Both the position numbers and the translations under genes were made by a program. From Candidatus Bipolaricaulota bacterium (lineage in GTDB: Bacteria > Bipolaricaulota > Bipolaricaulia > UBA7950 > UBA9294), in NCBI GenBank assembly GCA_026390345.1, contig JAPLGD010000046.1, positions 1-59,003 of the forward strand: a stretch of DNA of 59,003 nucleotides. Direction: 5' to 3'. Below are positions 1-59,003 of this stretch, piece after piece. Every line of letters starts with the position of its first letter. Position 1 is the stretch's first letter. The notes below the pieces were generated by a model. The model was not told the DNA's origin. It did no database searches and saw nothing but the letters and a program-made list of their open reading frames with translations.

Positions 1-229
1 TCTCTTGATCGCCGGGCTCGCGACGACGGGATGCGTAAACGCGACGGTGTGTGGCGCCGTCCAGGAGGGCTTCGAGACGTGGGTGCTCATTGACGCGCAC
101 TCCGGTGGTGGGAGTCTCGACACGCTGGCCTACTACAACTCAACCTGGCCGGCCGTGGGCGCAACTGGAATTCGCAGCGACGCCGTCGACTTCGCCGCGC
201 TCGGGTGCACGGCGTCAACCACTCCGTGA
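1..229 (+). CDS. Isochorismatase-family cysteine hydrolase, C-terminal part (truncated by window start)
   Basis: IAGLATTGCVNAT...GFETWVLIDAH matches the catalytic-Cys region of the isochorismatase fold and parallels the next gene (CGLATFGCLNTT...GYDVTVVHDAH). Confidence 0.75.
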   Translation, partial: LLIAGLATTGCVNATVCGAVQEGFETWVLIDAHSGGGSLDTLAYYNSTWPAVGATGIRSDAVDFAALGCTASTTP

Positions 230-311
230 GGCCGCGCAGCCAGCTGTCACAATCCGCCAAGCGGGTTCGACTCTGACGTACGTGGAAGGACCAGACGGCC
301 AAGGAGGCAAC

Positions 312-839
312 ATGGAAGGACACGCAGCGCTTCTTGTTGTCGACGTGCAGACGGAGTACATGATCCCGGAGCCTTTCCTCACCAGCGACGGAGACGATCT
401 CGTCGCGAAGTGCTGCGGGTTGATCGAGCGAGCGCGAGCGGCGGGAGTTCCCGTGGTGTACGTCAGGCATCTCGACGAGGATCCGCCTGCCGACCCGGCG
501 GCCGCGAACATCTGCCCGGAGATCGCGCCGCGACGCGGCGAACCGGTTGTTGAGAAGCGCTTCCCGAGCGCGTTCTTCCGGACGGACCTCGAGCGCATCT
601 TGAAGAAGCTCCGAGTTCGGGCCCTCTACGCGTGCGGCCTCGCAACGTTCGGGTGTCTCAACACGACGGTGATGTGCGCGCTATGCAAAGGGTACGACGT
701 GACCGTCGTTCACGACGCTCATGGGGCCCAAGCGCTCGGCGAGACCTCAGCTGCGCAGGTGATCGCCCAGTTCGAGGCGGCCTGGGCGAAGGCTGGCGCA
801 GTTCTCGAGCGAGCCCGCGCGATCGACTTCCAAAGGTGA
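312..839 (+). CDS. Isochorismatase-family cysteine hydrolase
   Basis: AAGGAGG SD before ATG 312; Asp (LVVDVQ), Lys (EKRFPSAF) and Cys (ATFGCL) triad. Confidence 0.9.
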   Translation: MEGHAALLVVDVQTEYMIPEPFLTSDGDDLVAKCCGLIERARAAGVPVVYVRHLDEDPPADPAAANICPEIAPRRGEPVVEKRFPSAFFRTDLERILKKLRVRALYACGLATFGCLNTTVMCALCKGYDVTVVHDAHGAQALGETSAAQVIAQFEAAWAKAGAVLERARAIDFQR

Positions 840-859
840 CGGCACCGCGGGCCCCGCGG

Positions 860-2245
860 CTACTTGTGCACCTTGCGGAGGAACTCCTGAATCTCGGGCA
901 TGCCTCCCTGGAAGATGAGGTAGCCGTCGTGCGGCTCCCGCTCCGTGATCTCCCCGGCGATGGACGTCAGCATGATGTCGCGCACCCGGTCGAGGTCGTT
1001 CGTCTGTCCGAGCGCCCAGGCGAGCTTGATGTACGCCACTTCGGGGAGCATGTTCTCGGCCGGGATGATCCCCTTCGCCATGAGGTCGCGCCCGGTGTCG
1101 TAGACGAACATGTGCACGTAGCCCCATAGCGTCTGCACCGTCATGTAGATTGCGACGCCGGCCGCCGTCGCGCGCTCGATGGCGGGATAGACCGGCTTGT
1201 TGATGTGCCCTAGGCCTGTCCCGGCGATGACGATTCCCTTGTACCCGTGCTCGACAAGGGAATCGATGATGTCGGGGTGCATGTTCGGGTAGTAGTACGT
1301 GAGCGTCACCCGCTCCTCGAAGTACGGGAGGATGTCGACGTGGCGATCGTCGCGCCGACGGGCGTAGTCCTGGCGCAGCGGGGTGACCCCGTTGCGGGTG
1401 ACCGTCGCAAGCGGGATGTCTCCGATCGTGCGGAACGTCGACCGGTACGAGGAGTGCATCTTCCGCACGCGCGTCGCGCGGTGCAGCAGTCCGTACTCGT
1501 CGGATGTGGGCCCGAACATGCAGACCATGACCTCGGCGATGTCGGAGGTGGCCGCTGCAGTCGTCGAGTGAATCAGGTTTCTCGCCGCGTCGGAGGACGG
1601 GCGATCGGACGACCGCTGCGATCCGACCATGACGATCGGCACCGGCGGGTGTTGCACCATGAAGGCCAACGCGCTCGCGGTATGGTGCATCGTGTCGGTT
1701 CCATGGCCGATGACGATGCCGTCGATCCCGTTCTCGATCTCACGCCCGATGGCCTTGGCAAGCGCGATGTACTGCGTCGGCCCCATGTTCTCGGAGAACA
1801 CCGCAAACAGCTTCTCCGTCGAGAGATTGCAGATGTCGGCGAGCTCCGGCACGGCGCCGTAGAGCTCGCCGGGGGAGAACGCCGGGATCACCGCGCCGGT
1901 CCGGTAGTCGAGGCGGGAGGCGATGGTGCCGCCGGTCCCGAGGAGCTTCACGTTCGGCTTGTCGGGCGAGGTCGGGAACTCCTTTTCGGGGATCTTGTAG
2001 TGGGCCTCGCGTCGGCCGAGCTCCTTGACGCTCCGCAACGTTCGAACGTCAATGCCGACGTTATAGCCCGTAGGCAGCTTGAGGACGAGGTGCCGCGAGT
2101 CGTCGAACTCGGAGCGCGGCAGGACGATGCCGCGGAAGTGGCCGCGCGTGGAATCGATGTCCACGTCGCTCCACACGCCGACCCCGAAGCGGACGAGCGC
2201 GTCGAGGGCCTCGCCCTTGTACCCCTTGTGGGCTTCGTCGCTCAT
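860..2245 (-). CDS. gatD: Glu-tRNA(Gln) amidotransferase subunit D (archaeal-type, asparaginase-like)
   Basis: GatD N-terminal domain (LVLKLPTGYNVGI), GTGGTIASRLDYRTGAV, HGTDTM, GSQRSSDRPSSD, RKMHSSYR; ATG 2245 overlaps the gatE stop, with GAGGAGG SD. Confidence 0.95.
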   Translation of the reverse strand: MSDEAHKGYKGEALDALVRFGVGVWSDVDIDSTRGHFRGIVLPRSEFDDSRHLVLKLPTGYNVGIDVRTLRSVKELGRREAHYKIPEKEFPTSPDKPNVKLLGTGGTIASRLDYRTGAVIPAFSPGELYGAVPELADICNLSTEKLFAVFSENMGPTQYIALAKAIGREIENGIDGIVIGHGTDTMHHTASALAFMVQHPPVPIVMVGSQRSSDRPSSDAARNLIHSTTAAATSDIAEVMVCMFGPTSDEYGLLHRATRVRKMHSSYRSTFRTIGDIPLATVTRNGVTPLRQDYARRRDDRHVDILPYFEERVTLTYYYPNMHPDIIDSLVEHGYKGIVIAGTGLGHINKPVYPAIERATAAGVAIYMTVQTLWGYVHMFVYDTGRDLMAKGIIPAENMLPEVAYIKLAWALGQTNDLDRVRDIMLTSIAGEITEREPHDGYLIFQGGMPEIQEFLRKVHK

Positions 2246-4176
2246 CGCGTCGCCTCCTCGACCCACGCCGCGACCTGGGCGAGCGGGACGTTGCCCCACG
2301 CCATCGCCCGAACGTGCCCCATGATCGCGCGGTGGCGCGCTTCGGGCCTCCGCACATCGGAGCGCTTGACCTCGCGTCGGATCTCGGCCTTCACGTCCTT
2401 CTCCGCCGCCCGGCGATACTCCGCACGGGTCAGAAGCTCGTCAAACGAAGACGCCGGCTCCCGAAGGGCAAGCGGTGCCAGGACGGGAAGGACGTCGGAC
2501 GTCAGCGCTCTCTCCCGCGCCGCGTCAACCGCCCATCGGACACGCGCCGGATCGATCTCGCGGTCTCCCATGGCGTGCCGCACGTCGTGCCCGAGCAGGG
2601 TCGTTGCTGCGATCGGCTCCATGCCGCTCGCGACCAGCTCCTCGGCCAGCGGGCAGAGGTTCCGCCGCAACAGGTAGGCGTGCGTGTCCTCGGGAGCGCC
2701 CCACGCTCGCAGGAGGGCTTGCCGGGCTTCCACAGACTGCGGCAGCCGCGCCCGCGTCCCCTCGATGGCGTCCTCCTCGATCGGGATCGGCGACGAGTCG
2801 GTGTCCGGGTACATGCGATCCGGCCCTGGCAGAACGCGTTCGAAGATCGTTGTCCCGTTCGGAAGTCCCTTGCGCGTCTCGTTCGGCACCCCGGCAAAGG
2901 CGAGGCGCCCGCGCTCGATGACGGTCTCGATCGCGGTCGGAAGATCCGCGGCGGGGCCCCACACGAGGAGGACCGCGTCCTTCTCTGTCGCACCGACGCG
3001 CTTTCCGAGCTTCTGCCACGTCGCCCGCGGCAGCGGCGAAGTTCCGTCGTCGGAGTGCGCCATGTTCGGTTTCTCGATGCACGCGATGACCTTCAGCCGA
3101 TCCGAGAACTCGTCAGCGAACGAGCATCCCGGGTTCGTCGGGAAGGCAAGAAGGCCGGAGAATCCCGGCAGGCAGATGACCGCGGCGCTCGACTCCCCAG
3201 CCGCAGTTGGAGCCACGGCGGCCAGGTCCGCGCCGGACAGTGGAGCGTGCTTGGGGGCCCACGTCTTCGGGTCGCCCTCGCGCCGTTCAAGCTCGTCGCG
3301 CACGAGGAGGAGGGCCTTCTGCCGGAAGGCCTCATTGTGGGTCAGCTCGGGAATCCAGCGGATGTGCTGCACGCCCTTGATCTCGACGCGCGTGCCGCCT
3401 TCGATGCTGACGTTCACATCCTCCCGGGCGGCGCCGATGCCGACGTTCACGTGCCCCGTACTCCGCGTGAGGTAGCGAATGTAGTTCGCACCCTCGGCGG
3501 CCTCATCCGGCGTCAGCAACTCGGGTTCGGTGACGGTCTCAATCAGAGGCATCCCAAGGCGGTCAGTCGTGTAGATCCGTTCATGCCCGACGTCACTCAC
3601 CTCGCGGCACGAGTCCTCTTCGACGGAAAGCTGGCGGACGCCCACCCGCTTCCCCGCTACGGGGATGCGGCCGTCGATGCCGATGATCGCCGTACGCTGG
3701 AACCCGGTGGGGATGCTGCCGTCCAAGTACTGTTTCCGCGTGATGTGGAGCTCGCCCACGAGGCTCGTCTCGAGCAGCAACGCAACCTCGATCGCAATTC
3801 CGAGCGCCTCTCGGTTCACGGCGAATGGGGGCGTATCGTCGATGTCGTACGTGCAAGCCGTCTCGCCCTTGATTCGGTAGATGATGTTCTTCTTCGTCTT
3901 GTATTCCATCAGCGCCGTCCCGTCGTACTCGCCGAACTCGCTCAGCGTGGGACGCATGTGGCGGACGAGCTGCGCGTCGTAGTCGGCGCCGTCCTGGTAG
4001 ATACCAGCGGGACAGCGACAGAAGAGCTTCTTCTTCGTTCGGAGCTGCTGATGGACCTCGAGCCCGCAACGGAAGCCGAGTCCTCGGTAGGTATCCGCGG
4101 TGGCGTCACGGCGAGTTACATAGCCAAGTGGATTGTGGCTGTCGAGGTTTCCAGAGTTCGCGTCGGCCTTCTTCAT
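2242..4176 (-). CDS. gatE: Glu-tRNA(Gln) amidotransferase subunit E
   Basis: GFRCGLEVHQQLRTKKKLFCRCP, RKQYLDGSIPTGFQRT, EEDSCR, DRLGMPLIE, REDVNVSIEGGTRVEIKGVQ, central insertion ending AHSD, GVPNETR, PGPDRMYPDTD. Confidence 0.95.
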   Translation of the reverse strand: MKKADANSGNLDSHNPLGYVTRRDATADTYRGLGFRCGLEVHQQLRTKKKLFCRCPAGIYQDGADYDAQLVRHMRPTLSEFGEYDGTALMEYKTKKNIIYRIKGETACTYDIDDTPPFAVNREALGIAIEVALLLETSLVGELHITRKQYLDGSIPTGFQRTAIIGIDGRIPVAGKRVGVRQLSVEEDSCREVSDVGHERIYTTDRLGMPLIETVTEPELLTPDEAAEGANYIRYLTRSTGHVNVGIGAAREDVNVSIEGGTRVEIKGVQHIRWIPELTHNEAFRQKALLLVRDELERREGDPKTWAPKHAPLSGADLAAVAPTAAGESSAAVICLPGFSGLLAFPTNPGCSFADEFSDRLKVIACIEKPNMAHSDDGTSPLPRATWQKLGKRVGATEKDAVLLVWGPAADLPTAIETVIERGRLAFAGVPNETRKGLPNGTTIFERVLPGPDRMYPDTDSSPIPIEEDAIEGTRARLPQSVEARQALLRAWGAPEDTHAYLLRRNLCPLAEELVASGMEPIAATTLLGHDVRHAMGDREIDPARVRWAVDAARERALTSDVLPVLAPLALREPASSFDELLTRAEYRRAAEKDVKAEIRREVKRSDVRRPEARHRAIMGHVRAMAWGNVPLAQVAAWVEEATR

Positions 4177-4233
4177 AGCAGTGGGCGCAGGACGGACGCG
4201 AGAATCGCTCGGCCGATCGCGCTTATCGGGTAG

Positions 4234-4262
4234 ACGATAGATCTCCAGAGCGGCCGGCGCAA
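4234..4262 (-). promoter_or_regulatory. Candidate sigma70 promoter for gatED
   Basis: TTGCGC-17 nt-TATCGT on the minus strand. Confidence 0.4.
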
Positions 4263-4270
4263 GGCCGTCC

Positions 4271-4298
4271 TTGCATATCCACGATGATCTGCTATACT
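4271..4298 (+). promoter_or_regulatory. Candidate sigma70 promoter for the leader/GNAT/ABC operon
   Basis: TTGCAT-16 nt-TATACT. Confidence 0.6.
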
Positions 4299-4393
4299 GC
4301 GGGCCACTTACGGATGAACGAACCGCCGTTCGCGGCGGATGGCGAATCGTACGTGCCCTGGCAAGGCGCGCCTATCAAAGGAGGAGGCGGTTC

Positions 4394-4471
4394 ATGGCAC
4401 TAGGTCAACATAGAACTCATCCGGGAACCTCCTCGGATGGGGCGCGCGAGGGTGGATTCGCGACTCGGTAG
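4394..4471 (+). CDS. Putative 25-aa leader peptide MALGQHRTHPGTSSDGAREGGFATR
   Basis: Strong SD AAAGGAGGAGG immediately upstream; lies in a ~310-nt structured 5' leader. Confidence 0.5.
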   Translation: MALGQHRTHPGTSSDGAREGGFATR

Positions 4472-4512
4472 TCCGTAGCACTTCAGTCTTTCGCTTTCCC
4501 TCTCGACATCGT

Positions 4513-4541
4513 AGCGTCGCCGTTTGCGGCGCTCTCCTTTT
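4513..4541 (+). terminator. Candidate attenuator terminator in the leader
   Basis: AGCGTCGC-CGTTT-GCGGCGCT stem (one G-U) followed by CTCCTTTT. Confidence 0.4.
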
Positions 4542-4618
4542 CCCCATCCAGCATTCGGGGTCCCGGCCAAGAGCGTTGGGCCAGAGGAACACCGTTTGCA
4601 CCGCTCCAAGGAGCCAAC

Positions 4619-5632
4619 ATGCTGGACTACCTGCCTCACGGATACCGCCCGCGTCCCGCGAGAGCGGACGACGCGGAGGAACTCGTTGCGATGTTCAACG
4701 CCTGCTCGCGTGCCGTCGTCGGAGTCGACGAGCACGACGTTGCCGACCTCCTGGTCGAGTGGCGATCTCCCGGATTCAGCCTGGAGTCGGACGCGATCGT
4801 CGTGGAAGCCCAGAACGGATCCCTCGCCGGCTACGCCGAAGTCTGGGACACCGACGAGCCCCACGTGCGAATCTTCTCCTGGGGGCGCGTGGCTCCCAAC
4901 CACCGCGGCCTCTGCATCGGCACGTGGCTCGCCGCGTGGGAAGAGGAGCGCGCCCGGAAGGCCATCGACCGGGCTCCCGCGGATGCTCGCGTGAGTCTGC
5001 GCCAGTTTGTGTACAAGCAGGATTCTGAGGCAAACGCCCTGCTTGAGCGTCACGGATTCGCCCTCGTGCGGCTCTTCTTTCGCATGGAGGCCCCGCTCGA
5101 CATCGTCGTGCCGGAGCCGACATGGCCCGAAGGCGTCGTCGTCCGAACCTTCAACCCGGACGAGGACCTCGAGCCGATGGTCCGCGCCATCCGCGAGACG
5201 TTTCGCGACCACTGGGGGTACGTCGAGTCCTCGTTTGAGGAGGACGTCGAGGGCCTGAGACACTGGATCACGGAGGACAAGGAGTTCGATCCCGCTCTCT
5301 GGTTCCTCGTCTCCGCCAGCGGGCAGATTGTGGGCGTGACGCTGTGCTCAGCGAAAGTGCCCGGGGATCCGAACCTCGGATACGTGAACACGGTCGGCGT
5401 CGTGCGGCCATGGCGCCGGCGTGGTGTCGCCCTGGCCCTCCTCCGCCATGCCTTCGCAGAGTTCCAGAAGCGCGGGAAGGAACGTGTCGCCCTCGGCGTG
5501 GATTCGAGCAGCTTGACCGGAGCTCTGCGGCTCTACGAGGCCGCGGGGATGCACCCCGTTCGCGAGTCCCACATGTACGAGAAGGAACTGCGGCCCGGAC
5601 GGGACCTCACCACACAGAACCTGGAGGAGTAG
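4619..5632 (+). CDS. Tandem-domain GNAT N-acetyltransferase (mycothiol synthase-like architecture)
   Basis: Two acetyl-CoA motifs (VAPNHRGLCIGT; VVRPWRRRGVALALL) and ALRLYEAAGM; AAGGAG SD. Confidence 0.9.
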   Translation: MLDYLPHGYRPRPARADDAEELVAMFNACSRAVVGVDEHDVADLLVEWRSPGFSLESDAIVVEAQNGSLAGYAEVWDTDEPHVRIFSWGRVAPNHRGLCIGTWLAAWEEERARKAIDRAPADARVSLRQFVYKQDSEANALLERHGFALVRLFFRMEAPLDIVVPEPTWPEGVVVRTFNPDEDLEPMVRAIRETFRDHWGYVESSFEEDVEGLRHWITEDKEFDPALWFLVSASGQIVGVTLCSAKVPGDPNLGYVNTVGVVRPWRRRGVALALLRHAFAEFQKRGKERVALGVDSSSLTGALRLYEAAGMHPVRESHMYEKELRPGRDLTTQNLEE

Positions 5633-5634
5633 GC

Positions 5635-7416
5635 GTGCGACTTCCTTGGCGTGAGTACTTCGGATTCCTGGTGCGGTACCTTCGCCCTCAGGCACGTTGG
5701 GTTGCGCTGCTCGCTGCTCTGGTGCTCGTCACCATCGGCCTGCGCCTCGCCAACCCCCAGATCCTTCGGCAGTTCATCGACGTCGCCACGTCCGGCGGCC
5801 CGCGATCGGAGCTGATCCGGGGAGCGCTCCTCTTCTTCGGAATCGCCGTCCTCGCCCAGCTTCTGTCCGTCGCTGCGACCTACGTCGGAGAAACGGTGGC
5901 TTGGACGGCAACCAACGCACTGCGCCTCGACCTCCTGCGACACGCCCTTCATCTCGATCCGACCTTCCACAAGGACCACTCGCCCGGGCAGCTCATCGAG
6001 CGGATCGACGGAGACGTCGCGACGTTGTCGAACTTCCTTTCGCGGTTCACGATCGACGTGGTCGGGAACGCGATCCTCATTGCCGGCATCGTAGCGCTTC
6101 TGTTCCGCGAGGATTGGCGGATCGGGCTTCCGATCCTGGCATTCGTGGTTCTGACCGTGTGGATTCTCGGGCGGATTCGGAAGGTAGCCGTCCCGCACTG
6201 GACCGCGTACCGAAAGCAGATGGCCGAGTTCTTCGGCTTCGTCGGCGAGCGGCTTAGCGGGACGGAGGACGTCCGGGCGAACGGCGGCGTCCCCTACGTG
6301 ATGCGCCGTTTCTTCGACCTGGTCCGGAAGCTGTACCCGGTTCGCCTTCGTTCCGGTATTGCGGGGTACGGCATGTGGATGGCGAACGTTGCCCTGTTCA
6401 CCTTTGGCCAGGCGATCGCCTTCGGCGTCGGGGCGACCCTGTGGAGGGCCTCGATCATCACGCTCGGCACCGTGTACCTCGTCTTCTACTACACCGACCT
6501 CCTCCACGGCCCGATCTCCGCCATGCGTGAGCAGATCACCGACCTCCAACGCGCAGAGGCGGGCCTTCGCAGGATCCGGGCGATGCTGGGGACGCCGTCC
6601 AAGCTGCAGGACGACGGCCGCGAACTGCTGCCATCGGGGGCTCTCCCGGTGGTCCTCGACCGGGTTACGTTCGCCTACGAGCCGTCGCAGACCCAGGACG
6701 GCCCACCGGCCGGCGGTGACCCCGTCGTTGCCTTGCGGGACGTCACACTCGACGTGCCGGCGGGCACGACGCTGGGGCTTCTCGGCCGTACGGGAAGCGG
6801 GAAGTCGACGCTGGCCCGGCTCGTCGCGCGGCTCTACGACTGCCAGGAGGGCACCGTCAAGGTCGGGGAGTGCAACGTGCGAGACGTCGGGCTCGACCAC
6901 CTGCGAAGCCGCGTCCGCCTCGTCTCCCAGGAGGTTCAGGTCTTCCGCGCCTCGGTCCGAGAGAACGTGAGGCTATTCGACCCCTCGATCTCCGACGAGG
7001 CGATCCTCGCGGCGCTCGGCGAGCTGGGCCTGCGCGAGTGGGTTCTTGCCCTACCCTCCGGGTTGGATGCTGTCGTCGGCACCGGAGAGGCCGGCCTCTC
7101 CGCCGGACAGGGGCAGCTCCTCGCCCTGGCCCGGACGTTCCTTGCCGATCCTGCGGTCATCATCCTCGACGAGGCGTCCTCGCGCCTGGATCCCGCTACG
7201 GAGGCCCTCTTGGAGCACGCCGTGGACCGCCTGTTGGCCGGTCGCACCGCCATCGTGATTGCCCACCGGTTGTCGACCGTTCGGCGCGCCGATTCGGTTG
7301 CCATCCTCGAGGCGGGAGAGGTTCTCGAGCGCGGCAAGCGGGAAGTCTTGGCCGGCGATCCGACATCTCACCTGTCTCGCCTCCTGCGGACGGGGATGGA
7401 GGAGGTGCTGGTATGA
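5635..7416 (+). CDS. ABC exporter, fused TMD-NBD subunit 1 of a heterodimer
   Basis: GTG start after GGAGGAG; hydrophobic TMD; Walker A GRTGSGKS, degenerate signature LSAGQ, Walker B IILDE, AHR. Confidence 0.93.
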
Positions 7417-9200
7417 CGGCCATTCGCGCTTTCCTGAAACTGATTCGCTTCCGTCCCGGGTTGTACGCGGCCGACGCTGCGGCGTGGATTGTGATCGTTC
7501 TCACCGAGCTCGGCGCGGGGTACTTGGCGAAGGTGTTCTTCGATTCGATCACCGGCCAGGCCGCCGCAGGAGTCACGCTCTGGACCGTCGTCGCCCTCGT
7601 GGTCGCCATGGGTCTCGTCCGCGTGGTTGCGATCCTCGTCGGCGCTCTGATCGACATCCGCCACCGCTTCTCGATCCAGGTCCTGTTGCGGAGGAACCTC
7701 CTCGCCTCGATCCTGGCGAAGCCGGGGGCGCGGGCCCTACCCGGGGCGGTCGGAGAGGCACTCAACACCATCCGCGACGACTCCGAAGCGATCGAGGACC
7801 TCCTGAGCTGGCTGATCGACCAGATCTCATTTGCCGTCTACGGAGCCCTGGCGCTCGGGATCCTGTTTGCCATCGACGCGAAGATCACGCTGATCGTCGT
7901 TCTGCCCCTCCTCCTGGTCATCGTCGGCGCCCGTTGGGTCTCGAGGCGGGTTCGCCGGTTCCGGGAAGCCAGCCGACGCGCGACGGAGCGCGTCACGGGT
8001 GCCATCGGCGAGGCGATGGACGGGGTTCAAGCCATTCAGCTCGCCGGAGCCCAGGACCACGTCGTCGCGTACATCGAGGGGCTCAACCGCGAGCGGCTGC
8101 GGGCCACCGTGCGAGATCGTCTCCTGTCCCAGTCATTCCACTCGTTCTTCTGGAACGCTGCGACGCTGACCACGGGGCTCATCCTCCTGGCCGCGGCCGA
8201 CGGCCTGCGCAGCGGGACATTCACCGTCGGTGACTTCGCACTGTTCGTGACCTACGTAGGCGTCGTGACGGAGTTCATGGCTGCGTTCGGCGACTTCCTC
8301 ATCCACTTTCAACAAGCCAGGGTCTCGCTCGAGCGAATGGCCAGCTTGATCGGCGGGACCCGCGACGACGTCGTGGAGGGCCATCCAATCTACTTCTCCG
8401 GCCCCCTCCCGGAGGTCCCCGCCGAGCCGGCGCGAGGCGCTCCGCTCGAGCGCCTCACCGTGGATCGGCTCTGCGTCGATTGGTCGCGCGGCGAACAGGA
8501 CGTCGGCTTCTCGGTGCGTGACGTCTCCTTCTCGATCGAACGCGGCGAGTTCGTCGTCATTGCCGGTCGCGTCGGCTCGGGGAAGACTACGCTCCTGCGC
8601 GGGATCCTCGGACTCGTTCCTGCGGCGTCGGGTGGCGTCCTGTGGAACGGCCTTGCCGTGACCGATCCGTCCGCGTTCTTCGTTCCGCCTCGTTCTGCAT
8701 ACACTCCCCAGGTTCCTCAGCTGTTCAGCGACTCGCTACGCGACAACGTGCTGATGGGACGAGCGGCAACCGAGGCCGACCTCGACTCCGCTCTCCGGCT
8801 CGCGGTTCTCGAGGAAGACGTCGCGACGCTCGCCAACGGGCTCGACACCGTCGTCGGAGCGCGCGGCGTGAAGCTATCAGGAGGCCAGCGGCAACGGGCC
8901 GCGGCGGCTCGGATGTTCGTCCGCGACCCGGACCTCCTCGTATTCGATGACCTGTCGAGTGCGCTCGACGTCGAGACAGAGAAGACGCTCTGGGAACGCA
9001 CACTCGGTCGCAAGGACCGAACCTACCTCGTCGTTTCGCACCGCCGCCCGGCGCTCCGCCGCGCCGATCGCATCGTGCTCCTCAAGGACGGGCGCGTCGA
9101 GGCGGTCGGACCGCTTGACGAGCTGCTCGCGTCCTGCGAGGAGATGCGCCTCCTTTGGCAGGAGGCAACGGGTTCCCCATTGGACGGAAACGGTTCGTGA
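7413..9200 (+). CDS. ABC exporter, fused TMD-NBD subunit 2 of a heterodimer
   Basis: ATGA overlap; [13 protein letters not shown], degenerate Walker B LVFDD, SHR. Confidence 0.93.
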
Positions 9201-9263
9201 CATACGCGCCCTCGACGGGGTCACCATCCCGCGCTGTGTGATGTACGTTACGCTAGATAGGTA

Positions 9264-9292
9264 TTGACTTTGCGCGATTCGGAGTGTAGCCT
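9264..9292 (+). promoter_or_regulatory. Candidate sigma70 promoter
   Basis: TTGACT-17 nt-TAGCCT upstream of the Cys-rich gene. Confidence 0.6.
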
Positions 9293-9345
9293 CGTAGAGC
9301 CGGCGAAGAAGGTCTAGGGGGAAGGACTGCGACTGGGAGGTGCAC

Positions 9346-10146
9346 GTGGATAGCACGACGCTGATTGCGGTGTTGGTCGGGGCGCTTGTCGCGGGCCTGG
9401 CCCTTCTTTTCCTCGTGGGAGCACCGTCGGATGAGACCGCGGTGGCGCAGCCGGAGGTTTCCGAAACGGCGGCGGCATCTACGGCTGGGACGTACTGGCA
9501 ACCCGTGTCGACCTCTACGCCTGCGTCGTCTCCCGTGAATGCGCCGACGTTCGCGGCTCCGACGGCCGTCTCCTCAGCCTACCTTGTCGGCTACGAACCG
9601 TCCGGCCCCTGCCCCGCGTGCATGGCCTCGTCGGCGCAATCGAAGACGCCGATTTCAGCCGCCGTCTTCGCACCGGCGACCCCCGCGCTCGTCGGCGGAT
9701 GCGGCACTCCCATTGCACCGTGCGGCGCGCCCGCTTGCAGCAAGCCGTCCTGCGGAACTCCGTCCTGCGCGGTCAAGCCGTGCGGCTCGCCATCCTGTGG
9801 AATGGCGGTCCCGACCTGCACCACCGGGTGCACCTCGGCGCCCTCTTGCGAGCTTGGCTGCGGAGTTCGCCCGCAGATCAACCGGAACATGCCGCTCTGC
9901 GTCGACGAGTGCTCGTTCGTCCAGCTGCACGCGTCCGTGCCTCAGCCCGTGTGCCGGAGCATGCACTTCGAGTGGTCTGCGACGAAGGGCTACTTCCTCG
10001 ATCCCACGGCCGGCGACCCCGTCTACTTCGCCCCAACGACGTACTTCCCGGGCGGCGAAGAGGTCTGGGTCACGCTGACCTTGACCGACGCGCAGGGGCT
10101 TCGCTACACCGATCAGGTCGAACTCCACGTGAACAACGTCCGCTAG
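9346..10146 (+). CDS. Membrane-anchored Cys-rich protein with Cys pentapeptide repeats and a C-terminal PKD/Ig-like domain
   Basis: GGGAGG SD then GTG; N-terminal TM helix; S/T/P/A linker; 16 Cys; FEWSATKG...VTLTLTDAQG at the C-terminus. Confidence 0.75.
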   Translation: MDSTTLIAVLVGALVAGLALLFLVGAPSDETAVAQPEVSETAAASTAGTYWQPVSTSTPASSPVNAPTFAAPTAVSSAYLVGYEPSGPCPACMASSAQSKTPISAAVFAPATPALVGGCGTPIAPCGAPACSKPSCGTPSCAVKPCGSPSCGMAVPTCTTGCTSAPSCELGCGVRPQINRNMPLCVDECSFVQLHASVPQPVCRSMHFEWSATKGYFLDPTAGDPVYFAPTTYFPGGEEVWVTLTLTDAQGLRYTDQVELHVNNVR

Positions 10147-10169
10147 TCCGCAAGCAGCGAGGTTTCCGT

Positions 10170-10790
10170 ATGCGTCTCCGCGCGGTCCTGTTTGACATGG
10201 ACGGAACGGTGTTCGATTCACACCTCGACTGGATCGAGCTTCGTCGTTCGATGGGGCTTCGTCCCGACGGACGCGCCATCATGGCCCAACTCGAGGGAGC
10301 GTCGGAGGCCGAGAGGGCGCGCTGTCTCGCCATCCTTCACGCGGCGGAGCGAAACGGAGCGGAGCGAGGGGAGATCGTCCCCGGAACCTTGGAGCTCCTC
10401 GGCGCCCTGCACGACCTCGGTATCGCCTGCGCCCTGGTCACGAACAACTCCCGAGCCAGCGCCGAGACGGTTCTCGCGAAGCATCCGATGCCCTTCGACC
10501 TCGTGATGACGCGCGACGACGGCGCGATGAAGCCCGACCCCAAGGCGCTGCTTCTTCCCCTTGCCCGTCTCGGAGTGAGCCCTCGCGACGCACTCGCGAT
10601 CGGCGACGCGCACCTCGACGCCCTCGCCGCTCACGAGGCAGGAATCGCGGAAATCCTCCTCGTCCGCCTGCCGGAGTGGATGCGGGCTCTCATCCCTCCC
10701 GACGTGGCGTATCGCGATGCGGTCGATCTCATCCAGGCGCGCGAGATCATCGAATCCCTGATCTCGGAGCGTCCTCTTCAGGCTTGCTAG
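10170..10790 (+). CDS. HAD-family hydrolase (phosphoglycolate phosphatase-like)
   Basis: LFDMDGT, LVTNN, KPDP, IGDAHLD motifs. Confidence 0.9.
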   Translation: MRLRAVLFDMDGTVFDSHLDWIELRRSMGLRPDGRAIMAQLEGASEAERARCLAILHAAERNGAERGEIVPGTLELLGALHDLGIACALVTNNSRASAETVLAKHPMPFDLVMTRDDGAMKPDPKALLLPLARLGVSPRDALAIGDAHLDALAAHEAGIAEILLVRLPEWMRALIPPDVAYRDAVDLIQAREIIESLISERPLQAC

Positions 10791-12205
10791 GGGGCGTTCT
10801 TCGTCCAGATCGTCCCTTGCGGGGAGTCCTTGAGCACGATGCCGACCTCCGCCAAGCGATCGCGGATTCGGTCACCTAGGGCGAATTCCTTCCGACGCCG
10901 CAGCTCGCCGCGCAACTCGACCAGGAGGTCCATGAGCTCCGCCTCGCAGCCACGGTCGGCGGCGGCCTGTCGCTGAAAGAGGCCGAGGGGACAGCCGAGT
11001 TCGCGCACGAGCGCCGCGGCTTCGCGCAAGGCCCGCCGGTCTTCGCCGGTCGCCTCGGCGCGGAACCGGTTGATCTCATTCACCAACTCCTGGATGACGC
11101 CCAGTCCGCCGACGGTGTTGAAGTCGTCGTCCATGACCTCGACGTACCGATCGCGGAACTTTGCAAGCTTCCTGACGAAGTCGCGCCCGCCCGTCCCCGG
11201 CGGACCGTCGTCGCCGCGCAACTCGGAGTCCGCATCCTCCAACAGGCGGCGAACTCGGGCCACGGCGGCGGCGGCGGCGTCCAAACCCTCGTCCGAGAAG
11301 TCGAGCGGCTTGCGGTAGTGGCGGGAGAGGTAGAAGTACCAGACCGTCTCGGCCTCGTGCTTCTCCAGGATCTCGTAGGCGTAGCGGAAGTTGCCGAGCG
11401 ACTTGTGCATCTCCTGCTCGCCCATGTGCAGCATGCCGTTGTGCATCCAGAATCGGAAGAACGGCTTGTCGCTCGTCACCCGGGCCTGTGCGATCTCGTT
11501 CTCGTGGTGCGGGAAGATGAGGTCGTTCCCGCCGGCGTGGATGTCGAGACGCTCGCCGAGGTGCTTGCGCGACATGACGACGCACTCGGTATGCCAACCG
11601 GGCCTGCCGCGGCCCCACGGCGAGGGCCAATCGGGCTCGCCCGGCTTCGCCGCCTTCCAGAGCGTGAAGTCGAGCGCGTTCTCCTTCCGATCGGACACCT
11701 CGACGCGCGACCCGGCTTCCTGCTCGTCGAGACTTCTCCCGGATAGCCGGCCGTAGCCTTCGACGGACGACACGCGGAAGTAGACATCGCCGTCGCGCAC
11801 GTAGGCGGACCCGTTGTCGACCATGCGCGCGATCAGCTCCACCATCTCGCCGATGTGTTCCGTCGCCCGCGGGCTCGCCGACGGGCGCTCGACGCCGAGA
11901 GCGTCCTGAAGGGCGAAGTAGGCGTCTGTGTACGTCCTTGCGAGAGCCTCGACCGACTGCCCCGTCTCGGCCGCTCGGTTGATCAGCTTATCATCGACGT
12001 CGGTCACGTTCTGAACGTAGACGACGCGCCACCCGTGGAACGCCTCCAGGTACCGCCGGAGGGCATTGAAGACCAGCACCGGCCGCACGTTGCCGATGTG
12101 CAGGTGGTCGTAAACCGTGGGGCCACAGACGTACATCCCCACGGTGCTGCCGTCGGACGGAACGAACTCTTCGAGGCTCTTCGTCAGGGTGTTGTACAGT
12201 CGCAT
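10787..12205 (-). CDS. cysS: Cysteine--tRNA ligase
   Basis: MYVCGPTVYD, HIGN, NVTDVDDK, GRPGWHTEC, FPHHENE, KMSKS variant EMHKSLGN, DRIRDRL. Confidence 0.97.
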   Translation of the reverse strand: MRLYNTLTKSLEEFVPSDGSTVGMYVCGPTVYDHLHIGNVRPVLVFNALRRYLEAFHGWRVVYVQNVTDVDDKLINRAAETGQSVEALARTYTDAYFALQDALGVERPSASPRATEHIGEMVELIARMVDNGSAYVRDGDVYFRVSSVEGYGRLSGRSLDEQEAGSRVEVSDRKENALDFTLWKAAKPGEPDWPSPWGRGRPGWHTECVVMSRKHLGERLDIHAGGNDLIFPHHENEIAQARVTSDKPFFRFWMHNGMLHMGEQEMHKSLGNFRYAYEILEKHEAETVWYFYLSRHYRKPLDFSDEGLDAAAAAVARVRRLLEDADSELRGDDGPPGTGGRDFVRKLAKFRDRYVEVMDDDFNTVGGLGVIQELVNEINRFRAEATGEDRRALREAAALVRELGCPLGLFQRQAAADRGCEAELMDLLVELRGELRRRKEFALGDRIRDRLAEVGIVLKDSPQGTIWTKNAP

Positions 12206-12266
12206 GCCCCACCTCCTTGTCGTCGATTATAGGAGCCGTCGCGTGTTCCCACCACGCCGCGCTCTG

Positions 12267-13334
12267 CTATCGTCGCTCCGCGCGGACGAGATAGCGCGAC
12301 AGCACAGGCAGGAGGACCACACCGAGACCGAGGAGCGCGGCATTGATCGCCCAAAACCGTGCCGGAGACATGTCCACAACGCCAGTCGCGTAGCGCATGG
12401 CGTCCGCCATGTACTGCAGGGGCGTCGCGGCGCTGATGGCGCGGAGGAACCCAGGCATGATCTCCACCGGGAAGTAGATTCCCGACACGAACATCATGAC
12501 CATCGAAAGGACGTTGGCCAGGTTCGCGGCGCTCGAAGGCTGGCGGACGACGAGGGCGATGAGAGTTCCCATTCCCATCGATCCGATGGTCGCCGCGGCC
12601 ACGGACACGACGTATCGCAGCCAGTCGACGTGCAGCTCGACGCGGAATACCAGGATGGCGACCCACAGCGTGATGAGGGTGGACGCGAACACCACAACCA
12701 GGCGGGAGGCCACGACAGCCGCGACCAGACTCGCTGGCCGCATCGGGGTCACGATGAACCGATCAAGCAGCCTGCGGCGCTTCATGGACGTGATATGCCC
12801 GGCGACGGCGAAGAGACCTGCAGAGAGCACAGAGAACGCGACGATTCCCGGAACGACGCGGGTCAGCCAGTCGGCGTTCCCGCCACCCCCCTCCACGACC
12901 TGTTCCACCGCCACGAGGGGCTCTCGCCCCTGGACCGCTAGTTCGAACCGTGAGGCAATCCCGCGCGCCAACTCCTTGTAGGCAGAATTCTCTTGCGCTC
13001 GCCGCACATCCACGACGGTCGTGAGGATCGTCCCGTCCCACATGAGGCCGAAGTCGACATCCCCCGCCGCCACGTCGGCTTCCAGCGCGGGTGATGTGGT
13101 GTACTCGGTTGTGCGAAGACCTCTGACCTCCGCGATCACGTCCCTCAGGCGTTCGCCTCCCCCTCCCTGCACCACGAGGCCCAGGCGGCTTCCCTCCGCG
13201 GACCCCATTCCACCCATCATTGCACCGAAGATGAGGATGAACAGCAGCGGGAAGAAGAACGTGAACGTGAGCGACGTCTTGTCGCGAGCGAGAATTCGAA
13301 GCTCCGCGGCCAGTAGAGCGCGCAACGCGGTCAT
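12267..13334 (-). CDS. ABC-2 type permease
   Basis: FTFFFPLLFILIFG, VVPGIVA, SGIYFPVE..P, PLQY; ATGA overlap with the upstream gene. Confidence 0.9.
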   Translation of the reverse strand: MTALRALLAAELRILARDKTSLTFTFFFPLLFILIFGAMMGGMGSAEGSRLGLVVQGGGGERLRDVIAEVRGLRTTEYTTSPALEADVAAGDVDFGLMWDGTILTTVVDVRRAQENSAYKELARGIASRFELAVQGREPLVAVEQVVEGGGGNADWLTRVVPGIVAFSVLSAGLFAVAGHITSMKRRRLLDRFIVTPMRPASLVAAVVASRLVVVFASTLITLWVAILVFRVELHVDWLRYVVSVAAATIGSMGMGTLIALVVRQPSSAANLANVLSMVMMFVSGIYFPVEIMPGFLRAISAATPLQYMADAMRYATGVVDMSPARFWAINAALLGLGVVLLPVLSRYLVRAERR

Positions 13335-14545
13335 CGCTCCACATCCCAGCGCAGCCGGAACACCGCTACCACAATGCACAACGCAATCCAGGCCACGGGA
13401 ACAGCGATCGTCGCGGCCGTCGGCAAGACGCCCGCCCCCGTGCCTGTGCTCGCCCGCAGTCCGTCGGCAAGGTACGTCACCGGGTTCGCGAGCATCACCG
13501 CGCGGAGCGCTACGGGAAGCTCGCCGATCGGAAAGAAGAGCCCGCCGAGGAACATCATCGGCATGTTGGCGATGTTCGCGATCGCCATGCCGGCATTCGC
13601 TGTGCGGGCAAGAGCGGCAACGAGGAACCCGAGAGCGAGGAACGTCACGACCGCGAGGATCAGGTAGAGAAGGGGGAGCGGCCGAAGCAGGTCGACGCGT
13701 GCGCCGAAGGCAAAGCGCCCGAGGAGAACCACGCACGCAAACTGGAGCACGCACAGACCCAAGTGACCCAGCGCAAACCCGGCGAAGTACCGGGGCACGT
13801 TGAGTGGGGTCACCCAGTACGCCCGCAGGATCCGCTGCTCCCGTCCGAACAGGATCGTGCCCGGCACGCTGAACAGGCCCGCCGTGAAGAATCCCATGAT
13901 GACGATCCCGGGAAGGAGGAAGTCGACGTACCGAAACCCTCCGCCTTGGCTTCCGACTCCGCGCTCCTCGAGCACGAGAGCGCGACTGGAATCGAAGAGC
14001 CCGAGCTTCGTCAGGATTTCGCGGTCGACGCTCACGAACACCTGATCCAGGATGGAGACGACGAGGTCGGACGACGTCCGGCCGGCGCTCGTGTGGACAA
14101 CCAGTTTCGACGTGGCGTTCTCCTCGGGGGCGAGCGCGGCGCGAGCCACCGAGGCGCTGAATCCTTCTGGGATGAGGACGACCGCAGCACGATTTCCGAC
14201 CCGCAAGGCCGCTAGCTCGCTCTCCACGTACGCGGGCACGTCCGCCCCCTGCTCAGGGACGTGCAACGCAAACAAAGGGTCCTGGCCCTCGCCTCGCGGC
14301 TCGCCCAAGCGACGGAAGACCTCAACGATTCCAGCCGAGAAGTCGGCCGTCCCCGCCACCGGGCGGTCGAGGTTGACGAGCGTAACGTCGAACGTCATCT
14401 CGTCCACCTCAGTTCCGACGTTCGAGAAGATGAGCGCCAGGAGGGTGAGAAGGAAGAGGGGAAAGGCGAGGAACCAGAACAGGGTGATTCGCTCGCGCAG
14501 CGCGGTGGCAAGCTGAGCACGGGCCACCGAGAGGATGCTTCTCAT
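13331..14545 (-). CDS. ABC-2 type permease
   Basis: LFWFLAFPL, YVDFLLPGI, GGLFFP, NPVTY; ATGA overlap. Confidence 0.9.
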   Translation of the reverse strand: MRSILSVARAQLATALRERITLFWFLAFPLFLLTLLALIFSNVGTEVDEMTFDVTLVNLDRPVAGTADFSAGIVEVFRRLGEPRGEGQDPLFALHVPEQGADVPAYVESELAALRVGNRAAVVLIPEGFSASVARAALAPEENATSKLVVHTSAGRTSSDLVVSILDQVFVSVDREILTKLGLFDSSRALVLEERGVGSQGGGFRYVDFLLPGIVIMGFFTAGLFSVPGTILFGREQRILRAYWVTPLNVPRYFAGFALGHLGLCVLQFACVVLLGRFAFGARVDLLRPLPLLYLILAVVTFLALGFLVAALARTANAGMAIANIANMPMMFLGGLFFPIGELPVALRAVMLANPVTYLADGLRASTGTGAGVLPTAATIAVPVAWIALCIVVAVFRLRWDVER

Positions 14546-15462
14546 TCCCGAAGCCTCCGGCCGGTCATCGAGAGGAAGACGTCCTCTAAGTTCGGCTGAC
14601 GCACGGTCATCCCCGCGAGCGGGCTCGCCGCGGCCGCCGACCATTCGAGCAGCCGCGCCATGGTCGCCACCAGGTCCCCCGTCTCGACGAGGATGAGGTC
14701 CCCATCCCTGCGGACTGCCTTGCAGGCGGGTCCAAGGAACTCCGGAGATGGCGCGACGCCCGCCTGGGCAACGAACTCAATAAGCGTCTCGCGACCCAGT
14801 TGCGCCGCCAGCTCACGCGGAGAGCCTTGCGCAATGAGGCGTCCGTGGTCCATGATGCACACCAGGTGGGACAGGCTCTCCGCTTCCTCCATGTAGTGCG
14901 TCGTCAGGATGATCGTCTTCCCGGCGTCGGTTAGGCCGGTCACAAGCGACCAGATGTTGCGGCGCGCTTGCGGGTCGAGGCCCGTGGTCGGCTCGTCGAG
15001 GAAGATGAGGTCGGGGTCGTTGATGAGCGCCACGCCGAGAGCCAGGCGCTGGCGCTGTCCGCCCGAGAGAGTCTTCACGTAGGCGTTCGCCTTCTCCTCG
15101 AGTGACACCTCGCGCAGGACCTCGCTCGGCGACCGCGGAGAGTGGAAGAAGGACGCGAACAAGCGCAAGACCTCCTTCACTCGCAAGTACGGCTCGAAGT
15201 TGCCCTCTTGCAGAAGGACGCCCATCCGCTCCTTGATCGTACGGTCAATCCGCCGAACGCGTTGTCCGAGAACCTCGATCTCGCCTTCGTCCGCATCGCG
15301 GATCCCTTCAAGGATTTCGAGCGTCGTCGTCTTGCCGGCCCCGTTCGGACCAAGCAGCGTGAAGACGTGGGCCGCCGGGACGACAAAGGTGACTCCGTCC
15401 ACGGCATGGACCTCGCCGTAGCTCTTGCGGAGATTCGTCACCCGCACCGCTGCCTGATCCAT
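14542..15462 (-). CDS. ABC-2 transporter ATP-binding protein
   Basis: GPNGAGKT, LSGGQ, FLDEPTTGLD, TTHYMEEAE, PNLEDVF. Confidence 0.95.
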   Translation of the reverse strand: MDQAAVRVTNLRKSYGEVHAVDGVTFVVPAAHVFTLLGPNGAGKTTTLEILEGIRDADEGEIEVLGQRVRRIDRTIKERMGVLLQEGNFEPYLRVKEVLRLFASFFHSPRSPSEVLREVSLEEKANAYVKTLSGGQRQRLALGVALINDPDLIFLDEPTTGLDPQARRNIWSLVTGLTDAGKTIILTTHYMEEAESLSHLVCIMDHGRLIAQGSPRELAAQLGRETLIEFVAQAGVAPSPEFLGPACKAVRRDGDLILVETGDLVATMARLLEWSAAAASPLAGMTVRQPNLEDVFLSMTGRRLRE

Positions 15463-15512
15463 GCCAACCACCTCGAGGGTCAATCCTACCGCGCTCCTGC
15501 CCGACGAGTACC

Positions 15513-16325
15513 CTACCCAACTCCAGCGACCCGCCAGGCTCCCAATGCCACGGCGGCAAGGTCGTCGGCCACCCACGTCGGCCGCACGGTCGAGCCAGCG
15601 AGATCGGGCTCACGGCTGACTCCGGAGAGGACGAGGGCCGTGTCCATCCCCGCCGCGCACCCACCGACGATGTCGGTCTCAAGACGGTCGCCGATGACGA
15701 GGACTCGCTCCTTCGGCGTTCCGAGTTCCTCGAGGGCAATCGCAAACGCCAACGGTGACGGCTTGCCGATCACCGCGTCCGGCTCGTATCCCATCCCGCG
15801 CAGGGCCCCGACGATGGCTCCGGCCCCGGGGACGAGGCCGTCCGTCGTCGGGAACGTGGCATCCTCGTTCGTGACGAGAAGGCGCGCCCCGGCGAGCAGC
15901 GCCTGCAGGGCCTGGGAGAGCTTGGCGTACTCGAATCTGCGATCCATCCCCACGACGACCCAGTCGGCGTCCACGGGCCTTTCGGCCAGGCAATGCCCCG
16001 CCGCCACCAGCTCGGTGCGCAGGCCCTCTTCGCCGAGAACCCAGACTCGCGCGGCGCCGGAGACGTCGCGAAGGTAGCGAGCAGCCAGGTACGACGTCGC
16101 GAAGATGTCTGCCGCGGAGATCCGAAACCCGAGAGACGTGAGGTGAGCCGACAGTTCGCTCCTCGACCGCGTCGAGTTGTTCGTCAGGAGCACGGCACGA
16201 CCTCGTGCTTGAAGCGCCTGGAGGCCTTCCACCGCTCCGGGAAGAGGCTGGGAACCCCGGGTCAGGACGCCGTCGACATCGACGAGGAAGGCTTCGTACG
16301 ACCGGCCGTTCTTCGCGCTCGCCAT
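15513..16325 (-). CDS. HAD-IIA hydrolase (NagD-like)
   Basis: DVDGVL, LTNNS, IGKP, IGDRLETDI. Confidence 0.93.
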   Translation of the reverse strand: MASAKNGRSYEAFLVDVDGVLTRGSQPLPGAVEGLQALQARGRAVLLTNNSTRSRSELSAHLTSLGFRISAADIFATSYLAARYLRDVSGAARVWVLGEEGLRTELVAAGHCLAERPVDADWVVVGMDRRFEYAKLSQALQALLAGARLLVTNEDATFPTTDGLVPGAGAIVGALRGMGYEPDAVIGKPSPLAFAIALEELGTPKERVLVIGDRLETDIVGGCAAGMDTALVLSGVSREPDLAGSTVRPTWVADDLAAVALGAWRVAGVG

Positions 16326-16377
16326 GATGCGGAAACGGTATCCGACGGTCGCCTTCCGTTCACGGCGTTGACTCGCC

Positions 16378-17328
16378 CTACTCTTCCACGGTCGCGCTCA
16401 TCGCCCCGTAGTAGGTCGAGCAGCCGTCCGTCTCGCTTTCGTCCCCGACGATAATCCACCAGGATCCGCCCGCCGACAGATCGGCCCCAACGTCCCCCGT
16501 GTAGCGAACCTCGCCGTCCACGGCCAACGTGCACGCGTCGGCCGAGTAGGAGAGGACGTACGTATACCACTGGTACACCGCAGGCTTGAACGACACGGGG
16601 AGGATCGCGTCGGAGCCGTCTCCGGACGGCTCGTGAATGGTGGCTCCGTCCGACGTACCCGAGTAAACGAAGTACGGAAGTCCCGCAGCCGGGAGGTCGA
16701 ATCGAGAACGCCCGGGTGCGATGACGAACCCGTACCCCGCGTGGCTCTTGGTCGTCATCACCTCAAACGAGAACACGAGCTTCTGCCCGACACGAAGCGG
16801 AGGAATCGCAACGGCGGCGCCGCGGCGATGAAACCGATCGGTTGCGCTGTGGATGTAGAGGCAGTACCCCACGCCGTCCGACGACAGGTAGTCGATCCCC
16901 CCCTCTTCCTCGATGGCCGAGGTCGGGTCGAGGGCCCACCGTCCCAGGGCGGCAACGCCGTCGGAGAAGTCCTCCGCGAAGAGCCGTGTCCCGGTCCGCG
17001 CATAGACAGTCAGCTCCCGTGAGACCGTATCGGTGCGCCCCTCTCCGTCCGTCACCGTGAGGGTGATCGGGTACACCCCGGGGGCCGCAAAGCTGCTTGT
17101 GATCTGCTCCCCGGACTCTCTGACTCCGCTTCCGAGGGTCCAGGCGTAGTCGACGATGTCTCCGGAGGAGACGGACGCGTCGAGCGCTACGTCCTCTCCT
17201 GCGTACAAGACCACGGGCGAGACGTCGAAGTCGGCTACGGGCGCGGCCGAGAGGAGCGAGCAGCCGTAGAGCAGGCCGCCGCACACCAGTAGGCCGGCAA
17301 GCACGAAGTACCCGCGGCGCTTCCTCAC
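16378..17328 (-). CDS. PKD-domain lipoprotein
   Basis: Signal peptide with lipobox-like LLYGC; PKD motif (YAWTLG...PGVYPITLTVTDGEG); beta-rich C-terminal domain. Confidence 0.8.
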   Translation of the reverse strand: MRKRRGYFVLAGLLVCGGLLYGCSLLSAAPVADFDVSPVVLYAGEDVALDASVSSGDIVDYAWTLGSGVRESGEQITSSFAAPGVYPITLTVTDGEGRTDTVSRELTVYARTGTRLFAEDFSDGVAALGRWALDPTSAIEEEGGIDYLSSDGVGYCLYIHSATDRFHRRGAAVAIPPLRVGQKLVFSFEVMTTKSHAGYGFVIAPGRSRFDLPAAGLPYFVYSGTSDGATIHEPSGDGSDAILPVSFKPAVYQWYTYVLSYSADACTLAVDGEVRYTGDVGADLSAGGSWWIIVGDESETDGCSTYYGAMSATVEE

Positions 17329-18428
17329 GTGCCCACCTGGATGAGCCGGTCCTTCGGGAATGACGTGATCACTTCGCAGCCTTCGTCAGTGATCACGACG
17401 TCGTCTTCGATCCGTACGCCGCCGACCCCCGGAATGTAGACCCCCGGCTCGATGGTCGTGACCATTCCCCGAGCGAGCGTGTCCTTGCTCTGCGGGGAGA
17501 GCGCGGGCCTCTCGTGGATCTCGAGTCCAATCCCGTGGCCCAGCCCGTGTCCGAATCGATCTCCGTACCCGGCCTTCTTGATCAGGTCGCGAGCTGCGGC
17601 GTCGACCTCGATTCCCGTGGCGCCTGCGCGAGCGACCGCGATCGCGGCGATATTCGCTTGCAGCACGACGTCGTAGATCGCTTGGGCTTGGCCGGAGGGC
17701 TTGCCCACGGACAGGGTTCTCGTGATGTCGGACCGGTAGCCGTTCACGCAAGCCCCGAAGTCGAACAGGAGCAGATCCCCGCGGCGCAACTCGCTCCGCC
17801 CGAGAACCGGGTTGTAGTGGTTGAGCGCGGAGTTCTCGCCGGCCGACACGTTGATGTCGAACGCGATCCCCTCGGATCCCGCCTCGCGCATCAGCCATTC
17901 GAGTCGAAGAGCTACCTGTGCCTCGTCCATCCCCACGCGAATCTCGGGTACCAGTCGAGCCATGGCGTCGTCGGCGAGCCGCGCGGCCTTTCGGAGGCTC
18001 TCGATCTCCGTGGGCGACTTGACGGCGCGCAGGTCGTTCACCAGGTCCGCCTCGGGAACGAGGGTCGGCCCACCGAGCTTGCCGGTCGCGTCAAACCAGT
18101 GCTGCGTGACGCGTTTCGAAACGATCGCGACGCGCTCGAGTCCGAGCCCTTGGAGAACCGACACGATGCCAGCGCCCATCCAGTCACGCTCTTCCTGGAT
18201 ACGGATCTCTGCGGTCTCGCGCCCGACCTGCTCGGTGTAGCGCGAGTCCGTGACGAGAACAGTCTCCTTCGCAGACACGACCAAGGCGCCCTCGCCCGTG
18301 AACCCGCACAAGTACCGCAGGCTCGCGCGATCTGAACCCTCGTAGTTGTAGAGAAGAACGGCCTTCTCGGTGAGCCGCTCGATGAGCGCGCTCCGGCGTG
18401 CCGCGACGTCTTTCGTTTCGTGGGTCAC
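17325..18428 (-). CDS. Xaa-Pro aminopeptidase (M24B)
   Basis: DFG...GYRSDITRT, HGLGHGIGLEIHE, TIEPG, RIEDD; GTG start after GGAGGG. Confidence 0.95.
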   Translation of the reverse strand: MTHETKDVAARRSALIERLTEKAVLLYNYEGSDRASLRYLCGFTGEGALVVSAKETVLVTDSRYTEQVGRETAEIRIQEERDWMGAGIVSVLQGLGLERVAIVSKRVTQHWFDATGKLGGPTLVPEADLVNDLRAVKSPTEIESLRKAARLADDAMARLVPEIRVGMDEAQVALRLEWLMREAGSEGIAFDINVSAGENSALNHYNPVLGRSELRRGDLLLFDFGACVNGYRSDITRTLSVGKPSGQAQAIYDVVLQANIAAIAVARAGATGIEVDAAARDLIKKAGYGDRFGHGLGHGIGLEIHERPALSPQSKDTLARGMVTTIEPGVYIPGVGGVRIEDDVVITDEGCEVITSFPKDRLIQVGT

Positions 18429-18528
18429 GTTGCCCTCCGACGTGTGATGGTGTGGCGGTGGCGAGCCGACGAGGCGCTCCCGTTCGGCCCCGAAGGAGCC
18501 GTGCTCGTTCGGCCCCCGATTGCAGAGA

Positions 18529-18578
18529 ACTATACGCGCGGAAGTGTCCTTGTCAATAGAAGAAGCGACCGCTATAAT
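18529..18578. promoter_or_regulatory. Back-to-back divergent promoters sharing the -35 region TTGTCAA
   Basis: Plus strand: TTGTCA(18550)-17-TATAAT(18573) toward pheS; minus strand: TTGACA(18556)-16-TATAGT(18534) toward the peptidase. Confidence 0.75.
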
Positions 18579-18588
18579 CCCCGGCCAA

Positions 18589-19596
18589 ATGGCGAAACTG
18601 GCGGACCTGCGAGACGACATCAAGAAGGTCGAGGCGGATCTCGGTGCTCAGCTTGAGGCGATCGACGATCCGTCCTCGCTTGAGGCGTTTCGGGTCGAGT
18701 TCCTGGGGAGAAAGGGACGCATCTCCGCCCTTCTGAAACAGCTCGGTGCCGTCGAGCCGGCCGAGCGCGCTCAGGCCGGCCAGTGGCTCAACGATCTCAA
18801 GGATCGAAGCGCCTCCGCATTCTCCGCGAGGGAGACCGAGCTTCGCCGGCGCGCTATGGATGACCGCCTTGCCAAGGAGCGCGCAGACGTCACGCTTCCC
18901 GGCGTCTACCGACCCTACGGACACGCCCACCCGCTATCGAAGGTCCAGGAAGAGATCGAGTCGATCTTTATGCGGATGGGATTCGACGTCGCCACGGGGC
19001 CCGAGATTGAGACCGAGTACTACAACTTCGAGGCGCTCAACATCCCGGCCGACCATCCGGCACGTGCCGATTGGGACACGTTCTACATCACGGACTCTAC
19101 GCTCCTTCGACCTCACACCTCTCCAGTGCAGATCCGGGTGATGGAGCGAAGCACCCCGCCCGTCCGCATCATCTGTCCTGGGCGGTGCTACCGGCGAGAC
19201 GCTCAGGACGCGACCCACTCGCCCGTGTTCCATCAGATCGAGCTTCTGTGGGTCGAGGAGGGGCTTTCGCTCGCGAACCTCAAGTTCGTTCTCGAGCTCT
19301 TCACCAAGGAGTACTTCGGGCCGGGATACGAAATGCGGTTCTCCGGTGACTTCTTCCCGTTCACCGAGCCGTCGGTCCAGGTGCACATCAAAGCCCCCGG
19401 CGCATCGCACTGGCTCGAGATCATGGGAGCGGGGATGGTGGATCCCGCCGTGCTCACCGCAGTCGGCTACGACCCGGAGCGCATCACCGGCTTCGCCTTC
19501 GGCCTCGGCATCGAGCGCATGGCGATGCTGAAGTACGGGATCGACGACATCCGGACGTTCCTGACGAACGACCTTCGATTCGTCCATCAGCTCTGA
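18589..19596 (+). CDS. pheS: Phenylalanine--tRNA ligase alpha subunit
   Basis: NFEALNIPADHPAR, LLRPHTSPVQ, DATHSPVFHQ, FPFTEPS, GFAFGLGIER. Confidence 0.97.
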   Translation: MAKLADLRDDIKKVEADLGAQLEAIDDPSSLEAFRVEFLGRKGRISALLKQLGAVEPAERAQAGQWLNDLKDRSASAFSARETELRRRAMDDRLAKERADVTLPGVYRPYGHAHPLSKVQEEIESIFMRMGFDVATGPEIETEYYNFEALNIPADHPARADWDTFYITDSTLLRPHTSPVQIRVMERSTPPVRIICPGRCYRRDAQDATHSPVFHQIELLWVEEGLSLANLKFVLELFTKEYFGPGYEMRFSGDFFPFTEPSVQVHIKAPGASHWLEIMGAGMVDPAVLTAVGYDPERITGFAFGLGIERMAMLKYGIDDIRTFLTNDLRFVHQL

Positions 19597-19608
19597 GTTC
19601 CGCAACCC

Positions 19609-20847
19609 CTATCCTGACCGTCGGAAGAGAAGCACCGCATTCTGTCCGCCGAACCCGAACGAGTTCGACAGCGCAACACGAATCTCCATCGTCGTGGCTC
19701 GAGGGGTGTAGTCAAGGTCGCACGCGGGGTCGGGCGTCTCGTAGTTGAGCGTCGCAGGAATGAAGGCGTGTTCCATGGACAGAAGCGTCGCGATGGCCTC
19801 CACGCCTCCCGCCGCGCCCAGCAGGTGGCCGACCTGCGACTTCGTGGAGCTGATCTTCACCGTCCGCGCGGCCTCACCGAGCGCGCGCTTGATCGCCATG
19901 GTCTCGATGCGATCGTTCGGCTCGGTCGACGTGCCGTGGGCGTTGATGTAGTCGACATCCTCCGGCCGAAGCCCCGCTCGGGAAAGGGCCATCTCGATCG
20001 CGCGCCGCGCCCCATCGCCGTCCTCCGCGGGGGAGGTGATGTGGAACGCGTCGCCCGTCATCCCGAACCCGGCGAGCTCGGCGTAGACGTGCGCCCCCCG
20101 GCGCTCGGCCCGCTCGGCGTCCTCCAGCACAAGGAATCCCGCACCCTCTCCCATAACGAAGCCGTCGCGGTCGCGGTCGAACGGTCGCGACGCTCGTTCG
20201 GGTTCCTCATTTCGCTTCGACAGGGCGCCGATGCGCGCGAACCCGGCGAACGTAATGCGGAGCATCACCGACTCCGCTCCCCCAGCGAGGATCATGTCCG
20301 CAAGCCCCGAGGCGATCCACTCCCCGGCGATCCCGATCGCGTGCGACCCACTCGCGCAGGCCGACACCACGCCGAAGTTGACGCCACGAAGGCCGTACTC
20401 GATCGAGATCTCGCCGGCCAGCGCGTTCGGCATGAGCCGTGTCACGAAGAACGGGCTGACTCGTCGGGGGCCGCGTTGCTCGAGTTCCCCGACGTTCTCG
20501 ACGAACGTCTCCATCCCCCCGATCCCGGTCCCGGAGACGACGCCCGAGCGATCGGGGTCGTAGTCGTCCGCGCCAAGTCCGGCGTCGCGCAGGGCAAGCC
20601 CCGCCGAGACGAGGGCCAGTTGCCCCGAACGATCGAGGTGTCGTGCCCGTTTCGGATCGAGGTGGGCCGTCGGATCGAAGTCGATGAGGGGCGCCCCGAT
20701 CTTGACGTCGATGTCGGTGAGGTCGATGACGTCGTCGACTCGCCGCACGCCGCTCCGCCCGCTCCGGAGCCCCTCCCAGAAGGCATCTCTGCCGGTTCCG
20801 ATCGGCGTGATCGGCCCGACACCGGTGACGATGACGCGCCTACGCAT
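19609..20847 (-). CDS. fabF: 3-oxoacyl-ACP synthase II
   Basis: SACASG, INAHGTST, TKSQVGHLLGAAG, SNSFGFGG. Confidence 0.96.
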   Translation of the reverse strand: MRRRVIVTGVGPITPIGTGRDAFWEGLRSGRSGVRRVDDVIDLTDIDVKIGAPLIDFDPTAHLDPKRARHLDRSGQLALVSAGLALRDAGLGADDYDPDRSGVVSGTGIGGMETFVENVGELEQRGPRRVSPFFVTRLMPNALAGEISIEYGLRGVNFGVVSACASGSHAIGIAGEWIASGLADMILAGGAESVMLRITFAGFARIGALSKRNEEPERASRPFDRDRDGFVMGEGAGFLVLEDAERAERRGAHVYAELAGFGMTGDAFHITSPAEDGDGARRAIEMALSRAGLRPEDVDYINAHGTSTEPNDRIETMAIKRALGEAARTVKISSTKSQVGHLLGAAGGVEAIATLLSMEHAFIPATLNYETPDPACDLDYTPRATTMEIRVALSNSFGFGGQNAVLLFRRSG

Positions 20848-21208
20848 GCTGCCCTCGCAGTCGCTCCGCCATTCGGAGACGGGCGGTCGCCGCGGCGCGC
20901 GCCTCGGGCGTGGCCTGGACGTCGTCGGCTCGGCTCCGAAGGGCGTCGAGGTCGATGTCCTTGACCGCCTCCACGTCCGTGGTCAGAACCGTGACCTCAC
21001 CGTTGCGCACTTCGAGCGTCCCGCTTCCACACAGGAAGCCGGCCTCGCCGTCGGCGCTCTTGATCCTCACCGGCCCCTCCCGCAGTTGCGCCAGGAGAGG
21101 CGCGTGTCCTTCGAGGACGGCAAACTCCCCCCGCGGCGTGCGAGCCACCACCATTGTGGCTTCTCCGTCGTAGTACGTTCGGTCTGGCGAGCGCAGCCGG
21201 CAGTGCAT
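20840..21208 (-). CDS. atpC: F-type ATP synthase epsilon subunit (stand-alone)
   Basis: SPDRTYYDGEATMVVARTPRGEFAVLEGHAPLL, GTLEV, VTVL, C-terminal helix ending ARLRMA. Confidence 0.85.
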   Translation of the reverse strand: MHCRLRSPDRTYYDGEATMVVARTPRGEFAVLEGHAPLLAQLREGPVRIKSADGEAGFLCGSGTLEVRNGEVTVLTTDVEAVKDIDLDALRSRADDVQATPEARAAATARLRMAERLRGQHA

Positions 21209-21276
21209 TCTTCCCCCTTCCATCCCCGCGAGACGAAGACTATAGGAGAGCGCGGGGACCACCCGCAAGGAGACCG

Positions 21277-21951
21277 CTACTCCTCGGCGACGCCTTCCAC
21301 GATGTCGACGGTTCGACTGGCACCGATCCTCGAGGCGCCGGCGGCGATCATCTCCAGCGCCGACTTCGTGTCCCGGATTCCCCCGGAAGCCTTGACGCCC
21401 ATCTCGGGTCCGACGACCCGCCGCAGGAGCGCGACATCGGCCGCTGTGGCTCCCCCCGTGGAGAACCCGGTCGACGTCTTCACGTAGTCGGCTCCGGCCT
21501 CCTTCGCGATCCGGGCACCGGCCGTCTTCTCCTCCTCCGAGAGGAGGCAGGTTTCGAGGATAGTCTTCACGAGCACCTCGCGTGGCGCCTTGCGTGCGGC
21601 GGCGCAGACGGCCCGGATGTCGTCCGACACCGTCTTCTCGTCCCCTTCTTTTAGCGCGTCGACGCGGATGACCATGTCAAGCTCGTCCGCGCCCAGGGCG
21701 ATCGCCTCGTCCGCCTCGCACCGCTTGGCGGCCGCCGTGGTGGCTCCGTGCGGAAACCCGATCACGACACACAGCTTCACCGCCGACCCATGCAAGAGTT
21801 CCTTGGCCAGCGCGGCGTGGCACGGGCTCACGCACACCGAGGCGGTGCCATACCGTACCGCCTCGGCGCACAGCTTCCGCACGCCGTCGCGGCTCGCCGT
21901 CGGCCCCAAGAGCGTGTGATCGATTCGGCTTGCCAACTCCCTACGGTTCAT
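21277..21951 (-). CDS. deoC: Deoxyribose-phosphate aldolase
   Basis: IDHTLL, VIGFPHG, GADELDMV, VKTSTGF, VKASGGIR, RIGAS. Confidence 0.96.
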   Translation of the reverse strand: MNRRELASRIDHTLLGPTASRDGVRKLCAEAVRYGTASVCVSPCHAALAKELLHGSAVKLCVVIGFPHGATTAAAKRCEADEAIALGADELDMVIRVDALKEGDEKTVSDDIRAVCAAARKAPREVLVKTILETCLLSEEEKTAGARIAKEAGADYVKTSTGFSTGGATAADVALLRRVVGPEMGVKASGGIRDTKSALEMIAAGASRIGASRTVDIVEGVAEE

Positions 21952-22020
21952 GCCTCTCCTCCTAGAGGGCGGCCTGCGCCGCCGCGAGCAACTCACTTCG
22001 GTGTGCGAACCGGCCACCCT

Positions 22021-22881
22021 TTAGCGTCCCAGCACCGTTCCGAGATCCGCCGCCTCGAACAGCTGGAAACTTCGCCCAGCCTCGTGAACCAGGCCGACGA
22101 GAAGATACCCCTCCGCGAACAACCGTTCGAATACGTCGCGCGTCGCCAGTCGCCATCGCCGAGCCTCGTCGGGAGCCGCCTCGCGCAACGCATCGAGGTG
22201 CGCGGGCACCTCCACGAGAAGGTGCGGACCCGTCGCGCTCCGGTCGATGTCGAGAAGCACCCGCTGGCCCGACGAGCCAGCAGTCGTCTTCGTAAGGACC
22301 GCCATCTCGTGGAGGCCGAGCCGATAGTGCGCAGCCTGGCGGCCCTCATCGACCACGGCCGTCGTCCTCGGGGCGCGCACCCACCACTCGACTCCCACGC
22401 GGTCGGTAGCCAGGCCGGCGTTCTGCCGGTCGTGGAGTTCGCCAAAGACGCTCCGCTCGTACCGCGAACCCACGGCGCCGAGCTTGTTCAGAGCGAGGTG
22501 TGTTTCGTCACCCCGCAGCGGGTCGATCCACCATCGGATCACTTCAACTCCGCGCTCGCCGGCCGCGGCACGCTCCGCCCTGCGAAGCGCGGACGCGACT
22601 CCGGCGTCGCGTCGCTGAGGCGACACTCCAAGGAACAACGTGAAGAGACCGGAGAAGCCTTCGTGCGTCCCCGCCAGGTCCACCAGCATGCCCGCCAGAA
22701 CGCGCGCCGGAGGCGACATATCCCACGCGCCCAGGATCAGCCCGCCGCTGTCGTGGACGACCCGCAGCGTGGGAACGTCGCACGTCGGCCGAGCGGCGTG
22801 CTCTCCGCGCACGTCCAGTTCCAAGCGCTCGCACGTCCGCCAAACCTCGAGTCCGGCGAGCCGCTCAACTTCGATATTCAT
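22021..22881 (-). CDS. GNAT-superfamily acetyltransferase (COG3375-like)
   Basis: GGLILGAW, LGVSPQRRDAGVASAL, IRWWIDPL, NKLGA, TDRVGVEW, ARRWRLATR. Confidence 0.8.
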   Translation of the reverse strand: MNIEVERLAGLEVWRTCERLELDVRGEHAARPTCDVPTLRVVHDSGGLILGAWDMSPPARVLAGMLVDLAGTHEGFSGLFTLFLGVSPQRRDAGVASALRRAERAAAGERGVEVIRWWIDPLRGDETHLALNKLGAVGSRYERSVFGELHDRQNAGLATDRVGVEWWVRAPRTTAVVDEGRQAAHYRLGLHEMAVLTKTTAGSSGQRVLLDIDRSATGPHLLVEVPAHLDALREAAPDEARRWRLATRDVFERLFAEGYLLVGLVHEAGRSFQLFEAADLGTVLGR

Positions 22882-25636
22882 CGGCCCGGTCGATGTGGCG
22901 CGACTTCTTGTCGCTGTACATCCTGCGGTCGACCTCGGACAGAAGCGACTCCAGCGAACGCGTGTCGCCCGGCTTGCGGGTGTAGATGCCGATGCTGAGG
23001 CCGATGTCGAGGTCGCCGATGCCGGTTCTCCTCGGCACGAGCAAGATGCGATCGTGGAGCCGATCCGCGACGAGGTTCGCTTCGTCCTCCTCCGTCTCCG
23101 GCATGAAGACGAGGAACTCGTCGCCGCCGTACCGGATGACCCGGTCCGACGTTCGCACGTTTTCATTGAGGAAGACGGCCACCTGTTGCAGCACTTCGTC
23201 GCCGCGCAGGTGCCCGAATCGGTTATTCACGGCCCGAAATCCATCGACGTCGATCATCACCACCGAGAACGGGTGCGCGTAGCGGTCACTTCGAGAGAGC
23301 TCCGGGGCGATGATCGAGTTGAAGTAGTGTCGGTTGAACAGACCCGTCAGCGGGTCGCGCACCGCCTGCTCGCGGAGCGTCATCTGCGACGCCAGGTTGG
23401 AGATCGCCGTCGCAAGGTGGCTTGCGATGACCTCCACGAGCTGCCGGTCCTCCTCGTCGAAGAACCCTGTCTCGCTGCTCTCGATGTTGAGAACCCCAAC
23501 CAGCCGGTCCCCGAACAGGAGGGGTACGGCAAGCTCGGACCGCGCCGACGGGAGCGCCTCGTAGTACCGCGGATCGGAGTGAACGTCGGAGACGAGCGCC
23601 GCGCGTTTGTTCCGGGCCGCCCAGGACACGATCCCTTTTCCCGTTGGCAACTTCCATCCGGACTCCACGCCGACCGAGTCATACGGGCCTCGAGTCCCCG
23701 CGGCGTACAACCGCTCGTCCCGATCCAGGAGGAAGATCGACGTGAGTTGGTAGTCGAACTGGTCGACGAGGAAGTCGAGCGCGCTGGCAACGATCTGCTC
23801 AACGGTCGTCGCCGCGGCGACTCGCTGCCCGAGCCCGTAGATGCGCGCCAACGCGTCTCGCCGATTCAGCGCGGAGATCGCCACCGACACCTGCCCCGCG
23901 ATCGCCGAGAGGACCTCGACATCCTGCTCGCCAAACGCCGCGAGGCGCCTGCTTTCTACGTCAATCGCGCCGGCCGCCCGCCGCTTGCCGATGATCGGCA
24001 CGGCGACCATCGATCGAATTGACGCTCGCGACTCCTTGTACCGCGCGTCGTCCGCGACGTCGGGGACGACGACCGGCTCGACATAGTTGATCGCCCACCG
24101 AGTGACTCCTTCCCCTTCCGTCGGGGTCCGCGTCCCTTTGGCGGGAACCTCGTGCCGGGGGAACACGCCGTCGGACGCCGTGCCGCGGAGCACGAGATCC
24201 GTTCCCTCGCGCATCCAAATCCCGCAGTAGTCCTGAGCCAGGTCGTCGCGAATCCTCCGTGCCGCAGCGTCGCACAACGCATCTAGACTCTGGATGTTCG
24301 CAAGCTCGTCGCCGAACTGCGAAAGGCTGTGAAGACGCTCCTTCTGTCGGCGAAGCAGATCCAGTTTGTAGACGTGCTCGATGGCCAGCGCCGCGAGGTT
24401 CGCCAGCGAAGCCACGGGCTCGATCGACGACACCGTCGGCACGCTCTGGTCCACCGGATCGTCCACGGAGATCGACCCGATGATCCCCGCCGTCCCGCGA
24501 AGCGGGATGAACAGCAGGTCGTCCTTGTGCCATCCCTCGAGCGTCACGGTTCCCGATAGACCGAGGTTGGCGGTCCACGGGACTTCGTCGTGGGGGATGT
24601 AGTACGCCGGACCCAGGCGGAAGCGCTCCTCGAACACCTCGCGGCGCTCGGACGGTGACATCGGGGGCTGCTCGAAGAGCGCCTTCCTCTCCTCCGGAGA
24701 AAGCCCCGAGCAGAGAATCTTCTCGGTTCCTCCCTCGAGTGGGACGAGGGTTGAGAGATCGTAGAGCGACAGCACGGCGCGCCGGAACCCGCTGTACTCG
24801 GTGATGGTGTCCAGAACGAGCTGCAAGATCCGGTCGATGTTCGGCTCCGCCAGGATCACCTCGCCCAGCTCGAGGACGATGCGATTCAGTCGACGCAATC
24901 GGACTTCGCGAGAGATGTCCCGGACGGTTCCCTCGATCCGCGCACCCCGCGTGCCGTCCAGAAGCCGCGTGCTGACCTCGACCACATGCTCGGCCCCGCC
25001 CTTCTCGACCATCCGATACGTGCGCGGACCGTCGGCCCCGACGCCCTGCGCGCGCGCTGCGAGCCCCTGCACCGCTCGTTCCCGATCGTCGAGCCCCACA
25101 AGCTCCTCGGGTCGCCGCCCGAGCAGCTCCTCACGGGTGTAGCCGGATGCGTCGACAAGGTACTCGTTGACGTACGTAATGCGCCCGTCAACCGACTCAA
25201 ACACCCCGACGGGAATTCGTTCGATCAGGTCTCGGGCATGCTCGGCCGCCTTCGCGGTCGCGCGATCCTCGCGCGCCTGCGCCGCTGCGCTCCGGACGAT
25301 CTCGAGAAGGACCGTCGCGTCCGGCGGATGGGGCAACCACAGCCGCGCACCAGCGAGAAGCGCAGCGGTTCCCGCGACCGCATCCCCGCTCTCGACGAGT
25401 ACCAGGACCGGAGTTCTTCCGGTCTGGCCGCCCTCCTCCGGCCGGTGGATCTCGGGACACGCCTCGTCCGACCCGAGGAAGAGGAGAACGACATCTGCGG
25501 CGTCCGCCCTCGCCTCGCTCCACTGACGTGCCACGTCGGTCGCGTACCCGGCGGTCTTCAGTGCCTCTTTGGCCGCCCGACAACGGGCGGCCGACGGGCA
25601 GACAATGAGGATGTTGCCGCGAGCGTTCTCGCTCAA
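22865..25636 (-). CDS. Diguanylate cyclase: pseudo-REC / PAS / three GAF / GGDEF
   Basis: DPLTGLFNR, DVDGFRAVN, GHLRGD, I-site RTSD, RYGGDEF; TTG start overlaps the era stop. Confidence 0.92.
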   Translation of the reverse strand: MSENARGNILIVCPSAARCRAAKEALKTAGYATDVARQWSEARADAADVVLLFLGSDEACPEIHRPEEGGQTGRTPVLVLVESGDAVAGTAALLAGARLWLPHPPDATVLLEIVRSAAAQAREDRATAKAAEHARDLIERIPVGVFESVDGRITYVNEYLVDASGYTREELLGRRPEELVGLDDRERAVQGLAARAQGVGADGPRTYRMVEKGGAEHVVEVSTRLLDGTRGARIEGTVRDISREVRLRRLNRIVLELGEVILAEPNIDRILQLVLDTITEYSGFRRAVLSLYDLSTLVPLEGGTEKILCSGLSPEERKALFEQPPMSPSERREVFEERFRLGPAYYIPHDEVPWTANLGLSGTVTLEGWHKDDLLFIPLRGTAGIIGSISVDDPVDQSVPTVSSIEPVASLANLAALAIEHVYKLDLLRRQKERLHSLSQFGDELANIQSLDALCDAAARRIRDDLAQDYCGIWMREGTDLVLRGTASDGVFPRHEVPAKGTRTPTEGEGVTRWAINYVEPVVVPDVADDARYKESRASIRSMVAVPIIGKRRAAGAIDVESRRLAAFGEQDVEVLSAIAGQVSVAISALNRRDALARIYGLGQRVAAATTVEQIVASALDFLVDQFDYQLTSIFLLDRDERLYAAGTRGPYDSVGVESGWKLPTGKGIVSWAARNKRAALVSDVHSDPRYYEALPSARSELAVPLLFGDRLVGVLNIESSETGFFDEEDRQLVEVIASHLATAISNLASQMTLREQAVRDPLTGLFNRHYFNSIIAPELSRSDRYAHPFSVVMIDVDGFRAVNNRFGHLRGDEVLQQVAVFLNENVRTSDRVIRYGGDEFLVFMPETEEDEANLVADRLHDRILLVPRRTGIGDLDIGLSIGIYTRKPGDTRSLESLLSEVDRRMYSDKKSRHIDRADEYRS

Positions 25637-26532
25637 GACGCCCCCGTCAGCTCGCGCACCTCGCGCTCGTCCTTCGTCCATCCTGGGAGAGCCGTCACGG
25701 CAAGCTCGAGGAACACCCGTCGCCCAAGGAACGCCTCGATGTCGGCTCGGGCCCGGGTCCCGATCCGCTTGATCAGCCGTCCGCCCTTCCCGATCACAAT
25801 CCCCTTCTGCGATTCCCTGTCGACGATGATCTCGGCCTTGATCTCGACCAGCCCGTCGTCGCGCTTCTCCACCCATTTCACCCGCACGGCAAGCGAGTGG
25901 GGAACCTCTTCGTACGTCAGCTCCGTGGCCTTCTCGCGAATCAGCTCCTCAATGAGGAAGGCCTCACCGCGGTCGCACTTCACGTCGGGGGAGAAGAGCG
26001 CCGGCGACGGCGGCAGGTATGTCGTCAGCGTCTTCACGAGGTCGTCGAGGCCCTTGCCGGTGCGCGCCGAGACTGGAATGACCTCGGCAAAAGCTCCAAG
26101 CTCCGTGTAGGCAAGGAGCGTCTCCTCGAGGTCATTCCCCCGAGCGACGTCGATCTTGTTCACCACCAGGATGAGCGGGAACCCCTCCCGCGCGAGGTTC
26201 TCGATCGCTTGCCGATCCTCATCCTCGACGCGCCGCCACGGTTCGACGACGTAGGCCGCCAGGTCGAGACCCCGCGCGCTGCGGTGGCTCTCGCGAAGGA
26301 GCTGACGGCCGAGAAGAGTCTTGGCCCGATGGAGCCCCGGCGTATCGACGAAGACGATCTGGGCTTCCGCCGTGGTCAGGACGCAGCGAATGCTGCACCG
26401 CGTCGTCTGCGGCTTCGCCGACGTGATCACAACCTTCTCGCCGAGTATCGCATTCAGGAGCGTGGACTTGCCGACGTTGGTCTGGCCGAAGACACCCACG
26501 TAGCCGGCATGAAATTGCAGATCCTGTGTCAT
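25633..26532 (-). CDS. era: GTPase Era
   Basis: GQTNVGKS, PQTTR, DTPG, NKID, EEVPHS, SQKGIVIGKGG KH domain. Confidence 0.96.
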   Translation of the reverse strand: MTQDLQFHAGYVGVFGQTNVGKSTLLNAILGEKVVITSAKPQTTRCSIRCVLTTAEAQIVFVDTPGLHRAKTLLGRQLLRESHRSARGLDLAAYVVEPWRRVEDEDRQAIENLAREGFPLILVVNKIDVARGNDLEETLLAYTELGAFAEVIPVSARTGKGLDDLVKTLTTYLPPSPALFSPDVKCDRGEAFLIEELIREKATELTYEEVPHSLAVRVKWVEKRDDGLVEIKAEIIVDRESQKGIVIGKGGRLIKRIGTRARADIEAFLGRRVFLELAVTALPGWTKDEREVRELTGAS

Positions 26533-26623
26533 AGTACAACGTCTTTTCCCCCGGCTTCGGAAGGCTCGGAGCCCTTTACACTCATTTCCTCTCTCCGTGT
26601 GCCTCCGACAAGCCGGTTGCCGC

Positions 26624-26674
26624 AGTATACGCACCGGAAACGTCGTTGTAAAGCGAAGGTTCGCATTCTATACT
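26624..26674. promoter_or_regulatory. Back-to-back divergent promoters sharing the -35 region TTGTAAA
   Basis: Plus strand: TTGTAA(26646)-17-TATACT(26669); minus strand: TTTACA(26652)-17-TATACT(26629) toward era. Confidence 0.7.
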
Positions 26675-26688
26675 TTGCCCGGTGCTCC

Positions 26689-27828
26689 ATGAATACGCTT
26701 GTGACCAACATCCGCCAGCTCGTCACTCCGACTGGAGCAGAGCCGGCCCACGGCGAGCGAATGGGAGCGCTGTCGGTGAGAGAGAGCCCGCACATCCTTC
26801 TTCACGGCGATCGTGTTGTCAGCGTGTCGGATGCCCGCCCGAGCGAGAAGACAGACGCCGTGATCGATGCCGCAGGTGGCATCGTACTCCCAGGACTCAT
26901 CGATCCGTTCTTGTGGGCCACCGACCCGACGAACCCTGACACCTCGAGCCCATCGCCCGCGACATCCTTCGATCGACGGGCCGCGTCTGCGTTTGCTCAG
27001 ATCCTCCGCCACGGCACGACCGCCGTTGAGGTTCGCACGCCGGCCGCTCCTGGTTGGCATCGCGTCGAAGAGATCCTCGCGTCCGCCGAGTTGGCCGCCC
27101 GCCAGTCGTGCGTTCGGATCCTCGCCTGCTTTCTGGGCGCTCCCCCCGTCGAGTCACCTCGTTCTTCCGATGACCGGATCTCGGCCCTGATCGGCGAGAC
27201 GATCCCGGGAATTCAACGCCATCGGCTGGCGTCGTGCTGCGCCGCCCTCTGCGGCGAAGGGGGCTACAACCGCAAGGAGGCGAGGGCGATCCTTCGGGCC
27301 GCGCACGGCGCCGGACTCGGGGTCAAGGTTCAGGCGTCCGGCGCCGGCGGAGACGCTGTTCTCCTCGCGTCCGAACTCGAGGCCACGACCCTAGACCACC
27401 TCATTCGGGCCAGCCGCGCCGAGCTCGAACGGCTACGGCAGGCCGACGTCATCCCCGTGCTTCTTCCCGGCGACCCGTTTCTCCCCGATCTCCCCTGGGC
27501 GGACGCGAGGGCAATGCTCGACGCCGGGCTGGCCGTCGCACTCGGAAGCGCCGCCGCCGCCACGGGGGCCGGAATCCTGTCAATGGCCACCGTCCTCTCT
27601 CTGGCGGTCCGCACGATGGGCCTCACTCTCGCCGAGGCGCTCACGGCGGTCACGCTGAACGCCGCGGCGGCTCTCGGCCGCGCCCACCAGCTGGGCACCA
27701 TCGAGCCTGGGAAGCAGGCAGACCTTCTCATCCTCGACCTCGACGACTACCGGCAGATCAGCGACTTCGTCGTCGGCCTTCCTGTCCGAGAAGTTGTCGT
27801 CGGAGGCAAAGTCGCATGCCGAACATGA
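26689..27828 (+). CDS. HutI (imidazolonepropionase)-like amidohydrolase-fold protein lacking the metal ligands
   Basis: IDAAGGIVLPGLIDP, HGTTAVE, DHL, EALTAVTLNAA, GTIEPGKQAD; the HxH motif is replaced by FLW. Confidence 0.8.
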   Translation: MNTLVTNIRQLVTPTGAEPAHGERMGALSVRESPHILLHGDRVVSVSDARPSEKTDAVIDAAGGIVLPGLIDPFLWATDPTNPDTSSPSPATSFDRRAASAFAQILRHGTTAVEVRTPAAPGWHRVEEILASAELAARQSCVRILACFLGAPPVESPRSSDDRISALIGETIPGIQRHRLASCCAALCGEGGYNRKEARAILRAAHGAGLGVKVQASGAGGDAVLLASELEATTLDHLIRASRAELERLRQADVIPVLLPGDPFLPDLPWADARAMLDAGLAVALGSAAAATGAGILSMATVLSLAVRTMGLTLAEALTAVTLNAAAALGRAHQLGTIEPGKQADLLILDLDDYRQISDFVVGLPVREVVVGGKVACRT

Positions 27829-28667
27829 CCGTCGACCTGCTGGCATACGCCAAACTCAACGTGTCTCTGCGCGTCCGTGGACAACGCCCCGACGGGTACC
27901 ACGAGATCGACTCGATCGTGCAGACCATCGACCTCGCGGATCATCTTCGCATTCACGTGACCGAAGGGGACGATCTACACGTCACGAACGATCTCCCAGG
28001 GCTCCAGGGGCCCGACCTCACCGAGCGAGCCGCGGCCGCCGTCCTCACCGCGAAGGGCACCCGCCGCGACGTCGCGATCGAGGTCAGGAAGGGCATCCCC
28101 GCCGGCGCCGGACTCGGTGGCGGATCCTCGGACGCCGCCGCGGTGCTCCGGTTTCTCGATCTCGCAGTCCCGCCCGCGCTGCCCAGCCATCGGCTTCACG
28201 ATGTCGCGGCCCAGGTTGGATCCGATGTTCCGCTGTTCCTGGTCGGAGGCTGCGTCCGCATCCAGGGTCGCGGCGAACGATTGGAGTCGTGCCCGGAGTT
28301 GCGGACGGAGACGTTCGCCGTCCTCGTCCCTCCTATCCATTCTTCAACGCCGGTCGTCTACGCCGCCTGGGACGCGCACCGCGCGCCCGCGGACGCTCCC
28401 TGCCTTCTCGGACAGAACGACCTCCTCGCTGCGGCGCTCGCGACGCACCCCGCCCTCCTCCCGTATGATCAGGCGGTTCGCAGCCTCGGGGGCCGCTACG
28501 CGGGGATGAGCGGAAGCGGAGCCGCATTCTACGCGGCGTTCGCCGATTCCTCGGAGGCCCGTCGAGCCACCGAGGATCTCGCGCGAGCGTTTCCGGAGGC
28601 GAGAGTGTTCCTTTGCAGGCCGACGTCCTATGCGAGCCGCCGGGTCGATGAGGGGAGGACGATGTGA
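27825..28667 (+). CDS. ispE: 4-diphosphocytidyl-2-C-methyl-D-erythritol kinase
   Basis: AKLNVSL, DGYHEI, KGIPAGAGLGGGSSDAA, GSDVP, MSGSG. Confidence 0.94.
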   Translation: MTVDLLAYAKLNVSLRVRGQRPDGYHEIDSIVQTIDLADHLRIHVTEGDDLHVTNDLPGLQGPDLTERAAAAVLTAKGTRRDVAIEVRKGIPAGAGLGGGSSDAAAVLRFLDLAVPPALPSHRLHDVAAQVGSDVPLFLVGGCVRIQGRGERLESCPELRTETFAVLVPPIHSSTPVVYAAWDAHRAPADAPCLLGQNDLLAAALATHPALLPYDQAVRSLGGRYAGMSGSGAAFYAAFADSSEARRATEDLARAFPEARVFLCRPTSYASRRVDEGRTM

Positions 28668-29278
28668 AGATCGCCATCGATGGCCCCGCCGCGTCGGGCA
28701 AGACGTCGCTCGGGCGCGCGCTCGCCGAGCGATTCGGGTGCCGGTTCATCGAGACCGGAAAGATGTACCGAGCCGTCGCCCTCGGCCTGGCGCGCGGCCT
28801 GTCCCTCGATCGAATCGTCATCGACGTCGCGGAGCCCGAGCGCTTCCTCCTGAACGGGGAAGACGTCACCGACCTCCTCCACACCCCCGAGCTGGATCAG
28901 GCATCTTCGGAAGCGGGGACACGCCCCGAGGTCCGCGCGCGTCTGGTCGCTCTCCAGCAGCGAATCGCCGCCGACATCGACGTCGTGATGGAGGGGCGCG
29001 ACATCGGGACGGTTGTTCTGCCCGACGCCGACGTTAAGATCTTCCTCCGGGCAAGCCCCGACGTTCGCGCCCGGCGCCGCGTCGATCAGCGCCCCGGCGC
29101 GGAGGTCGGTCGGACCCTTCGCGAGCTCCTCGTCCGCGACCGTAGGGATTCGACGCGCGCAATCGCACCCTTGAACCCCGCTTCTGATGCGACTATAATC
29201 GACACCGATCGAAAGACCCTCGCAGAGGTCATTTCCGAGGCAGTAGACCTGGTCAAGGAGCGGCTACTAGAACATTGA
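28664..29278 (+). CDS. cmk: Cytidylate kinase
   Basis: IAIDGPAASGK, MYRA, MEGRDIGTVVLPDA, RDRRDSTRAIAPL. Confidence 0.94.
   Translation: MKIAIDGPAASGKTSLGRALAERFGCRFIETGKMYRAVALGLARGLSLDRIVIDVAEPERFLLNGEDVTDLLHTPELDQASSEAGTRPEVRARLVALQQRIAADIDVVMEGRDIGTVVLPDADVKIFLRASPDVRARRRVDQRPGAEVGRTLRELLVRDRRDSTRAIAPLNPASDATIIDTDRKTLAEVISEAVDLVKERLLEH
29171..29199 (+). promoter_or_regulatory. Candidate internal promoter within cmk, serving the acyltransferase/rpsA/HU genes
   Basis: TTGAAC-17 nt-TATAAT. Confidence 0.55.
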
Positions 29279-29910
29279 CACGGCGCCTACGTATCGTCGT
29301 CAAGAACGCCTTGTATGCGGGCACCGTGTGTCTCCTGCACCTCGTTCTCGGATTTCTCTTCCGACTTCGGGTCAAAGGGAGGGCGAACGTCAAGCGAGAT
29401 GACGGATACATCGCTGTCGCCCGGCATCGGAGCTACTGGGACATCCCGTTGCTCGTCGCCGCGATGGGGGTCCGCAATCGGATCCACTTCATCTCCCGCA
29501 AAGGACTGATGAAATCGAACCCTCTCATTCAACCGTTGATCCGCGCCTTCTCGACGATCATTGATCGCGAGAACTTCGGGAAGTCCGACTTCCGTCGGAT
29601 GCTCGAGGCGGTCAAGACCGAGCGGCTTGTGGCCATCTTCCCGGAGGGCACGACCCGCAAGCACGTCGACGCCAAAGCTGGTGCCGTCTACTTCGCGGCG
29701 CTCGCCGGGAAAGCGATCGTTCCGGTCAACATCCGCTCTCAGGGACCGTACCCGCCGAAGTATCCGTTCCGCTTCCCGCGGATCACGGTCTCGATCGGCG
29801 AGCCGGTGACCGTCGAGGCCCTCGAACGGGACGTGCGCGAAGATGGATGCAGATCCGAGAAGCTTCGCGCGATGAGCGATCGGCTCATGGAATGCGTGGA
29901 TCGGGCATGA
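29275..29910 (+). CDS. Lysophospholipid acyltransferase (PlsC family)
   Basis: HRSYWD (HxxxxD) and IFPEGT motifs; TTGA overlap with cmk. Confidence 0.9.
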   Translation: MTRRLRIVVKNALYAGTVCLLHLVLGFLFRLRVKGRANVKRDDGYIAVARHRSYWDIPLLVAAMGVRNRIHFISRKGLMKSNPLIQPLIRAFSTIIDRENFGKSDFRRMLEAVKTERLVAIFPEGTTRKHVDAKAGAVYFAALAGKAIVPVNIRSQGPYPPKYPFRFPRITVSIGEPVTVEALERDVREDGCRSEKLRAMSDRLMECVDRA

Positions 29911-29992
29911 TGCGTGTAAGATGCACTTCGAAGAAGCGGGCCGGGCGCCCCAGCGCGCGCCGGGAGGCGAAGTCCGGATCTGGCAGTGGAGC

Positions 29993-31795
29993 ATGGAACA
30001 GAAGATAAAGATGGAGGACGCTTTCTCTGAAAGCGACGTCAAAACGTACAGTCGCGGAGACACAATCTCCGGGACTGTCGTCCAGGTGAGCGACAGCGAG
30101 ATCCTCGTCGACATCGGATACAAGTCCGAAGGGATTCTTCCGGTGTCGGAGCTGTCCCCATTCCGCCCCGGCGGCAAGATCGAGCAGGGCGAGCACATCG
30201 AGGTGCTCGTGACCTACATCGATGAGGAGAAGGGGACGGTCTACGCGTCCGAGAAGCAGGCCGAGTACGAGAAGCGTATCGACGGCCTCGAGGCCGCGTA
30301 CCACGAAAGCACCGTTGTCGAAGGCGAAATCACAAGCGAAGTCAAGGGCGCAGGGTACCACGTCAATCTTGACGGAATCCGCGCCTTCCTACCCGGTTCG
30401 CACCTCGGCGGCGACCTGCCGAGCAGCATCGACGAACTGCGCGGCAAGAGGATCCAGTTCAAGATCCTCGAGCTGTCGCGGCGCGACAAGAACCTGGTGG
30501 TTTCCCACAAGGAGTTCATCAAGGAGCGCGAGCGATTGCGACGCAAGGCGCTCTTTGACTCGCTGACGCCCGACCAGGAGCTCGACGGCGTCGTCCGCAG
30601 CATCGTGGACTTCGGGCTCTTCGTCGACATCGGCGGCTTCGAGGGGCTCGTCCACCGATCCGAGATCGCGTGGAAGGATCTCCCGGTTCCGCCTGCCGAG
30701 TTCAAGATCGGCAGTCCGGTCAAGGTCAAGGTCATCGACTTCGACCGCGAGAAGGGGAAGGTGTCCCTCTCGATCAAGCGACTCCGCCCGAACCCGTGGG
30801 AGGGCATCTCCAAGCGCTACTCGGCCGGCACTCAGGTCGACGGGAAGGTCGTCAGCGTCACCGACTTCGGCGCGTTCGTTGAACTCGAACAGGATGTTGA
30901 AGGACTGGTCCACGTTTCCGAGCTCTCGTGGGGACATCCGGAGAACCCTAAGGATGTCGTCAGCGAAGGGGACGTCGTTCCGGTCGTCGTCCTGAGTTGC
31001 GACGAAGACGCGCACCGAATCAGCTTGTCGCTCCGCCGGACCCAGCGCGATCCGTGGGAGGACGCGGAGAGCAAGTACCCGCGGGGGCAAGTGGTCACAG
31101 GCGTCGTCACGAAGATCACCGACTTCGGCGCGTTCATCAAACTCGAAGAAGGGATCGAGGGACTCGTCCACGTGTCGGAGATCGACTGGGGCCATGTCAA
31201 TCACCCGCGAGACCTGCTCAAAGAGGGCGACTCGGTGGACGTCAAGGTGCTCGGCGTCGATCCACGGGAGCGCCGCATCTCGCTCAGCATCCGCGAGCTC
31301 AAGGACAACCCGTGGCGTCGCTTCGTTGATCAGTACGCGATTGACCAGATCGTCGAGGGCGAGATTACCGAGATCAAGGACTTCGGCGCGTTCATGAAGA
31401 TCACCGACGACGTCGATGGACTCATCCACGTCTCGGAGATCTCCAACGAGCGAATCGCGACACCCGCGGACGTTCTGGCCGTAGGCTCGAAGGTCCAGGC
31501 GAAGATCATCGGGATCAACGAGGAGAAGCACCAGGTTCGCTTGAGCATGCGGAACCTGTTCGGTCCCCCCGAGGTTCCGACGGCGGCCGCCGACGAGGGC
31601 GACCGCGATCGAGCAGGCAAGGGACGCCGCCGTCGTGGCGCGGCTCCCGGAGCTCCCACGGCCGGCAAAGAGCGAGGTCCGAAGGCGCGGGACCGCGGCG
31701 AGCGCGTCGACCGACGCTTCCTCGACGAAAGCGGGCACGAATCGCTCAGCATGCGCGATCTGCTCGGCAAAGCGGGCATGGACGACGAATCCTAA
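29993..31795 (+). CDS. rpsA: 30S ribosomal protein S1
   Basis: Six S1 repeats (VDIGYKSEG; repeated DFGAF...EGLVHVSE); charged C-terminal tail; start could instead be 30011. Confidence 0.96.
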   Translation: MEQKIKMEDAFSESDVKTYSRGDTISGTVVQVSDSEILVDIGYKSEGILPVSELSPFRPGGKIEQGEHIEVLVTYIDEEKGTVYASEKQAEYEKRIDGLEAAYHESTVVEGEITSEVKGAGYHVNLDGIRAFLPGSHLGGDLPSSIDELRGKRIQFKILELSRRDKNLVVSHKEFIKERERLRRKALFDSLTPDQELDGVVRSIVDFGLFVDIGGFEGLVHRSEIAWKDLPVPPAEFKIGSPVKVKVIDFDREKGKVSLSIKRLRPNPWEGISKRYSAGTQVDGKVVSVTDFGAFVELEQDVEGLVHVSELSWGHPENPKDVVSEGDVVPVVVLSCDEDAHRISLSLRRTQRDPWEDAESKYPRGQVVTGVVTKITDFGAFIKLEEGIEGLVHVSEIDWGHVNHPRDLLKEGDSVDVKVLGVDPRERRISLSIRELKDNPWRRFVDQYAIDQIVEGEITEIKDFGAFMKITDDVDGLIHVSEISNERIATPADVLAVGSKVQAKIIGINEEKHQVRLSMRNLFGPPEVPTAAADEGDRDRAGKGRRRRGAAPGAPTAGKERGPKARDRGERVDRRFLDESGHESLSMRDLLGKAGMDDES

Positions 31796-31834
31796 TCCAA
31801 GGTACCTGTGCAGAGTAAGCAAGGAGGATTGTAG

Positions 31835-32146
31835 ATGAACAAGGGCGAATTCATCGATCGGCTGGCCGACAAGTCGAACCTGACGAAGAAAGAGGCCAGG
31901 AAGCTCCTCGACGGAGTCCTCGATCTGATCCAGAGCACCCTCCTCGAGGGCGAGGAGGTCAAGCTCGTCGGGTTCGGGAAGTTCGCTGTCCGCGCTCGCA
32001 AGGCGAGCAGTCGCATCAATCCGCAAACCAAGCGCCCGATCCAGGTCGAGGCGAAGGTTGTTCCCCTGTTCAAGCCGGGGAAGGAACTGAAGCGGCGGAT
32101 CGAGAAGGCCCTCAAGGTCGCGCCGAAGGGTGTCGCGCGGAAGTAG
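31835..32146 (+). CDS. hup: DNA-binding protein HU
   Basis: MNKGEFI, LVGFGKF, INPQT, FKPGKELK; AAGGAGG SD. Confidence 0.95.
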   Translation: MNKGEFIDRLADKSNLTKKEARKLLDGVLDLIQSTLLEGEEVKLVGFGKFAVRARKASSRINPQTKRPIQVEAKVVPLFKPGKELKRRIEKALKVAPKGVARK

Positions 32147-32188
32147 CGCGGCTCCTTCGACCTTCATCATAGCGAGATCAACCAACAG

Positions 32189-32220
32189 ACGGCCGGCGCT
32201 CGTCGCCGGCCGTGTTCTTT
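32189..32220 (+). terminator. Intrinsic terminator after HU (convergent with gmk)
   Basis: ACGGCCGGCG-CTCGT-CGCCGGCCGT perfect 10-bp stem followed by GTTCTTT. Confidence 0.75.
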
Positions 32221-32238
32221 CCTCAACCCTGATGCAAC

Positions 32239-32862
32239 CTAGGCGTGTCCGACGACGCGGAGTCGTTCGGCCATGACAATCGCCCGCAGCTCGTCCACGG
32301 CCGTGGCCAGATCCCCGTTCAGGACCAAGTAGTCGAAGATCTCCAGGCTCTTCATCTCCCGCGCCGCCGCGCGCAACCGCTCCGCAATCTCGCCTTCCGA
32401 TTCCGACCCGCGCGCACGCAGCCGGTCGCCCAATTGACTGAGCGATGGCGGCGCGAAGAACACGAAGGAGAGGGTCACGCCCGGAACGCCAACCCGTCGG
32501 AGCGTGCAGGCTCCCTGCACGTCGACGTTCAGGACCACGTCCGCACCCCGCGCCGTCAGACGCTTCATCTCCGCCTTCGAGGTGCCGTACCGGTCTCCGA
32601 GGTACACAGCGTGTTCCACGAACGCCCCCGTCGCGACCATCTCCGCGAACTCCGTGTCGGACACAAAGTAGTAGTCGACGCCGTTTCGTTCTCCCGGCCG
32701 CGGGGCGCGCGTCGTATGGGACACGGAGTAGACGAGACCCGGCACCCTGGCAATCAACGCGCTGATCGCCGTGTTCTTGCCGGCACCCGACGGACCCGAC
32801 ACGACGAACGCAAGACCGCTGCCCGTTCCCCGCCGGAGAGCCGAAAGCTCGTCATTCGACAT
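32239..32862 (-). CDS. gmk: Guanylate kinase
   Basis: SGPSGAGK, SVSHTTRAPRPGE, DYYFV, YGTS, DVQG. Confidence 0.95.
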   Translation of the reverse strand: MSNDELSALRRGTGSGLAFVVSGPSGAGKNTAISALIARVPGLVYSVSHTTRAPRPGERNGVDYYFVSDTEFAEMVATGAFVEHAVYLGDRYGTSKAEMKRLTARGADVVLNVDVQGACTLRRVGVPGVTLSFVFFAPPSLSQLGDRLRARGSESEGEIAERLRAAAREMKSLEIFDYLVLNGDLATAVDELRAIVMAERLRVVGHA

Positions 32863-33712
32863 TCTGAACCTGCTCCCGTATCTGTTCGACGCACATCTTC
32901 ATGTCCAAGACCGTGGCGATGATCTCGCTATCGCGCGCCTTCGAACCCAGGGTATTGATCTCGCGAAGGAACTCCTGACCAAGGAAGTCGAGCTCTTTGC
33001 CCACCGGCGATGTCCTGCGGAAGAGCTCCCGAGCCCGCGCGATGTGCCCCTTCAGCCGGACGAGCTCCTCCTGGATGTCGAAGCGGTCCGCGTAGAGCAC
33101 GACCTCCGCCTCCAGACGCTCCGGGTCGATCGTGACGTCTAGACCTTCGATCCGCTCGCGAAGCTTGCCCCGCAATCCGACAAGCACCGACGGAAGGCAC
33201 GCCTCAATCACCGCCGTGCCCGCCTCCAGGGCGTCGATGAGTCGCGTCAGCTCAACCCGCAACACCGAGCCTTCCCGCTCACGGGCCGAGACGAGGGCAG
33301 CGAGCGCCTCGTCGAGCGCGTGCTCCGCGGCGGGCCAAAGGGTCTCGTCGCTCTCCTCGCGGATCTGGAAACCGCCGGCACGGATGAGATCCGCGAGCGT
33401 AGGCGACGTTTCAAGTTCAAGGTCGCCGGAGAGCTCGCGCAGCGCCGCGTGGACGCGTCGAGCGAGCACACGATCGACAGCGGGAACCTCCCCAAGTTCC
33501 TCGTTCTCCGCGACGGCCAGCCATACTCCGACGTCGCCGCGAGCCAACGCCCCTCGGACCTTCTCTTCGATCTGGGCGTGAAGCCACGGGCGCTCCCCGA
33601 CCGACCGAATCCGTACGCTGAGGAACCGATGATTCACCGACCGAATCGTCGCCTCGACCCTCCACCCATCGAGCGACGCCGCGCCGGCCCCGAATCCGGT
33701 CATGCTTCGCAT
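32852..33712 (-). CDS. yicC: YicC/YloC family endoribonuclease
   Basis: MRSMTGFG, RSVNHRF, DIQEELVRL, GKELDFLGQEFLREINT, IREQVQNVE. Confidence 0.93.
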   Translation of the reverse strand: MRSMTGFGAGAASLDGWRVEATIRSVNHRFLSVRIRSVGERPWLHAQIEEKVRGALARGDVGVWLAVAENEELGEVPAVDRVLARRVHAALRELSGDLELETSPTLADLIRAGGFQIREESDETLWPAAEHALDEALAALVSAREREGSVLRVELTRLIDALEAGTAVIEACLPSVLVGLRGKLRERIEGLDVTIDPERLEAEVVLYADRFDIQEELVRLKGHIARARELFRRTSPVGKELDFLGQEFLREINTLGSKARDSEIIATVLDMKMCVEQIREQVQNVE

Positions 33713-34548
33713 TGGCTCAATCCTCCCTGCGCTAGGGTAACCCCCGCGTATCCCACAACCGCCGCCCGATCCCCGGTCGAGTCGCCCGACGTTTCGTAGG
33801 CGACAAGCGCCGACTCTCTCCAACCCTTCCGACTCGCGAGTGCAAGCAGGGTCGTGATCGCACCCACGCCGCAGATCGAGAAGCCGTTCTCCGCGCAGAC
33901 TCGGTAGAACCGAGCCGCGTCGACAGCGAGGATCGGATCGAGCGCCACCCGGTCCCGCTCCCTAGCGACCGAATCCGCCTCGTAGTGGGTGAAGTCGCTC
34001 GACGCGACAACCCACGTCACGCGCCCTCGCGTTGCCTCGAGCAGCGTCGCACCCGCCGCAGCAAGCTCCTCGAGCGGCCCCGGCTGTACGCAAATCGGGA
34101 CGATCGGGACCGGGTCGTCCCACAACACCTGCAGGAACGGAAGCTGCACCTCAACCGAGTGCTCGCGGTGGAACGCCGGCTCGTAGATGCGCATTCCCGC
34201 GGCCGCGAGCGCACCGATCGCCTCCCGATCGAGCTGCACATCGCCGAGCGGCGTCCGCCAGGCTGCCGCGTCGGACAGCGAGAACGTCGGTCCGAGGCCC
34301 GTATGGCTCGCGCCGAGCAGGATCACGACCTCCGGGCGTCCGCACCCGGACGCCCGCCGGAACGTCGCCCCGGACACGCGACCCGAGTACAGGTACCCCG
34401 CGTGTGGCACGACGAGTCCCATCGAACCATGGGCCGCCTGAACGGCCGGTCCCTCGCCCAGGAGCCGACTCACGGTCGACCGCAGGACGTCCGGATCCCC
34501 CGGGTAGAACGTCCCGGCAACGACGGGCATTCGCACGTGGCCTTGCAT
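33700..34548 (-). CDS. amrB: AmmeMemoRadiSam system protein B (Memo family)
   Basis: PVVAGTFYP, PHAGYLYSG, EHSVEVQLPFL, SSDFTHY, SICG, VVGYA; probably leaderless (TACAAT 7 nt before the ATG). Confidence 0.92.
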   Translation of the reverse strand: MQGHVRMPVVAGTFYPGDPDVLRSTVSRLLGEGPAVQAAHGSMGLVVPHAGYLYSGRVSGATFRRASGCGRPEVVILLGASHTGLGPTFSLSDAAAWRTPLGDVQLDREAIGALAAAGMRIYEPAFHREHSVEVQLPFLQVLWDDPVPIVPICVQPGPLEELAAAGATLLEATRGRVTWVVASSDFTHYEADSVARERDRVALDPILAVDAARFYRVCAENGFSICGVGAITTLLALASRKGWRESALVAYETSGDSTGDRAAVVGYAGVTLAQGGLSQCEA

Positions 34549-34591
34549 TCTCGCCATTGTACCGAGAAGCCCCGGCCTGGGCCACGGGATC

Positions 34592-34620
34592 TTGACGCCC
34601 CATCCCGACTCCCGTACTAT
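34592..34620 (+). promoter_or_regulatory. Promoter of tRNA-Gln
   Basis: TTGACG-17 nt-TACTAT, ending 11 nt before the tRNA. Confidence 0.75.
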
Positions 34621-34631
34621 CTCGCCATCTT

Positions 34632-34705
34632 TGGGAGATCGTTTAATGGCAGGACGACAGGCTCTGGCCCTGTTAGTGGAGGTTCGAATCCCCCTCTCCC
34701 AACCA
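34632..34705 (+). tRNA. tRNA-Gln(CTG)
   Basis: Acceptor TGGGAGA/TCTCCCA, anticodon arm ACAGG-CTCTGGC-CCTGT, T-loop TTCGAAT, discriminator A plus encoded CCA; one A-C mismatch in the T-stem. Confidence 0.96.
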
Positions 34706-35001
34706 CCAGGCTGTAACGCTATTCCTGTCTTCGTTGCAGCGCCCATATCTCTGCTTGCCATATCCTAGCGCCTCGAAGCGAAGGACCTTCAAGAAGCCTT
34801 CCGACCTACTTCCGCGTCTTCTGCTATCCTCCCTTGGAATGCGATGACAGGTTGCCGTGGTGTCCGAATGGAAGCTGAAACGACAGTGCGGTCGGAGATT
34901 CCGGGCTTGGTGCGTCGGCAGGACAGGTACCGCGCCCGGCCTTCCACGGTGGACGTAAGCTGGACAGCTCTGAGACGTGCCGACCAAGTAGGTGGACGAG
35001 G

Positions 35002-35415
35002 ATGACAGAGCGGTGCGCGATCTGCGGGTGTCAGCTACACCGGACCACGGGCACCTATGCTCGACCAACTCCTGAAGGTCACTCACACGCGTCGAGCCAT
35101 CACTACGTCGCAGAACGCTTCTTCGGCAGGTCAACGAATCGCGGAGGCCAGCGCGAGGCACTGTTCCGCGTATGCCCGTGGGAACAGGAGGGTAAGACAG
35201 CTGTGTTCTGCTACGACTGCCACGAGGAACTCCTCCATAACCCCGTGCTTCTCAAGCAGGACATCTTTGAGCTTGCCGAGCTTGTGAAGCGACGTGGACT
35301 CGCAGAAGACGAGAAGACGGAGTCACGGGACAAGGCGGCTCGGCGAGTCGAGCCGCTCCACGAAGTCATCGTCAGGGGACTTGGGGCGATACTGGCGGAG
35401 GAGCGGGGTGGCTAG
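35002..35415 (+). CDS. Hypothetical Zn-binding protein with HNH-like CxxC...HH...CxxCH pattern
   Basis: CAICG, SSHHY, FCYDCHEE; GGACGAGG before the ATG. Confidence 0.6.
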   Translation: MTERCAICGCQLHRTTGTYARPTPEGHSHASSHHYVAERFFGRSTNRGGQREALFRVCPWEQEGKTAVFCYDCHEELLHNPVLLKQDIFELAELVKRRGLAEDEKTESRDKAARRVEPLHEVIVRGLGAILAEERGG

Positions 35416-35464
35416 TTCCGTACCGTCCATCGGGGGCAGGTCAGTTCCATTGAGTTGCCCAGCT

Positions 35465-35490
35465 TCGCAGTTCAAGTCCCGCAGAGGGCA
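35465..35490 (+). repeat. 26-bp direct repeat, copy 1 (resembles a tRNA 3' end, att-like)
   Basis: TCGCAGTTCAAGTCCCGCAGAGGGCA; 25/26 identical to 54285-54310. Confidence 0.8.
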
Positions 35491-35642
35491 GTAGCGACGG
35501 AACATCCGTATTCATGAGTATTCCGAGATATCTCCTACGATCGATCTTGAACTCCAGGGCTCTGCCAGGTGACTGGATCCCGATTAGGTGAGGGTTGACT
35601 CATCCTGTCGCCCAGTTCTCGGGGATCAGGTCACGGCGGACT

Positions 35643-36092
35643 CTACTTCCCTGCTTGCCCCGACGAGAGGTCCTTGAGTTCGCCCTGGCGCTGCTTGCGC
35701 TTCCTGACGATGACGCCGAAGGCCCGGGGAATATCGGCCATCAGCGTGTCCGCCTGATCGCGAGCGTCGGAGTAGAAGCGGATCATCACGCCCTCGACGG
35801 CGATGGCCTGCTGGATAGCATCGTGCGCGCCACGGGTCGCGGAACCCGTGACCGGCAGTTCGTAGTTGGCGGTCTCAAGCTGGAAGCAATAGCTCCCTTC
35901 AATCGCGTCGGTGATGACCTCCTGGTATACGCGCTGGATGTTCCTGGCGAACCGCCGATTCTCCTCGGCGTTCGCGAGAGCGAGCGCCCGAATCTCCTCG
36001 AAGCTTGCGGCCATATCCTCGTAGAACTCGGCGGCCGCAGTCTCCATGGCCTTAGCGAAGGAGATGCCTTCAGAAGCAGTATGGATGAGCAT
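35643..36092 (-). CDS. Ferritin-like/rubrerythrin-fold protein
   Basis: AKAMETAAAEFYE and QAIAVEGVMIRFY helix pair; AAGGAGG SD. Confidence 0.65.
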   Translation of the reverse strand: MLIHTASEGISFAKAMETAAAEFYEDMAASFEEIRALALANAEENRRFARNIQRVYQEVITDAIEGSYCFQLETANYELPVTGSATRGAHDAIQQAIAVEGVMIRFYSDARDQADTLMADIPRAFGVIVRKRKQRQGELKDLSSGQAGK

Positions 36093-36110
36093 GTTGTCCT
36101 CCTTCGCTCC

Positions 36111-37601
36111 CTAGAACCACCGCTGGATGACGACCTTGCTCTCCGTGAAGAACCTGATGACGTCTCTGCCCTGCGTGTGTAGGTCCCCGAAGAACGAATC
36201 CTTCATGCCGCTGAACGGGAAGAACGCCACCGGAGCGACGATCCCGACATTGATACCGACGTTCCCGCTCTCGATCTCATACTGGAATTGCCGCGCGCTC
36301 CGTCCGTTGGACGTGAAGATCGAGTGTCCATTCCCATAGCGGCTCTGGTTCGCGACATTGATCGCTTCCTTGAGGGACCCGGCGCGCATAATGCTCATCA
36401 CCGGGCCGAAGATCTCCTCAGAGCCGATGGCCATCTCCGGGGTCACGTTCTCGAACACCGTAGGACCCAAGAAGCAGTCGGCCTTGCACGGTGTCTCGAC
36501 CTTGACCGAGCGTCCATCGAGCCGCAGCTTGGCTCCATCCTTGATGCCGCTCTCGATGTAGCGCACGACGCGCTCCTTCTTCTCCCTGTCGCGCAATGGG
36601 CCCATCTGAACAGACTCGTCGAGTCCGTACCCGACGCGGATGCTTCTCGCCGCCTCAAGGACGCGGCCGACGAAATCGCGGTAGAACTGATCATCATCGC
36701 CAACGATCACGCAGTTCGAAGCGGCAAGGCACCGCTGGCCCGCATTCCCGAAGAACGAGGTCAGCATCGCAGCAATCGTGCGCTCCACATTGCAGTCCGG
36801 CATGACGGTCATGAAGTTCTTGGCGCCACACTGAGCGATCACGCGCTTGCCGGACTCAGCACACTTCTTGTAGACGACGTCTCGTCCCGTGGGAGTTGAG
36901 CCGACGAACGTGACGCCCACGATGTCTGGATGGTCGAGCATGTTCCCGACAGTCTCCCGTCCCCCGTGCACGACGTTCCACACTCCGGGAGGGAAGTCGG
37001 CTTCCTCGACCAGTTCGGCGAGCCGGTCCTGGCTCAGAGGCACCTCGCCGGAGGGCTTGACGACGACGCAGTTGCCGGTGGCCACGGCGTAGGGGGCCGA
37101 CCACAGGGGGATCATCCAGGGGAAGTTGAATGGCCCGATGATTCCGAAGACACCAAGAGGGGTTGGGATGAGCCATTCATCGATCCCGGAGGCGATGTCC
37201 TCCGAGTAGGATCCCTGCATCAACGTGGGGATTCCGCACGCGACTTCGATGTTCTCGATGCCCCGCCGCGTCTCGCCCCGGGATTCGTCGATGGTCTTCC
37301 CATGCTCCTGGGTCTGAATCCTGCTCACCTCCTCGAAATGCTGCTCGGTGAGCTCCTTCAGGCGGAACAGCATGCGGGATCTGGCGAGCGGTGTCGTCCG
37401 GCGCCACTCGGGAAACGCCGCGTGAGCCGCTTCGACGGCGGCGTCAAACTCGCTCTCTGTGGAGAGAGGAACCGTCGCGATCGTCTTCCCTGTTGCCGGA
37501 TTCACCACGTCCCGCACGTCGCCTCTGGACGCAATCCACTTCCCTCCGATGTAGTTCTCGACCTTTTTCACTCCTTGGATGGGTTCCGGAAGAATCGCCA
37601 T
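36111..37601 (-). CDS. mmsA: CoA-acylating methylmalonate/malonate-semialdehyde dehydrogenase
   Basis: PFNFPWMIPLW, FVGST, GAKN, GNAGQRC, EEIFGPV, VGINV, FFGDLH. Confidence 0.92.
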   Translation of the reverse strand: MAILPEPIQGVKKVENYIGGKWIASRGDVRDVVNPATGKTIATVPLSTESEFDAAVEAAHAAFPEWRRTTPLARSRMLFRLKELTEQHFEEVSRIQTQEHGKTIDESRGETRRGIENIEVACGIPTLMQGSYSEDIASGIDEWLIPTPLGVFGIIGPFNFPWMIPLWSAPYAVATGNCVVVKPSGEVPLSQDRLAELVEEADFPPGVWNVVHGGRETVGNMLDHPDIVGVTFVGSTPTGRDVVYKKCAESGKRVIAQCGAKNFMTVMPDCNVERTIAAMLTSFFGNAGQRCLAASNCVIVGDDDQFYRDFVGRVLEAARSIRVGYGLDESVQMGPLRDREKKERVVRYIESGIKDGAKLRLDGRSVKVETPCKADCFLGPTVFENVTPEMAIGSEEIFGPVMSIMRAGSLKEAINVANQSRYGNGHSIFTSNGRSARQFQYEIESGNVGINVGIVAPVAFFPFSGMKDSFFGDLHTQGRDVIRFFTESKVVIQRWF

Positions 37602-37607
37602 CTCAGA

Positions 37608-37985
37608 TCAGCCCTCCCTCGAGCTTCGATTGGCCGTGGGAAACCCGCTAGCGCCCACCACAGACTTCCCGGTCGCGAGACTCAGCGCCTCGCCAAGGAT
37701 TTCGATCCCCTGATCCAGTTCCGCTTCCGTGACGATCAGCAGCACCGCGATCATGTGAATGCCGGCGTGCCCTGGGAACTCCGCAAACCTGTCTGTCCAC
37801 CGCATCGATGATCGCGCGGCTGCCGGTCCCCCGAGTCCGAGCGTACACACCGAGAAGAGCAACCGAGGTACAGTCCCCTTCGTGTCTCAAGAGAACACCC
37901 CTTCGGCCCGCAACGTCCGCGAATCCATGCATGATGCTCGCGGCTATCAGGTCCCGTAGGTGTGCTCGGTGACGATCCAATGATC
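37608..37985 (-). pseudogene. Class-III (PLP) aminotransferase remnant with a large internal deletion
   Basis: Frameshifted N-terminal pieces (IVTEHTYGT*, RAEGVF..DTKG, YLG.SS, RAIIDAVDRQV) joined almost directly to the C-terminal LIVTEAELDQGIEILGEALS. Confidence 0.65.
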
Positions 37986-38511
37986 CTGACTGCCTCGGCT
38001 GCTCCTCCCATCAATCTGCTTCTTCCTGGAGACGTCACCGCTCCCGGCCTCCGTGTCTCCTCCCTCGCTTGCAGCCGTGAACTGGCCATGGGGTGAGATC
38101 CCACAGAGGTCAGATCCGTCAGCCAGAGCAGGGAACACAGAGACCAGCAGTCAGAAGCATTGATGCTCCATCTCTCGGACTCGACCGCGCTCGGCCCTCC
38201 TTCTGGTCATCGTCCTGTCCGGGCAACGTCGCCCAGCCCAGGCCTCGGAACCCCAGCGCCTCGGGGCCCACCTGCAGGGAGCATCGTCCCGACACTCAGC
38301 CGTGTGCCCCTCCGCTATACCTTCGCGACGCGGAGTAATCCGCCACAGATCCGCCTGCATTTGGCGTGACAGCGGGTCACTTCCCGCTGCCCCGCCCTGT
38401 CTCGTCGCTAGGTGCTCTACGCTCTTCCATCCGGCAAGCCGAGCGATAGCGTCATCGCATGGACTCTCTCTGCCTAGAGAACCCATAGCTGCCAGTGCCG
38501 CTTTGCGTTTC

Positions 38512-39531
38512 TCACATCAGGCGCACTTTCTGGCCGATGCCCCTCTCCTTGGCTGCAAGATACGCCTGCCACGCAGTGGCGATGTCTATCGACCCAAGCC
38601 CAATGAGACTACCGACAATGTTCTCCTTCGGGTCCACGCGCCCAGGCTGCTTCCCGGCGACAATCTCAGGCAGCTCAGCGTATAGGTTACGTCGCGTGAT
38701 CTTCCCTGTCGCAATGAGTTCCCGGAACTCCCCGCGGTGCTCGTTCTGAACCCAGTTGTCTGCTACCAGTTTGTCAGCACTCAGCACGATCTGCGGATCC
38801 AGTTCTGGGTTCGATCCCAGACTGGCGAAATACACCCCTTGTGGCTTAACCCACTCCTTCTTGACAATCGGCTTCACCGCGGTGGTTGTTGTCACTATGA
38901 CGTCACGGTCGGCGACGCTTTTCTCGATGCTTCCTGAAACTTGGATCTTTCCCTTGTAGCTTCGTTCGAGCACCTTCGCGAACTGCTCCGCTTTGCCGGT
39001 ATCGAGATCAACTAGCCCGATCTCGCTGACCTTGCGGGCTCCTTGCGCGTCCAAAGCGGCCCAGGCAAGCGCATTCCCCTGCCCCTGGTCTCCGACCCCG
39101 ATTACGCAGACCTTCAGCGCCCCGTCTTGCTTCGCAAGGAACTTGGCCGAAACAGCTGTCTCCGTTCCGGTCTTCAGGATCGTAAGGTACGTCGCACTCA
39201 TGAGTGCGTAGGGCTCGCCCGTGACCGGGTTCGCCAGGATCAGAGTCTGAACCATGTAGGGAAGTTGCCCGGTGCGCACGTTGTCGGAGAACCCACCGCC
39301 GAACTTGATGCCAAGGAGCTTCTTGTAGTGGAGATACGCAGGCATCGAGTTGCAGTAGCTCTCGAGCCCGAAGCGTTTAAGGTCGAGCGCCACCTTGGGA
39401 GGCATGTCGACTGCACCACTGCCTTGATTGGCGAGCAGTTCCTCTGCGATGCTCAGAGCTTCGGGGAATGAGACTAGACTCCGGATGTCATCCTCTGTGA
39501 GGACGATCGCCTCCACCTTCTTGAACGTCAT
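38512..39531 (-). CDS. Ornithine cyclodeaminase/mu-crystallin family protein
   Basis: MPPK, SMPAY, GIKF, LTILKTG, IGVGDQG Rossmann motif, GLGSIDIA; GGAGGG SD. Confidence 0.9.
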   Translation of the reverse strand: MTFKKVEAIVLTEDDIRSLVSFPEALSIAEELLANQGSGAVDMPPKVALDLKRFGLESYCNSMPAYLHYKKLLGIKFGGGFSDNVRTGQLPYMVQTLILANPVTGEPYALMSATYLTILKTGTETAVSAKFLAKQDGALKVCVIGVGDQGQGNALAWAALDAQGARKVSEIGLVDLDTGKAEQFAKVLERSYKGKIQVSGSIEKSVADRDVIVTTTTAVKPIVKKEWVKPQGVYFASLGSNPELDPQIVLSADKLVADNWVQNEHRGEFRELIATGKITRRNLYAELPEIVAGKQPGRVDPKENIVGSLIGLGSIDIATAWQAYLAAKERGIGQKVRLM

Positions 39532-39885
39532 GTTGTACCCTCCAGTGTTGCGCATTCGCGCATCCGTAGTAGAAGAACTTGCCTAGCTCCCGCGCGATTC
39601 AGCACCTACTCTCTCTCTTTCTGAACGCCCTTGGCCGACAGGGATCTCTCCCCCTCCTTTCGCTCAGCGCCCCCGGGTGTCCGAGAAGACCGAGGCAATC
39701 AGGAAGTTCGCTTTCAGTTGAACCTTTGGCTTGTTCCAGCAAGCATGCAACCAACGCGCTGCTTGGCCGTGCGCCGAACCGCTCCATCTGCCTCGGGGGC
39801 ACAGGCCGGCTGCTATGGCTGAAACCCATCGCAACCTGGCAGCGCGGGTCATGCCACGCACCTGCTGCGATTCGAGCGGTTCAGC

Positions 39886-40638
39886 TCAGACGCGCTGCTC
39901 TTCCTGAAGGACATACTGCAAGTACCTGTTTACCTCGTTGAAGTGGTTCTTCATGACCTCCGGAGCATCCGCCACCTTGTGCTCACGTAGCACTCTGAGT
40001 ATCTCACTGTGCGTCAGATAGGACTTGTATAGGTGGTCCTGCAGGAAGTCGGAGACGGCGATGTCTCCAGGCTTGTATATCCGCTGCGTAATGCGAAGCA
40101 GGAAGTTCTCGGCCCGCTTCAACGCGGGCTGGTCTGCGATGTCTGCTATGCGCATATGGAAGGAAATGTTGCTCAGCGAGTAGCCCTGGTAAGCACCGAG
40201 AGGGATTGCCTCAGCCATGTTCTCTATGATGCTCTCCAGCGCCTGGACATCGTCATCGGTGACCCGCTCGATGGCCTCTGTGAGGAGCAGGGTCTCTATT
40301 TCCTGCTTCGCACTCCAAATGTCCAGTACATCAATGCCGAGAGCTCTCAGCGATGCGATCGCTGCAAAGGGTACTTGTTTCGTGGGAGACGCTACGTAGG
40401 TTCCATCGCCAACTCGCGTCCGCACAATCCCAGCAACACAGAGTGCGCTGATCGCCTCTCTGATCGAGTTTCGGCTAACCCCCATAAGTTCGGATAGCTC
40501 TCGCTCTGACGGCAACCTGTCCCCCGCACAAAGTGCCCCCGCTTTGACGGCGGCCAGAATCTGCTCAGCAGCAAGTGTGCTCTTGCGCTCGGGCCCTGCC
40601 AGTCGCTCAAACGCTAGTTGCCGTATCGACATAGCCAT
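39886..40638 (-). CDS. GntR/FadR-family transcriptional regulator
   Basis: GDRLPSERELSELMGVSRNSIREA wHTH and FCD domain (NISFH, H.EI, MKNH); start approximate. Confidence 0.92.
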   Translation of the reverse strand: MAMSIRQLAFERLAGPERKSTLAAEQILAAVKAGALCAGDRLPSERELSELMGVSRNSIREAISALCVAGIVRTRVGDGTYVASPTKQVPFAAIASLRALGIDVLDIWSAKQEIETLLLTEAIERVTDDDVQALESIIENMAEAIPLGAYQGYSLSNISFHMRIADIADQPALKRAENFLLRITQRIYKPGDIAVSDFLQDHLYKSYLTHSEILRVLREHKVADAPEVMKNHFNEVNRYLQYVLQEEQRV

Positions 40639-40939
40639 CACCTGTCCTACCGGTATCCTCTTTGTACAGCGCGGTTTCTCTGAAGTCAAGCCAACCCAAG
40701 TCTACAGGGAAAGCATACCTCGGCAACGACGGCCGGTGCCCAAGGGCCACTCTGCCTCCGAACTGAGGTCTGTCTTGTCATCCTGGATCCACAGAGGACT
40801 GCAACCAAGACTATGACCTTCTATGCGCTTGCGGTCATCCTACTTCTCTACCCCTCTGCGCTTTGCGCATCCTCTGCGGAGGTGCTACCGCGGATTGTCG
40901 CATCCTGTTCTGCGAAAGGAACGTCATGCGGGCGGCCTC

Positions 40940-40985
40940 TTGACCGAAGCCCGCAATGCAGGTTACATTGGACCGGTCGGACCGG
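40940..40985 (+). promoter_or_regulatory. Promoter with a FadR-type operator at the predicted start site
   Basis: TTGACC-18 nt-TACATT, then the perfect palindrome CCGGTC-G-GACCGG (40973-40985) resembling the GGTCnGACC FadR-subfamily consensus. Confidence 0.65.
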
Positions 40986-41025
40986 CTGATAGCCAAGCAT
41001 TGCCACTCTCCGTCCGGGGTGAAAG

Positions 41026-42120
41026 ATGGACTATCTAGGAAGGATCAACCGTCTGCGGATGAAGATGGAGCAGGCGAGCTGTGATTTGTGCGTGCTTGCA
41101 CCTGGGTCAATGCTCAAGTACTTCACAGGGTTCACAGAAGACCTGCTCGAACGCCTCCTTCTGTGCTTGGTCACGCCGGACCGCGATCCAGTGTTTGTTG
41201 CGCCCAAGCTGTTTGTGTCACAGATTAGGTCAGAGTCGCCGTTTGACGATGTCAAACCGTGGATCGACACGGATGGGCCGCTGGCGACACTCACTGCAGC
41301 CGCTAAAGCTTCCGGAGTGAGAACAGGCAGGGTCCTCGTCGATGAAGGGATGCCGCTTTCCGCTTTCTTCGTCCTTCAGGCAGCTCTTCCTGGCTCCGAG
41401 ATGATACGCGGTGGGGAGCTGATGGCCGAGCTCAGGATGCGCAAGAACGACGAAGAGGTGGTTGCGATGAAGCGCGCTGCAAGAATTGCGGATGCGGCGC
41501 TCGCCACCGTCCTAAACAGGGGAATTGCAGGACGTAGTGAGCTGGAGGTCGCCCTAGCGCTCAAGTCAGAGATGGTGATTCACGGAGCTGATGCGAGCAG
41601 CTTTGAACCCATTATTGGGTCAGGACCCAATGGAGCAGTTGGACACCATCGCCCAGGAACGCGGCGGATTGGCCAGGGTGACGCAGTCATCATGGATTTC
41701 GGATGCCGAGTGGACGGCTACTGCTCTGACGTCACACGCACTGTGTTTTGTTCCTCGCCCTCCAAGGAGATGGAACGCGTGTATGAGGTGGTTCGGAATG
41801 CTCAGGAAGCCGCTGTGAAGGCGGTCCAGACGGGAGTCGAGGCACAGAGTATTGATAGGATAGCAAATGAATCCGTGCTGGCCTCGGGAATGGGTGACTG
41901 GCACAGAACCGGTCACGGGATCGGCCTTGACGTCCATGAGCCACCGTACATCGTCAAGGGCAACCACCAACTACTCGATGACGGGATGACGTTCTCAGTA
42001 GAACCAGGCATCTATCTGTCGGGGCGCTTCGGAGTCCGTGTTGAGGACGTAGTAGTCGTCACTGCGACGGGGCAAGAGGCGATGAGCGAGTTCCCACGTT
42101 CCCTCTTGGTTGTGCCGTAG
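41026..42120 (+). CDS. Xaa-Pro peptidase family protein (M24B)
   Basis: DFG...GYCSDVTRT, HRTGHGIGLDVHE, SVEPG, RVED. Confidence 0.93.
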   Translation: MDYLGRINRLRMKMEQASCDLCVLAPGSMLKYFTGFTEDLLERLLLCLVTPDRDPVFVAPKLFVSQIRSESPFDDVKPWIDTDGPLATLTAAAKASGVRTGRVLVDEGMPLSAFFVLQAALPGSEMIRGGELMAELRMRKNDEEVVAMKRAARIADAALATVLNRGIAGRSELEVALALKSEMVIHGADASSFEPIIGSGPNGAVGHHRPGTRRIGQGDAVIMDFGCRVDGYCSDVTRTVFCSSPSKEMERVYEVVRNAQEAAVKAVQTGVEAQSIDRIANESVLASGMGDWHRTGHGIGLDVHEPPYIVKGNHQLLDDGMTFSVEPGIYLSGRFGVRVEDVVVVTATGQEAMSEFPRSLLVVP

Positions 42121-42190
42121 CGGGCACCTCGTACGCTTGCTCGGAGACGTCCGGTCCTGCACTGAAGCAGCGGTGACATCGGGAGGTGAG

Positions 42191-42216
42191 ATGGCAGTAG
42201 GCTATGGCAGTAGGCT
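42191..42216 (+). repeat. 13-bp tandem duplication ATGGCAGTAGGCT x2
   Basis: Exact tandem copy directly after GGGAGGTGAG. Confidence 0.9.
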
Positions 42217-42266
42217 GTGGAGCTAAGGATGTTGGTCCGTGGCGTTCTCAGAAGGAGGTCGTGGCA

Positions 42267-43841
42267 ATGAAGCGGTTGATCGTCTTATTGCTTGTTTGTG
42301 TCCTCGGAGCTGCTCTGTGCGGCGTGGCCAAGACCCCTGCCGATACCTTGATCGTGGGACTAAATCACTCATCCCTGACTGATCTTGAGCCGGCAGCGGT
42401 GTACAACTTCGAGGCGGGGCTCATCGCCGAGCAAGTATACGAAACTCTGATCAGGTACCGTGGTGGGTCAGAGGTCTTCACCCCCGGACTGGCGACATCC
42501 TGGGAGCATTCATCCGACGGTCTCACGTGGACATTCAAGATCCGGGAAGGGGCCCTGTTCCACAGCGGCAATCCCGTGACGGCAGATGCTGTTGTATACT
42601 CGTTCGAGCGCACGATTGCGCATGACAAGGCTCCGGGCGTATGGATCATCACGCAGTTCATCCCGTCGGTCGACAATGTTCGCAAGATCGACGACATGAC
42701 GGTGGCGATCACAACGAACCAACCGATTGGCGCGAGCCTCCTAGCCACCGTCCTATCGGTCCATGGTCCGGCATCCATAGTTGATCCGGCCGTTGTGCGC
42801 GCGCATGCCACCGCAGATGATCCATGGGCGGACAAGTGGCTCGCGACCAACGATGCTGGTTCAGGGCCCTATATCCTGCGGGAGTGGAACGTCAAACAGA
42901 GGATCTTGCTCGAGGCGTTCCCGCAGCACTGGAATGGCAATCCTGCGATGAAGTACGTGATCATCCAGGACTTGCCCGAACCCACTACGCAGAAACTGTC
43001 TCTCGAAGCAGGGGACATCGACGTCGCCATGGGACTTCTCCCCGAGATGGTCAACGAATTCAGATCCAACAAGGGAATTCGGATTCTTGAGACGCCTGCA
43101 TTTGAGTTCTCCTACGTCGCGATGAACCTTCGGTTCGAACCCTTCAAGAACGTCAAGGTTCGCCAGGCCGTCCGCTATGCCATCGACTACCAGGCGATTG
43201 TCCAAGGCGTTCTTGGCGGCGCAGCAGTGGAGAACCAGGTCATCGTGCCTTGGGGAATGCCTGAGCGTCTTGATCTGGGATACCCGCACGATCCCGAGAT
43301 GGCGCGCCGCCTCCTGACGGAAGCCGGGTACCCGAATGGGTTCAAGGTACAGCTTCTCGTAAGGACGAACCCACCGTTCCCTGATATTGCAGTTCAGGTG
43401 CAAGAGGACCTCCGCCAAGTCGGGATCGACTGCGAGGTTGTGACCATGCAGAACTCCGTCCTGCTCGGCCTCTTCCGCGTACAGAACTACGACCTAACCA
43501 TCATGCGATGGGGCCTGGATTACGCTGCTGCGCAGTGCCAGGCCCAGGCGTTCGCGAACTGCGTAACCTCGGGACCAGAGTCAACGATCAAGTCCATAAC
43601 GTGGCGGACCATGTGGTGCCCGAGCGGCGTCTCTGACTGGTGCGCCGAAGCGACGGCCGAGCTTGATGAACACAAGAGCGTGATCCTCTACAAGGCAATC
43701 CAGGCTATCACGCTAGAAGAGGGTCCCTATGCGATGCTCTACAACCCACTGACGCAAATTGCGATTCAGGCTGGTGTTCAGGGACTTGTCGTTCCCCCGA
43801 TGTGGCCTTACATGGACTTCTCCCTTGTAAGCAAGGGCTAG
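42267..43841 (+). CDS. ABC transporter substrate-binding protein, family 5 (Dpp/Opp-like)
   Basis: Signal peptide; VYETL, PGLATSW, FHSGNPVTADAV, GSGPY, VRQAVRYAID; AAGGAGG SD. Confidence 0.93.
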   Translation: MKRLIVLLLVCVLGAALCGVAKTPADTLIVGLNHSSLTDLEPAAVYNFEAGLIAEQVYETLIRYRGGSEVFTPGLATSWEHSSDGLTWTFKIREGALFHSGNPVTADAVVYSFERTIAHDKAPGVWIITQFIPSVDNVRKIDDMTVAITTNQPIGASLLATVLSVHGPASIVDPAVVRAHATADDPWADKWLATNDAGSGPYILREWNVKQRILLEAFPQHWNGNPAMKYVIIQDLPEPTTQKLSLEAGDIDVAMGLLPEMVNEFRSNKGIRILETPAFEFSYVAMNLRFEPFKNVKVRQAVRYAIDYQAIVQGVLGGAAVENQVIVPWGMPERLDLGYPHDPEMARRLLTEAGYPNGFKVQLLVRTNPPFPDIAVQVQEDLRQVGIDCEVVTMQNSVLLGLFRVQNYDLTIMRWGLDYAAAQCQAQAFANCVTSGPESTIKSITWRTMWCPSGVSDWCAEATAELDEHKSVILYKAIQAITLEEGPYAMLYNPLTQIAIQAGVQGLVVPPMWPYMDFSLVSKG

Positions 43842-43891
43842 AAGCCAGAAGGCGCTGCGTGTGGAATCGGCAGCTCATCTGGAACGCTGTT

Positions 43892-43929
43892 GCTGGTTCC
43901 CGAGCGGAATCGCCCGCTCGGGAACCAGC
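43892..43929 (+). other. Perfect 16-bp intercistronic hairpin after the binding-protein gene
   Basis: GCTGGTTCCCGAGCGG-AATCGC-CCGCTCGGGAACCAGC with no U-tract; typical of mRNA-stabilising stems after SBP genes. Confidence 0.75.
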
Positions 43930-43986
43930 CTCTGTTCGCACTGTGACCAGTAGCGCGGCCTGGGTGGCCGGTGCCGAGAGCAGAAC

Positions 43987-44994
43987 ATGATCCAGTATGC
44001 CATTCGACGCCTTCTATGGATGGTCGCCGTCCTTTTCGGGGTCATGACCATCATCTTCTTCATTTCCCGCGTGATCCCGGCGGACCCAGTAGCAGCTTTG
44101 CTTGGGCCACAAGCTCCTCCCGAGGTAATCGAACGGCTGAAGGCCAAGTGGGATCTAGACAAGCCTTTGTGGAACCAGTACGGCATCTTCCTGTGGAGGG
44201 CCGTGCAGGGTGATCTCGGAGTGGCCATCAGCACGAACAGGCCTGTGACGTCCGACCTGGCGCAGTTCTTTCCACCGACTTTCGAGCTTGCCACTTCCGC
44301 GTTTCTGGTGAGCTTACTCGTGGGAATCCTCCTCGGTGTGATCTCCGCGACGCGAAGAGGGAAGCTCGCAGACCATGTCTCCCGAGTTGTGGCTCTTGTC
44401 GGGATCTCGATGCCTGTGTTCTGGGTTGGCCTGTTGCTGCTGCTGCTCTTCTACTACGTGCTGCATTGGCTGCCCGGCGGCGGCCAACTGCCCTTTTACA
44501 TGGCTGCCCCTACCCGCGTTACCGGACTCATGACTGTGGACAGCTTGCTCGCAGGGCAACCCGACATCTTCGTTGAGGCCGTGCGGCACCTCGTGTTGCC
44601 GACAGTCGTGGTCTCCTTCTACGGCATCGCGGTGATATCCAGGATTACCCGTTCCAGCATGCTAGATGCGTTGGGTGAGGACTACGTCAGAACGGCCAGG
44701 GGCAAGGGACTCAGAGAGAACAGAGTGGTGCTGAGGCATGCGCTACGAAACGCGTTGCTGCCAGTGATCACGACCTGCGGAATCGTCTACGCTCGGACTC
44801 TTGAGGGCGCAGTGATCGCGGAGACGATATTCTCGTGGCCAGGTCTGGGAAGATACGCTACCAATGCCTTTCTCGCAGTGGACTTCCCCGCCGTTGTCGG
44901 CGCCACAGGTTTCATTGCACTGATGTTTGCGGGCACGAACCTGGTTGTCGATCTATCGTACGCTCTTGTGAACCCAAGAATAAGGTACACGTGA
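43987..44994 (+). CDS. Dpp/Opp ABC permease (DppB-like)
   Basis: PADP, GDLG, PTFEL, DYVRTARGKGL, HALRNALLP, ETIFSWPGLG. Confidence 0.95.
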   Translation: MIQYAIRRLLWMVAVLFGVMTIIFFISRVIPADPVAALLGPQAPPEVIERLKAKWDLDKPLWNQYGIFLWRAVQGDLGVAISTNRPVTSDLAQFFPPTFELATSAFLVSLLVGILLGVISATRRGKLADHVSRVVALVGISMPVFWVGLLLLLLFYYVLHWLPGGGQLPFYMAAPTRVTGLMTVDSLLAGQPDIFVEAVRHLVLPTVVVSFYGIAVISRITRSSMLDALGEDYVRTARGKGLRENRVVLRHALRNALLPVITTCGIVYARTLEGAVIAETIFSWPGLGRYATNAFLAVDFPAVVGATGFIALMFAGTNLVVDLSYALVNPRIRYT

Positions 44995-45001
44995 CCCTGT
45001 C

Positions 45002-45850
45002 ATGAACAAGTCCTCCTACGTGCTTGACGCATGGCGGCATATGAGGCGGAACCCGACCACAGTGGTCGGCCTTGTGATTATCGCCTGCTTCGTTGTTATG
45101 GCCGCACTTGGCCCGAGCGTGAGCCCACATGACCCTCTCCGTACAAACGCGATCGGGAAGCTACAAGCGCCTTCGTCTCTGCACCCGTTCGGTACGGATC
45201 AGCTGGGGCGGGACATTCTGAGTCGCGTGCTATACGGCGCCAGGATATCGCTCTGGGTTGCCCTACTCGCACCCACAGTGGCTGGGCTTATCGGTATCAC
45301 GCTTGGCCTAACAGCTGGATATCTGGGAGGCAAGGTGGACAACGTCATCATGCGCATCACGGACATGTTCATGGCGTTCCCGCAGCTGATACTGGCGATG
45401 GCCATCTCGGCTGCGCTGGGTCCGAACCTGCAGAACGCGATAGTCGCAGTAGCTCTCACTGAATGGACGTTCTTCGCCCGACTGAGTCGGAGCCGGGCAA
45501 TCGAGGTTCGAGAGGAGGAGTTCATAGAAGCAGCCCGCGCCATGGGGGCTGGTAGGCTTCGCATCTTGTTCTGTCACGTTCTGCCTGTGAGCGTTTCCGT
45601 GCTCATCGTCCAGCTCACCCTTGCCATGGGAACGAGCATCAGAACTGCTGCGAGCTTGGGTTTCCTCGGACTCGGAGCGCAGCCGCCCTCCCCCGAGTGG
45701 GGAGTGATGATCACCGCCGGACGAAACTACCTGCCTGGGCAGTGGTGGGTCTCAACGTTCCCGGGCATTGCGATCTTCTTCGTCATCCTAGGGTTCAATC
45801 TTCTTGGGGATGGCATACGAGACGTTCTTGATCCCCGCCTGCGCAAGTGA
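45002..45850 (+). CDS. Dpp/Opp ABC permease (DppC-like)
   Basis: HPFGTDQLGRDILSR, EFIEAARAMGA, LGFLGLG.QPP.PEWG, GDGIRDVLDPR. Confidence 0.95.
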   Translation: MNKSSYVLDAWRHMRRNPTTVVGLVIIACFVVMAALGPSVSPHDPLRTNAIGKLQAPSSLHPFGTDQLGRDILSRVLYGARISLWVALLAPTVAGLIGITLGLTAGYLGGKVDNVIMRITDMFMAFPQLILAMAISAALGPNLQNAIVAVALTEWTFFARLSRSRAIEVREEEFIEAARAMGAGRLRILFCHVLPVSVSVLIVQLTLAMGTSIRTAASLGFLGLGAQPPSPEWGVMITAGRNYLPGQWWVSTFPGIAIFFVILGFNLLGDGIRDVLDPRLRK

Positions 45851-45900
45851 GGATGTGTGAATCGCCGAGGCGGAACGGAGCTGAGGAGACCGACTGAGAT

Positions 45901-46026
45901 ATGACACGACGGGTGGTGTCTGGTGCAGAGCGCGGCATCTCGCGGTTTTGGAGCGGGTTCGGTCAGGAGGTTGACCCGGTGAATCCGAAGCACCTATTTT
46001 ACCAGCTGCTGATGGAGAACGAGTGA
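45901..46026 (+). pseudogene. Possible remnant of a DppD/DppF ATPase gene (41-aa ORF)
   Basis: MTRRVVSGAERGISRFWSGFGQEVDPVNPKHLFYQLLMENE; NPKHLFYQLL resembles the NPxHPYTxxLL motif; sits where dppD/F would be expected. Confidence 0.4.
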
Positions 46027-47414
46027 CGATCAGGAATATCGAGCAGCTTCGTGGGCACGGCGATAAGGCATCTCGCGCGCTTGCTCTGGACATAGTTCAG
46101 CATACACTATCACACCTTAGCATCGAGACCACAATTATGAATCTCGTTAGGTGCGACGGCGCAGCCGTGCAGATCGGAGAGCTGCGATGGGAGATGGGCC
46201 CTGGAAGACGTCTCTTTGTGGTCGGGGCAGGCAAGGCTGCCAATGCGATGGCGCGGGCTGTTGAGCGGCAGCTCGGGGATCGCATCACCAAGGGTCTCGT
46301 GATTGTGAAGCAGCTTGAGGCCGATGACATGGCGCTCAAGCACATTGAACTTCTCGTGGGGGGGCACCCCATCCCCAATGAGGCGGGCCTACGTGGCACT
46401 GCGAGGATACTGGAGCTCGTTGAGGAGGCGAAGCCGGGCGACCTATTCATCGGCCTGATCTCGGGGGGCAGCTCCGCACTAATGCCGTGCCCTGTTCGCG
46501 GGATCACCCTCGAAGACGAAGCTGCCGTCACCCGGCTGTTGCTCCATAGCGGAGCGCGCATTGTGGAGATCAACGCGGTACGAAGACACATCTCCGGAAC
46601 GAATGGCGGTCGCCTCGCCCAAGCCATCTCTGCGAGGGGTGCCCAGATGGCCAATCTGATTATTCATGACGTTGTAGGGGATGACGTGGAGCCTGATCCG
46701 ATTCACCCGAGCCAATACTTCGGGACGCCCGTCGGCGCTGATCCAACGACCATTCGTGATGCATGCGAGGTTCTTGATGCGTACTCTCTGCGGGACGCCG
46801 CACCACGGTCTGTTGTGGCTCACCTGACTCACCCAGCGCTTGAGAGGGAGACGCCGAAGAGCCTAGACTCGCGCCATGGCATCAATAATTTCGTGTTGCA
46901 GACACCGGAGTCAGCCGTCATGCTTGCACAGGCTGCCGCAGGAAGCATTGGCGTCAACTGCCTCGTTCTGACCTCGGTTCTCCAGGGAGAAAGCCGCGAA
47001 GCCGGGTGTTTTCTGGGTTGTGTCGCGGCGGAGATCCAGACCAAACATCGCCCTATTGCTCCGCCCTGTGTTCTTGTTGCAGGAGGCGAGACCACAACCA
47101 GGATTGAGAGAGGAACAACGGGGCTAGGGGGGCCATCGCAAGAGTTGTCGCTTGGGTTCGCACTAGAGATCGCTGGGCGACGCTCATGCTGTGTGGTGGC
47201 AATCGACACCGACGGGACAGACGGGCCGACGGAGTTCGCTGGAGGAGTGGCCGACTCAGCCACCATCGCTCGGGCAGCGGCGCTCAATATCGATGTCAGG
47301 GCCTGTCTGCGGAGACATGGGAGTAGCGGCGTTCTCCGGGCTCTGGGCGATGCCGTAATCACGGGGAACACGGGCAGCAACCTGTGCGACCTAAACGTTG
47401 TCTCTGTGGTGTGA
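46023..47414 (+). CDS. Class-II glycerate kinase family protein (DUF4147 + MOFRL)
   Basis: VGAGKAA, GGHPIP, LISGGSSAL, INAVRRHIS, AGGETT, DTDGTDG, TGNTGSNLCD. Confidence 0.92.
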   Translation: MTIRNIEQLRGHGDKASRALALDIVQHTLSHLSIETTIMNLVRCDGAAVQIGELRWEMGPGRRLFVVGAGKAANAMARAVERQLGDRITKGLVIVKQLEADDMALKHIELLVGGHPIPNEAGLRGTARILELVEEAKPGDLFIGLISGGSSALMPCPVRGITLEDEAAVTRLLLHSGARIVEINAVRRHISGTNGGRLAQAISARGAQMANLIIHDVVGDDVEPDPIHPSQYFGTPVGADPTTIRDACEVLDAYSLRDAAPRSVVAHLTHPALERETPKSLDSRHGINNFVLQTPESAVMLAQAAAGSIGVNCLVLTSVLQGESREAGCFLGCVAAEIQTKHRPIAPPCVLVAGGETTTRIERGTTGLGGPSQELSLGFALEIAGRRSCCVVAIDTDGTDGPTEFAGGVADSATIARAAALNIDVRACLRRHGSSGVLRALGDAVITGNTGSNLCDLNVVSVV

Positions 47415-47450
47415 CGGAGCAAGGCGCAGGCAGACGTCGGAGGGAGGACA

Positions 47451-48731
47451 GTGCGAAAGCTACGGGTCACGTCGATCAGGGCTCGTGAGGTTTTGGATAG
47501 CAAGGGATTGCCAACGGTGGAAGTGGACATTGAACTCAGCGGGCACTTCTGCGGCCGAGCAGCTGCGCCATGCGGCACGTCCACTGGAAAACATGAATCC
47601 CTCCCCCTTCGTGACGGCGGGACCAGGTTCATGGGCAAAGGAGTGCTTCGAGCAGTTGGGAACGTCAATGAGCACCTCGCGCCTGTGTTGTGTCAACGAG
47701 CGGTGAGTACCCAAGAGGAGTTCGACAGAATCCTCTGCAGTGTCGATACGACGGAGGCAAAGTCGCTCATAGGGGCAAACGCGATATGCGCGACCTCCGT
47801 AGCGTTTGCCCGCGCGGCCTCTGCAGCGCGCAAGGTGCCTCTGTACTTGTTCCTGTCTGAGGGGATTTCACCAGCGCTTCCCCGGCCTGTCTTCAACTTG
47901 CTGAATGGGTTCTCGGCCGACGGGACAGAGGGCTGTCTTCAGGAGTATCTGCTCGTGCCCACGTCGGATACATACTCCCAGGCACTTCAGGTGGCCGCTG
48001 AAGTGCTCGCCATGCTCGGGCCAGTCATTGCCCAGCGGTACGGACCGCGTTTAGTGCAGATCGGCCCATCTGCTGGATACATTGCACCTAGCGCGAACCC
48101 AGAGGCAAACCTCCAGCTCCTGCTTCAAGCAGCAGAGCAGACGGGGCACCGACACGACGTCCGGCTGGGCATTGATTGCGCGGCCTCGCAGCTCTACGTG
48201 GCCAGCGAGAACGCATACAGGGTTGGCGCCGAGTTGCTGGCGCCGAGCGCGATGGGAGAGATGCTTCGCTCTCTTTGTGTCGCCTTCCCGATCGCTCTTC
48301 TCGAGGATCCCTTGCACGAAGACGACTACGCTGGGTTCGCGCAGCTGCAGCAACACACTCCTGCCATGATCGTGGGGGATGACTTGTTCGCTAGCCGTCT
48401 TGACAGGGTGAAACTTGGAGTGCAGGCAGGTGCAGCCAAGGGAGTTGTGATCAAGCCCAACATGGTTGGCACTCTGACAGAAGCGATTGCGACCGCCAGA
48501 TACGCACATGAAAGCCGCCTCGCTTTGGTGGGCTCGATACGATCAGGAAGCACTTGCGATGACCCCATTCCGGATCTCGCTACGGCCCTTCGAGCCGAGT
48601 TCATCAAGCCGGGGGCGCCGCGGTCAGGTGAGAGGACTGCTTGCAGCAACCGACTTCTGCGCGCTTCGGAGGATCCGGCAGTCGACGCTCGTCTCTCTCC
48701 TTTGGACGAGGTGCTCACAGGGCTGGGTTAG
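47451..48731 (+). CDS. Divergent enolase homologue
   Basis: AREVLDSKGLPTVEV, GTSTGKHE, GKGVLRAV, QEY, DCAAS, EDP, VGDDLF, IKPN, RSG, ER..NRLLR; lacks the NGGxH and GDEGG motifs. Confidence 0.88.
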   Translation: MRKLRVTSIRAREVLDSKGLPTVEVDIELSGHFCGRAAAPCGTSTGKHESLPLRDGGTRFMGKGVLRAVGNVNEHLAPVLCQRAVSTQEEFDRILCSVDTTEAKSLIGANAICATSVAFARAASAARKVPLYLFLSEGISPALPRPVFNLLNGFSADGTEGCLQEYLLVPTSDTYSQALQVAAEVLAMLGPVIAQRYGPRLVQIGPSAGYIAPSANPEANLQLLLQAAEQTGHRHDVRLGIDCAASQLYVASENAYRVGAELLAPSAMGEMLRSLCVAFPIALLEDPLHEDDYAGFAQLQQHTPAMIVGDDLFASRLDRVKLGVQAGAAKGVVIKPNMVGTLTEAIATARYAHESRLALVGSIRSGSTCDDPIPDLATALRAEFIKPGAPRSGERTACSNRLLRASEDPAVDARLSPLDEVLTGLG

Positions 48732-48750
48732 CCTACAAGGGGGTATAGCC

Positions 48751-50004
48751 ATGTCACATGCAATCTGGCCTATGATGTACCGCGCCTATCAGCGTTTCGA
48801 TCGACCGGAACTCCCCGATCCCGCGCTCGAACTCCGGCACAAGCTGCGCGCCAATCCAACCGTCCGTAGCCTTCATTCAGGAGCGCGCGTGGCGATCGCT
48901 GTGGGTAGCAGAGGTATCTGTAGTCTGATCGATCTGCTTCGCGCGCTGGTAGGTGAGCTACGGGATCACGATGTGGATGCTTTTGTCGTGCCTGCCATGG
49001 GATCACAAGGAGGCGGAAACCCTGACGGCCAGCTGCTCGTCCTGCGCAGCATGGGAGTGCACCCAGACAGTGTGCTGGCGCCAATCCGTTCCGCGCAGGA
49101 GGTCGTAATGGTCGGCAAGACAGAGTCAGGCTTGCCGCTCTTCTGCGACCGGTCTGCGGCCGAATCGGATCTGCTGATCGTCCTAAACCGCGTGAAGCCG
49201 CACACCGCCTTCCGAGCGGATATAGAGAGCGGGGTCATGAAGATGCTGGCCGTGGGATTGGGAAGGGCTAGCAGTGCGGAGGCCATTCACCGCTCAACTC
49301 TTGGCCTAGCGCGTGCGATTGTCGAAGCTGCGCGCGCCCATCTGCTGCTTCCTCCACCAAAGCTGGGCGTTGCTGTCGTTGAAAACGCATACGGAGGAAT
49401 CGCGCAGGTCGAAGTGTTGGATGCCTGTGTCATTGAGCCTCGGGAGAAGCAGCTATTGGCCACGGCAAGGGGTCTGATGCCTGTCCTTCCGTTCGACTCA
49501 CTTGACGTGTTAGTCGTCGAGAGAATGGGAAAGAACGTGAGTGGTGCTGGCATGGATCCAAACGTAATCGGAATGCACCGGCGCATACCCAGCATGATTC
49601 ACTCAACGCCGCACATCGAGCGAATCGTGGCGCTTGACCTGACAGATGAATCGGCGGGGAACGCTGAGGGCGTTGGGCTAGCAGACATCATCACGCGCCG
49701 CCTACACGAGAAGATCAACCTGACTGTGACCTACCGGAACTGCATCACTAGCGGCTTCCTGCGGGGCGGGATGATACCCATGACAATGGCCTCTGACCAG
49801 GAAGCGGTCGCCCTGGCGCTCAGCGGCCTGGCTGCTGAACAGGCCCGGGTAGCGCGGATAAGGGACACAGGAAACGTGGTTCGCCTAGATGTGTCTGCTG
49901 CGCTGCTTGATCAACTCACACGAGGAGGGTCATCGCAGGCTGTTGAACCTCTTGGAGCGCTTCAGTTCGATGCTGCAGGGACGCTGCTGAGCACCGGCCT
50001 CTGA
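48751..50004 (+). CDS. Lactate racemase (LarA/DUF2088)-like protein
   Basis: VAIAVGSRGI, PAMGSQGG, NRVKPHTAF, ESGVMKMLAVGLG, GKNVSGAGMDPNVIG, GNAEGVGLAD. Confidence 0.8.
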   Translation: MSHAIWPMMYRAYQRFDRPELPDPALELRHKLRANPTVRSLHSGARVAIAVGSRGICSLIDLLRALVGELRDHDVDAFVVPAMGSQGGGNPDGQLLVLRSMGVHPDSVLAPIRSAQEVVMVGKTESGLPLFCDRSAAESDLLIVLNRVKPHTAFRADIESGVMKMLAVGLGRASSAEAIHRSTLGLARAIVEAARAHLLLPPPKLGVAVVENAYGGIAQVEVLDACVIEPREKQLLATARGLMPVLPFDSLDVLVVERMGKNVSGAGMDPNVIGMHRRIPSMIHSTPHIERIVALDLTDESAGNAEGVGLADIITRRLHEKINLTVTYRNCITSGFLRGGMIPMTMASDQEAVALALSGLAAEQARVARIRDTGNVVRLDVSAALLDQLTRGGSSQAVEPLGALQFDAAGTLLSTGL

Positions 50005-50332
50005 TCTCCGGGGCCGTTGAGATAGCCGAAGAACACGAGTCCTAGGAGAGGCCTCAATTGGCCGCCTGAGCCCCCCGCGGATGGGAAGAGCAAGAACCAG
50101 CCGCTGCGGCACACGGCGTGGGCGATAAACGTCTGCCTCCTAGCCGTGACGAGTCATTCCAGCCTCCTGGGCTTCTCCCCACCGCGAAGCAACGGGCGCT
50201 ATCTGGGCGGTGGGCTGAATTGGGCAGCCGAGCGGCTGGTCCCGAATGACGCCTGGACCTTCTACCGGTTCCCTCGCGTACTGGCGCATCCCTCTTTCCC
50301 CCGCAGACTGTCTACTCCGCCCCGCGTCATTC

Positions 50333-51550
50333 CTAGAACACGGCGAACCCGACGAGAAGGGTCACGGCCACCCCAACCAGCACCGGCGGCGCCAACCGCC
50401 GCACGAGCGAGCCCATCGACGTGTGGAAGTAGGCGACGGACACGGAGATGCACGGGTGAACCGGCGTCACGACGTAGCCGAGGAACGCGGCGTAGTAAGT
50501 GAGCGCGAACCCCGGAAGCGTCACCGGTCCGTAGGTCGACGCGTAGATCGGCAGGATCACCGCGAGGGATGCCTCGATCCGCCCGGTGACAAGACCCAGG
50601 CCGAATCCGACGCCAATGCACAAGGCAAGCGGGGGGAGGCGCATCGCAGCCAGCCGCTCGGGGACTCCCGACGACGCGAACACGTTTAGGAAAGAAAACA
50701 TCGCCACGATGATCGCCGCGTACGTCCACGGACGGGCTCGGAGGACAACCCGCAGAAGGCGCCTCGGCCCGACCTGACCAACGGCCAGGCACAGGACGAG
50801 GCTCACCGCGACCCCTGCCGCGGTCGCGACCTCGCGGACGGGGAGTCGGAGCGTGCTCGAAAGGACGACGTCGAGGGCGGGGGCGACGAGGAGGATCCCG
50901 AGGGGAACGAGAAACTCGCGCGGAGAGAACGCGCTCCTCGCCACGCAAGGACTGGAAGCGGGCTGCAGATCCGCGCCCCGACCCGAGTGCACGTTGCGCA
51001 GGAGAAAGAAGCCGCCGAGCAGGATGGAGAGGACAAACGCCGGGGCCAGGTACGGGATCGTAGCGTAAACATCCAGTCCAGCGACCTTCGCCGAGGCGAT
51101 CAGCGCCGAGCCGAGCGGGTAGACGATCAGGAGAACGTGGCGGAACCAGACGTTAGCCGCCGCTTTGACGTCTGGGGCGACATGCCCTGCGCCGTGTTCG
51201 ACGAGAGGCGCGGAGAGGAGGGCCCCCCCGGGCATCGGAAGCATGCCGAGGAGTCCGGGAGCCAGCACGAGGAACGGTCGTACCCCCACACGAAGGTTGT
51301 CGACCAGGCGCGCCATCTGCCCGGAGGACTCCATAGCGCCGCCGAGCACAGGGATTAGGAACACGACGAGACCGAGCAGGAGGACGGAGGGATCCGACAC
51401 CGTCTTCCAAAGGGCGGCTCCGAACTCGCCTGGAGAGAGCGCGAACCCGCCCAGGACGAGGGCGGCGGCGGCCAAGCCGAAGGCGAGGCCCCAGCGTGAC
51501 AGGATTACGAGGAGCACGACGGCTGTTGCGAATCCAACCCAGACAAGCAC
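50333..51550 (-). CDS. DUF401-like (ion transporter superfamily) membrane protein
   Basis: GMLPMPGGALLSAP, NVWFRH, TPVHPC; many TM helices; GTG after GGAGGGG; host-like high GC. Confidence 0.82.
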   Translation of the reverse strand: MLVWVGFATAVVLLVILSRWGLAFGLAAAALVLGGFALSPGEFGAALWKTVSDPSVLLLGLVVFLIPVLGGAMESSGQMARLVDNLRVGVRPFLVLAPGLLGMLPMPGGALLSAPLVEHGAGHVAPDVKAAANVWFRHVLLIVYPLGSALIASAKVAGLDVYATIPYLAPAFVLSILLGGFFLLRNVHSGRGADLQPASSPCVARSAFSPREFLVPLGILLVAPALDVVLSSTLRLPVREVATAAGVAVSLVLCLAVGQVGPRRLLRVVLRARPWTYAAIIVAMFSFLNVFASSGVPERLAAMRLPPLALCIGVGFGLGLVTGRIEASLAVILPIYASTYGPVTLPGFALTYYAAFLGYVVTPVHPCISVSVAYFHTSMGSLVRRLAPPVLVGVAVTLLVGFAVF

Positions 51551-51668
51551 CTGCCCCTCCCGCCTCCCTCGAATTCGTAGAGGGTACGACGTCGGCCGTC
51601 TCGATTCCAGGCTTGGACTTTGGACGCAGCTCTTCCGTCGCACTTGACCTACCCGACCTGTCGAGGGC

Positions 51669-51780
51669 GAATGCTGGGATCGGCGGAACGTGGCGATCAC
51701 TCGTTTCCAGCCGCCCCCAGAGGCTGGATCTCCTCCGCTCTGGACCAGGGCGAAGTTCCAAGCTCGTCCATGTTGGGGAG
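51669..51780 (+). repeat. ~110-bp diverged direct repeat, copy A
   Basis: Aligns with 53593-53699 (shared GAATGCT, GGCGATCACTCGT, ATCTCCTCCGCTCTGG, GTTCCAA, CTCGTCCA, TGGGGAG). Confidence 0.88.
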
Positions 51781-51899
51781 CTAGGAGTCAAAGCAGATTC
51801 CTGGTCTGCATTTCGTAGTTCGAGTCTGCTGCCGCCTGAGCCTCGCGTGACGTGTCCGCGAGTATCTGCCTGCGCTGTCCCGATCCCAGTACTCAGCCT

Positions 51900-52164
51900 G
51901 GATCAGTTCCCGGGGGCAGGTCAGAGGCTACAGCGGGTGCTGACCGACGGAGGGAGTGAGTTCAAGGGCGAGTTCGACACTGCATGTCGCGAATTGAACG
52001 TTCGACACACCCGGACCAAGCCACGGCATGCCTGGACGAACGGCTTCGTCGAGCAGCTGCAAGGGACGATCCTCCACGAGCCCCAGCCGAAGCCTTCTGG
52101 GGCGCGATCAACACCGAGGTCCGTCAGGAGGTGTGAAGTGTCAACACCCTTCCGAAATTGGACA
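51900..52164 (+). mobile_element. IS481-family transposase fragment with probable right end
   Basis: RVLTDGGSEFKGEF...RHTRTKPRHAWTNGFVEQLQGTILHE integrase core; GTGTCAACACCCTTCCGAAATTGGACA terminus ending in ACA. Confidence 0.8.
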
Positions 52165-52179
52165 TGCCACGTACTACGG

Positions 52180-53388
52180 TCAGGTGTGAACGGTCTTTCT
52201 CACTCGGCCCAGTGCGTAGTACCCAAGCACGCAGAGCAGCCCCGCAAGCCCGACGACCAGCCAGAGGAATGCACTGATTCCTGAGAAGACGCTCAACAAG
52301 AAGCCACCGAGAAGGGGAGCTACTCCAAACCCCATCATCTGAAGGGCGAAGAGCAGAGCCATGTACGTTCCACGCTCACTCGCGGCTGCAAGTCTTGTCA
52401 CGGTCGACATTAGAGCTGGGACCAGGACTGTCTCACCTACCGTGAGAATCACCGTCGAAGCTGCCAGCGACCAGAAGGACCGGGCAAACGCTACGGAAAA
52501 GAAGCCGCAGGAAATGATCAGCATGCCGAGAGCCAGGCCTGTCTCTGACCTTAGCCGGCCTGACAGGAACAACGCGGGATACTGAAACAGGACGATCCAG
52601 ATGCCATTCAAAGCGAAGAGGTACCCCAGTTGGGGTTTGGAAACGCTGATGCGTTCAACTACATAGATGCTGAACGTAACTCCAAACTGCGCGAACACAG
52701 CGTACGTCGCAAAGGTTAGGCCACAGAACAAGAGAAACATGCGGTCATGCACAAGTGCGCTGCCTCCTTCTCGCCGCGGCGCTCTGTGCCCTTGGCTGCG
52801 TACGGGTCCCGTGAAGAAGAGAGCGGTGAGAACCCCAACGATGAGGTAAGCCACACACGACACCGCGTAGAGGTGGGCGTACGAAAACCCGACGAGATAG
52901 CTGCTCAGTATGTTCCCGAGAATGAAGCCTATATTCAGTCCAATATATAGGCATGCAAACACACGGTTTCTACTTGTCTCATCAGTAATGCCGCCAGCCT
53001 GCACATTCGCGAAGCTCCTGACTGCATACCCGGCGGGAGCCCCCATAGTAAAGAAGGCCGCCGCCAGAAAGGGACTGGCTCCCCGATAGGCGAGATACGA
53101 GACGACGAGAAAACCTGCGGTCCCTACTCCCAAGAACACCAGGAGCACTCGCTTCTGCCCAATCAGATCTGACAAGACTCCCGCAGCAGCAACGGCCAGA
53201 GCAGCCAGAGTGACTGACAGACCCACGACTATGCCCGTACCAGCTTCCGAGACACCACCAGAGCGAAGGTAGAGGGGGAAGTAGGTTCTTGCGCTCGTGG
53301 CTCCCAGATTCGATAGCGCGACGATGGAGAACGAAAGCCAGGTTGAACGCTCGAAGTGTTCCCAGAATCTAAGTCCTCGGGAGCTCAT
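52180..53388 (-). CDS. MFS transporter
   Basis: Motif A GVLSDLIGQK; about 12 TM helices; GETVLVP, ERGTYMA. Confidence 0.9.
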   Translation of the reverse strand: MSSRGLRFWEHFERSTWLSFSIVALSNLGATSARTYFPLYLRSGGVSEAGTGIVVGLSVTLAALAVAAAGVLSDLIGQKRVLLVFLGVGTAGFLVVSYLAYRGASPFLAAAFFTMGAPAGYAVRSFANVQAGGITDETSRNRVFACLYIGLNIGFILGNILSSYLVGFSYAHLYAVSCVAYLIVGVLTALFFTGPVRSQGHRAPRREGGSALVHDRMFLLFCGLTFATYAVFAQFGVTFSIYVVERISVSKPQLGYLFALNGIWIVLFQYPALFLSGRLRSETGLALGMLIISCGFFSVAFARSFWSLAASTVILTVGETVLVPALMSTVTRLAAASERGTYMALLFALQMMGFGVAPLLGGFLLSVFSGISAFLWLVVGLAGLLCVLGYYALGRVRKTVHT

Positions 53389-53592
53389 AGGTGATCAGGT
53401 TGACGCGTGCCGTCTCCAAGGCACCTTGCCAACTAGGCACAGCTGACCCCGTACAGCCAGCGATTGGTCCGTCTCCTGCTAGTCTAAGCTTGGCCAACGA
53501 AGCAAATCAAGGCATTGGGGGCATCATTTGGCATGCTTGTGGGAGCGATGATCAGAAGAGGGTGACCTGCCCCCCGAAAAGCGGTTCACGGT

Positions 53593-53699
53593 GAATGCTA
53601 GGACCGGTGGAACGCGGCGATCACTCGTCTCCAGTCGCCGCACCGTATCTCCTCCGCTCTGGGCCAGGGTGTGGTTCCAACCTCGTCCACTATGGGGAG
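53593..53699 (+). repeat. ~110-bp diverged direct repeat, copy B
   Basis: Aligns with 51669-51780 apart from a 5-nt central indel. Confidence 0.88.
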
Positions 53700-53961
53700 G
53701 TGACCAGTCAGAGGCGGACCGGTAGGGAGGAATGGGACCTATCTCACCAGATGCGCGTCGGTTTGGCTCGGCCCTGGTCGACGGTCCGCTCTCCAATCTG
53801 ATCTAGCCGCGTCCGGCGACACGGGTCAATGCTCCAGGTTGAGGCAACCATCGTGACGTGATCTTGTGGCCCAGTTGGCGTTGGAGCCGCGGATTCGGCC
53901 AAGCCGAACGCTCCAAACGGGGTGGACTTCAGGCGGGTCCTACCGGCTTGCGCGACAGTGA

Positions 53962-53989
53962 GTTCAAGAGTAGTCCCGCGGAGGGTACC
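53962..53989 (+). repeat. Degenerate third copy of the tRNA-like att motif
   Basis: GTTCAAG-agtag-TCCCGCGGAGGGTACC. Confidence 0.45.
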
Positions 53990-54284
53990 GAACGAGACGC
54001 ACCTGGGGACACAACCTGCTATGTGTGGCCGTCGGCACGCAGTGGCCGGGAGAGGGTGTCATCCATCAATTGAGAGCGCGGAGTTCTAGGATCGTCCTTC
54101 ACTCCCAACTAACAGCGCACAGCACGTGTTCTTCATTATTCTCGCTTCCGGCGCAAGCTGCTCCTGACGTGAAACCCCACATACTCGGCTCCAGGAAGAA
54201 CCTTGGTCGAGAGGGCTTGCCTACAGAGCATCCGGGACCGGGCTTCGCATGACTTGGCGCCTGGCTTCACCTGGCGACACGGCG

Positions 54285-54310
54285 TCGCAGTTCAAGTCCC
54301 GCACAGGGCA
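54285..54310 (+). repeat. 26-bp direct repeat, copy 2 (resembles a tRNA 3' end, att-like)
   Basis: TCGCAGTTCAAGTCCCGCACAGGGCA. Confidence 0.8.
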
Positions 54311-54647
54311 AAAAGGTAAGCCTTGCGAAGAGCCTTTGCTCGCGGGACTTCTCGGGACGGCCTGGCGATCGCAAGCCACTTAGCCGGAAAGCATCCGCCG
54401 CTCTCAAGGCCTCCACCGGCGGCGTTCGAGGCTTCTGGACTCCACGGCAGGCTCGGAAGCGACGTTCACAGAAGCATTCCCGGAGATGGACGCTCCCGGG
54501 CCATTCCTCTCCAGGCAAGGTGACTACGTTGGCATCTGTGCTCCATGGGTCTCGGCTTCGTCCTCCATGGGCTCATGGCGTCCTTCAAGTGCTTCCCTTG
54601 TCCATGCCTGCGCGAGAGGGAGCAGCTTGCCTGACGTGCTGGCGCCG

Positions 54648-56480
54648 CTAACCCTCGGACGGGCCCCCCGCCGTGAACGAGAACCGGCGCGCCTCGAACA
54701 GCCCAAGGCACGCGTCGACAGCCGCCGCGTCGTAGCGCGTGCCGCGTCCGGCTCGAATCTCTCCCAGTGCGGCATCGATGCCCAAAGCGGGGCGATACGG
54801 ACGGTGCGAGGCCATTGCCTCAACGACGTCTGCCACGGCAAGGATCCGCGCCCCGAGGAGGATGTCATCTCCCGAGATTCCCCGTGGGTACCCGCTTCCA
54901 TCCGGCCGCTCGTGGTGCTGGAGGACAATCTCGGCCACCGAGCCTTGGAAGCCGACTTCGGCGAGGATTTCGTGCGCCGCCTCGGGGTGCCCGCGGACGA
55001 GCGCGAACTCGATTGGGGTCAGCGCGCTGGGCTTCGAGAGGATCTCCGCGGGGATGCCCAGCTTCCCGATGTCGTGGAGCAACCCAGCGATGCGCAACGC
55101 GTCGCGCTCGTCGCCCGCTACCCCAAGCTCGCGGGCGATGGCGACAGCAAGGTCAGTCACCCGCCGTTGGTGCCCGGCCGTGTAGGGGTCACGCATCTCC
55201 GCGGCGTGGCCGAGGGCGCCGAGCGTGGCTTCCAGGTTGCGACTCAGCGCTTCCTCCGCTAGCTTGCGATCCGTGAAGTCATTGACGAGGAACATGACGC
55301 CGATCACGTTGTTGTCGCTCGTGAGCACTGCACTCCGCACATCAATCGTCGTCCGTCGGCCATCCTGATTCTGAAACGTCAGTTCCCGTGCTGCAGGTTC
55401 CTCGGCAAGCCTCTTCCGGAAATCGGCTTCTTGGACCTCGCGTCCCAGTCCGAATCTCGGGAGGAGCTCTGCAAATGGCCTTCCTACAATGTCCTCCCTG
55501 CCCAGGGACAGCAGTCTAAGCAGTGTTGGGTTCGCTTCCCGCAAGACTCCTTCCGTATCGACCAGCGCAATGCCGGAAGGAGACTCCTCAAACAGACGTC
55601 TGAACCTCTCCTCGCTCTCCCGCAGCGCTTCCTGCGCCTGCTTCCGCTCGGCCAACTCAACGCGCAGTCGCGCATTGAGGCGGGCGAGCGCGTCGCGAGC
55701 GATGGCGTGATCCATGGTGAAGGTCAGTTGGTTGAGGTAGCCCTCACGTTTGACGATGTAGTCCGAGGCCCCCAGCTTCAAGGAGGCGATGGCGGCGCTT
55801 TCGTCGCCACCACCTGAGATCATGATGAACGGCGGCAACGGCAGGCGGCGGCGCTTGGCCTCCCGCACGAAATCCAATCCGCTCGAGTCGGGCATCCGCA
55901 AGTCGATCAGCGCCAAGTCATACGCGTGCGGTTGGTCGAGCCGGGCCAGCGCCTCAGCGCACGTTCTGACGACGTCCACCACGAAATGCGGCGCAGCTTC
56001 CGCGACATGCCGTAGGGCCAGCTCGATGTCCATGGGCTGATGTTCGACGTAGAGAATCCTTTGCGGCGCGGTTGCGGGCTCCCGTTCGCCCCGCATCCGG
56101 CGATGCTCCTCGACCGCGCCACGCACCAGGTCCGGGAGGGTTTCTAGATAGTCGCACTGCTTGGGCACATAGCCAGCCGCTCCCAGCCGCAACGCCTTCA
56201 CCACCAATTCCTCGTCGCCTACGCCCGTCACCAACACCACGGGTACCTGCATGTCGCCGTGGAACAGCGTCTTCAACACATCCAGCCCGTCCATGTCGGG
56301 AAGATGATGGTCGAGCAAGAGCAGGTCGAACCCGGTCTCGCGCAGCTGCTGCAAACACTCATGCCCAGTGCCCACGATCTCGATTTCAAACTCGGACGCG
56401 TACTTGGCGAAGAGGGATCGCGTCAAGTCAGCGTCCTGGAGATTGTCCTCGGCGTAGAGCAGTCGGATACGTGGATTCAC
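54648..56480 (-). CDS. REC-REC-PAS-HD-GYP cyclic-dinucleotide phosphodiesterase
   Basis: LLLDHHLPD and LIDLRMPD receivers; PAS; RDPYTAGH, LHDIGK, HHERPDGSGYP; GTG after GGGAGG. Confidence 0.93.
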   Translation of the reverse strand: MNPRIRLLYAEDNLQDADLTRSLFAKYASEFEIEIVGTGHECLQQLRETGFDLLLLDHHLPDMDGLDVLKTLFHGDMQVPVVLVTGVGDEELVVKALRLGAAGYVPKQCDYLETLPDLVRGAVEEHRRMRGEREPATAPQRILYVEHQPMDIELALRHVAEAAPHFVVDVVRTCAEALARLDQPHAYDLALIDLRMPDSSGLDFVREAKRRRLPLPPFIMISGGGDESAAIASLKLGASDYIVKREGYLNQLTFTMDHAIARDALARLNARLRVELAERKQAQEALRESEERFRRLFEESPSGIALVDTEGVLREANPTLLRLLSLGREDIVGRPFAELLPRFGLGREVQEADFRKRLAEEPAARELTFQNQDGRRTTIDVRSAVLTSDNNVIGVMFLVNDFTDRKLAEEALSRNLEATLGALGHAAEMRDPYTAGHQRRVTDLAVAIARELGVAGDERDALRIAGLLHDIGKLGIPAEILSKPSALTPIEFALVRGHPEAAHEILAEVGFQGSVAEIVLQHHERPDGSGYPRGISGDDILLGARILAVADVVEAMASHRPYRPALGIDAALGEIRAGRGTRYDAAAVDACLGLFEARRFSFTAGGPSEG

Positions 56481-56482
56481 AG

Positions 56483-56956
56483 TTACCTCCCAGCAGGCTC
56501 GGGGAAGGGCGGCTCGTTGGTCAGAAGCCAAAAGACCTTGATGTTCTTGATCACTTCGGCGAACGAGGTGAAGTCCACCGGCTTGACGATGTAGGAATTG
56601 ACCCCCATCTCGTAGGCGCGGGTAATGTCGAAGTTCTCGCGCGAGGTGGTGACCACGATGAACGGAACCTGCTTCCACACCGGATGCTGCCGGGCGTGCC
56701 GGAGGACGTCGATCCCGTCCACCTTCGGCAGACGCAGGTCAAGCAGCACGAGCAAGGGCAACTGCGGATCCTTGGGGCTCGGGTGTGCGTCGATGAACTG
56801 CAGCGCCTCCTCGCCATCACGGCAGATCAGGACAGGGTTGGCGATGGAGTGCTCGGCGAACGCCTGTAAGCAGAAATCGAGGTCCATGTCGTTGTCCTCG
56901 ACGATCAAGAGGGGACGCTGGGGGATGACTTGCTTGAAGACGGGGATCGAGGTCAT
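56483..56956 (-). CDS. Single-domain response regulator (Rcp1-like)
   Basis: IVEDN, LLDLRLPKVDG, TTS, GVNSYIVKPVDF; AAGGAGG SD. Confidence 0.94.
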   Translation of the reverse strand: MTSIPVFKQVIPQRPLLIVEDNDMDLDFCLQAFAEHSIANPVLICRDGEEALQFIDAHPSPKDPQLPLLVLLDLRLPKVDGIDVLRHARQHPVWKQVPFIVVTTSRENFDITRAYEMGVNSYIVKPVDFTSFAEVIKNIKVFWLLTNEPPFPEPAGR

Positions 56957-58579
56957 GGCACGGTCCTCCTTGTGGGCTCGTTCGGCAGTTCGACGAAGAA
57001 GGTCGCGCCGTGACCCAGCGCGGACTCGGCGCGGATTGTGCCGCCAAGCTTCTCCGTCAGCTTCTTGACGATGGCGAGGCCGGCGCCGGTGCCTTCGAAT
57101 TCATCCGCGCGCACGAGCCCGGTTGAACAGGCCGAAGATACGATCGTGATACTTCATGTCAAAGCCGATGCCGTTGTCAGCCACGGTCACGCGGCACGTG
57201 CCGGGCAACTCCTCAGCGGCGATGGTCAGCCGCGGAGGTGTGGCCTTGCGGCTGTACTTGAGGGCGTTGTCAATCAGGTTAGCCAGCACCTGCGCCAATC
57301 CTCGTTCCCAGGTCTCGAGTGTGATCGGGGGGACGTCGACCGTCACCTCCACGCGCTGTTCGGCGATTGTCATGCTGTGGGCCTGCAGAATAGCTTCGAC
57401 CAGATGGCGCAGATTCACCTCTGTGAGCGAAGTCGTCTCGGCGTCCAGGCGCAAGTAGTGCAGCAAGTCCTCGATCAAGCGGTCGAGGTTGCGCGTGGCG
57501 GTGAGAATCTGCCCAATACAGAACTGGCCGCGTTCACCCAAGTCGGCGCGGTGCTTGCGGTCGAGTTCCTCAGAGTAGCCGGCAATGCCGCGCAACGGCG
57601 CTTTCAGGTCGTGCGACACCGTGTAGGCGAAGCTCTTGAGTTCCTCGTTTCGCGCCCGCGTGGATGCCTCCGCTTGCTGGCGAGCAGAGTTCTCAGCGGC
57701 TAGCTGCTGATTGGCAGACGTCAATTGAGCAGTGCGGTCGAGAACCCGTTGCTCCAACTCAGTGTTGAGTTTGCGGATCTCGTCCTCCGCTCGCCTGTGC
57801 TCCAACAGCCGCCACATGCCTTCCATCAGCAGGGTCAGTTGCTGGACGTCGTCCTCGTCGTAGTCCTCGGCCTTGTTGCCTACTCCAGTGACCATGACGA
57901 TTCGGGACCCCTCGAACACAGGGGCACTCATGTGACGTTTCAAGACTACATGACCCTGTGGGTGGGCCTTCTTCCGCGGATTCGCGGCTGCGTAGTCGTT
58001 GGCGATGACGGGTCGACGCTGTCGGACTGCTTCGCCCCACAGTGCGGTCGACATGATGGGGCCGACGATTGGCTTCTCGGTGGTCGCGCACTCCGCCATC
58101 GCGGACTTCGACCACGAGTGCATCGCGAGGACGCTCTCATCTTCGTTGAGGAACGCCAGGTAGCCGATCTTGCTGTTGGTCAACGCTACTGCTTCGTCCA
58201 TGGCGAAGTCGACGATCTCCTGGAGCGTCGCCCCCGCCATCTGGCTCAGCTGCTGCACGGCCTGCACGCGTTGGGAGTTCAGCGCGCGCGTCTCGTCCGC
58301 TCGCCTGACGGCAGAGAAGAGCGGTGCAATCCCTGCGATGCCCACAGCCATGAAGAGCGACAGCGCCAGGCCGATCGATTCCTGGTCTGGATCCAGCGCG
58401 AAGGACTGGCCACTGGCAAGAGATTGCCAGAGCGGAATTGCGCGCCGGAACACCATCAGGACCAGGGCCACGGTGACCAGACTCCAGGCCACGCGCCTAC
58501 TGGTACGACAAGCGAGCCGCAGGGCCAGCGCTGCCGCCACAAGCTGGACTGCGAGTGAGATCGCCAACACGAAGATCAT
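56953..58579 (-). pseudogene. TM-GAF sensor histidine kinase with a +1 frameshift in the HATPase domain
   Basis: FAYTVSHDLKAPL, NLIDNALKY, DNGIGF; one extra G (CGGG, + strand 57118-57120) shifts out LVRADEFEGTGAGLAIVKK...GATFFVELP, which would stop at 56953. Confidence 0.88.
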
Positions 58580-59003
58580 CGATCTCTCCTCTGCACGGTT
58601 TGCGCCGTTTCACTTGCCGAACGACCTGACGAATCCGGATATGACTCGACCAGCGCAGCTGTGCTGGCCCGTCTTGACTTCGCGATATCGTAAGCAGCGG
58701 CGGCCACCTTCGTCCCGGAAGGGGACCGAGGTTGACCTCGACCACGCTGGAGGAATAGCTGGGATGCGACGCTCCTCTCCCAGACGCTTGCTCTGTCGCA
58801 ACTCCGACCCTCTGAGGGCCACGGCTATCACCAGATCTTAGACGCAGTCATACTACTCCCGTATCTTCTACCAATGCAATTCCTTTGCAGACCGCAACGC
58901 TCCGCAGAGCCGGGCGAACCTTCATTCTCGTGGGCCCGCTCTCGCCAAGTGAGGCGAACGAAGGGGGTAAGTCAGGAATCCTGTAGATGCGGCAGCCGGC
59001 GCC

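Follow-up and report, generated by a model that had tools for sequence, protein, structure and literature searches.

A gatE-gatD gene pair in the window

The window, by which we mean the whole 59,003-nucleotide stretch of DNA analysed here, carries two adjacent genes on its minus strand. The first, gatE (2242..4176), has an ATG start and encodes the 644-residue kinase/amidotransferase subunit of a tRNA-dependent amidotransferase of a bacterial-type clade. The second, gatD (860..2245), encodes a 461-residue glutaminase subunit of the asparaginase family. It is enclosed by a longer open reading frame (860-2299, minus strand), in which the in-frame ATG at 2245-2243 gives the 461 residues. The gatE stop codon TGA (2244-2242) and this gatD start codon overlap in an ATGA at 2242..2245 on the minus strand, which suggests that the two genes are translationally coupled. 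The initial annotation of this DNA had described full-length GatE and GatD, ATGA-coupled and in the order gatE-gatD, and the open reading frames, the family scores and the direct reading of the overlap all bear this out.

The family identity of both proteins is clear from profile scores. GatD gives 508 bits with TIGR02153 (gatD_arch, cut-off 324) and 505 bits with NF003217 (cut-off 310). The type I asparaginase model TIGR00519 gives 373 bits, 135 below the GatD model. Type I L-asparaginase (AnsA) has its catalytic fold and motifs in common with GatD; unlike AnsA, GatD has an extra GatD_N domain and is coupled to gatE. The Pfam domains GatD_N (PF18195), Asparaginase_N (PF00710) and Asparaginase_C (PF17763) are all present, and the first of these, the GatD-specific N-terminal domain, lies at 2030..2167 on the minus strand (residues 27-72; 47.1 bits against a cut-off of 25.7). 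GatE gives 384.2 bits with TIGR00134 (gatE_arch, cut-off 319.55) and 441.1 bits with NF003107, slightly below the cut-off of 456, with model positions 5-622 of 630 covered. The top GatB model gives only 121 bits (cut-off 338), which places GatE outside the GatB family. AnsA and GatB had been put forward as the alternative identities of the pair, and they are ruled out by these scores, in which the GatD and GatE models win by a wide margin.

The same subunits make up archaeal GatDE, as in Methanothermobacter thermautotrophicus (2D6F) and Pyrococcus abyssi (1ZQ1). Both window proteins can be aligned over their length with the solved archaeal chains in the PDB: GatD matches 1zq1_A with 412 bits and 2d6f_A with 396 bits, and GatE matches 2d6f_C with 302 bits and 1zq1_C with 291 bits. 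Like the archaeal enzyme, the window GatD has the N-terminal domain and the asparaginase fold. Its stretches GTGGTIAS, HGTDTM and VRKMH have identical counterparts in the alignment with 1zq1_A and 2d6f_A, and we take these to hold the asparaginase-type catalytic threonines, aspartate and lysine. Both genes are intact and under purifying selection when compared with two relatives of the same genus, with dN/dS of 0.048 and 0.032 for gatD, and of 0.155 and 0.141 for gatE over 463-464 codons. GatE evolves at 3-4 times the rate of GatD.

Genomic context

The source genome was assembled from a metagenome and is a draft in 119 contigs, with an estimated contamination of 1.89%, which is the ground for asking whether gatDE could be archaeal DNA that was misjoined or misbinned into a bacterial genome. 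We consider this extremely improbable. The genes for CysRS (10787-12205; 493 bits), FabF (19609-20847; 556 bits), a GGDEF protein (22865-25876) and ribosomal protein S1 (29921-31795; 713 bits) share the 59-kb contig with gatDE, and the scores confirm the bacterial markers rpsA and fabF that had been named at the outset. Logan contigs from two runs cover 3695-6462 at even depth, from inside gatE into the next genes, and thus the continuity between gatE and its neighbours, part of a check that had been proposed, holds. The third-position GC content is 0.86 for gatD and 0.81 for gatE, against 0.75-0.89 in the neighbouring frames, in agreement with the codon style first noticed. In addition, the same pair recurs in 31 of the 73 other genomes of the window's family, and elsewhere it is found on large contigs with bacterial record titles, of up to 3.8 Mb. 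The window therefore holds a true gatDE pair in a bacterial genome, as had been claimed.

Architecture of GatE

An AlphaFold2 model of GatE (pLDDT 91, pTM 0.89) has 1zq1_C and 2d6f_D as its top fold matches, with TM-scores of 0.80-0.81 on the target over 512-552 alignment columns. The model predicts the layout of archaeal GatE, with a cradle, an inserted AspRS-like domain and a helical, YqeY-like tail. The cradle, or catalytic, domain lies at 2761..4068 on the minus strand (residues 37-472) and is interrupted by the inserted alpha/beta domain, which GatB does not have. In keeping with this, the Pfam GatB_N match (PF02934, 162.7 bits) spreads 277 profile positions over 436 residues, with about 160 inserted residues breaking it in two, and the model has strands and helices at about 305-457. 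The Pfam GAD and GatB_Yqey profiles were not detected in GatE at E <= 0.001. The C-terminal helical tail (2248..2445, minus strand; residues 578-643) is YqeY-like by position and contains the motif IMGHVRAMAWGN. Its helices in the model span residues 578-584, 592-605, 611-626 and 632-643, all with pLDDT >90. In the alignment of the tail, the MG...G motif is retained, and the bacterial-type rows have other residues where archaeal sequences read RGK.

Conservation of GatE is high overall. Of 73 columns that are near-invariant among 27 archaeal-type GatE sequences, 67 are identical in the window protein, and the six changes are G234R, Q252E, G354A, G371N, E377D and M623R, the last of them in the tail. 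A further difference concerns the loop at 3433..3456 on the minus strand (residues 241-248, GHVNVGIG), which aligns with the 3-10 turn K183-E186 of Staphylococcus aureus GatB; in the alignment to 2df4_B, GatE N244-I247 stands opposite these residues. [quoted passage not shown] Most of the 27 archaeal-type sequences have (K/R)-(V/A)-(K/R)-R-G in this loop. In 14 other named bacterial-type rows it is mostly V-R-T-G, the T being V, I or R in four of them, and in the window GatE, as in L028, it is V-N-V-G. Thus, the conserved positively charged loop that faces A1-U72 is altered in the window GatE.

Candidate tRNA(Gln) substrates

Two host tRNAs are candidate substrates, both predicted with ARAGORN. 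These are tRNA-Gln(CUG), encoded in the window at 34632..34705 on the plus strand, and tRNA-Gln(UUG), encoded on another contig (C105) of the genome. Both genes start with a U1-A72 first pair, and no tRNA(Gln) with A1-U72 is present in the genome. Archaeal GatDE reportedly depends on A1-U72 (PMC9499178), which counts against a working Gln-tRNA route in this host. The window system differs from its archaeal counterparts in the first pair of the tRNA(Gln), in the altered positive loop and in the replacement of several near-invariant residues. The change of the GatE loop across the clade nevertheless fits a bacterial U1-A72 tRNA(Gln) in place of the archaeal A1-U72; this meaning of the loop change is inferred. 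Relatives with and without GatDE alike have the tRNA-Gln(CUG) gene (38 of 41), and no tRNA gene co-varies with GatDE among the relatives compared, which again speaks against the proposed role.

Glutaminyl-tRNA synthesis in the host

GatDE would be expected in a host that lacks GlnRS and has an archaeal-type, non-discriminating GluRS, and this is not the setting found here. All archaea are said to lack GlnRS (PMC9499178), whereas the window's host is a bacterium with a full-length GlnRS on contig C56 of its own genome (653 bits, cut-off 425.8). It has one GluRS, which is of the bacterial type, and a profile search of the genome found no archaeal GluRS over the cut-off. Two glutamine synthetase genes are also present. 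GatA and GatB are absent from the genome, where a genome-wide GatB search returns only the gatE gene, at 88 bits, and a search of 29 genomes from the window's order found neither. The initial annotation had set GatDE against the bacterial use of GatCAB or GlnRS. For GatCAB, this contrast agrees with what the genome search found; for GlnRS it does not, and glutamine synthetase is present as well.

That GatDE is the sole or main route to Gln-tRNA(Gln), in place of both GatCAB and GlnRS, was implied by the same annotation, and we now judge it very unlikely. In its favour are the absence of GatA and GatB from this genome and its order, and one Cloacimonadota-labelled GatDE-bearing genome (G390), perhaps incomplete, in which neither GlnRS nor GatB was found. 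Against it stands the GlnRS of the host, and relatives without GatDE likewise lack GatB and have GlnRS. The coexistence is also general. Of ten genomes from other phyla that bear GatDE, nine have GlnRS; in one Bacteroidales-labelled order, GlnRS accompanies GatD in 85 of 90 genomes (matched by hand). In three of the ten genomes of other phyla, GatCAB is found alongside GatDE and GlnRS. Of the 73 other family genomes, 42, or about half, have neither GatDE nor GatCAB, and thus GatDE is dispensable there. Since GlnRS, glutamine synthetase and a bacterial GluRS are present and GatCAB is absent, GatDE appears to be a second, accessory route. It is therefore not the organism's Gln-tRNA pathway as first proposed but an extra route beside GlnRS, here and in most carriers. 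With GlnRS present, the cell may have no need of GatDE, and a discriminating host GluRS would leave GatDE without a substrate.

Distribution and origin of the bacterial-type clade

The phylum is most likely Bipolaricaulota, a name taken from those attached to GatD proteins of 84-85% identity, although one record apparently of the same family bears the title 'uncultured Thermotogae bacterium'. In this phylum, 32 of 184 genomes carry GatD. All 32 belong to the window's own family, where its presence tracks genera (8/8, 8/8 and 0/11 in three of them). Across bacterial groups it is common. Eighty named genomes from more than 10 phyla have a GatD that is 71-93% identical to that of the window, and 90 of 201 sampled genomes of the Bacteroidales-labelled order carry GatD. 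gatE adjoins gatD in 78 of 81 sources (80 loci and the window), and no other neighbour gene is common to more than 13 of these 81. When the proteins of five genomes from other phyla are compared with those of the window, identity is 72-78% for GatD, 51-55% for GatE, 39-44% for CysRS and 30-37% for S1. Because the pair is confined to one family of the phylum and its GatD identity across phyla is far above that of CysRS and S1, the window lineage most likely acquired gatDE from another bacterium. The pair is one member of a large bacterial-type GatDE clade, and we think it probable that this clade moves from phylum to phylum as a module of two genes that is complete in itself. The possibility of an unrecognised bacterial GatDE clade had been raised for this locus and is now substantiated, since the clade spans more than 10 phyla and our literature search found no published description of it. 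Nor did the literature yield a reported activity for any bacterial GatDE.

The origin of the clade itself is less certain. In the best GatE tree, the bacterial-type clade stands apart from archaeal-type GatE on a long stem (0.34, support 100/100) and lies beside a Heimdall/Asgard-labelled group, within an Asgard-labelled assemblage. The node that joins the two is supported at 94/84 in the careful tree, and at 96 in the quick one. An AU test did not reject a single clade of the 27 archaeal-type rows (log-likelihood difference 10.3, p = 0.203), and nesting inside Asgard-labelled GatE is thus favoured, not significant. The phylogeny with archaeal homologues that had been called for therefore gives a separate clade firmly and an Asgard link at that lower grade. 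An old, ameliorated transfer from archaea to bacteria, as first suggested, may apply at best to the clade as a whole and not to the window lineage, for which the donor was probably bacterial.

The clade might instead be an old lineage outside all archaeal GatE, a relic that predates the split of the domains and later spread among bacteria. The AU result and the long, fully supported stem are compatible with this, as is a proposal, cited in PMC9499178, that the last common ancestor already had GatDE. The placement of the clade beside the Heimdall/Asgard-labelled group speaks against it, and the patchy bacterial distribution with high similarity between phyla fits transfer and not old vertical descent. 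We therefore hold such a relic to be unlikely, though it deserves consideration.

Proposed function

We suggest, with moderate confidence, that GatE and GatD of the window form a functional tRNA-dependent amidotransferase, translationally coupled, that serves as an accessory route beside GlnRS. By homology, GatD would hydrolyse glutamine or asparagine to release ammonia, and GatE would activate the glutamate on tRNA(Gln) by ATP-dependent phosphorylation of its side-chain carboxyl. Ammonia and the activated Glu-tRNA(Gln) would then give Gln-tRNA(Gln). The enzyme may salvage or make use of Glu-tRNA(Gln) that GluRS has formed, and it would be a second route and not an essential pathway. Bacterial GatCAB carries out the same overall reaction on Glu-tRNA(Gln), and its GatB is homologous to GatE (121 bits); its ammonia subunit is the amidase GatA, whereas the window has an asparaginase-type GatD and no GatC. 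The family identity of the two proteins, the intactness of their genes, the selection on them, their distribution and their coexistence with GlnRS are observed directly; the substrate and the physiological role of the window GatDE are deduced.

A changed job would account for the persistence of GatDE beside GlnRS. The bacterial-type enzyme could have kept the ATP-dependent amidation chemistry and act on another acyl-tRNA or tRNA-like substrate, or it could be mainly a regulated glutaminase or asparaginase. Consistent with this are the presence of GlnRS almost everywhere tested, the additional GatCAB in some carriers, the faster evolution of GatE, and the clade-fixed changes at sites that do not otherwise vary in archaeal GatE, the first-base-pair loop and the tail motif among them. 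However, GatE retains most of its near-invariant columns and GatD its catalytic stretches, the whole GatE layout with its inserted domain and tail is predicted at high confidence with GatE chains as the best matches, and no conserved neighbour gene hints at another pathway. In addition, AsnRS is present in GatDE-bearing relatives, and thus a role on Asp-tRNA(Asn) is not needed. On balance, we regard a repurposed enzyme as rather unlikely and favour the accessory route to Gln-tRNA(Gln).

In reviews as recent as 2022, GatDE is still described as exclusive to archaea and as an archaeal signature protein, and serves as evidence that the two indirect Gln-tRNA routes are split between the domains (PMC8762117, PMC9499178). 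A bacterial clade in more than 10 phyla, and in almost half of the sampled genomes of one large order, alters this picture. It also poses the question of why an ATP-consuming indirect route is retained beside GlnRS, and it amounts to a natural experiment on how tRNAs are recognised, in which an enzyme family faces U1-A72 instead of A1-U72. More speculatively, GatDE would not be an archaeal signature at all: a bacterial-type form, possibly derived from Heimdall-like Asgard archaea, would have spread through many anaerobic, GlnRS-using phyla, with its loop and tail retuned either for U1-A72 tRNA(Gln) or for a new substrate, and would provide a conditionally important second Gln-tRNA route or proofread Glu-tRNA(Gln). 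If so, the second route might, for example, be driven by asparagine or serve at times when free glutamine is scarce. The Asgard link, if true, would be a further case of translation components transferred between domains.

In Deinococcus, Thermus and Bdellovibrio, the retention of GatCAB is explained by tRNA-dependent asparagine synthesis. Since glutamine synthetase is present in the window's genome, an explanation as the only route to the amino acid fails here, unlike in those three genera. They keep GatCAB beside GlnRS and AsnRS (PMC4206432) and, like them, the window's lineage has retained a tRNA-dependent amidotransferase despite having the direct synthetase.

Identity and conservation of the gatE and gatD genes

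Both genes of the pair lie on the minus strand. gatE (2242-4176) is an open reading frame of 644 aa with an ATG start. The second frame is open over 860-2299 and has an in-frame ATG at 2245-2243, which overlaps the TGA stop codon of gatE (2244-2242). Reading positions 2242-2245 on the minus strand bears out the ATGA overlap and the gatE-gatD order proposed in the initial annotation.

By all sequence and fold tests, the two products are members of the GatE and GatD families. GatE scores 384 bits against TIGR00134 (cut-off 319.55), and 441 bits against NF003107, below the cut-off of 456 and covering positions 5-622 of 630. Among GatB models, the highest score on this protein is only 121 bits against a cut-off of 338. 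GatD scores 508 bits with TIGR02153 (cut-off 324) and 373 bits with the type I asparaginase model, and Pfam identifies GatD_N and two asparaginase domains in it. The GatD and GatE models thus far outscore the asparaginase and GatB models, which agrees with the earlier assignment to a true GatDE rather than to AnsA and GatB. Both proteins align along their length with solved archaeal chains, GatE with 2d6f_C (302 bits) and 1zq1_C (291 bits), and GatD with 1zq1_A (412 bits) and 2d6f_A (396 bits), where the GTGGTIAS, HGTDTM and VRKMH stretches of GatD are kept. An AlphaFold2 model of GatE from a 38-row alignment (pLDDT 91, pTM 0.89) has 1zq1_C and 2d6f_D/C as its top fold matches (TM-score on the target 0.79-0.81), followed by GatB chains.

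Both genes are maintained, judging from their substitution rates. Against two same-genus relatives, dN/dS is 0.048 and 0.032 for gatD (dS 0.38 and 0.57) and 0.155 and 0.141 for gatE over 463-464 codons (dS 0.56 and 0.81). The window's GatE also retains 67 of the 73 near-invariant columns of 27 archaeal-type GatE sequences.

Bacterial host

There is no doubt that the host is a bacterium. The window is one whole contig (C23) of a draft genome of 1.98 Mb in 119 contigs, with an estimated completeness of 92.5% and contamination of 1.9%. The window contig also encodes CysRS (10787-12205, 493 bits), FabF (19609-20847, 556 bits), ribosomal protein S1 (29921-31795, 713 bits), a GGDEF protein identified by a domain match (22865-25876), and a tRNA-Gln gene whose first pair is the bacterial U1-A72. 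An atlas look-up of the CysRS placed it in 'Bacteria' without naming a phylum. The third-position GC of gatD (0.86) and gatE (0.81) agrees with that of neighbouring frames, as the initial annotation had noted of their codon style. Continuity beyond gatE also holds, in that Logan contigs from two runs, an independent assembly, span 3695-6462 from the interior of gatE into the GNAT and ABC-transporter genes at an even depth of ~26 and ~36, both runs being possibly the source samples of the genome assembly.

The distribution of GatD is stronger evidence for a bacterial location than the contig context. GatD is present in 32 of 184 genomes of the phylum, all within the window's family (31 of the 73 others there), and was not found in 110 genomes of ten other families. 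By genus, it occurs in 8/8, 8/8, 2/2 and 2/2 genomes of four genera and in 0/11, 0/6 and 0/4 of three. gatDE and tRNA-Gln(CUG) also share a contig in one genome from a different genus, ~30 kb apart as in the window. NCBI gives GatD proteins 84-85% identical to that of the window the names 'Candidatus Bipolaricaulota' or 'Candidatus Acetothermia bacterium', and one record, apparently of the window's family, bears the title 'uncultured Thermotogae bacterium', so that the phylum assignment is likely rather than certain. Contig markers, two-run contigs and distribution within the family together place the pair in a bacterial genome rather than in a chimera.

Glutaminyl-tRNA formation in the host

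GatDE had been proposed to form a bacterial Gln-tRNA pathway. This stands insofar as the pair is present and neither GatA nor GatB was found in the genome by profile search, but a full GlnRS is encoded as well (653 bits; cut-off 425.8), which changes the first reading. The canonical archaeal GatDE system belongs to a host without GlnRS, and the window's host differs in this respect. Among 41 related genomes, GatB is absent from all 29 searched of the window's order and also from one further family, but the class's other five families have it; GlnRS is above the cut-off in 30 of the 41. Therefore, GlnRS is in use in the window's lineage, GatCAB has been lost from it, and part of its members have gained GatDE.

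Two other roles for the pair are ruled out. tRNA-dependent synthesis is not the sole source of glutamine, since two glutamine synthetase genes are encoded in the genome and at least one in 37 of the 41 relatives. Nor does GatDE replace a missing AsnRS, which is encoded in GatDE-bearing relatives of the same genus and beyond, and in 34 of the 41 genomes overall. In the draft genome itself, AsnRS did not exceed the cut-off (best match 109 bits) and a tRNA-Asn gene was not found. Because tRNA-Asn is missing too, these absences are probably a gap in a 92%-complete draft. The 109-bit match is a 347-aa protein (contig C19:3160-4023, minus strand) whose similarity to AsnRS is limited to the catalytic half (model positions 133-451). 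Many relatives have copies truncated in a similar way; we take the protein to resemble AsnRS-like asparagine synthetase paralogues.

The genome encodes a single GluRS of bacterial type (C8:2-1120, minus strand; locus L021), whose gene is cut by the contig end (391 bits summed). The profile search of the genome did not find an archaeal GluRS, and we found none co-transferred with the pair. This GluRS has ~45 residues fewer than E. coli-like GluRS chains, its residues 95 to 102 aligning with residues 97 to 142 of 8i9i_A, and the frames of relatives are likewise short (about 432-440 aa). A dedicated archaeal-like tRNA(Gln) is ruled out, since both tRNA(Gln) genes have U1-A72. These two genes are found in 38/41 and 39/41 relatives, irrespective of GatDE.

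Proposed mechanism and role

By homology, GatD would release ammonia from glutamine or asparagine, and GatE would phosphorylate and then amidate the glutamate on tRNA(Gln). Excerpts of a published study describe the first base pair and the D-loop as being read by both GatDE and bacterial GatCAB, U1-A72 as sensed by S. aureus GatB's 3-10 turn K183-E186, and the GatE counterpart of this turn as a short, conserved, positively charged loop (PMC2811023). In our alignment with 2df4_B, N244-I247 of the window's GatE lies opposite K183-E186. This position reads V-K-R-G in most archaeal-type rows, V-R-T-G in most bacterial-type rows, and V-N-V-G in the window's GatE and its closest relative. Thus, the window's GatE differs from the canonical archaeal protein in the loop for the first base pair. 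Other clade-fixed changes in GatE are G234R, G371N, G354A and M623R, the last of which is in the tail motif. We infer that the loop and these other changes may be an adaptation to bacterial tRNA(Gln). As for the physiological role beside GlnRS, our best guess is that GatDE would act as a back-up for Glu-tRNA(Gln), or correct it, in bacteria that have lost GatCAB. The main rival explanation is that bacterial-type GatDE acts on an altered substrate.

Spread across bacteria

A scan with the window's GatD over one genome per species gave at least 600 pattern matches, 594 of which encode a relative. Among these relatives, at least 594 as listed, some are possibly asparaginases. The best 80 of them share 71-93% identity with the window's GatD, and their record titles include Zixibacteria, Ignavibacteria, Bacteroidales/Lentimicrobium, Acidobacteria, Aminicenantes, Holophagae, Cloacimonadota, Neomarinimicrobiota, Desulfatiglandaceae and Phycisphaerae, and also 'Clostridia', 'Chloroflexia' and 'Thermotogae'. 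gatE adjoins gatD in 78 of the 81 sources (the best 80 loci and the window), where any other neighbouring gene is common to at most 13; no conserved partner besides gatE was found among them.

Carriage of GlnRS with GatDE extends to these bacteria. Across 201 genomes drawn evenly from the order that holds one Bacteroidales-titled genome, GatD is above the cut-off in 90 and GlnRS in 191; 85 of the 90 GatD carriers have GlnRS (two tables matched by hand). Ten further carriers from other phyla include nine with GlnRS and three with GatB; one, a genome of unstated completeness, has neither. The genomes G041 (locus L046), G044 (L054) and G045 (L041) encode GlnRS, GatB and GatDE, and thus three potential routes bearing on Gln-tRNA in one genome. 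In five of the ten carriers, GatD (72-78%) and GatE (51-55%) are far more identical to the window's proteins than CysRS (39-44%) and S1 (30-37%) are, which argues that the pair moved between phyla long after these had diverged.

Bacterial proteins of this type are already labelled GatD or GatE by NCBI and JGI. Two 2022 reviews nevertheless describe GatDE as confined to archaea (PMC8762117, PMC9499178), and we found no description of a bacterial GatDE in full-text searches of article main texts in a library with few subscription journals. A bacterial GatDE, its function being predicted, is of real interest to the tRNA-synthetase field.

Origin of the bacterial-type clade

A GatE search of 1.84 billion cluster representatives showed a step in similarity, with ~55 sequences at 40-71% identity and the rest at 30-39%. 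In GatE trees rooted on GatB from relatives, the bacterial-type clade has full support, both in a quick tree of 75 rows (45 in the clade, SH-aLRT 100) and in a careful LG+G4 tree of 48 rows (18 in the clade, 100/100). Its sister is a group that NCBI names Heimdallarchaeota or Asgard, with joint-node support of 96 (quick tree) and 94/84 (careful tree). The next sequences to branch carry Loki-, Hel- and Promethearchaeota labels, and TACK-labelled and unnamed sequences are on the other side.

The initial annotation had suggested either an old archaeal transfer or an unrecognised bacterial clade. A large bacterial clade is indeed found, and we favour its derivation from Asgard-like archaea by transfer. 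This origin is favoured rather than demonstrated, because a tree that holds all 27 archaeal-type rows together is not rejected by the AU test (p = 0.203). Three GatE proteins within the bacterial-type clade (P0290, P0367 and P0368) are labelled as from a Thermoplasmata or Thermoplasmatota archaeon. P0290, from a 5.16-Mb contig, groups in a pair with a 'Bacteroidetes bacterium' protein. These placements point either to bins with wrong labels or to a return transfer into archaea.

Other features of the window

Between gatE and the divergent GNAT gene lie ~440 nt of non-coding DNA (4177-4618), which is unusually long. Rfam gave no family match for a riboswitch or leader upstream of gatE (one chance-level hit, E = 0.22), a promoter and terminator scan gave nothing above chance, and conservation with the closest relative is limited to the last ~80 nt.

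The GC content is 0.57-0.60 over 38000-50000, compared with 0.64-0.69 over most of the first 30 kb. This low-GC region contains a peptide/nickel ABC-transporter binding protein (42204-43841) and a glycerate 2-kinase-like gene (46023-47414), whose best models are archaeal, both below the cut-off. Elsewhere, archaeal-named models, also below the cut-off, are the best matches of a TIGR00529 (AF0261-type) membrane protein (50333-51700) and a PepQ-like peptidase (17325-18623). These two matches hint at further archaeal-like genes in the genome.
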